In this document: in pieces, positions 1-16,250 of the stretch | How the letters are laid out: each line of letters begins with the position of its first letter | How positions within the stretch are numbered: position 1 is the stretch's first letter | DNA from: Deltaproteobacteria bacterium | GTDB taxonomy: Bacteria > Myxococcota_A > UBA796 > CAJQPC01 | Reading direction: 5' to 3' | Assembly (NCBI GenBank): GCA_016706815.1 | Contig: JADJIW010000040.1 | Location: 1-16,250 of the forward strand | DNA: 16,250 bases | Program-made: the position numbers and the translations under genes | The notes under the pieces: generated by a model | Told to the model about the DNA's origin: nothing | Databases searched by the model: none | What the model saw: the letters and a program-made list of their open reading frames with translations, nothing else

Positions 1-49
1 GAAGCTGTGATTCTACATGGCGTGTGCGCAGAACGCGGCGAGACTACAA

Positions 50-586
50 TCAATCCCCTGCCGCCGGGAGCGAAGAGCACTGGTGCGGAGCAGGGGGTTC
101 GAAATGCGCACCAACGTTGTCCTCAATAACCACCACATCACCCAACCTCGTCAAAGGCGGCCAGATGGGCAGGCCCTCGGCGGCCGCCGCGCTCGAAAGG
201 CGTAGATCGAAGGTCACAAACATGAACGGTTCTCCTCGGTCCGCGCTCACCGTGAGGGCGCTCGCGAGGTGAAGCGCGTCCAAGGCGCGCAGGCCGTGGG
301 TCTCGGCGAGCGCGGCGCCGTCGTAGGCCAGCGCATCGTTCACCGCCACGAGCACAGGAATGGTGGCGAGCTGGGCTTGGGCGCGCGCCTTGGTCCGGGC
401 GTAGCTGCGGTTGTTGAGTCGGTGATCCCGGTGAAGCCGAGCGAGGGTGGCGAGAAGCTCAGTGATCGCGATGACGCTCGTCGCGATCTCTTCAGCGCTC
501 GACAACGTCTGTACAACGGCGGCGCTGTCGGGCTCGGCGACAAAGAGCTTCACCAGGGCTGATGTGTCAACGTAAATCCGCTTCAC
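50..586 (-). CDS. vapC: PIN-domain ribonuclease toxin of a type II TA pair (VapC-like). The C-terminal ~35 codons are compositionally atypical.
   Basis: The ORF-track protein MKRIYVDTSALVKLF... has the PIN signature: an acidic residue near the N-terminus (D7), ITELL, LDALHLASAL and FVTFD near the C-terminal end. The start ATG overlaps the stop of the upstream small ORF by 4 nt (ATGA at 583-586). The portion 5' of nt ~160 has high GC3. The last ~35 codons (nt 50-160) have GC3 near 50%, so the true stop may lie upstream. Confidence 0.7.
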   Translation of the reverse strand: MKRIYVDTSALVKLFVAEPDSAAVVQTLSSAEEIATSVIAITELLATLARLHRDHRLNNRSYARTKARAQAQLATIPVLVAVNDALAYDGAALAETHGLRALDALHLASALTVSADRGEPFMFVTFDLRLSSAAAAEGLPIWPPLTRLGDVVVIEDNVGAHFEPPAPHQCSSLPAAGD

Positions 587-807
587 CGGCCACGCTCACG
601 CAGGAGCAGCTCGCTGGCGGTCTCCCCGTCCCCATCCAAAGGCTCCGGCGTGAACTCCTGGTCTTGAAATCGCGCGCCTGTTCCGTCATTCAGCAGATAT
701 TCGACCTGCCGGTGCCGGGCAGGGAGTGAGCCAAACGAGCGCGTGACCTGCGCCGTGACATGACGACGAGCGGCGCTCGGCTCGCCCTTCAGCTTGGAGT
801 TGGCCAT
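583..807 (-). CDS. Putative antitoxin partner of the PIN toxin (about 75 aa, MANSKLKGEPSAARRHV...)
   Basis: The internal ATG at 805-807 is preceded by GGAGGAAG 5 nt upstream. The ORF track's longer version from 864 has no RBS. There is a 4-nt overlap with the vapC start, and the size and position are typical of VapB/Phd-type antitoxins. I could not recognise a fold from sequence. Confidence 0.55.
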   Translation of the reverse strand: MANSKLKGEPSAARRHVTAQVTRSFGSLPARHRQVEYLLNDGTGARFQDQEFTPEPLDGDGETASELLLRERGR

Positions 808-870
808 GATCTTCCTCCGGGGGGACGGTCTACACCCCCCAGCATAGCGCCACACCCCCAACAAACGCCA

Positions 871-2404
871 CTACGCGGGCACCCCCGCCGCCACCGTCAA
901 CGCCGGCCGCGGCGACTCCTCCCCGCGCGCCGCCCGCGCCACGGAGTGCGGCGCAAACTCGGCGAACGCCCGCTTGTAGTCGGCGAAGGCGCCCCCCGCG
1001 CGCACCGCGTGCATCACCGCGAGGCCGGTCTGCGCGTCGCCCTGGGCCAACACCGCCTCCACCCAGGCCCAGCGGGCGGAGGTGGCGCGCAGCTCGACGC
1101 GGCCGCGGCTGGGCTTAAACGCCGTCTCCAGGCGCTTGAGGCGGGACTCCACCACCTTCAGGCCCACGAAGCCATCGTTGAGCATGGGCGTGTTGAGCTT
1201 GGGCACGAAGGGCGCCATGCCGATGGCGACGGGGTGGATCGCGCCGAGCTCCAAGGAGAAGCGCACGAGCTCGTCGAGATCGGCGTCGGTCTCGCCGGGC
1301 ACGCCGATCATCATGTAGACCTTGAGCACCTTGTAGCGGTGCTCGGCGGCCTGGCGGGCGCAGTCGATGAGGTGCTGCTCGGTGGTGCCTTTGGACATCT
1401 CCCGGCGTAGGCGCTGGCTCGCGGCGTCTGAGGCCACGGTGAGGGTGCTGTAGCCGCCTTGGCGCAGCAGCTCGGCGATGCGGGGCTTGCGGGCCACACG
1501 GTCGGCGCGCAGGGAGCTGATGCCGACGCCCTTTCCCGGCGGCGATCAGCGCCTCTAAGATGGGCACCAGCTCGGGGTGATCGGAGATCGCCGCGCCGAC
1601 GAGGCCCACCCGGGGGGCGTAGTCGGGGACGAGGGAGAGCACGCGGTCGGCGGTGACCAGGCGCATCCCGCCGTTCGTGCTGCGGCGCATCACGCAGAAG
1701 GTGCACTGGCGATGGCAGCCGCGCTCCCCCTCCAGCAGAAACATGCTGGAGAGCTCGGCGTCGGGGGCGATGATGCGGCTGCGGGCGGGGAGCTCGGCGT
1801 CGGAGGCCTTGGCGATGGTGGGCAGGCGGTCGCCGTCGCGCTCAGGCAGGTAGCCGCCGGGCAGGGCGGCCACGGCGGCGCGTAAGGCGTCCAAGCCGCC
1901 GGAGATCGCGGCCTCGACGGCGGGCACCACCGTCTCTTCAGCCTCGCCCAAGAGCATGGCGTCGACAAACGGCGCGGCGGGGAGCGGGTTCGAGAAGGTG
2001 AGCGGGCCGCCGAGCAGCACCAGCGGGTCGTAGCCCGTGCGATCTTCGCGGCGGGCGGGGATGCCCGCGAGCTCAAAGGCCGTCAGCATCCCGGCCAGCT
2101 CAAGCTCGTAGGCCAAAGACACGCCGATGATGGGGAAGTCCCGCAGCGGGGTCTGCGTCTCGTAGGTGCACAGGGGCAGGCGGGAGCGGCGCCAGGCGTC
2201 TACGTCGTCGGGTAAAAACGCGCGCTCGACGGCGAACCCGGCGCGGGTGAGCAGCTCGTGAATCCACTGGAAGCCAAGGGACGACATGCCCGCGCGGTAC
2301 GGCGAGGGGTAGAGCAGGGCCACGCGCGCCTGACCGGGGGTGAAGCCCGGCCCACGCTCGCGGGCGAGGCGCTCGACGATCGGCTCGTTGTGCTTCCAGG
2401 GCAT
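871..2404 (-). CDS. B12-binding-domain radical SAM enzyme. The reading frame is split by a 1-nt insertion near 1529-1531 (pseudogene or sequencing error).
   Basis: Two ORF-track pieces (1115..2404 and 871..1497, minus strand) form one protein. The N-terminal part has a B12-binding-like region (RVALLYPSPYRAGMSSLGFQWIHELL) and a radical SAM CxxxCxxC motif (GCHRQCTFCVM). After ...ILEALIAAGK the 429-aa frame turns into Arg/Pro junk. The other frame continues with typical radical-SAM core sequence (...RKPRIAELLRQGGYSTLTVASDAASQRLRREMSKGTTEQH...). Removing one C from the CCC run at 1529-1531 joins them as ...AAGKGVGISSLRADRVARKPRIAELL.... The start ATG at 2404 has AGGAAG 5 nt upstream. Confidence 0.8.
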
Positions 2405-2481
2405 AGACTTCCTGCGAGGGGGGATGTACAGGTTATGAAGGTTCGAGCCCGCGCGCCCGCGCCTGTGAGGATTCTCCCCCT
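2405..2481. promoter_or_regulatory. Divergent intergenic region between the radical SAM gene and the secreted-protein gene; presumed promoters
   Basis: A 77-nt gap between divergent starts. GAGGA lies 12 nt before ATG 2482. No clear sigma70 hexamers could be assigned. Confidence 0.3.
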
Positions 2482-3216
2482 ATGCTGTCGTCCCTCGCCG
2501 TGCTGCTCCTGGGTCTAGCCCCCGCTGAGGCCGCGGAGTCCGTCTCCCTCCGTTACCTGCTCGCCGTCGATGGTGAGGTCATCGGGCACCGCGATCTCAA
2601 GATCAACTACCTGCCCACGGACTCCGGCGAGCTGCGGCTCATGGAGTCGTTCACCGAGCTCACCTTCTCCATCGCCGGGCAGCCCTACACCTACAAGCAG
2701 CGCCTCGGCGGCCTGGGCGGCGGCAACTTCAGCTCGGCGATCAGCGACAACGGCACCGGCCGCGAGGTGCAGGCCGTACGATCCAGCCTCGGCTGGACGG
2801 TCACCGTCGCTGAAGGCAAGACGGCGGAGGTCTACGCCTTGGGCCCCGCGGCCTTTGACCTCACCTCCCTCTCCTTGCTCGATCCCGCCGTGGCCGAGAG
2901 CCTCGCCGGGCGCAGCACGCTCAAGGTGCTCGTCGCCGAGACGGGCGGCGTGATGGAGGGCCCCCTTCGCCAGGCCGCCGACGTGCAGATCAAGCTCGGC
3001 GGCCAGATGATCACCTGCGACGAGTACGTCTGGAGCGTGCCCGAGGGTGAGGTCCGCCTGGACTACGGCCCTGAGGGCCACCTGATGCGCTACACCACCC
3101 GGGTCGCGGGCAAGGTCATCACCGCGACGCTGGACCGCCCTCCCCCGCCGCGCACCTACGGCACGACCATGGACGGGCCGCTGATTCAGTCGAGCGTCGG
3201 CGAAGAGACGCTCTAA
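2482..3216 (+). CDS. Secreted hypothetical protein (244 aa) with an N-terminal Sec signal peptide
   Basis: MLSSLAVLLLGLAPAEA|AESV... is a classic signal peptide with an AxA cleavage site. GC3 is high throughout. I recognise no domain. Its stop codon (3214-3216) overlaps the stop of the convergent FAD-subunit gene. Confidence 0.7.
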   Translation: MLSSLAVLLLGLAPAEAAESVSLRYLLAVDGEVIGHRDLKINYLPTDSGELRLMESFTELTFSIAGQPYTYKQRLGGLGGGNFSSAISDNGTGREVQAVRSSLGWTVTVAEGKTAEVYALGPAAFDLTSLSLLDPAVAESLAGRSTLKVLVAETGGVMEGPLRQAADVQIKLGGQMITCDEYVWSVPEGEVRLDYGPEGHLMRYTTRVAGKVITATLDRPPPPRTYGTTMDGPLIQSSVGEETL

Positions 3217-4181
3217 ACGCCGCTGATCGCCGCTTCAAGGGCCCGGCGCACCTCAACCCGCACCATCTTCTTGCGCCAGGGCGCGGGCCAGACATGCGTC
3301 GAGAGCGGGCTCACCTGCTTATACGCGGCCTCGGCCACGGCCTCGACGCCGCCCGCCTCCCAGGCCTCGGCCACGCCGCCCAGCTCCACCGGGCGCGGGC
3401 CCACAGACGAGACGACCACACGGGGGCCCCGATCCGGGTCAAAGGCCGCCGCCGTGAGCAAGAGCGGGTAGTCGATGCTGCCCCGGGCGCGCAGCTTGCG
3501 GTGAACCACACGGCCCGCGGGCGGCGGGGGCAAGATCACGGCGGTGAGCAGCTCATCCGGGGCGCGGCGGATCCAGTCGCGGCCATCGTCGCCATACAGC
3601 GCGGCGACGGCCACCCGGCGGGCGCCCCGCGTAGACACCAGCTCGACCTCGGCGTCATAGAGCAGGAGCCCCGGCGCGGTGTCGGCGGAGTGCGCGGCGT
3701 AACAGCCCTTGCCTTTGGGGGCGACGTGGCAGATCGCCCCCTCGGGCGCGCTGTGGCACTTCAAGCAGCCGCCGAGCGCCCCCCGCCAGAACGTCGACTG
3801 GTTGTACCAGGCGCAGCGGGTGTCGAGCATCAGGTTGCCGCCAAGGGTGCCCATGGCCTGAATCGTAGACGTGGCGATGGTGCGTGTGGCGGCGGCCAAG
3901 GCCGGGTACAGGCTCAACACCCGCACGTCCCGACCCACCGCCCGCAGCGTGACGCCGGCGCCGATGCGTAGGCCGCCCGCCTCGGTGACGGAGATCTCTC
4001 GCAGCGCCGACACCCCACCCAGACGGATGAGCGTCGGCGGGGTGAACAGACCGTACTTCATCGAGGGCAGAAGATCCGTGCCCCCCGCGATGAGCCGGGC
4101 CTGGGGGTGGTCGGTCAGCATCTGCGCGGCGTCGGAGACGGCGCGGGGCGAGAGCACAGAGAAGGTCGGCAGCGGCAGCAT
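3213..4181 (-). CDS. FAD-binding (medium) subunit of a molybdenum hydroxylase (CoxM/XdhB/HcrB-like). Carries a Cys-rich insertion.
   Basis: The N-terminus FSVLSPRAVSDAAQML...LIAGGTDLL matches the FAD_binding_5 family start (AGGT motif). It sits 3 nt downstream of the Mo-subunit stop. Residues ~123-160 (nt ~3702-3815) form a C-x15-C-x2-C-x8-C-x8-C insertion. Confidence 0.85.
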   Translation of the reverse strand: MLPLPTFSVLSPRAVSDAAQMLTDHPQARLIAGGTDLLPSMKYGLFTPPTLIRLGGVSALREISVTEAGGLRIGAGVTLRAVGRDVRVLSLYPALAAATRTIATSTIQAMGTLGGNLMLDTRCAWYNQSTFWRGALGGCLKCHSAPEGAICHVAPKGKGCYAAHSADTAPGLLLYDAEVELVSTRGARRVAVAALYGDDGRDWIRRAPDELLTAVILPPPPAGRVVHRKLRARGSIDYPLLLTAAAFDPDRGPRVVVSSVGPRPVELGGVAEAWEAGGVEAVAEAAYKQVSPLSTHVWPAPWRKKMVRVEVRRALEAAISGV

Positions 4182-4184
4182 AGC

Positions 4185-6503
4185 TCAGGCTCCGTCAAAG
4201 GAGGCGCGGCGGGCCTCACGGTCGCGGCGCTCGATGGCCTTGAGCACACGGTCGGGGGTGAACGGCGCCTCGTTCATCCACACGCCGCAGGCGTCAAAGA
4301 TGGCGTTGGCGATGGCGGGCACCGTGGAGAGCTGGGGGCCCTCCCCGGCCTCTTTGGCGCCGAAGGGGCCCTCCTTGTCGTTGGACTCGACGATGATCGT
4401 GATGATCTCCGGCGTCTCAAACACCGTGGGGATCTTGTACTCCAAGATCGACGGCGCCCGGTGCAGACCGTGTTTGGTGTAGCTCTGCTCCTCAGCCAGG
4501 GCCTCGCCCACGCCCATGTACACGCAGCCCTCGATCTGGCCCTCCACGATGGTGGGGTTTAAGGCCTTGCCGCAGTCGTGCGCCGCCCAGATGCGCTCGA
4601 CGGTGACGAAGCCCGTCTCCGGGTCTACCACCACCTCGGCCACCTGGGCGGTGAACGAGTACGCCGGAGACGGCCCGACGGACTGGCGGCGGAAGCGGTT
4701 GCCGATCTTCGGGGGCTTGTAGTGCCCCACAAAGCCTAAGGTGCCGTGGCGCTCTTCAGCGAGCTGCACGGCCTCGGCAAAATCGAGGGCCTTCTCTGGC
4801 GCAGACTCGCGGAACACCTTCCCGCCAACCATCACCACGTCCTCGCCGCCGAGCTTCTCCGCCGCCGCTGCCCGCATCACCGCGTAGAGCTGATCCGCGG
4901 CCATCTTGGCGGCGTTGCCCGCGAAGAAGGTCACTCGCGAGGAGTACGAGCCCAGGTCTACGGGCGTGAGCCCGGTGTCGGCCTCCAACACCACACAGTC
5001 GGTCTCGGGGATGCCCAGGCGCCCGGCGACGATGGCCGCGAGCATGTGGTTAGAGCCCTGGCCGATGTCGGCGGTGCCCGAGAGGATCGACACCCGCCCC
5101 GAGCGGTCGGCGCAGATCTGCACGGCGCTCTGGGGCATCTCCGACTGCACGATCGGGTGCAGGGCCCCGCACATATACGCCGAGGTGGCCAGGCCGATGC
5201 CCCGGTTGGGGCCGAGCTTGCCGCGCTTCTCCAAGTACCCCGAGGCGGCGAGCACCTTGTCGACACACTCTTTGAGCGCGACGGACGTGATGCGCAGGCC
5301 GTTGGAGGTCTCTGTGTCGGGCTCCACACAGTTCTTGAGGCGCAGGGCGTCGGGGCTCATGCCGATGGCGTTCGCGAGCTTGTCGAGGTGAAGCTCTAAG
5401 GCGAAGCGCGGCTGAATCGCGCCGTGGCCTCGTTTGGGGCCGCAGGGCGGGTGGTTTGTGTAGCAGCGGTGGCTCTCAAACTGCCAGTGATCGAGCTTGT
5501 ACGGCAGCGGCAAGAACACGCCGAAGTAGTACGCCGTGACCACGCCGTAGCTGGCGTAGGCCCCGCCCGCGGCCCAGGCCTTAAAGTCGGCGGCGGTGAT
5601 GCGCCCGTCGTTGGTGACGCCCATCTTCAGGGTCATCCGTGTGGGGTGACGGCCTCGGTGGGCATAAAACACCTCCTCACGGTCTAGGATAAACTTCACC
5701 GGGCGGCCGGTCTTTCGCGCCAAGGCCGCCGCGCACAGCTCGTTGGCGAAGGGGTCGGACTTGCCGCCATAACCCGCGCCCACATCGGGCTTGATCACCC
5801 GCACGTCCTGCTCACGCATCCCCAGCACCTTGGACACGATGCGGTGCAGGTAATGGGGGATCTGTGTAGACGACCAGAGGGTGAGCTTGCCGTCTGGGTG
5901 GGGTTGGGCCAGGGCGACCTGGGTCTCCAGGGGCACATGGGTGGAGCCGGGGTAGTCGTAATTCGACTCGATGATCACATCGGCCTCGGCGAACCCGGCG
6001 GCGGGGTCACCGTATTTCTGGAACACCCGGCGTAAGACGTTTGTGTCGCCTTTGCGGCGGCGCTCGTCATGCAGGAGCGGCTTGTCGGGGTTCAGCGCGT
6101 CCTCGATGGTGAACACGCCCTCTAGGGGCTCGTACTCCACACGGATGAGCGCGGCGGCGCGGCGGGCCGTCTCTTGATCCACGGCGGCCACGGCGGCGAC
6201 CTCGTCCCCGATGAACAAGACCTTGCCCACGGCCAAGGCGTGCTCGTCCTGGGCGACGGGGATGACGCCATACGGCGTGGGGAGATCGGCCCCGGTGAGC
6301 ACGGCGTAGACCCCGGGCAGGGCCAAGGCGGCGCTCACGTCGATGCTCAAGATTCGGGCGTGGGCGTGGGGCGAGCGGTTGAAGGCCCCGTGCAGCATCC
6401 CGGGCAAGGTGAGGTCGTCGGTGAAGCGGGCGGCGCCGGTGATCTTGGGCAAGCCGTCGATCTTGCCGCCGCGACGGCCAACAGGCGAATCAGGCTCGCT
6501 CAT
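4185..6503 (-). CDS. Molybdopterin-binding large subunit of a xanthine dehydrogenase/aldehyde oxidase/CO dehydrogenase-family enzyme (772 aa)
   Basis: N-terminus ...GKIDGLPKITGAARFTDDL..., an internal GAGYGGK motif, and an overall length and pattern typical of the Ald_Xan_dh_C/C2 families. The start ATG (6501-6503) overlaps the small-subunit stop (ATGA). Confidence 0.9.
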   Translation of the reverse strand: MSEPDSPVGRRGGKIDGLPKITGAARFTDDLTLPGMLHGAFNRSPHAHARILSIDVSAALALPGVYAVLTGADLPTPYGVIPVAQDEHALAVGKVLFIGDEVAAVAAVDQETARRAAALIRVEYEPLEGVFTIEDALNPDKPLLHDERRRKGDTNVLRRVFQKYGDPAAGFAEADVIIESNYDYPGSTHVPLETQVALAQPHPDGKLTLWSSTQIPHYLHRIVSKVLGMREQDVRVIKPDVGAGYGGKSDPFANELCAAALARKTGRPVKFILDREEVFYAHRGRHPTRMTLKMGVTNDGRITAADFKAWAAGGAYASYGVVTAYYFGVFLPLPYKLDHWQFESHRCYTNHPPCGPKRGHGAIQPRFALELHLDKLANAIGMSPDALRLKNCVEPDTETSNGLRITSVALKECVDKVLAASGYLEKRGKLGPNRGIGLATSAYMCGALHPIVQSEMPQSAVQICADRSGRVSILSGTADIGQGSNHMLAAIVAGRLGIPETDCVVLEADTGLTPVDLGSYSSRVTFFAGNAAKMAADQLYAVMRAAAAEKLGGEDVVMVGGKVFRESAPEKALDFAEAVQLAEERHGTLGFVGHYKPPKIGNRFRRQSVGPSPAYSFTAQVAEVVVDPETGFVTVERIWAAHDCGKALNPTIVEGQIEGCVYMGVGEALAEEQSYTKHGLHRAPSILEYKIPTVFETPEIITIIVESNDKEGPFGAKEAGEGPQLSTVPAIANAIFDACGVWMNEAPFTPDRVLKAIERRDREARRASFDGA

Positions 6504-7015
6504 GTGGACCTCCCGTTCATCCGCTCGCGGGCCTGGCGGGCGGCGGCGAGGATCTTCGTGTAGCCCGTGCAGCGGCAGATGTTGGCGCCGAGCACCTCGT
6601 TGAGCTCGGCGTCGGTCGGGTCGGGCCGCTCGTCAAACAGGGCCTTGAGCGCCATGACAAAGCCCGGCGTGCAATACCCACACTGGGCGGCGACCTGCTC
6701 GTGGAACGCGGCCTGGATGGGGTGCAGCGCGCCGCCGACGGCCACACCCTCGACGGTGAGCAGCTCGGCGTCCTGAGCCTCGGCGGCCAGGGTGATGCAC
6801 GAGAGCCGCGGCGCGCCGTTCACCAAGACCGTACACGCGCCGCAGTCGCCGACGTCGCAGCCGTGCTTGGAGCCGGTGAGGCCGAGGTCTTGGCGCAGGA
6901 GGTTGAGGAGCGTGCGGTTCGCGGGGATCAACAGGCGTCTGCGGTCGCCGTTGACCCTCAGCGTGAGGACCAGATCGTCATCGGGCTCGGTGGGCATGGC
7001 CGCCACTATAACCAA
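6500..7015 (-). CDS. [2Fe-2S]-binding small subunit of the molybdenum hydroxylase (CoxS/HcrC-like)
   Basis: Plant-type ferredoxin motif (GCDVGDCGACTV) plus the second 2Fe-2S motif (CGYCTPG...ICRCTGY). The start is either TTG at 7013-7015 or ATG at 6995-6997; neither has a strong RBS, so the start is uncertain. Confidence 0.85.
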   Translation of the reverse strand: MVIVAAMPTEPDDDLVLTLRVNGDRRRLLIPANRTLLNLLRQDLGLTGSKHGCDVGDCGACTVLVNGAPRLSCITLAAEAQDAELLTVEGVAVGGALHPIQAAFHEQVAAQCGYCTPGFVMALKALFDERPDPTDAELNEVLGANICRCTGYTKILAAARQARERMNGRST

Positions 7016-7030
7016 CGCCGCCGGGGGCGG

Positions 7031-9257
7031 TCAGACGCGCTGGGCGCCTCGGGCGCGGCGCAGGCGATCGGACTCCCCTTCAGCGCGGCGGGCGGCGCGC
7101 ACCTCGTCCTCCAAGCGGCGCAGAGCCTCTCCGGCGGCGGAGACCCGGTCTTGCTCGCCGATCAGCTCTTGGCGGGCTTTGCGCGCGGCGCCGCCGATGT
7201 CGAGGAGCCGCGCCGCCGTGGCCGTGAGCTTGGACTCCCAGCGGGCGTGCTCCTCTAAGGTGGCCTCGCGGTCGGCCTTGGCGGCGAGGAGCTCCGGGCG
7301 CTCGGTGGGGTCGGGGCGCTGACCGGCCTGCTCCATCGTCTCGAGACGGCGGATGCGGGCCTCGATCTGGGCGAGGTCTTGGGCGATGGCCTCGGGGCGC
7401 AGCTCTTTGAGGCGACCATCCAGGCGATCGGCCTCGGCGGCCAGGTCAGCGGCCTCGGCGCGCAGCTCGACGACGGTGCGGCGTAGGTCGGCCTCGGCGG
7501 GGGTGGGCAGCTCGGCCTGGCCGATCGCCAGCTCCAAGGCGGCGAGGGACTCCTCAACCCGGGCGAGGAGCTGGCCGCCGCGGGTCTTGGGCGCAGGCGG
7601 CGCGACCACCGGGGCGGCGACGTTCGGCGGCGCAGGGGCGGCGGCGGCAGGTTCAGCGGCGGCGGCGCCGCGCTCCACACGCACCTGGGGGCGGCTGGCG
7701 AGCAGCTCGGGCAGACGCTCGGGGGTGACGTGGGCGCGCAGGTCGCGGCCATAGGCCAAGGGCACCTTGTCGGCGTTGCGCCCGGCGTTGGAGGCGGTCA
7801 CCATCACGACGACGGAGATGAGGATCATCACCGGGAGCGCCGCCATGGCCGAGCCGAAGGTGAGCCCCACGGCGATGGCCCACAACACCCACATCGGCCC
7901 GAGCAGGTTGGGCAAGGTCCGCATCACGCGGTTCACCCGGCCGTCTTCGTCTTCAGCCCGGCGGCGTTTTTTGGCGACGAAGCCCCGGCTCTCGGCCAAG
8001 GCGGCGAGGTTATCGACGGTGTCTTCGCTCACGCCGGAGACGAGGCGGAAGCGGCGCTGGTCGAGCACGGGGCTCACCAACAGGGCGTCGATGGGCAGCC
8101 CCGCCCGCAGCGCGACGCCGCGGGCGAGGAGCTCGGCGTCGGTGATCTCCGTGGACTCCGCCGTCCACTCTTCAGGGAGCTTGGGCAGGCCGAGCTGCAC
8201 CACCACCTTGTTGATCGCCTCGGCGGCGTAGCGGGCGCTCGTCTTGCCCGCCCGGGCGCTGCGCCGGGCTTGCCTGCGGCTGGCTTGGCTGGAGTGGCGC
8301 AGCTCCAGCTCAAAGCGGCCTTCAGGCAAGGCCAACGGCGCGGGCTCTAAGGTGTAGCTGGGCTGGGGTGGCGGCGGCGGCGGGGGCTCGTCTTTGGGCG
8401 GCGCGCGGCGGTTCTGAGCCCGCGGCGGCGGGGCGACGATGCGCCCACGAAGGGCCTCGGCGACCTCAGCGGCGCCTTGGGGGCGCTCGTCTGGGGAGAG
8501 GCGCAAGAGCGCGTGGATGATGGCGCAGAGGTCGTCCGGCAGCTCCGGGCGCAGGCTGGCGAGGGGCTCGACCTCGCCGGAGAGCTGGCGTTTGAGCACG
8601 GCGGCGGCGTTGGGCCCGGCGAAGGGCGCCCGGCCCTGAAGCGGCGTAATACAGCACCGTGCCCAAGGAGTAGAGGTCGCTGCGGGGGTCGGCGCGCTCG
8701 CCGTCGTAGACCTCGGGGGCGGCGTGCCCGGCGGTGCCCAAGGCCCCGGTGTGCCGGGTGGACTGCCACTGCTCTAGCCGGGCGAGGCCAAAGTCGGTGA
8801 GCGTCGCCACGCCCGCGTCGTCGATCATCACGTTCGCCGGGGTGATGTCGCGGTGCAGCACGCCGGCGCGGTGGGCGGCGGCGAGCACGTCGGCCAGCCG
8901 CGCGCCGATGGCCCGCAGCGCCGTGCCGCCGATGGGGCCTTCAGCGGCCACCCGCTCGGAGAGGGTGCGGCCCGGGTGGTAGGGCATCGACAAGGCGAGG
9001 TGGCCGTCGAGCTCGTGCAGCTCTTGGGCGAGGAGCGCGCCCTCATGTTTGATGAGCCCCGCCGTCATCACCTCGCGGCGCAGGCGCTCCCGGGTGGAGG
9101 CGTCGCCGACGAGGTGGGCGTGGAGGATCTTGAGGGCGACCCGGGCGCCGCGCACCCGATCTTCAGCGAGCCAGACCGTCGCCATGCCCCCACGGCCCAG
9201 CTCACCGATGAGCGTGAACCGCTCACCGAGCACCGCGCCCCGGGCCAAGGCGCTCAA
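7031..9257 (-). CDS. Hanks-type Ser/Thr protein kinase (about 740 aa). Kinase domain, Pro-rich linker, two-helix TM hairpin, long C-terminal coiled-coil. The frame is split by a 1-nt insertion near 8631-8634.
   Basis: The N-terminal piece (8466..9257) has the Gly-loop GELGRGGMATVW, VALK, HRDITPANV, DFG and APE. After DLYSLGTVLYYAASG the frame degenerates. The downstream piece (7031..8599) continues the kinase C-lobe (...AVLKRQLSGEVEP...IIHALLRLSPDERP). Deleting one base in CCCGGCCC at ~8631-8634 restores ...YYAASGRAPFAGPNAAAVLKRQL.... The TM hairpin is LGPMWVLWAIAVGLTFGSAMAALPVMILISVVVMV. The C-terminal 200 aa are heptad-like and Ala/Glu/Arg/Leu-rich. The start is TTG at 9255-9257 with a weak RBS. 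Confidence 0.8.
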
Positions 9258-9333
9258 CCGCGCACCGGAGGCACCCGACCCGAGCTTGTCTGACGCGCCG
9301 CTTCAGTCACTGAGCACTTCCCTCCCCTGCTCC

Positions 9334-10155
9334 CTATTGTGGGGTGGCCGCCGCTGGCAAACCTTTCCCCAAACGGGCCATGGTGACCCACGCGGCGACG
9401 TCATCGACCTCCCAAGAGTTGTCGGACCCACGCCAGAGCAGGCGGCCGTCACCGTCGAGCACCAGGATGTGCAGGCTGTGGAGGATGTCGCCTTGGCTCT
9501 CGACCCGGCTGGCCCCGGCGCGTAACAACAGCGTCTTGAGCGCGTCGAGCTCTAAGCGGGCGAAGGTCCACGTTGCGGGGTTCGCGCCGCGCTCGGCGCC
9601 GTAGGCCTTGAGCACCTCCAGAGAGTCCCGGGCGGGGTCTAGGGTGACGCTCACGATGCGCCCGTGGTCCAGCTCCCCTTGAAGCTCCTTGAGCTTGCTC
9701 GCCAACAAGGGGCAGGCCTCGGGCATGGGGCAAGACGTGAACAAGAAGGTGAGCACCGTCGGCACGCCTTGGCCCGCGCCGATGAGCACCGGGCCGTCCA
9801 CGCCGGGCATCGTGAGCGCCGGGAGCTGCTCGCCTTCGGCCAGGGCGATCACCGCGTCGGGGGCCAGGGCCAGGGGCTCCTCGTGGCCGGTGACCTTGGC
9901 GCCGATGATCCGCACCGTGCCGTCTTCAGCGGTCATCAGGTTCGCCTGGATGAGATCCCCAGGGCGAAGCTGCCGGGCGAGGTTGGGATCGACGACGAAG
10001 GTGGTGGCGCCCTCCTCAAAGGCGCCGGGCACGGGACCGTGCTCCAGCCGCACGCTGTGCTGGCCGACGTCGCGCACCACGCCGTTGACGGAGTAGGTGT
10101 CTCCAGCGACAAAGTTACAGCCGGCCAGAGCGAAGACGGCGATGAGCCCGCGCAT
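9334..10155 (-). CDS. Lipoprotein with an N-terminal CusF-like small beta-barrel domain fused to an SCO1/SenC-like thioredoxin-fold domain
   Basis: ATG at 10153-10155 is preceded by GGAGG 8 nt upstream (the ORF-track start at 10164 is GTG). The lipobox is MRGLIAVFALAG|C. The SCO-family pattern is FLFTSCPMPEACP, ...VTLDPARDS...LKAY..., and a conserved His in ILHSLHILVLDGDGRLL. The N-domain (GVVRDVGQHSVRLEHGPVPG...LRPGDLIQANL) resembles CusF-type metallochaperone folds. Confidence 0.7.
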   Translation of the reverse strand: MRGLIAVFALAGCNFVAGDTYSVNGVVRDVGQHSVRLEHGPVPGAFEEGATTFVVDPNLARQLRPGDLIQANLMTAEDGTVRIIGAKVTGHEEPLALAPDAVIALAEGEQLPALTMPGVDGPVLIGAGQGVPTVLTFLFTSCPMPEACPLLASKLKELQGELDHGRIVSVTLDPARDSLEVLKAYGAERGANPATWTFARLELDALKTLLLRAGASRVESQGDILHSLHILVLDGDGRLLWRGSDNSWEVDDVAAWVTMARLGKGLPAAATPQ

Positions 10156-10239
10156 CAGAGGCACCTCCTGAGGTTGGCAAGCCTATTCACGCGGGCGCGC
10201 CGCGTCGACGGGGCGTCGTGTCGCGGGTAAACTCCTCAG

Positions 10240-10461
10240 ATGCCCGAGTCTCCCGAGATCCCCGCCTCTTTGCCACGACGCGCCCTGCGGCGGGCGGGCA
10301 GAGCCGCGCTCAAGGCTCTGGGCGGCGCGGTGTATTACGCGATCTACCGCGAGCTGCCGAACCCCAACGATCCCGACCCCTACTGGCGTGAGATGCACCC
10401 CGACCAAGACAAAGGCACGGGGCGCCAAGGTGGGGACTTTGAGCCCCCGCCGGGGATCTGA
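10240..10461 (+). CDS. Small hypothetical protein (73 aa)
   Basis: An ORF with genome-typical high GC3 and non-junk composition (ALKALGGAVYYAIYRELPNPNDPDPYWREMHPDQDKG). No SD motif; no homology recognised. Confidence 0.35.
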   Translation: MPESPEIPASLPRRALRRAGRAALKALGGAVYYAIYRELPNPNDPDPYWREMHPDQDKGTGRQGGDFEPPPGI

Positions 10462-10545
10462 GGTCAACGCTGATGCTCGCCGCCGCTGCTGTGGATCGGG
10501 CTCACCGCCTTCGCCCAAGACCCTGGGCCCCTCGTCGGCGACCTC

Positions 10546-12345
10546 TTGGGGCCGATGCCCCCGGCCACGACGCTTCGGGATGTAGACGTTCACCCGGAGT
10601 ACATCCGGCTGCGCTTCACCACCGACCGCGACTTCATCGTTGAGCTGACCCCAAGCCGTGACGGCGCCTCGCCGGTGTGCAGCGGCGGCGGCGCCGATCT
10701 GTACGTGCGCCTCGACCTCGACGCCGATCAAGAGAGCTTCGACTGGGAGCCCCTGCCGCCCATCGTCGATCAGCTCTGCGCCCGGATGGTGGACCACCCG
10801 CCGCGGTTCCCGACCTCGGAGAAGGTGTTGGCCCCCGTCGCGCCGCCGCCCGCTCCCGAGCGCCCGGCGCTGCCGTTTCGACCGATGCACGTCGTCGGCG
10901 TCCTCTGGGCCGTGGCGGTCCTCGCCGCCCTGCCGCGGGCGCCCTTGGCCTGGGGGGTGGGCCTTCTCGCGCTCTTGATCCGCCTGGGGCTCTCCCCGCG
11001 CTGGATCCTCGTCGGCGGCGACGCGGCCTATGAGCGCCTGCTCGACGCGAGGGGGCGCGGCGACTCAAACCCCTACTACGGCGACGGCTGGCAGGGGTTG
11101 ATGGGCCTCGTGTACACGCTCCTGGGCGAGCCCAAGACGACGGACTGGGTTCACCTCACGAACCTCGGCTTCTCGGCCTTGACCGTGGTGGCGCTCGTGG
11201 GGCTGATCTCGGCCTTGGGGGGCAGCCCCCTCGCCGCGGGCCTCGCCGGGCTCGCCCTGGCCGCGGCCCCGCTGCCGGTGCGGCTGGCGGCCACAGAGAC
11301 CGACTTTGTGCTCGTCGGGCTCGTGCAGGTGCTCGCGCTCTACGGCGCGGCGCGTGGGGATCGCCGCGGGGCGGCCCTCGCGGCGCTCTCTGTGGGCCTC
11401 TCCGTTCACCTGCGGCCCCTGGGCGGCGCCTTCGCGCTTCTGCCCTTGGGCATGCTCGCCTGGCGGCGCTCGGCCTGGGCCGTCGTGTTGGGCCTGGGGC
11501 TCTGCGCCTGGCGCGCGGTGGAGCTGCTGCCGCTCGTGCGGGAGGGCAGCGGCGTGGGGGTCATCCCCTTCGGTCGGCTTCTGGAGACGGACTTCTGGGT
11601 CAAGCGCCTCAACCCCTTGGGCCGCGCCCCAGCGCTGCACCTCAGCCCCTTGTGGTCGCCGTTCGCGTTGCCGCTCCTCGCCGTGGCCGCGGTGCAGCTC
11701 TCCAAGCCCGAGACCCGCCGCGTTTGGATCTGGCCTTTGGGCTTGGGCGTCGTGCTCAGCGAGCTGCCGTACCTGCCGAAGACCTCTCCGCTAGGCGATC
11801 CCCTGCGGTTTTTGCTCCCGGCGACGGCGATGTGGGCGGGGCTCGCGGGGTTTGGCGCGGCCTTGGCCTGGGAGGGCGGCGCCAAGGCCCGCCTGGTCCT
11901 GGCGGTGGCGGCCCTGAGCTTCGTCCCCCCATGGCTCTCAGGCCAGCCGCGCTGGACGTGGCAGGTTGAGCACCTGGCCTTCGTCGAGGCCACCCGGCTC
12001 GCCCCCGAAGGCGCCGAGGTGCTCTTTGACCCGGCCTTTGACGAGAACGGCAAGATCAGGATGTGGCTCAACACCCGGGGCGGGGCGCGGTGGCGGCCTT
12101 GGGCGCTGGGAGAGACCCCCGCCGAGGGCGCCTTTGTTTACCTCGGCAGCGCCGATCACCACCGGCGTTTAGCGGCCGGCGGCGCCGGGCCGAGCTTGGC
12201 CCAAGGCTGCGCGCTCACGCCGCTGACCACGATGGACCTGCCGCCCGAGACCGACGGCTGGATTGAGCTCGGCGACGCGCCGATCCCCGCCGGGCTCTAC
12301 CGCGTCGACGCCTGCGGCCAGGGCTCAGGCTCCCCAAACCCCTGA
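10546..12345 (+). CDS. Large polytopic integral membrane protein (at least 9 predicted TM helices) with N- and C-terminal soluble domains. Function unknown; a GT-C-like glycosyltransferase topology is possible.
   Basis: High GC3 over 1.8 kb. Multiple hydrophobic stretches (VVGVLWAVAVLAAL, WGVGLLALLIRLGL, FSALTVVALVGLISALG, LAGLALAAAPL, FVLVGLVQVLALYGA, AALSVGLSV, WAVVLGLGLCAW, FALPLLAVAAV, IWPLGLGVVLS, MWAGLAGFGAALA, LVLAVAALSFV). The start is uncertain: TTG 10546, ATG 10555, or a frameshifted upstream ATG at 10476. Confidence 0.7.
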   Translation: MGPMPPATTLRDVDVHPEYIRLRFTTDRDFIVELTPSRDGASPVCSGGGADLYVRLDLDADQESFDWEPLPPIVDQLCARMVDHPPRFPTSEKVLAPVAPPPAPERPALPFRPMHVVGVLWAVAVLAALPRAPLAWGVGLLALLIRLGLSPRWILVGGDAAYERLLDARGRGDSNPYYGDGWQGLMGLVYTLLGEPKTTDWVHLTNLGFSALTVVALVGLISALGGSPLAAGLAGLALAAAPLPVRLAATETDFVLVGLVQVLALYGAARGDRRGAALAALSVGLSVHLRPLGGAFALLPLGMLAWRRSAWAVVLGLGLCAWRAVELLPLVREGSGVGVIPFGRLLETDFWVKRLNPLGRAPALHLSPLWSPFALPLLAVAAVQLSKPETRRVWIWPLGLGVVLSELPYLPKTSPLGDPLRFLLPATAMWAGLAGFGAALAWEGGAKARLVLAVAALSFVPPWLSGQPRWTWQVEHLAFVEATRLAPEGAEVLFDPAFDENGKIRMWLNTRGGARWRPWALGETPAEGAFVYLGSADHHRRLAAGGAGPSLAQGCALTPLTTMDLPPETDGWIELGDAPIPAGLYRVDACGQGSGSPNP

Positions 12346-12495
12346 CAGGGATCCGCCTGCCGTCGGGATCTGCGCGAAGTGGGGAGCGAGGCCTGAGCGG
12401 GCCCGCCAAGGCGGACAAAGATTGGCGTTTCTTCAGGCGAGAATGATCCGAACCGATGAGGCGCGTTGTCCTCTGAGGTGAACGGAGGTGCCCCC

Positions 12496-12597
12496 ATGTC
12501 TGAATGGAGAGATCGTCTGCTGCGCTGGCTCGACGGGCTGCTCTTTTTCCCCGAGCCAGAGCCCGCCCGCGTTGAGGCCCGGCGGCGCCGTCGATGA
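12496..12597 (+). CDS. 33-codon upstream ORF (MSEWRDRLLRWLDGLLFFPEPEPARVEARRRRR), translationally coupled to the next gene
   Basis: GGAGG lies 7 nt upstream of the ATG. The stop TGA (12595-12597) overlaps ATG 12594 of the downstream gene (ATGA). The first codons use rare low-GC codons (TCT GAA AGA GAT). The ORF is below the ORF-track size cutoff. Confidence 0.3.
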   Translation: MSEWRDRLLRWLDGLLFFPEPEPARVEARRRRR

Positions 12598-13154
12598 ACC
12601 CTGCCTCGCGTGCTCGCGCAAGGGTCGCGCGGGTGACCGCCGCCCCCCACGACCCGCCCCTGCCCCGCCACTTCCACCGCATCGAGGCCCGGGGCCATGT
12701 GGTGTACTGCCTGAGCCCCTTGGCCCCCGCGGAGCTCGTCCAGGCCGGGGGGCTGCCCCGGGAGGCGATCCTCGGCGTCACCGACCGCGACGTCGGGGAC
12801 TGGGCTTGGGGCCTTCGCCCAAACCAGCTCTTCATGGACCTCTTGACCCGCCTGCTCACCGAGCACGCGGAGCTTGAGCCGACGCTCACCCAGGCCGCCT
12901 TGGCGCTGCGGGTGGGCGTGCTGGAGCTCTGGGACGGCCGCGTCGGCTTCTCCCAGCGCGGTGAAGAGGATCTGCTCGGCTGCTTTCAGGTGCGTGAGGG
13001 TCGGCTGATGCCGCGCTCGTTCAACCCCAACCGGAGCTACACCTTGGTGACCGAGCGAGGCGCCATGCGGCTGCCCGCGCGACTTCAGGCGGCTCTGCTC
13101 GCCGAGCTGCGGTCGCTGCGGGTCTTGTGGCCTGGGCCCTCGACGACGCTCTGA
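12594..13154 (+). CDS. Hypothetical protein (186 aa)
   Basis: GC3 is high across the ORF. The overlapping antisense 292-aa ORF is Arg/Gly/Pro low-complexity. No domain recognised. Confidence 0.55.
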   Translation: MNPASRARARVARVTAAPHDPPLPRHFHRIEARGHVVYCLSPLAPAELVQAGGLPREAILGVTDRDVGDWAWGLRPNQLFMDLLTRLLTEHAELEPTLTQAALALRVGVLELWDGRVGFSQRGEEDLLGCFQVREGRLMPRSFNPNRSYTLVTERGAMRLPARLQAALLAELRSLRVLWPGPSTTL

Positions 13155-13207
13155 GGCCACCGCGCCGAGGGTCATTTGCGCGGCGTCGGGTTTCCCCGGC
13201 GTCGCGC

Positions 13208-14161
13208 TCAGGACTCTGGGGCGTCGCTGCCGTTGTGGACGTTCACGATGGTGAGCTGCTCGACGGCGATGCGCACCTGGCCGCTGAGGCGGCGGCGCTC
13301 AAACAGCCGCGCCGCGCCCTCGATGCCCGCTTGGGCCACCTGCTCTCGGGCGCGGAAGAGGTGCAGGGTGAGCAGGCCGGGCTCTAAGGACAACATCCGC
13401 GAGAGCTCATCGGCGTAACGCCAGCCCACCTCCGCGGGGCGAACCCCGGCGGCGAGATCCTCGAGCCGCGCCCGGGCCAAGGCCAAGGTCACGAGGTGAT
13501 GCACCCGAGAGCTGAGCACGATGGCGCCGCCCCGGTGCTTGATCTCCACATCGACGTGCTCTTGGTCCTGGCTCACGCGCAGGGTGAGGGCGATGGTCTC
13601 TAAGCGTGGGCGCAGAGACGTGTCCCAGGTGGTCGGCAGCTCAGCGCTTCGCGGCGCGACGGGCAAGATGAGGCGCCAAGACTCGTCTCCTAAGACGAGG
13701 CGCTGGCCATCGAGCGCCTCGGACTCCAGGCCCTCGTGCTCGACGATCCAGTGGCCGTCGTTGCCTTCGTAGACGATGGCGAGCATCCCGTCGGCGCTGG
13801 GCAGGCTGAGGATCTCGGCCTCCGACACCCGCAGGAGCTGATCGGCCTCTCGGACCGCCGCCGCGCCTGGGGGGCCGTCGTGGGCGAGCACGAAGCCGCG
13901 GTGGGGGCCGAAGCGCACGCTGACGCCGGCGCTGAGCCCGCGACCGCGGCCGCTCTCCAGGCGCTCGCCGTCTACAAAAGTGCCGTTTCGACTGCCCAGA
14001 TCACGCAGTTGCCACTCTTTGCCGGTCCAGCGTAAAGCGGCGTGCTCAGCGCTGATCTGGCGATCGTCGATGCGCACGGCGCAGTGGGCGGCGCGGCCGA
14101 TGAGCGTGCGCGCGCCGAGGGCGATCAGGGCGTGGTCGTCGTCGGATCGGAGAATTCCCAT
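13208..14161 (-). CDS. FHA (forkhead-associated) domain protein, 317 aa, with an uncharacterised ~200-aa C-terminal region
   Basis: The N-terminal FHA signature is LIGRAAHCAVRIDDRQISAEHAALRWTGKEWQLRDLGSRNGTFVDGERL (GR...S..HA...DLGS.NGT.V.G). Confidence 0.8.
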   Translation of the reverse strand: MGILRSDDDHALIALGARTLIGRAAHCAVRIDDRQISAEHAALRWTGKEWQLRDLGSRNGTFVDGERLESGRGRGLSAGVSVRFGPHRGFVLAHDGPPGAAAVREADQLLRVSEAEILSLPSADGMLAIVYEGNDGHWIVEHEGLESEALDGQRLVLGDESWRLILPVAPRSAELPTTWDTSLRPRLETIALTLRVSQDQEHVDVEIKHRGGAIVLSSRVHHLVTLALARARLEDLAAGVRPAEVGWRYADELSRMLSLEPGLLTLHLFRAREQVAQAGIEGAARLFERRRLSGQVRIAVEQLTIVNVHNGSDAPES

Positions 14162-14348
14162 AGGCGGGAACGTAGCACGCTAGGTCACTCTGAACGCCCC
14201 CAACAGACGCCCTTGAGGGCCTGAACCAATCAAAGTCCGCACGATACCCGCCGAAATCAATTGAAAGAGAGGCGGCGAAGCGCCTGATCTATGCTGCGCT
14301 AGGTTCGCGCGGCGCGTGACCCTGCGACCCCCTCACGGAGAATGACTG
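14162..14348. promoter_or_regulatory. Divergent promoter region between the FHA gene and the caspase-like gene
   Basis: A 187-nt intergenic region with locally reduced GC (AACCAATCAAAGTCCGCACGATACCCGCCGAAATCAATTGAAAGAGAGG), containing TTGAAA-like and TTGAGG-like -35 candidates. GGAGA lies 7-8 nt before ATG 14349. Confidence 0.35.
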
Positions 14349-15821
14349 ATGTCCGGCAACACCTATGTGGTCCTGATTGGTGTCAACGAGTACCCCAAGC
14401 TTGGGGCGGGCGCCTCGCTCAAGGGCTCCTGCAACGACATGCGCCACTGGCTCCGCTTCGCCCGGGTGAGCCTCGGGGTGCCCGGCGAGCAGGTTCAGCT
14501 CCTCACCCACCCGGCCCTTGAGGGCGAAGACGTGCGGCTGCCCAAGGGCCACCACCGCGGCGCGAGCTTGGCCGAGGCGAACGGGGCGATCGACGCCCTC
14601 ATCCATTGGCTGCAAGAGAACCCCACGGGCACCGGGCTCATCGTGTACTCCGGCCACGGCGGCCACATCAACCCCGGCGACGACCCCAACGCCACGGACT
14701 TTGACGGCGACCGCCTCGCCTTGGGCCTCAGCGACGCGGAGATCACCGACGGCACCCTCCGCGGCGCCCTCGTCGTTCAGCAGCTTGACCTGCGCCTCGC
14801 CGCCTTGGGCTTGAACGAGCGCGTGACCTTGGTGATCGACGCCTGCTATGGCGACCTCAACGTGCAGCGTTTTGACCGGGAGCTGATCACCGCCGAGCCC
14901 CAGCCCGACGCCACGACCGGCCTGCGGGTGCTGCTCTCCACCGCCGTCGGCGCGGCCAGCTACGAGGCCTACATCGCCGGTCAGTGGCAGAGCGCCTACT
15001 CCTTCGCGCTCCTCACCTTGCTCAGCCAGTGGGGCAACGCCCAGGTGGGCGGCGTTCACATCGTCCGGGCGAGCCACCGCGAGCTGACCTTCCGGGCGCG
15101 TGAGCTGCTCAACGTGCTCGGCTACACCGACCAGGCCCCGGCCTTCGCGGGGGCGGCGCGGGCCCTGGACGCCCCGTTCAACAACCCGTCGATCTTTGAG
15201 GTGCCGGTGAGGCCCTCGTGGGTGCCGGACGGCAACCGGAAGATCAAGGAGCTGGGCGGGGACGCTGACGACCTGGGCGTGTGGACGTTGAAGACCGGCA
15301 GCACCATCCTCGCGACGGGGCTGGTGAACAACTCCGGCGCGGCGGTGAGCTTCAACGGCGGCGGCTCGACCATCCAGAACGGCAAGGCGATGTGGTACCT
15401 CCGCAGCACCGGGGCGCCGCAGAGCTTCAGCAGCCTCACGATGGAGTGGCTGGCGCAGACCGCCAGCGGCGGATCGATCTCGTGGAACGTGCCCTCCAAC
15501 CTCACCTATGCCGAGACCGAGGACTACGCGCCGTCGATGACGACGATCACCACGGCCCCGGCGGGCACCTCCTTCGGCAACTTCAGCATCATCGACGGCA
15601 ACAGCGACCCCAAGAGCATGTGGGTGTCCGTCGAGGTGACCTCCAACGGCGCGGGCAGCTACAAGGTCAACACCCTCTCGTTCACCGCGACGAGCAGCGT
15701 CACGCCCTACCAGGTCACCCCGTTGCCCCCGCCCGGCTCAAGCTCGGGGAGCTGGACCAAGAACCAGTCCAACATCCCCTTCACCGTCGGCGTGACCTAC
15801 TCCTCCAACACCCTCGGCTGA
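14349..15821 (+). CDS. Caspase-like cysteine peptidase (C14 family) with a ~210-aa uncharacterised C-terminal domain; no signal peptide
   Basis: YVVLIGVNEYPKLGAGASLKGSCNDM...GTGLIVYSGHGGH (catalytic His) ...RVTLVIDACYGD (catalytic Cys) match the caspase/metacaspase His-Cys dyad fold. The C-terminal residues ~280-490 are Ser/Thr/Asn/Gly-rich with Trp residues every ~30-45 aa (W312, W349, W379, W425, W469). Confidence 0.85.
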   Translation: MSGNTYVVLIGVNEYPKLGAGASLKGSCNDMRHWLRFARVSLGVPGEQVQLLTHPALEGEDVRLPKGHHRGASLAEANGAIDALIHWLQENPTGTGLIVYSGHGGHINPGDDPNATDFDGDRLALGLSDAEITDGTLRGALVVQQLDLRLAALGLNERVTLVIDACYGDLNVQRFDRELITAEPQPDATTGLRVLLSTAVGAASYEAYIAGQWQSAYSFALLTLLSQWGNAQVGGVHIVRASHRELTFRARELLNVLGYTDQAPAFAGAARALDAPFNNPSIFEVPVRPSWVPDGNRKIKELGGDADDLGVWTLKTGSTILATGLVNNSGAAVSFNGGGSTIQNGKAMWYLRSTGAPQSFSSLTMEWLAQTASGGSISWNVPSNLTYAETEDYAPSMTTITTAPAGTSFGNFSIIDGNSDPKSMWVSVEVTSNGAGSYKVNTLSFTATSSVTPYQVTPLPPPGSSSGSWTKNQSNIPFTVGVTYSSNTLG

Positions 15822-16250
15822 GGAACGGGCCACACCACCCGCAGCCCCATCGTTAAAAAATGGCGCTCTGGGGTGCTTCCGAAGCGGGTGGCGAGGCGCT
15901 GGGTCATCGGGGGGGAGCCATAAAAGCCCCCTCGCACCGCGCGGTGGGTGCCCGCCTCTGGGATATCCACCGCTCGCCCAGCCTGAACTGGCCCTCGCAC
16001 CGACCACCAGTTGCGACACCACGTTCGAGCGTTTCCAGCGAGGTCACGCACGCCGTAGGGCTCTCGTCACCCTCCACAGCCCCCAAAGGAAGCATACCGG
16101 GTGGTGAGGGTGAAGAGCCAAGCACCCGCGACCAGCGCGGCTCTATCTCCCGGCCCCAAGGGGTGAATCGCCCATCCACACCTCGCCCGGCCTTCTCGAT
16201 CTCAAGCTCGTTGGGCAGGTGTCCGCCCATCCAAGCGGCGGCGCGCGCGG
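15797..16250 (-). CDS. C-terminal part of an FGE-sulfatase (SUMF1/formylglycine-generating-enzyme-like) domain protein. Partial (start beyond the window). The frame is broken by a 1-nt deletion near 16060-16075.
   Basis: Two minus-strand ORF pieces carry consecutive FGE-family motifs: HLPNELEIEKAGRGVDGRFTPWG (compare LPTEAEWEYAARG...YPWG) in one frame, and PYGVRDLAGNARTWCRNWW...HRAVRGGFYGSPPMTQRLATRFG...MGLRVV (compare GLYDMAGNVWEW...RVVRGGSW...GFRVV) in the other. Stop at 15797-15799. Confidence 0.6.

Follow-up and report, generated by a model that had tools for sequence, protein, structure and literature searches.

The window, the whole stretch of 16,250 nucleotides that we analysed, lies on a contig of 80,250 bp in a metagenome-assembled genome (MAG) recovered from activated sludge; the organism is an uncultured Myxococcota (class UBA796, MiDAS species midas_s_814). 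An exact-sequence match assigned its proteins to the GenBank records MBK7758417-27, which are named 'MAG: Deltaproteobacteria bacterium'. Three genes of the window, and probably a fourth, have a reading frame broken by a one-base length difference (Table 1). The kinase, once its frame is repaired, consists of a kinase domain, a Pro-rich linker, a transmembrane segment and a coiled-coil tail.

Table 1. Broken genes of the window and the sites at which their reading frames change
Feature	Position	Strand	Gene	Details
Radical SAM gene	871-2404	-		Radical_SAM_N2 and Radical_SAM core; 510 aa repaired; ORFs 1115-2404 and 871-1497
Ser/Thr protein kinase gene	7031-9257	-		741 aa repaired; ORFs 8466-9257 and 7031-8599
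C-terminal FGE-sulfatase domain	15797-16250	-	kinase-FGE fusion gene	790 aa in L001; gene extends past the window end
Membrane protein gene	10473-12345	+		624 aa in L001
Site 1, one extra base	1529-1537		radical SAM gene	CCCTTTCCC, 9 nt vs 8 nt in 8/8 comparators
Site 2, one extra C	8634-8636		Ser/Thr kinase gene	CCC vs CC in L001, L002, L003, L005, L082, L162, L163 and L164
Site 3, one missing base (G)	16058-16060		FGE-sulfatase domain, kinase fusion	GGG vs GGGG (L001, L002, L005) or CGGG (L003)
Fourth site (probable), length difference	within 10476-10488	+	membrane protein gene	ATG at 10473-10475 out of frame

A first-pass annotation of the sequence had named three frameshifts, and all three are present where it placed them. 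The GC3 frame plot changes phase at about 1500, 8620 and 16000, the ORFs form overlapping pairs, and the Pfam domains are split. Before repair, the Radical_SAM profile was matched in two pieces (5-76 and 91-165). A one-base repair gives a single PF04055 match (5-165 of 166, 66 bits) together with the N-terminal domain PF19864 (108.8 bits), and the repaired protein contains CHRQCTFC in the CxxxCxxC region. In the unrepaired kinase, Pkinase (PF00069) is matched by a fragment at 2-198 and the rest is absent; the repair of one base makes the match continuous through subdomains IX-XI (2-254 of 263, 120.9 bits). The FGE-sulfatase profile (PF03781) is divided between two fragments of 19 and 39.4 bits (105-142 and 175-255), and one-base repair yields a 150-aa piece that matches the C-terminal half of the profile without interruption (105-255 of 255, 59.8 bits). 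Each gene carries exactly one lesion and no further stop. A possible fourth frameshift, at the N-terminus of the membrane protein, had also been suggested and is probably there: the conserved LWIGLTAFAQ reading begins at 10489, out of frame with the ATG. At this site the gene is in frame in L001, L003, L005 and L164, and out of frame in the window and in L002.

The repaired proteins have intact counterparts. The radical SAM protein shares 99% identity with P0169, an intact protein of 511 aa, and has more than 5000 homologs at E<=1e-80, about 490-510 aa in length, that align over 93-99% of its sequence. The kinase has full-length homologs of about 700-740 aa, and the intact protein P0161 shares 99.86% identity with it. 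A search with the 150-aa repaired FGE piece found only two proteins, the mis-called fragment of the window itself and the intact P0289, which continues uninterrupted across the break: DESPYGVRDLAGN. Apart from the window's own fragment, this search brought up no protein of the same strain.

The indels lie in short runs. The window has G-CCCTTTCCC-GG at site 1, where the relatives have CCCTTTCC, CCTTTTCC or CCCTTCCC, all of 8 nt; L001 and L003 carry (C/T)TTTCC, L002 and L004 carry CCCTTCCC, and L165, L166, L168 and L169 carry CCTTTTCC. The run that holds the extra base is undecidable, as several placements are equivalent. The extra base reported earlier is present in the record, and its description as an extra C at 1529-1531 is one of the equivalent placements within 1529-1537. 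Runs of at least three bases make up 17% of the window, and all three indels fall in such runs (p ~0.005). The indels affect runs of 2-4 bases (3 in the window, 2 or 4 in relatives). The window also has 65 runs of at least five bases, which are all unaffected and look correct.

The first-pass annotation had proposed a comparison with orthologous sequences from related strains. It turned out that each named indel is private to the window, being absent from all eight comparators at site 1, all eight at site 2 and all four at site 3. Alignments of 3.4-3.6 kb with L169 (98.0% identity) and with L162/L163 (97.7%) contain no gap other than the named indel. None of the comparators has the exact local haplotype of the window. 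Since the three (probably four) breaks occur in no other assembly, they are in all likelihood sequencing or assembly errors rather than gene loss. Two of the comparators are sister MAGs, L001 (Lyne_18-Q3-R50-59_MAXAC.002, JADJYZ) and L002 (Rand_18-Q3-R56-63_MAXAC.001), and both have private breaks of their own. L002 has four, at the window equivalents of 1726 (C5 to C4, radical SAM gene), 14737 (caspase gene) and 16125 (FGE gene) and at the N-terminus of the membrane protein; L001 has one, at 9573 in a SCO1/SenC gene. In L003, L004, L005 and L082 we found no frame breaks, as every orthologous gene gave single-frame tblastn matches, including the FGE gene in L003 and L005. An apparent break in the FAD-binding subunit gene of L003 proved to be a scaffold gap of 10 N and not a frameshift. 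On L162-L164, L166, L168 and L169, all called genes are full length. Relative to private substitutions, the three long-read MAGs have 9 frame breaks per 154 and L003 has 0 per 1168 (Fisher p = 5e-9), where the 'short-read' status of the comparison contigs follows from their SPAdes- and MEGAHIT-style names and not from platform records.

The origin of the assembly bears on these breaks. The accessions of the window adjoin those of the two sister MAGs in the same submission series, and L002 has CANU-style 'tig' contig names. The MAG set that includes both sisters was assembled with CANU on Nanopore reads and polished with Racon, medaka and then one Illumina Racon round (Singleton et al. 2021, PMC8012365). 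From the accession series and by elimination, we infer that the genome of the window belongs to the same set. By elimination it is most likely Ejby_18-Q3-R6-50_BAT3C.362, the third and lowest-coverage MAG of the species, for which the apparent coverage columns give 20x and 12x, compared with 32x and 30x for the Lyne MAG. The question raised earlier of whether the assembly is long-read only has a divided answer: the sister MAGs have a Nanopore CANU basis, their pipeline was not long-read only, and the window probably comes from the same pipeline.

Judging from the sequence comparisons, the frame breaks are very probably residual errors of the consensus in a MAG that was built from long reads and lightly polished, and not mutations of the organism; the evidence is circumstantial. 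The first-pass annotation had likewise preferred indel errors to three independent inactivations, and the private indels, the breaks in the sister MAGs, the codon-position pattern described below and the Nanopore basis of the sisters favour that choice. In such assemblies, one-base length errors would persist in short runs of G/C or T, most probably where short-read coverage is low or where co-existing strains differ beside the run. Each error would shift the frame of an otherwise intact, selected gene, and gene callers would then output truncated fragments with nonsense tails, or nothing. The true genes would encode a radical SAM enzyme of 510 aa, a membrane-anchored Ser/Thr kinase of 741 aa, a kinase-FGE-sulfatase fusion of about 790 aa and a membrane protein of 624 aa. 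Nanopore consensus indels are known to cause frameshifts and fragmented gene calls, which the IDEEL test measures, and low-coverage bins rely on short-read polishing (Sereika et al. 2022, PMC9262707). The breaks resemble such errors in being one-base indels in mononucleotide runs, private to one assembly, that split conserved genes, and in their similar density in MAGs of the same pipeline and absence from short-read-style assemblies. Some points count against an artefact. The Illumina round should remove most one-base errors, so that these either survived it or arose in polishing, where strain mixture may contribute. In addition, the affected runs have 2-4 bases and the runs of at least five bases are intact, which is not the textbook long-homopolymer pattern. 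Thus, in the earlier wording 'homopolymer indel errors', the indel errors are supported and the classic long homopolymers are not.

One form that such an error could take is the merging of co-existing strains by the consensus or the polisher, so that a synonymous SNP beside a short run was written with both of its alleles or dropped. The errors would then mark positions that vary among strains, and would not be random noise of basecalling. We consider this sub-type of artefact possible, but somewhat doubtful. At site 1 the synonymous alleles TTTCC (L001) and TTCCC (L002) occur within the species, and the window has their union, TTTCCC, as is expected of a mixed-strain consensus. At site 2 the coding strand of the window reads TCAGGGCC, in place of the TCA-GGCC or TCG-GGCC of relatives. 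At site 3 a Pro codon has lost its third base, which is polymorphic (GGGG vs CGGG), and the break of L001 at 9573 is a hybrid of the alleles GTTGC and TGGGC. However, this may plausibly be coincidence, as polymorphism at third codon positions is common at 2-18% divergence, and the second allele at sites 2 and 3 is known only from a different species-level lineage (L003).

If the breaks are not consensus errors, they could be real and very recent frameshifts, that is, nascent pseudogenes fixed or frequent in the binned strain, for example in a mismatch-repair-deficient mutator lineage in which one-base indels build up in short runs. The indels stand in the deposited record and were annotated so, they persisted through the Illumina round, and short runs are less typical of Nanopore homopolymer error. 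The identical strain is absent among the comparators, so a strain-private mutation is conceivable at each site. As in frameshift pseudogenes, the ORFs are cut by one-base indels with recognisable homology on both sides. However, they are shared with no relative, and four broken genes out of about 14 in 16 kb far exceed the normal pseudogene density of a large free-living genome (8 Mb). In the repaired frames, the substitutions private to the window are at codon position 3 in 9 of 9 cases in the radical SAM gene and 5 of 5 in the kinase gene (together 14/14). Of the 12 private substitutions that lie downstream of the three breaks, 11 are at position 3 (p = 5e-5 under equal positions). This indicates that selection acted on intact genes. 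Relaxed selection, looked for as substitutions spread across codon positions and as added lesions, was not detected: no gene has a second lesion, and the codon-position bias is kept beyond the breaks. It would also be surprising to find the highly conserved radical SAM family among the losses, or private breaks at equal density but in other genes of two sisters from the same pipeline and none in short-read-style assemblies. The 263-aa kinase fragment deposited for the window is a singleton in a collection of about 15 billion proteins, whereas a neighbouring intact protein is found on 15 contigs. Taken together, real frameshifts are unlikely. More improbable still is the specific case of a mutator or otherwise indel-prone strain of this abundant wastewater Myxococcota that would only recently have inactivated two signalling kinases, a radical SAM enzyme and a membrane protein. 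If it were true, the breaks of the sister MAGs would be real too, and gene inactivation would be unusually fast for a free-living lineage.

Programmed ribosomal frameshifting or phase variation, by which the full-length proteins would be made or switched, can be practically dismissed, because the shift is unconserved and the runs are short. As at known sites (prfB +1, dnaX -1), two overlapping frames jointly encode one protein, the breaks lie in short mononucleotide runs, and the coding strand of site 1, GGGAAAGGG, is loosely slippery-like. However, programmed frameshift sites are conserved, and here the orthologs at 80-99% identity are single uninterrupted ORFs that need no shift. The directions are mixed (two sites +1, one -1), no slippery motif has the correct phase, and GGG AAA G is wrong in both phase and direction for -1 slippage. 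An Rfam scan of the window for a frameshift element found nothing. Slippage at a contingency locus typically involves a tract of 7 or more mononucleotides, and the runs here, of 2-4 bases, are too short for it.

Under the preferred reading, residual consensus errors, the biological interest of the breaks is low, and their main value lies in quality control. It had been predicted that automated annotation would mis-call these genes as fragments, and this was seen in kind: a public 'high-quality' MAG record holds a 263-aa 'serine/threonine protein kinase' (MBK7758421.1) and a 123-aa 'SUMF1/EgtB/PvdO family' protein, the FGE fragment with its frameshifted end, both with nonsense tails. The record also appears to leave some coding sequence uncalled. 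Such errors create singleton protein clusters in large databases, lower gene-content and pathway inferences, and may pass for pseudogenisation or for phase variation. In long-read-derived MAGs, frame-breaking errors are thus not confined to long homopolymers, and they can be found and mended by alignment to short-read contigs from the same species.

The FGE domain contains, in addition, a hyper-divergent tract at 15950-16150. A diversity-generating retroelement was considered for it and rejected: the window contains no template-repeat-like copy, and the differences are mostly at third positions.

The window is 70% G+C, and its genes are clearly traced by G+C at the third codon position. The gene order was assigned from Pfam scans and from relatives (Table). 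The phase of the G+C signal shifts at ~1500, ~8620 and ~16000, each time without an intergenic gap. At the radical SAM break, an overlapping ORF pair shares one Radical_SAM domain (Pfam profile 5-76 and 91-165). At the kinase break, the Pkinase profile is matched over 2-198 and the remainder is absent, and at the FGE break overlapping ORFs split the FGE-sulfatase domain (profile 105-142 and 175-255). For repair in silico, one base was removed at 1535, one was removed at 8634, and a G was inserted after 16060. This gave a radical SAM protein of 510 aa, a 741-aa kinase and an unbroken C-terminal FGE piece of 150 aa, in each of which the domain was matched as a single stretch, with the score raised to 66, 120.9 and 59.8 bits, respectively. 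The extra base in the radical SAM gene lies within CCCTTTCCC (1529-1537) and is not attributable to one particular run. Thus, the G+C phase jumps, the split domains and their continuity after one-base repair show that the three frameshifts of the first-pass annotation, and their coordinates, were accurate. The evidence likewise backs its tentative fourth break, at the membrane-protein N-terminus. There the ATG at 10473-10475 and the conserved LWIGLTAFAQ reading occupy different frames; in the relatives L001, L003, L005 and L164 the two share one frame.

Table. Genes of the window and one-base frame breaks of two sister MAGs (window-equivalent positions)
Feature	Position	Strand	Remark
PIN-domain toxin and small upstream ORF	50-864	minus	
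Radical SAM gene	871-2404	minus	
DUF6134-like gene	2482-3216	plus	
Molybdenum hydroxylase, FAD-binding subunit	3213-4181	minus	
Molybdenum hydroxylase, MoCo-binding subunit	4185-6503	minus	
Molybdenum hydroxylase, 2Fe-2S subunit	6500-7015	minus	
Ser/Thr kinase	7031-9257	minus	
SCO1/SenC-CusF protein	9334-10164	minus	
63-aa ORF and 624-aa membrane protein	10270-12345	plus	
173-aa protein	12633-13154	plus	
FHA protein	13208-14161	minus	
Caspase-family protein	14349-15821	plus	
Kinase-FGE fusion	15797 to window end	minus	C-terminal FGE-sulfatase domain
L002 break, radical SAM gene	1726		C5 to C4
L002 break, membrane protein N-terminus	10476-10488		
L002 break, caspase gene	14737		GenBank gives 146-aa and 373-aa proteins
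L002 break, FGE gene	16125		
L001 break, SCO1/SenC gene	9573		L001 6929-6933

Close relatives were gathered by exact-protein look-up and two collection scans, and later look-ups added more contigs. The set comprised L001 (JADJYZ010000037, 98.4% identity to the window), L002 (JADKFE010000010, 98.5%), L003 (a MAG contig with a SPAdes-type name, 91.6%), L004 and L005 (MAG.235, 82-88%), L082 (a JGI metagenome contig, 97.4%), the SPAdes-named ENA contigs L162, L163 and L164, the JGI contigs L165, L166 and L168, and the MEGAHIT-named ENA contig L169. Judging from the SPAdes- and MEGAHIT-style names, the contigs used for comparison are probably short-read assemblies. No fetched locus was identical to the window. 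In this comparison with related strains, which had been proposed as a check, the length change at each named site is confined to the window: the radical SAM site has 9 nt in the window and 8 nt in all eight comparators, the kinase site has CCC versus CC (8/8), and the FGE site has GGG versus a four-base GGGG or CGGG (4/4). The named indel is the sole alignment gap between the window and L169 (3.4 kb, 98.0%), and likewise L162/L163 (3.6 kb, 97.7%). Between the intact L162/L163 kinase and the repaired window protein, 1 of 717 residues differs.

Four lines of evidence favour an assembly artefact with effects on annotation, and not a biological system, in agreement with the earlier preference for indel errors. 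First, the sister long-read MAGs L001 and L002 carry private one-base frame breaks of their own, in genes or at positions other than the three repaired sites. In L003, L004, L005 and L082, every orthologous gene was matched in a single frame without a break; one apparent break in L003 was rejected as a frameshift, being a 10-N scaffold gap. Relative to private substitutions, frame breaks number 9/154 in the three long-read MAGs, that of the window included, versus 0/1168 in L003 (Fisher p = 5e-9). Second, the repaired frames have been under selection, since private substitutions of the window fall almost entirely at third codon positions (9/9 in the radical SAM gene, 5/5 in the kinase gene, and 11/12 3' of the three breaks, p = 5e-5). 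Third, these are conserved genes: >5000 homologs found at E<=1e-80 cover 93-99% of the repaired radical SAM protein, and the kinase architecture is found repeatedly at ~700-740 aa. Fourth, Nanopore consensus indels are known to break genes in MAGs, and short-read polishing is essential for low-coverage bins (PMC9262707). The affected runs span only 2-4 bases, and the 65 runs of at least five bases in the window appear correct; therefore, the classic long-homopolymer error does not apply here. These errors look more like ones that polishing left in place or introduced.

There are hints, not statistically secure, that the consensus was corrupted by a mixture of strains. At the radical SAM site TTTCC and TTCCC both occur within the species, and their union is the window's TTTCCC; the kinase and FGE sites and the L001 break at 9573 also fall on positions variable among relatives. 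Genuine mutations of very recent date are improbable as the cause of the whole set. If real, the lesions would be more recent than nearly all substitutions of the strain itself. Programmed frameshifting and phase variation can be ruled out, because none of the orthologs needs a shift, the breaks would call for shifts in different directions, the runs are short and a correctly phased slippery motif is absent.

The sister MAGs, Lyne_18-Q3-R50-59_MAXAC.002 (L001) and Rand_18-Q3-R56-63_MAXAC.001 (L002), belong to the activated-sludge set of Singleton et al. 2021 (Myxococcota, class UBA796, midas_s_814). That set was assembled from Nanopore reads with CANU and polished with Racon, twice with medaka, and then in a single Racon round with Illumina reads (PMC8012365). 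From accession order and by elimination, we infer that the window probably comes from a third MAG of the species, Ejby_18-Q3-R6-50_BAT3C.362, with an apparent coverage of ~20x and 12x versus 32x and 30x for Lyne. The NCBI proteins of the window are MBK7758417 to MBK7758427 ('MAG: Deltaproteobacteria bacterium', locus tag IPN01_, 80,250-bp contig). The predicted mis-called fragments sit in this record: MBK7758421.1 is a 263-aa 'serine/threonine protein kinase' fragment forming a singleton cluster, and a 123-aa 'SUMF1/EgtB/PvdO family' protein ends in a frameshifted reading (PTACVTSLETLERGV...). The numbering of the protein accessions has no gap between the 2Fe-2S subunit and the kinase fragment, so the C-terminal 1.4 kb of the kinase (7031-8465) seems to have no CDS in GenBank. 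The FGE fragment begins at an internal Met, 123 aa before its end, and the intact gene encodes 790 aa in L001; the kinase-FGE gene is probably broken again upstream, beyond 16250.

Neither the PIN-domain toxin ORF (50-586, minus) nor the small ORF upstream of it (583-864, minus) has a counterpart in L001, L002 or L003, whose homology to the window ends at 866/867. L168 has the radical SAM / 86-aa / PIN arrangement of the window. Thus, strains differ in what lies downstream of the radical SAM gene. The PIN ORF is 178 aa in the window and 144 aa in L168; at 151-153 the window has AAA versus AA, a one-base difference that abolishes the TGA stop of L168. Here, 12 bp from the alignment end, a fifth indel error is possible but not secure. 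The FGE-sulfatase tract 15950-16150 diverges by ~25% from L001 and L002, versus ~1.5% elsewhere, mainly at third codon positions, and looks like a mosaic or recombined allele. Adenine-directed DGR variation was rejected there; no template-like repeat was found within the window. The proline-rich linker of the kinase (8364-8384) varies in frame by 3-9 bp among strains (L001, L082), which is ordinary repeat-tract polymorphism. A one-base difference at 13192, between the 173-aa and FHA genes (GGGTTTCCCC in the window, GGGTTCTCCCC in L001/L002), is intergenic and has no coding consequence.

Follow-up and report, generated by a model that had tools for sequence, protein, structure and literature searches.

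The question raised by the locus studied here is what kind of molybdenum hydroxylase its three-gene operon encodes. The operon lies on a 16,250-nucleotide stretch of a deltaproteobacterial contig, which is referred to here as the window. The encoded enzyme belongs to the xanthine oxidase (molybdenum hydroxylase) superfamily, as the full domain set and all eight [2Fe-2S] Cys residues are present. Based on gene order and a Cys-rich insertion in the FAD subunit, the first-pass annotation had suggested that it may resemble 4-hydroxybenzoyl-CoA reductase (HcrCAB; 4-HBCR) rather than an ordinary xanthine or CO dehydrogenase.

Organization of the operon

Reading of the window revealed three intact open reading frames, all on the minus strand (6500 to 7015, 4185 to 6503, and 3213 to 4181; Table 1). 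They encode, in order, a small [2Fe-2S] subunit, a large molybdopterin subunit, and an FAD subunit, so the HcrCAB-like gene order proposed initially is confirmed. The same gamma-alpha-beta (C-A-B) order occurs in true hcr loci and in every relative locus of sufficient length. The tight gene junctions described earlier were also read directly from the sequence. The small and large genes share an ATGA overlap (...GGGAGGTCCACATGAGC, 6500 to 6503), upstream of which lies a GGGAGG ribosome-binding site, and the large and FAD genes are joined as TGA-GCT-ATG, with a 3-nt spacer at 4182 to 4184.

The small-subunit frame is open to TTG 7015, which would give 171 aa, and yields 165 aa from ATG 6997. The latter is most likely the true start, because relatives with 96% identity have the gene called at 165 aa. 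The promoter match at 7005 to 7034 stops 7 nt before this ATG; two sigma-70-like sites were found, versus 0.1 expected in shuffled sequences. The small subunit contains two [2Fe-2S] motifs (Cys 47, 52, 55, and 67 and Cys 106, 109, 141, and 143) and no Tat or periplasmic N-terminal extension.

Table 1. Features of the operon, in coordinates of the window
Feature	Coordinates	Strand	Remarks
Small 2x[2Fe-2S] subunit gene	6500..6997	-	165 aa from ATG 6997 (most likely start); Pfam Fer2 and Fer2_2
Large molybdopterin (Mo) subunit gene	4185..6503	-	772 aa; Pfam Ald_Xan_dh_C, MoCoBD_1, and MoCoBD_2
FAD subunit gene	3213..4181	-	322 aa; Pfam FAD_binding_5
Cys-rich insertion, putative [4Fe-4S]-binding loop, aa 123 to 160	3702..3815	-	Cys aligned with HcrB
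ATGA stop/start overlap of small and large genes	6500..6503	-	Direct sequence reading
Sigma-70-like promoter match, CTGACC-18-TATAGT	7005..7034	-	Consensus match only

The Cys loop of the FAD subunit

The FAD subunit carries the motifs AGGTDL (residues 32 to 37) and TLGGN (112 to 116) and contains exactly five Cys residues, at positions 123, 139, 142, 151, and 160. The insertion of about 40 residues reported to hold these five Cys is indeed present: residues 6 to 219 span 168 positions of the Pfam FAD_binding_5 profile, and the insertion is therefore approximately 40 to 46 residues long. This loop is shared with HcrB and is missing in CoxM, XdhB, and QorM, whose alignments with the FAD subunit end at about residue 117.

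When the subunit is aligned to 1rm6_B, Cys123, Cys139, Cys151, and Cys160 fall on Cys122, Cys138, Cys146, and Cys155 of Thauera HcrB, which, matched to the numbering of 1RM6_B, we take to be the [4Fe-4S] ligands of that protein. All four are invariant in 121 close homologs and are kept in 78 to 79 of 80 distant FAD subunits from other phyla, and this conservation is not due to chance. The near-coincidence with HcrB that had been pointed out thus holds for four residues; Cys142 is an extra one that is not conserved (present in 62% of close relatives and 14 of the 80 distant ones). Most of the 80 distant homologs have the Thauera spacing, C-x15-C-x7-C-x8-C, which is that of the clade as a whole. 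The window departs from HcrB in its fifth Cys and in a lineage-specific addition of four residues, HSAP, which lies after the second ligand position and before the third and is shared with its nearest relatives.

Among solved structures, 1rm6_B is the best match of the FAD subunit (E value of 1.5e-51), followed by PaoB and then by the FAD subunit of the Methylobacillus aldehyde oxidase. It is also the best Foldseek match (TM score of 0.91), with PaoB again second, of a cofactor-free AlphaFold2 model with a pLDDT of 89.7, in which the loop itself has low pLDDT. The loop is homologous to the HcrB Cys loop, and we propose Cys123, Cys139, Cys151, and Cys160 as the ligands of a putative [4Fe-4S] cluster.

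The loop had also been read as a hint of reductive electron flow. An additional [4Fe-4S] cluster does not on its own point to that direction of flow, because the aldehyde oxidoreductase PaoABC has a four-Cys [4Fe-4S] motif in its FAD subunit as well (PMC13404670).

Relationship to 4-hydroxybenzoyl-CoA reductase

The closest known system is HcrCAB of Thauera aromatica (PDB 1RM6 and 1SB3), with orthologs in Magnetospirillum, Sedimenticola, Rubrivivax, and others. The operon has in common with it the gene order and the domain set, stop codons that overlap start codons, the four-Cys loop at matching positions, and the Mo-site Gln and Glu. In sequence comparisons, no solved or curated protein comes as close as HcrA and HcrB, which lead by a wide margin. 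Against solved structures, the large subunit scores 605 bits with 1rm6_A and 305 bits with the next match; the matches of the small subunit to 3hrd_D, 4zoh_C, and 1rm6_C score about equally. Models for XdhA, PucD, and CoxL give the large subunit 330 to 520 bits, against 838 bits for HcrA, and the CoxL models in particular reach approximately 333 to 339 bits, versus cutoffs of 950 to 991.

The 4-HBCR models are top scoring for the alpha and beta subunits, yet all three subunits remain below the NCBIfam equivalog cutoffs (TIGR03193, TIGR03194, and TIGR03195). The large subunit scores 837.7 bits with TIGR03194 (cutoff, 994.55), the FAD subunit 263.3 bits with TIGR03195 (cutoff, 404.55), and the small subunit 172.9 bits with the 4hydroxCoAred model (cutoff, 257.8). 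The large subunit shares 43% identity with Thauera HcrA and the FAD subunit 37% with HcrB; for named 4-HBCRs, identity to the Thauera enzyme is 75% or higher.

In a neighbor-joining tree of large subunits (109 sequences and 749 columns, with a single CoxL outgroup), the window lies outside the true Hcr clade, which has a bootstrap value of 100, and within a sister clade of it (bootstrap, 87). The description of the enzyme as Hcr-like therefore stands insofar as HcrA and HcrB are its closest relatives, the loop is homologous, and the fold of the FAD subunit agrees; placement among the 4-HBCRs proper does not.

The two clades are separated by 37 clade-specific positions, several of them within the Mo-site motifs or next to them. 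The sister clade retains the CoxL residue at 10 of these positions and the true Hcr clade at 2; therefore, the substitutions of real 4-HBCR are largely absent from the sister clade. It keeps canonical family residues (GGK, GEG, His217, and Arg221) where true HcrA is derived. Among the 37 positions, members of the window's clade have GAGYGGKSD, GRHP, CGPK, and GEGPQ where Hcr has GGGFGARTE, GRPW, CGAM, and SEGML, respectively.

The Mo-site motifs of the large subunit are TQ (213 to 214), GAGYGGK (242 to 248), AHRGRH (281 to 286), PPCGPKRGHG (352 to 361), and GAKEAGEGPQ (715 to 724). Gln214 and Glu721 are conserved, and the latter aligns with Thauera Glu726. A motif search of the large subunit found no AY[RA]CSFR, the CO dehydrogenase active-site loop, in agreement with the earlier reading that VAYRCSFR is absent; the equivalent loop is NHPPCGPKRGHG.

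Gene neighborhoods of the window and its relatives

In the window, Pfam and open reading frame annotation turned up neither a ligase or box gene nor one for a ferredoxin, XdhC, or MocA. The neighbors of the operon are Ser/Thr kinase, SCO1/CusF, radical SAM, FHA, and caspase-domain genes, and the kinase and radical SAM genes show putative frameshifts. The ferredoxin or CoA-ligase genes that the first-pass annotation had considered worth looking for are thus not found inside the window; relatives of the operon do have aryl-CoA ligase and box genes beside it. True hcr loci have XdhC directly after hcrB, with PadBCD-like and PaaX genes adjoining, whereas no XdhC gene follows the FAD gene of the window.

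The neighborhoods of 80 relative loci were surveyed. Neighboring genes were first called by codon-usage log-odds trained per locus on the large-subunit gene, which is a noisy procedure, and the counts given here rest on tblastn searches in which confirmed BoxB, BoxC, BoxR, and ligase proteins served as queries. In about one relative in four, at least one gene for an aryl-CoA ligase, BoxB, BoxC, or a BzdR/BoxR-type regulator lies within 10 kb of the operon. A PaaK-like aryl-CoA ligase adjoins the operon at 18 of the 80 loci, BoxB is found at 10, BoxC at 8, and a benzoate-CoA-ligase-like gene at 6; at 13 loci the PaaK-like ligase occurs without box genes. NCBIfam models confirmed BoxB (714 to 752 bits; cutoff, 499), BoxC (707 to 904 bits; cutoff, 712), and the BzdR/BoxR-type regulator.

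Within the subclade of the window, three of nine contexts have boxR-boxC-boxB within 10 kb, and their large subunits are 68 to 74% identical to that of the window. Two loci (L033 and L034) combine two different ligases with boxCB, and their gene sets fit a module that turns one aryl-CoA into benzoyl-CoA. Since aryl-CoA ligase and box genes lie by the operon in relatives, an aromatic CoA-thioester substrate stays plausible. The setting of the relatives, with aerobic boxCB and PaaK-like ligases, differs from the Pad and anaerobic genes that surround true hcr. MopE-like and response-regulator genes also recur near the operon in some subclade relatives, where no link to the operon was found.

A possible aryl-CoA dehydroxylase feeding the Box pathway

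We predict a cytoplasmic three-subunit MCD/2x[2Fe-2S]/FAD/putative [4Fe-4S] enzyme that has the HcrCAB architecture and belongs to the sister clade of 4-HBCR. Our best explanation, to which we give nearly even weight, is that the operon encodes an aryl-CoA dehydroxylase supplying the aerobic Box pathway. The large subunit would bind an aromatic acyl-CoA at its Mo site; a separate aryl-CoA ligase would form this substrate, which we infer to be 4-hydroxybenzoyl-CoA or another benzoyl-CoA with a similar para substituent. A ferredoxin-like partner would deliver single electrons to the FAD subunit at its [4Fe-4S] loop, and FAD and then the two [2Fe-2S] clusters would relay them to Mo, where the ring substituent would be taken off reductively to give benzoyl-CoA. 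The aerobic epoxide (BoxB/BoxC) pathway, in place of benzoyl-CoA reductase, would then use this product, and the genome from which the window comes would presumably carry box genes. Points in favor are the lead of HcrA and HcrB among solved and curated relatives, the fold match of the FAD subunit, the four conserved Cys, Mo-site Gln214 and Glu721, the gene order, and the ligase and box genes beside the operon in relatives. Several points weigh against an aryl-CoA dehydroxylase: no aromatic or CoA genes lie near the operon in the window, identity to Thauera HcrA and HcrB stops at 43% and 37%, the model cutoffs are missed, the Mo site carries substitutions, and the carriers include aerobes.

Thauera 4-HBCR is ferredoxin dependent and oxygen sensitive, and only two reductive dehydroxylases, 4-HBCR and Ucdh, have been reported in the xanthine oxidase family (PMC12771579). 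Ucdh, the urolithin C dehydroxylase of Enterocloster bolteae, is likewise a three-subunit enzyme, likened here by description; it reductively removes a phenolic hydroxyl group that stands para to an electron-withdrawing carbonyl and is reported as the second reductive member of the family (PMC12771579). It relies on NADH, acts on a non-CoA substrate, shares about 33% identity with 4-HBCR, and comes from an anaerobic gut Firmicute.

Alternative functions

It is possible, though we consider it rather unlikely, that the enzyme is an oxidative molybdenum hydroxylase or aldehyde oxidoreductase, with the [4Fe-4S] loop serving, as has been proposed for PaoABC, as the electron exit to an acceptor of the ferredoxin or cytochrome type. 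The enzyme may then act on an aromatic CoA thioester or an aldehyde. Escherichia coli PaoABC (PDB 5G5G) and the Methylobacillus aldehyde oxidase (5Y6Q) are three-subunit enzymes of the same family and supply the second- and third-best solved relatives of the FAD subunit. PaoABC works oxidatively and shares the Cys-containing insertion, which binds an additional [4Fe-4S] cluster in it (PMC13404670), and it shows that such a cluster serves oxidative enzymes too. An oxidative role would also suit the canonical residues retained by the sister clade, its presence in cultured aerobic species, and the lack of an aromatic-CoA context in the window.

However, the Cys pattern is HcrB type and not PaoB type: PaoB has no Cys at the third ligand position and uses another one instead. 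The large subunit is far more distant from PaoC (approximately 171 bits in the structure-sequence search, against 605 for HcrA), and the PaoC model NF041671 gives 261 bits versus a cutoff of 1180, with PaoA at 137 versus 322. PaoA carries a Tat signal, and PaoABC is periplasmic. PaoA is also longer (229 aa in 5g5g_A), with the match starting at its residue 55, whereas the small subunit of the window lacks a Tat or periplasmic extension. Membership in the PaoABC type itself is ruled out by the Cys pattern, the model scores, and the missing N-terminal extension. The repeated linkage to aryl-CoA ligase and boxCB favors a CoA-ester aromatic substrate over free aldehydes.

A genuine orthologous 4-HBCR that works in the anaerobic breakdown of aromatics, like those of Thauera and Rhodopseudomonas, would be the first-pass reading taken at face value, and we regard it as improbable. 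The large and FAD subunits find their best matches in the 4-HBCR models and structure, the architecture and the loop are identical in kind, and JGI names many clade members 4-HBCR. Yet all three equivalog cutoffs are missed, and the large subunit falls outside the true clade at 43% identity, versus at least 75%, to Thauera HcrA. Neither XdhC after the FAD gene nor PadBCD-like or PaaX neighbors are found in the window, and what relatives have beside the operon are genes of the aerobic Box pathway instead of benzoyl-CoA reductase.

Very doubtful, in our view, is a role inside a Box pathway that lacks BoxA and BoxD, in which the Mo site would oxidize the BoxC product, 3,4-dehydroadipyl-CoA semialdehyde (the role of BoxD). 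The electron-transfer part of the same proposal, in which the BoxB di-iron center would receive the two electrons by way of FAD and the [4Fe-4S] cluster (the role of BoxA), is just as doubtful. It would account for ten boxB/boxC loci at which a crude motif screen found no open reading frame of at least 250 aa with a ferredoxin-type Cys motif or an ALDH signature, and for three loci (L084, L086, and L089) whose Pfam annotation, over 10 kb, includes no Fer4/FNR or Aldedh protein. The family includes many aldehyde oxidoreductases, and in SAR324 bins a "4-HBCR" reportedly accompanies ligase-BoxB-BoxC, with BoxD lacking (PMC4782131). Gene neighborhoods, however, are the sole basis of this proposal, and boxA and boxD may sit at other sites of the same genomes. 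At most loci, the window among them, no box genes accompany the operon, and for the 13 with only a PaaK-like ligase a peripheral funnel fits better.

An ordinary xanthine dehydrogenase or aerobic CO dehydrogenase, with which the superfamily domain set is shared, is effectively refuted by the model scores, the structure matches, the absent AYRCSFR loop, and a Cys loop that CoxM, XdhB, and QorM lack, and on this point the initial suspicion was right.

Implications and distribution

The window represents a very large sister clade of 4-HBCR. If the aryl-CoA dehydroxylase reading is correct and the product feeds the Box pathway, soil and aquatic bacteria would possess a hybrid, oxygen-sparing route for phenolic acids, and metagenomic "hcr" matches should not be taken to mark anaerobic breakdown of aromatics. 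Should the clade be oxidative, the HcrB-type [4Fe-4S] loop would not be diagnostic of inverted electron flow. Were the enzyme to act within the Box pathway, ring epoxidation would be self-financing and NADPH independent.

A literature search found no assay of any sister-clade member, and searches for a characterized aerobic Hcr-like enzyme, pcmRST, or an hcr-box link returned only the incidental SAR324 genome note. The clade occurs mainly in lineages with aerobic members and is carried by at least 587 species-level genomes of Myxococcota, Planctomycetota, Acidobacteriota, Chloroflexota, Gemmatimonadota, Methylomirabilota, and others. It is present in the cultured species Thermogemmatispora aurantia and Saltatorellus ferox, both of which are aerobes. 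Database labels for its members are inconsistent, alternating between "4-HBCR," the name given to many of them in the JGI annotation, and the generic "molybdopterin-dependent oxidoreductase."

Operon organization

The molybdenum enzyme operon is intact, and the first-pass annotation described it correctly, coordinates included, since the ORFs, their junctions, the Cys positions, and the insertion discussed below are all confirmed. Three tightly packed minus-strand ORFs carry the expected Pfam domains (see the table); an ATGA overlap preceded by GGGAGG joins the small and large subunit genes, and a 3-base spacer separates the large and FAD subunit genes. This C-A-B gene order is kept among relatives' loci. 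G+C content is ~70% across the entire window. For the small subunit, the ATG at 6997 is the most likely start codon, because the same start is called in 96%-identical relatives and a promoter-like match (CTGACC-18-TATAGT) ends 7 nt upstream. Were that promoter genuine, transcripts of the small-subunit gene would have little or no leader, and translation could not begin at the TTG at 7015.

Coordinates of features in the window and in relatives' loci (L numbers)
Feature	Locus	Position	Strand	Remarks
Small-subunit ORF	Window	6500-7015	minus	Fer2, Fer2_2
Large-subunit ORF	Window	4185-6503	minus	772 aa; Ald_Xan_dh_C, MoCoBD_1, MoCoBD_2
FAD-subunit ORF	Window	3213-4181	minus	322 aa; FAD_binding_5
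Promoter-like match	Window	7005-7034	minus	
Ser/Thr kinase, split	Window	8466-9257, 7031-8599	minus	frameshift ~8634-8638
Ser/Thr kinase, single gene	L001	7284-9473		729 aa
Radical SAM gene, split	Window	1115-2404, 871-1497	minus	Radical_SAM_N2, Radical_SAM; frameshift ~1529-1536
Radical SAM gene, unsplit	L002	8672-10201		509 aa
Secreted-looking protein	Window	2482-3216	plus	244 aa
SCO1/SenC and CusF protein	Window	9334-10164	minus	
Polytopic-looking ORF	Window	10546-12345	plus	599 aa
PIN-domain (VapC-like) toxin	Window	50-586	minus	
ORF upstream of toxin	Window	583-864	minus	93 aa
FHA-domain protein	Window	13208-14161	minus	
Caspase-domain protein	Window	14349-15821	plus	Peptidase_C14
boxR-boxC-boxB	L084	3945-7863		large subunit 68% identical to the window's
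boxR-boxC-boxB	L086	4362-8314		large subunit 71% identical
boxR-boxC-boxB	L089	401-4351		large subunit 74% identical
Hcr-like operon, ligase, PaaA_PaaC match	L028	12483-16161		Ardenticatenaceae MAG

A conserved Cys-rich loop

The FAD subunit contains five Cys residues in total (123, 139, 142, 151, and 160), and the segment bearing them makes the FAD_binding_5 match 40 to 46 residues longer than the profile, in agreement with the ~40-residue insertion first noticed. Alignments with CoxM, QorM, and XdhB break at this segment. When the subunit was searched against all PDB chains with phmmer, the top match was Thauera aromatica HcrB (1rm6_B; E = 1.5e-51), followed by Escherichia coli PaoB and then a Methylobacillus aldehyde oxidase FAD subunit. 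In the alignment to 1rm6_B, Cys123, Cys139, Cys151, and Cys160 pair with HcrB Cys122, Cys138, Cys146, and Cys155, and Cys142 pairs with a Tyr. The same four residues are invariant in 121 of 121 database homologues (54 to 97% identical), 62% of which also have Cys142, and occur in 78 to 79 of 80 FAD subunits from species-representative genomes of many phyla. Most of these 80 have the Thauera spacing, C-x15-C-x7-C-x8-C; the window and its nearest relatives carry a 2- to 4-residue insert between the second and third Cys (HSAP in the window). The 121-sequence alignment was used for an AlphaFold2 model, whose mean pLDDT is 89.7, with low confidence in the Cys loop, as expected because the cofactor is absent. 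Foldseek places this model best on 1rm6_B (TM 0.91; rmsd 2.2 Å), ahead of PaoB (0.78), which has only three of the four loop Cys positions. The loop is genuinely homologous to that of HcrB, as had been proposed.

Relationship to 4-hydroxybenzoyl-CoA reductase

The large subunit scores 605 bits against 1rm6_A, and the runner-up structure, a CoxL, gives 305 bits; the large subunit keeps the TQ-motif Gln214 and the GEG-motif Glu721 (aligned with Thauera Glu726), and the AYRCSFR CO dehydrogenase loop was not found in it, just as the first reading held. In the small subunit, all eight Cys residues for the [2Fe-2S] clusters are present, and several family members resemble it to about the same degree.

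The HcrCAB-like identity originally suggested holds only in part. The loop is shared, HcrA and HcrB are nearest (43% identity to Thauera HcrA over 749 aligned columns and 37% to HcrB), and the NCBIfam equivalogs for 4-hydroxybenzoyl-CoA reductase (abbreviated 4-HBCR) outscore all other models with the large and FAD subunits and come close to doing so with the small one, but every cut-off is clearly missed (large, 838 versus 995; FAD, 263 versus 405; small, 173 versus 258). Likewise, in a neighbor-joining tree of 109 large subunits, the named 4-HBCRs form a clade of their own (bootstrap 100), and the window falls outside it, in a sister clade with all 80 genome-derived relatives (bootstrap 87); its own subclade (at least 63% identity) has a bootstrap of 100. 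Thauera HcrA as a query returns 120 proteins at least 75% identical to it, many named 4-HBCR by NCBI. At 37 positions, each clade is at least 90% conserved but has a residue different from the other's; several of these positions are in or beside Mo-site motifs: true HcrA has GGGFGARTE, GRPW, CGAM, and SEGML, whereas the sister clade has GAGYGGKSD, GRHP, CGPK, and GEGPQ. The sister clade shares the CoxL residue at 10 of the 37 positions, the true reductases at 2, so the latter are the more derived group. We conclude that, by sequence, the window enzyme is best placed outside the 4-HBCR equivalog, within an uncharacterized sister clade, the tree being rooted on a single outgroup, CoxL.

Scanning one genome per GTDB species for the clade motifs PPCGPKRGH and KE[AV]GEGPQ gave at least 587 confirmed matches to this clade. 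Hosts among the matches listed are mostly MAGs (Myxococcota, Planctomycetota, Acidobacteriota, Chloroflexota, Gemmatimonadota, Methylomirabilota, and others) and include the cultured aerobes Thermogemmatispora aurantia and Saltatorellus ferox. Labels are inconsistent: JGI names many of the proteins 4-HBCR subunits, and NCBI mostly uses generic names. We consider the interest of the enzyme moderate, deriving chiefly from the size, host range, and box linkage of its clade.

Gene neighborhoods and proposed function

By itself, the window gives no contextual support for function; relatives' loci tell more. No ferredoxin or CoA-ligase gene was found within the window, and a Pfam and neighbor survey found no aromatic genes around the operon. 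A tblastn survey with confirmed queries covered loci L001 to L086. Eighteen of them have a PaaK-like aryl-CoA ligase of 430 aa beside the operon, 10 have BoxB, 8 have BoxC, and 6 have a 530-aa gene resembling benzoate-CoA ligase; a regulator of the BzdR/BoxR type is present in 4, and maturation genes (MocA or XdhC) are present in 15. NCBIfam scores were 714 to 752 bits for BoxB (cut-off 499) and 707 to 904 for BoxC (cut-off 712), and the regulators exceed the NF006015 cut-off. Within the window's own subclade, three of the nine distinct contexts (L084, L086, and L089) have boxR-boxC-boxB 2 to 6 kb upstream of the operon; the last two share synteny and do not count as independent. Five further loci (L033, L034, L059, L075, and L079) have boxR-boxC-boxB or regulator-boxC-boxB-ligase adjoining the operon, and in none of these eight was a BoxA-like or BoxD-like gene detected within 10 kb. 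True hcr loci differ: there, XdhC immediately follows hcrB, and PadBCD-like and PaaX genes adjoin. In L028, the operon is followed by a PaaK-like ligase and a strong PaaA_PaaC match (209 bits), linking some clade members to phenylacetyl-CoA epoxidase rather than box genes.

We regard the enzyme as a novel form of a familiar type rather than an established 4-HBCR, and its function is a prediction. Its cofactor set and HcrB-type loop imply a Mo-MCD site connected by way of two [2Fe-2S] clusters and then FAD to a [4Fe-4S] cluster at the surface; this last cluster would trade electrons singly with a partner protein, not with NAD(P). Ligase and box genes recur nearby, which points to an aromatic CoA thioester as the substrate and to a pathway node at benzoyl-CoA. 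The simplest model, held tentatively and a little short of probable, is a peripheral funnel into the Box pathway: an aryl acid would be activated by its own ligase, the aryl-CoA dehydroxylated or otherwise de-substituted to benzoyl-CoA by the Hcr-like enzyme, and benzoyl-CoA broken down by BoxB and BoxC. Loci L033 and L034, which carry two different ligases together with boxCB, agree well with it.

The main rival, which we consider rather unlikely, is an oxidative enzyme using the [4Fe-4S] cluster as an electron exit port; the PaoABC precedent (PMC13404670), the ancestral look of the active-site shell, and the aerobic hosts favor it. Thauera 4-HBCR is oxygen-sensitive and ferredoxin-dependent (PMC12771579). 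Very improbable, and speculative, is that the complex might replace BoxD, perhaps BoxA, as suggested by the lack of BoxA-like or ALDH-like ORFs in a motif screen of the ten box-adjacent loci and of BoxA-like (Fer4 and FNR) or BoxD-like (ALDH) proteins within 10 kb in Pfam-annotated L084, L086, and L089, and by SAR324 bins with ligase, BoxB, and BoxC, reported without BoxD, that carry a "4-HBCR" (PMC4782131).

Other genes in the window

The operon's neighbors encode a Ser/Thr kinase, a SCO1/CusF protein, a radical SAM protein, a PIN toxin, FHA- and caspase-domain proteins, and two membrane or secreted proteins without an assigned family; two contigs, 88% identical in DNA, are syntenic with the window. 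The kinase gene, directly upstream of the operon, is split by a frameshift and is a single gene in 88%-identical relatives, so it is either a pseudogene or an assembly error. The radical SAM gene is also frameshifted. That two frameshifts fall within 16 kb points to gene decay or to problems of sequence quality; the three molybdenum enzyme genes are intact despite them.

The 244-aa protein, which has no family match and is kept in L001 and L002, converges on the FAD gene, their stop codons overlapping by 4 nt (3213-3216) with no terminator-like site between the genes. The SCO1/SenC and CusF protein also occurs in L001 and L002, and copper-related genes recur near subclade operons (L003, L084, L085, L086, L089, and L090); in other subclade relatives they encode Cu-binding_MopE/FG-GAP proteins, a single Cu2_monoox_C protein, and an MbnB/HvfC cluster. 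The recurrence may mean no more than that these genomes hold many such genes. The 599-aa ORF, unmatched in Pfam, resembles a polytopic membrane protein and coincides with a strongly negative AT skew of -0.31 to -0.38 (10.5 to 12 kb); its L001 counterpart has 630 aa. The PIN gene overlaps the upstream 93-aa ORF, which has no Pfam match, by 4 nt, and the two are probably a type II toxin-antitoxin pair. The divergent FHA and caspase genes are kept in L001, where a kinase with an FGE-sulfatase domain adjoins them. Along with the high G+C content and the many kinases, this pair suggests a Myxococcota-like host.

What the first reader, a model, noticed from the sequence alone, without database searches (positions are those of the whole stretch)
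13208..16250. FHA protein, caspase-like protease and FGE-sulfatase-like protein clustered near a Ser/Thr kinase: candidate regulated-proteolysis or conflict module
Several lines point to a linked module:
- A cytoplasmic caspase-like C14 peptidase with an unrecognised C-terminal domain is transcribed divergently from an FHA (phospho-Thr-binding) protein.
- Its 3' end overlaps a convergent FGE-sulfatase-like domain gene.
- A membrane Hanks kinase lies about 5 kb away.

FHA proteins are canonical readers of Hanks-kinase phosphorylation. Caspase-like proteases act as effectors or activators in bacterial cell-death, anti-phage and developmental pathways. FGE-sulfatase-like domains recur as putative ligand-binding modules fused to Pkinase and Peptidase_C14 domains in Pfam architectures. 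Here the same three domain types occur as separate neighbouring genes, which suggests a split version of those fusions that could sense a signal through the FGE-like domain and respond by phospho-regulated proteolysis. None of this is established for this locus.
Basis: partly seen in the sequence, partly recalled or inferred. Interest (0 to 1): 0.7.

Follow-up and report, generated by a model that had tools for sequence, protein, structure and literature searches.

The report
Kinase, FHA regulator and metacaspase cassette
Three neighbouring genes (a Ser/Thr kinase with a lectin-like FGE domain, a phospho-threonine-reading DNA-binding protein and a metacaspase-like protease) stay together across many uncultured myxobacteria-like genomes, and probably form a signalling unit that switches on the protease gene, giving a testable handle on how bacterial caspase relatives are controlled.

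Summary

The FGE piece is not a separate gene. In every relative it is the C-terminal domain of a ~790-aa cytoplasmic Hanks kinase. In the window it carries a 1-nt homopolymer deletion, most likely a long-read assembly error.

Caspase and kinase-FGE co-occur in 10 lineages, down to 27% caspase identity, with an FHA gene beside them in the 8 whose contigs extend far enough. No other neighbour is shared across these lineages. Caspase and kinase are always tail-to-tail. The Hanks kinase 5 kb away is not part of the module.

The predicted structure shows the FHA protein is FHA + beta domain + OmpR-type winged helix, an EmbR-like pThr-dependent regulator. A 10-bp-phased direct repeat (YGNAA-N5-YGNAA; window 14252-14266) lies 23-24 bp upstream of a -10-like hexamer in front of the caspase gene in four lineages.

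Best model: kinase -> FHA-wHTH -> transcription of the metacaspase.

The FGE domain lacks the catalytic cysteines. No PADLOC hits for the three module proteins, no NTPase, no reverse transcriptase, and purifying selection throughout. A defence role is therefore unsupported but not excluded.

The parts
13208..14161 (-). FHA-wHTH regulator, 317 aa. Domains: FHA 1-95, beta domain 100-165, flexible linker ~166-185, OmpR/PhoB-type winged helix 190-307.
14162..14348 (.). Divergent FHA/caspase control region, 187 bp. Conserved blocks in the window clade: 14223-14238 GAACCAATCAAAGTCC; operator (next part); -10-like hexamer; 14302-14321 GC-rich near-palindrome; RBS GGAG 14337-14340.
   Evidence: Alignment of 8 window-clade intergenic regions. 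The 5'UTR hairpin is not better than shuffles, z -0.97. No Rfam hit here. No sigma-70 consensus hit.
14252..14266 (+). Candidate operator CGAAATCAATTGAAA: two YGNAA half-sites in direct repeat with 10-bp phasing. It lies 97 bp upstream of the caspase ATG and 91 bp from the FHA ATG.
   Evidence: Unique in the window; 0.16 matches expected. Pattern YGNAA-N5-YGNAA gives 9 hits in 178 kb, all in intergenic DNA 73-123 bp upstream of a start codon, beside the triad. These include caspase upstream regions in the window clade, L005, L020 and L026. Resampling expects 0.08 lineages with a hit; 4 of 9 observed. The pattern was defined post hoc.
14290..14295 (+). -10-like hexamer TATGCT, 23 bp downstream of the second half-site.
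   Evidence: Invariant in 8 window-clade sequences. The same 23-24 bp spacing to a TA-initial hexamer is seen in L005 (TAGACT), L020 (TAGGTG), L026 (TATTGG) and the L015 beta-helix gene (TACAGC). The promoter itself is inferred.
14349..15188 (+). Metacaspase-like catalytic region, residues 1-280: p20 with His103 (14655-14657) and Cys166 (14844-14846), plus a p10-like segment.
   Evidence: PF00656. Profile against PDB: Arabidopsis metacaspase-4 6w8s E 4e-20, with p20 at 7-189 and p10-like at 197-280. Invariant across 30 family members: D30, G102, G104, D164, C166. Dyad present in all 10 lineages. No TM helix or signal peptide.
15189..15821 (+). Caspase C-terminal ~210-aa beta-rich region of unknown fold, the fastest-evolving part of the module. 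The coordinates include the stop codon.
   Evidence: No Pfam hit in any of 30 family members. Only 12-26% identity between lineages against 28-52% for the catalytic part. dN/dS 0.26-0.48. The AF2 model is unusable, pLDDT 42.
15797..16250 (-). 3' end (last ~150 codons) of the Pkinase-FGE-sulfatase gene. It is cut by the window end and carries a 1-nt deletion in the C run at 16058-16060.
   Evidence: Pfam FGE-sulfatase in two frames. DNA alignment to L007, L009 and L001 shows CCCC versus CCC. Full-length orthologs are 768-825 aa with Pkinase 26-247 and FGE-sulfatase 539-780. They have no TM helix, intact kinase motifs and no FGE Cys pair.

Best explanation
This is a self-contained three-gene signalling cassette found in uncultured Myxococcota-like bacteria.

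Proposed steps, each marked as shown or inferred:
1. A soluble cytoplasmic Hanks-type Ser/Thr kinase carries a non-catalytic FGE/C-type-lectin-like C-terminal domain. The architecture, the intact kinase motifs and the loss of the FGE cysteines are shown. That this domain is the ligand-binding input is inferred.
2. The kinase autophosphorylates on Thr, and the FHA domain of the neighbouring protein docks on it and/or is phosphorylated. This is inferred by analogy with PknH-EmbR. The FHA pThr pocket is intact.
4. It binds a 10-bp-phased direct repeat (YGNAA-N5-YGNAA) placed 23-24 bp upstream of a -10-like hexamer, a position typical of class II activators. From there it controls transcription of the metacaspase-like gene. 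In some lineages it may also control adjacent genes for secreted or lipoproteins. Motif conservation is shown; binding and the direction of regulation are inferred.
5. The metacaspase-like protease is the output. It has an intact His/Cys dyad and an acidic S1 pocket, which predicts cleavage after Arg/Lys. Its substrates and cellular consequence are unknown.
For: Module conservation:
- Caspase and kinase-FGE are adjacent and tail-to-tail (overlap of 4-68 bp, or a gap of 7-20 bp) in the 8 lineages where the junction was measured; the called genes place them tail-to-tail in L025 as well, and convergent with a 191-aa gene between them in L026.
- The FHA gene is adjacent in all 8 lineages whose contigs extend far enough. 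Its position and orientation vary.
- All-against-all ORF clustering across 8 of these lineages finds only these three families shared among three or more of them.

Components:
- FHA-wHTH fold.
- FHA pocket and recognition-helix residues are invariant across 52 homologs.
- Members of the FHA-wHTH family outside the triad always sit next to another Ser/Thr kinase. The kinase/FHA-wHTH pair therefore looks like a generic signalling unit.
- Kinase motifs VAxK, HRDxKPxN, DWG and GTPAxMxPE are intact in 8 lineages.

Operator:
- All 9 matches in 178 kb lie in intergenic DNA 73-123 bp upstream of a start codon, beside the triad. Four are upstream of caspase genes whose products are only 27-46% identical.
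- The spacing to a -10-like hexamer is constant.
- Resampling control.

Selection and precedent:
- All three genes are under purifying selection.
- PknH-EmbR precedent: the FHA domain is required for phosphorylation, and phosphorylation stimulates promoter binding (PMC4601284).
Against: - No experiment or expression data. All relatives are MAG or metagenome contigs.
- The operator pattern was defined after looking at the sequences (YGMAA first, then relaxed to YGNAA). Five of the 9 caspase upstream regions lack an exact match: L015, L018, L019, L021 and L025.
- The -10 elements are only consensus-like, and the sigma-70 scan found none.
- No Pfam Trans_reg_C hit for the wHTH. The assignment rests on a predicted structure.
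- Nothing in this model explains why caspase and kinase are invariably convergent and overlapping, or why C14-FGE fusions exist elsewhere. Both facts hint at a direct protein-level link.
- No phosphatase is present in the module.
- In the window itself the kinase-FGE frame is broken.
Confidence: 0.5

Rival explanations
1. The circuit is post-translational, a regulated-proteolysis circuit. The FGE-like domain of the kinase binds the metacaspase, for example its variable C-terminal domain. The kinase phosphorylates the protease or its substrate. The protease cleaves the FHA-wHTH protein in its exposed linker, or cleaves the kinase, releasing or destroying the regulator. This would resemble the Pkn8/Pkn14-MrpC-protease logic of Myxococcus, which I cite from memory.
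For: - The invariant caspase/kinase-FGE pairing.
- Peptidase_C14-FGE-sulfatase fusion proteins exist: 33 of 671 bacterial metacaspases (PMC3501461). By Rosetta-stone logic this suggests the two domains act together.
- The FHA protein has a low-confidence linker at 166-185 containing PR(S/T) in several lineages. The protease is predicted to cleave after basic residues.
Against: - No direct evidence of interaction.
- Linker Arg residues are not conserved in L016, L020, L021 or L026.
- This model does not explain the conserved operator in front of the caspase gene.
- It is compatible with the best explanation rather than exclusive of it.
Confidence: 0.2
2. The cassette is an anti-phage or abortive-infection conflict system. 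The intracellular FGE/lectin-like domain senses an invader molecule, kinase signalling follows, and the caspase-like protease kills or arrests the cell.
For: - FGS (FGE-sulfatase) domains are proposed intracellular invader sensors, coupled to caspase, trypsin, kinase and FHA modules in predicted conflict systems that are enriched in multicellular bacteria (PMC8195603; PMC7159879).
- Proteases fused to FGE sensors occur in defence modules (PMC12642450).
- One triad (L025) sits next to a methyltransferase plus ResIII/restriction-endonuclease genes.
Against: - No PADLOC hit for caspase, FHA or FGE. Only the generic kinase domain of the distal, non-module kinase matches PD-T4-6 models.
- No STAND, MoxR or other NTPase, and no reverse transcriptase or DGR in the annotated neighbourhoods. 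Effector-associated domains were not searched for.
- The FGE domain is as conserved as the kinase domain (43-63% against 49-60%), with dN/dS 0.14-0.19.
- The locus keeps the same flanking genes across the window clade.
- A transcriptional output is slow for abortive infection.
Confidence: 0.2
3. The three genes are neighbours by chance or shared ancestry only and have no functional link. Alternatively, the FGE gene is a real sulfatase-maturing enzyme.
For: The window alone shows only adjacency. The genes are not an operon, being arranged divergently and convergently.
Against: - Co-occurrence survives rearrangement and complete turnover of flanking genes in 10 lineages.
- The catalytic Cys pair of FGE is absent in all lineages.
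- No sulfatase gene lies nearby.
Confidence: 0.03

Closest known systems
PknH-EmbR (Mycobacterium tuberculosis): a Ser/Thr kinase paired with an FHA-containing OmpR-type (SARP) transcription factor
   Different: The domain order is reversed (FHA at the N-terminus, wHTH at the C-terminus). There is no BTAD/TPR-like domain, and an extra beta domain sits between the two. The kinase is soluble with an FGE-like domain, not a membrane receptor kinase. The output gene is a metacaspase, not arabinosyltransferases.
FGS (FGE-sulfatase/C-type-lectin)-centred predicted conflict systems (Kaur, Burroughs, Iyer, Aravind 2020, 2021)
   Same: An intracellular FGE-like domain is combined with caspase, Ser/Thr kinase and FHA modules, in bacteria with a multicellular habit.
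   Different: Those systems are built around STAND, MoxR, KAP or GTPase NTPases, use effector-associated adaptor domains, and are often DGR-diversified. Here there is no NTPase and no reverse transcriptase, and the FGE domain is under purifying selection.
Peptidase_C14-FGE-sulfatase fusion metacaspases, and 'Proteo1' Ser/Thr kinases with an FGE-sulfatase domain
   Same: The same three domain types are involved. C14-FGE fusions make up 4.9% of bacterial metacaspases (PMC3501461). A bacterial kinase family has a C-terminal FGE-sulfatase domain (bioRxiv 10.1101/2025.01.12.632604).
   Different: Here the C14 and FGE domains are on separate, convergently transcribed genes. Whether this kinase belongs to 'Proteo1' was not tested. 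No paper found in the searched library describes the three-gene cassette.
Eukaryotic and plant metacaspases (AtMC4, AtMC9, Yca1, TbMCA2)
   Same: These are the best sequence matches among solved structures. The p20 and p10-like regions, the His/Cys dyad and the acidic residues aligned with the metacaspase S1 pocket are all present.
   Different: There is no N-terminal prodomain and no long MC4-type linker. The unique ~210-aa C-terminal beta-rich region has no known family. Ca2+-site residues were not examined.

Membership tests
Peptidase C14 (caspase/metacaspase) | Pfam PF00656 above the gathering score | tested here: met
   32.7 bits against a cutoff of 21.4.
Peptidase C14 (caspase/metacaspase) | Catalytic His-Cys dyad | tested here: met
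   H103 (SGHG) and C166 (DACY). C166 is invariant and H103 is >=90% conserved in 30 family members. Both are present in all 10 lineages.
Metacaspase subtype | p10-like region and acidic S1-pocket residues (Arg/Lys specificity) | tested here: met
   The profile aligns 197-280 to AtMC4 340-417. D30 aligns with the D of GCVNDV, and D164 with the D of DSCH. Both are invariant. The specificity itself is inferred, not measured.
FHA domain proteins | Pfam FHA hit plus the conserved Gly-Arg / Ser-x-x-His / Asn pThr-binding residues | tested here: met
OmpR/PhoB-type winged-helix DNA-binding domain | N-terminal beta sheet, three helices and a C-terminal beta hairpin; structural match to solved members | tested here: met
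OmpR/PhoB-type winged-helix DNA-binding domain | Sequence match to Pfam Trans_reg_C | tested here: not met
   Only FHA and Yop-YscD_cpl are reported at E <= 0.01.
EmbR/SARP regulators | N-terminal OmpR-type domain + BTAD + C-terminal FHA | tested here: not met
   The order is FHA - beta domain - wHTH. No BTAD helices in the model and no BTAD Pfam hit.
Formylglycine-generating enzyme (true FGE) | Pfam FGE-sulfatase fold | tested here: met
   E 5e-31 for the full-length ortholog. The window fragments score E 1.3e-7 and 1.2e-3.
Formylglycine-generating enzyme (true FGE) | The two catalytic (copper-binding) cysteines near the C-terminus | tested here: not met
   In the alignment to T. curvata FGE 6s07 and human FGE, 'LCHESYC' corresponds to a gap plus 'GSPPMTQ'. 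No Cys pair in any of 8 lineages.
Formylglycine-generating enzyme (true FGE) | Genomic association with a sulfatase | tested here: not met
   No sulfatase gene within 7-10 kb in L001, L005, L025 or L026.
Hanks-type Ser/Thr kinases | Catalytic Lys, HRD, DFG-type Asp and an activation segment ending in APE | tested here: met
   VA(M/I)K, HRD(I/L)KPxN, DWG and GTPA(F/Y)MxPE are present in 8 lineages. The kinase domain lies beyond the window end.
NTPase-centred / DGR-linked FGS conflict systems | STAND, MoxR or other regulatory NTPase; a reverse transcriptase with a hypervariable FGS C-terminus | tested here: not met
   No such genes in the annotated neighbourhoods. Only three gene families are shared. 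FGE dN/dS is 0.14-0.19. Effector-associated domains were not searched for.
Known anti-phage systems (PADLOC-DB 2.0) | A model hit for the component proteins | tested here: not met
   No hit for FHA, caspase or the FGE fragments. The generic kinase domain of the distal kinase hits PD-T4-6 models. The full-length kinase-FGE was not scanned against PADLOC.

The most novel reading that the evidence does not exclude
The cassette is a previously undescribed, self-contained bacterial 'checkpoint-to-caspase' pathway. An intracellular lectin-like sensor on a Ser/Thr kinase would signal through an FHA transcription factor to induce a metacaspase that executes cell death or a developmental or lytic programme in social Myxococcota. 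This would be a prokaryotic counterpart of eukaryotic kinase/FHA-to-caspase signalling and the first defined regulatory input for a bacterial metacaspase.
Probability: 0.25. Interest if true: 0.8.

Novelty: new variant of a known kind. Interest (0 to 1): 0.55.

Why it matters
Bacterial metacaspase and orthocaspase homologs are widespread, but their regulation and physiological roles remain largely unknown. This cassette offers a compact, testable circuit:
- a dedicated kinase with a candidate ligand-binding domain;
- a dedicated pThr-reading transcription factor;
- a candidate operator;
- a protease with predictable P1 specificity.

It also gives a concrete context for the unexplained but recurrent association of FGE-like (C-type-lectin fold) domains with kinases and caspases. 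It extends the PknH-EmbR type of Ser/Thr-kinase-to-transcription signalling to a new regulator architecture outside the Actinobacteria. If the output is cell death or lysis, it bears on programmed death and multicellular behaviour in myxobacteria.

Tried and rejected
No fold search was run on it.
- A profile search with the 30-sequence caspase alignment through the word-indexed database returned only the 6 known relatives plus one.
The narrower one gave 5 loci.
- Exact-sequence look-ups failed for the window caspase, for P0001 and for the Chondromyces crocatus FHA homolog. No cultured carrier of the full triad was therefore confirmed.
- NCBIfam and PADLOC gave no specific family for the three module proteins.
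- Upstream regions of the kinase genes showed no shared motif.
- The GC-rich near-palindrome in the caspase 5'UTR does not fold better than shuffles. There is no Rfam family in the region.
- The sigma-70 and terminator consensus scans found nothing at 13000-16250.
- Rejected: the true-FGE/sulfatase-maturation reading, because there is no Cys pair and no sulfatase.
- Rejected: the DGR-target reading, because there is no reverse transcriptase and selection is purifying.
- Rejected: the role of the distal membrane kinase, because it is not conserved with the module.
- Literature searches found no description of this three-gene cassette. The library is incomplete.


Full report
**What is in the window**

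The window is ~70% G+C. Pfam confirms three elements:
- an FHA protein at 13208-14161(-), E 1e-17;
- a Peptidase_C14 protein at 14349-15821(+), 32.7 bits against a cutoff of 21.4;
- FGE-sulfatase matches on the minus strand at the right edge, split over two frames (15904-16248 and 15797-16051).

The caspase stop and the FGE stop overlap by 25 bp.

A Hanks kinase lies at 7031-9257(-) and is also split into two ORFs. Its L001 ortholog has a hydrophobic segment at residues 452-489.

**Frameshifts**

Alignment with relatives shows a missing C in a C run at 16058-16060 (gagagCCCtac against CCCC) in the FGE region. There is an extra base near 8634 in the distal kinase. A radical-SAM gene at 871-2404 is likewise split: Radical_SAM model positions 5-76 and 91-165 fall on different ORFs.

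A 99%-identical MAG contig (L013, JADKFE010000010) has different frameshifts in the caspase and kinase-FGE genes. Its 'tig...' name suggests, but does not establish, a long-read assembly. In relatives all three genes are under purifying selection, with dN/dS 0.07-0.48. I therefore read the frameshifts as homopolymer assembly errors, although a recent pseudogene cannot be excluded.

**The FGE 'gene' is the tail of a second kinase**

The caspase family is rare. The word-indexed search found 6 clusters. An exhaustive HMMER scan of 1.84 billion proteins found 387 representatives at E <= 1e-3, most of them 470-520 aa.

In the 81%-identical relative L001 (a 637-kb contig), the gene convergent with the caspase encodes 790 aa, with Pkinase at 26-247 and FGE-sulfatase at 539-780. 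It has no TM helix. The kinase motifs are intact (VAxK, HRDxKPxN, DWG, GTPAxMxPE). The two catalytic cysteines of true FGEs are missing in every lineage. The next gene is DUF6151, not a sulfatase.

**Neighbourhood conservation**

I used exact-protein look-ups, one genome scan and one metagenome scan, followed by tblastn. Caspase and kinase-FGE genes lie together in 10 lineages: the window clade, L005/L014, L015, L016, L018, L019, L020, L021, L025 and L026.
- Caspase identity to the window falls as low as 27-32%.
- Caspase and kinase-FGE are tail-to-tail in the 8 lineages where the junction was measured, with an overlap of 4-68 bp or a gap of 7-20 bp. The called genes show the same arrangement in L025. 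L026 is convergent too, but has a 191-aa gene in between.
- The FHA gene is adjacent in all 8 lineages where the contig allows a judgement, but its position varies. It is divergent from the caspase (window clade), upstream of the kinase on the same strand (L005), divergent from the kinase (L016, L020, L025, L026), upstream of the caspase (L021), or separated from the kinase by a 2-kb insertion (L015).

All-against-all clustering of ORFs from 8 of these lineages finds only these three families (plus their antisense shadow ORFs) shared among three or more of them. The distal membrane kinase, the 186-aa ORF and the 599-aa membrane protein are syntenic only within the window clade.

**The FHA protein is a DNA-binding regulator**

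With 52 homologs, AF2 gives pLDDT 93 and pTM 0.87. The model shows:
- FHA domain (1-95);
- a second beta domain (100-165);
- a flexible linker;
- a beta sheet, three helices and a beta hairpin (190-307).

The family has about 85 full-length clusters. Five contexts were sampled from the FHA side. Two are full triads (L025, L026). Three pair the FHA-wHTH gene with a different adjacent Ser/Thr kinase, of Pkinase-TPR or plain Pkinase type, and have no caspase. So kinase plus FHA-wHTH looks like a general two-gene signalling unit, and the kinase-FGE type comes with a caspase.

**A conserved operator-like element**

Within the window clade, the 187-bp FHA/caspase intergenic region contains conserved blocks. 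These include CCGAAAtcaaTTGAAA and an invariant TATGCT.

A degenerate pattern, YGNAA-N5-YGNAA, has 9 matches in 178 kb from 13 loci on both strands. All 9 lie in intergenic DNA 73-123 bp upstream of a start codon, beside the triad:

| Locus | Position relative to start codon | Gene |
|---|---|---|
| window | -97 | caspase |
| L005 | -83 | caspase |
| L020 | -117 | caspase |
| L026 | -79 | caspase |
| L005 | -123 | beta-helix lipoprotein |
| L015 (two overlapping matches, giving three half-sites) | -101 and -91 | beta-helix lipoprotein, heading a co-directional string that ends in the caspase |
| L015 | -73 | small secreted redoxin-like ORF |
| L016 (a third, AGAAA, half-site follows the match) | -77 | secreted-protein ORF |

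In the four caspase promoters and the L015 site, a TA-initial -10-like hexamer follows the second half-site after exactly 23-24 bp. The intervening sequence is not conserved. This places the repeat around -43, as for class II OmpR/PhoB-type activators (inference).

Local-composition resampling expects 0.08 lineages with a match in the 150 bp upstream of the caspase; 4 of 9 are observed.

Caveats:
- The pattern was defined after inspection and was relaxed once.
- Five caspase upstream regions lack an exact match.
- No promoter has been mapped.

**The protease**

A profile search against PDB sequences puts it closest to metacaspases (AtMC4 E 4e-20), with p20 and p10-like parts. H103, C166 and the acidic D30 and D164 are conserved family-wide. 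They align to the metacaspase S1-pocket positions, which predicts Arg/Lys specificity (inference).

The C-terminal ~210 residues have no Pfam match in any of 30 members. They are the fastest-evolving part of the module, at 12-26% identity and dN/dS up to 0.48.

**Mechanism**

The best-supported reading is a kinase -> FHA-wHTH -> caspase-promoter cascade, by analogy with PknH-EmbR (PMC4601284). I put it at about 0.5.

A protein-level link between the FGE domain and the protease is not excluded and may coexist with it. It is suggested by C14-FGE fusions elsewhere (PMC3501461) and by the invariant tail-to-tail gene pair.

The conflict-system reading draws on predicted FGS-based systems (PMC7159879, PMC8195603). 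It lacks their defining parts, namely an NTPase and a DGR (effector-associated domains were not searched for). It also lacks any PADLOC hit and any sign of diversifying selection.

**Novelty**

I found no description of this cassette in the searchable literature. It is best classed as a new variant of known kinds: Ser/Thr-kinase/FHA-regulator signalling, and the bacterial metacaspase.

Noticed in passing
window ~1497-1530, ~8634, 16058-16060; L013 8390-8392 and 9776-9887: Three genes in 16 kb (radical SAM, distal Hanks kinase, kinase-FGE) carry single-base frameshifts; the two that could be aligned with relatives (distal kinase, kinase-FGE) lie in homopolymer runs. A 99%-identical MAG contig, whose 'tig' name suggests a long-read assembly, has different frameshifts in the same module. 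This looks like assembly error rather than biology.
   Followed up: partly
window 50-864 (-): A PIN-domain (VapC-like) ORF at 50-586, with a 93-aa upstream ORF at 583-864 overlapping it by 4 bp. Probably a toxin-antitoxin pair.
   Followed up: no
window 3213-7015 (-): A three-gene molybdenum hydroxylase operon of CoxM/CoxL/CoxS type (FAD_binding_5, MoCoBD_1/2, Fer2_2). It lies directly downstream of the distal kinase on the same strand.
   Followed up: no
window 9334-10164 (-): A fusion of a CusF-like copper-binding domain with an SCO1/SenC domain in a single ORF.
   Followed up: no
window 12594-13154 (+) and 10546-12345 (+): A 186-aa ORF, ~89% conserved in the window clade, with no Pfam or NCBIfam match. 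It is convergent with the FHA gene. Next to it is a 599-624-aa multi-TM protein with no Pfam match. Both are absent from the other triad lineages.
   Followed up: partly
L001 kinase N-terminus (MHDETTWSPDG) and window FHA linker, residues ~174-181 (ELPTTWDT): A (S/T)-T-W motif recurs at the extreme N-terminus of the kinase-FGE (window clade, L005, L015) and in the flexible linker of the FHA-wHTH protein (most lineages). These may be shared phospho-acceptor or FHA-docking sites. Unexplained.
   Followed up: partly
L005 14903-18540 (-); L015 4246-7876 (+): A beta-helix lipoprotein and a 412-aa protein with weak M12/reprolysin-like metallopeptidase hits accompany the triad in two lineages. They carry the same direct-repeat element upstream, so they may belong to the same regulon.
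   Followed up: partly
L015 11802-13463 (+): A 553-aa ORF is inserted between the kinase-FGE and FHA genes in this lineage only. It was not scanned against family libraries.
   Followed up: no
L025 10501-14927; L022 15621-16826; L027 4901-6690: Some triad or FHA-wHTH/kinase loci lie next to defence-like genes: N6_N4 methyltransferase plus ResIII/restriction endonuclease, or AAA_15/AAA_21 ATPase with DUF4276. This is anecdotal and was not tested for enrichment.
   Followed up: no
window 14302-14321 (+): A GC-rich near-palindrome, GGTTCGCGCGGCGCGTGACC, is conserved in the caspase 5' leader across the window clade. Its predicted RNA hairpin is no more stable than shuffled controls (z -0.97).
   Followed up: yes
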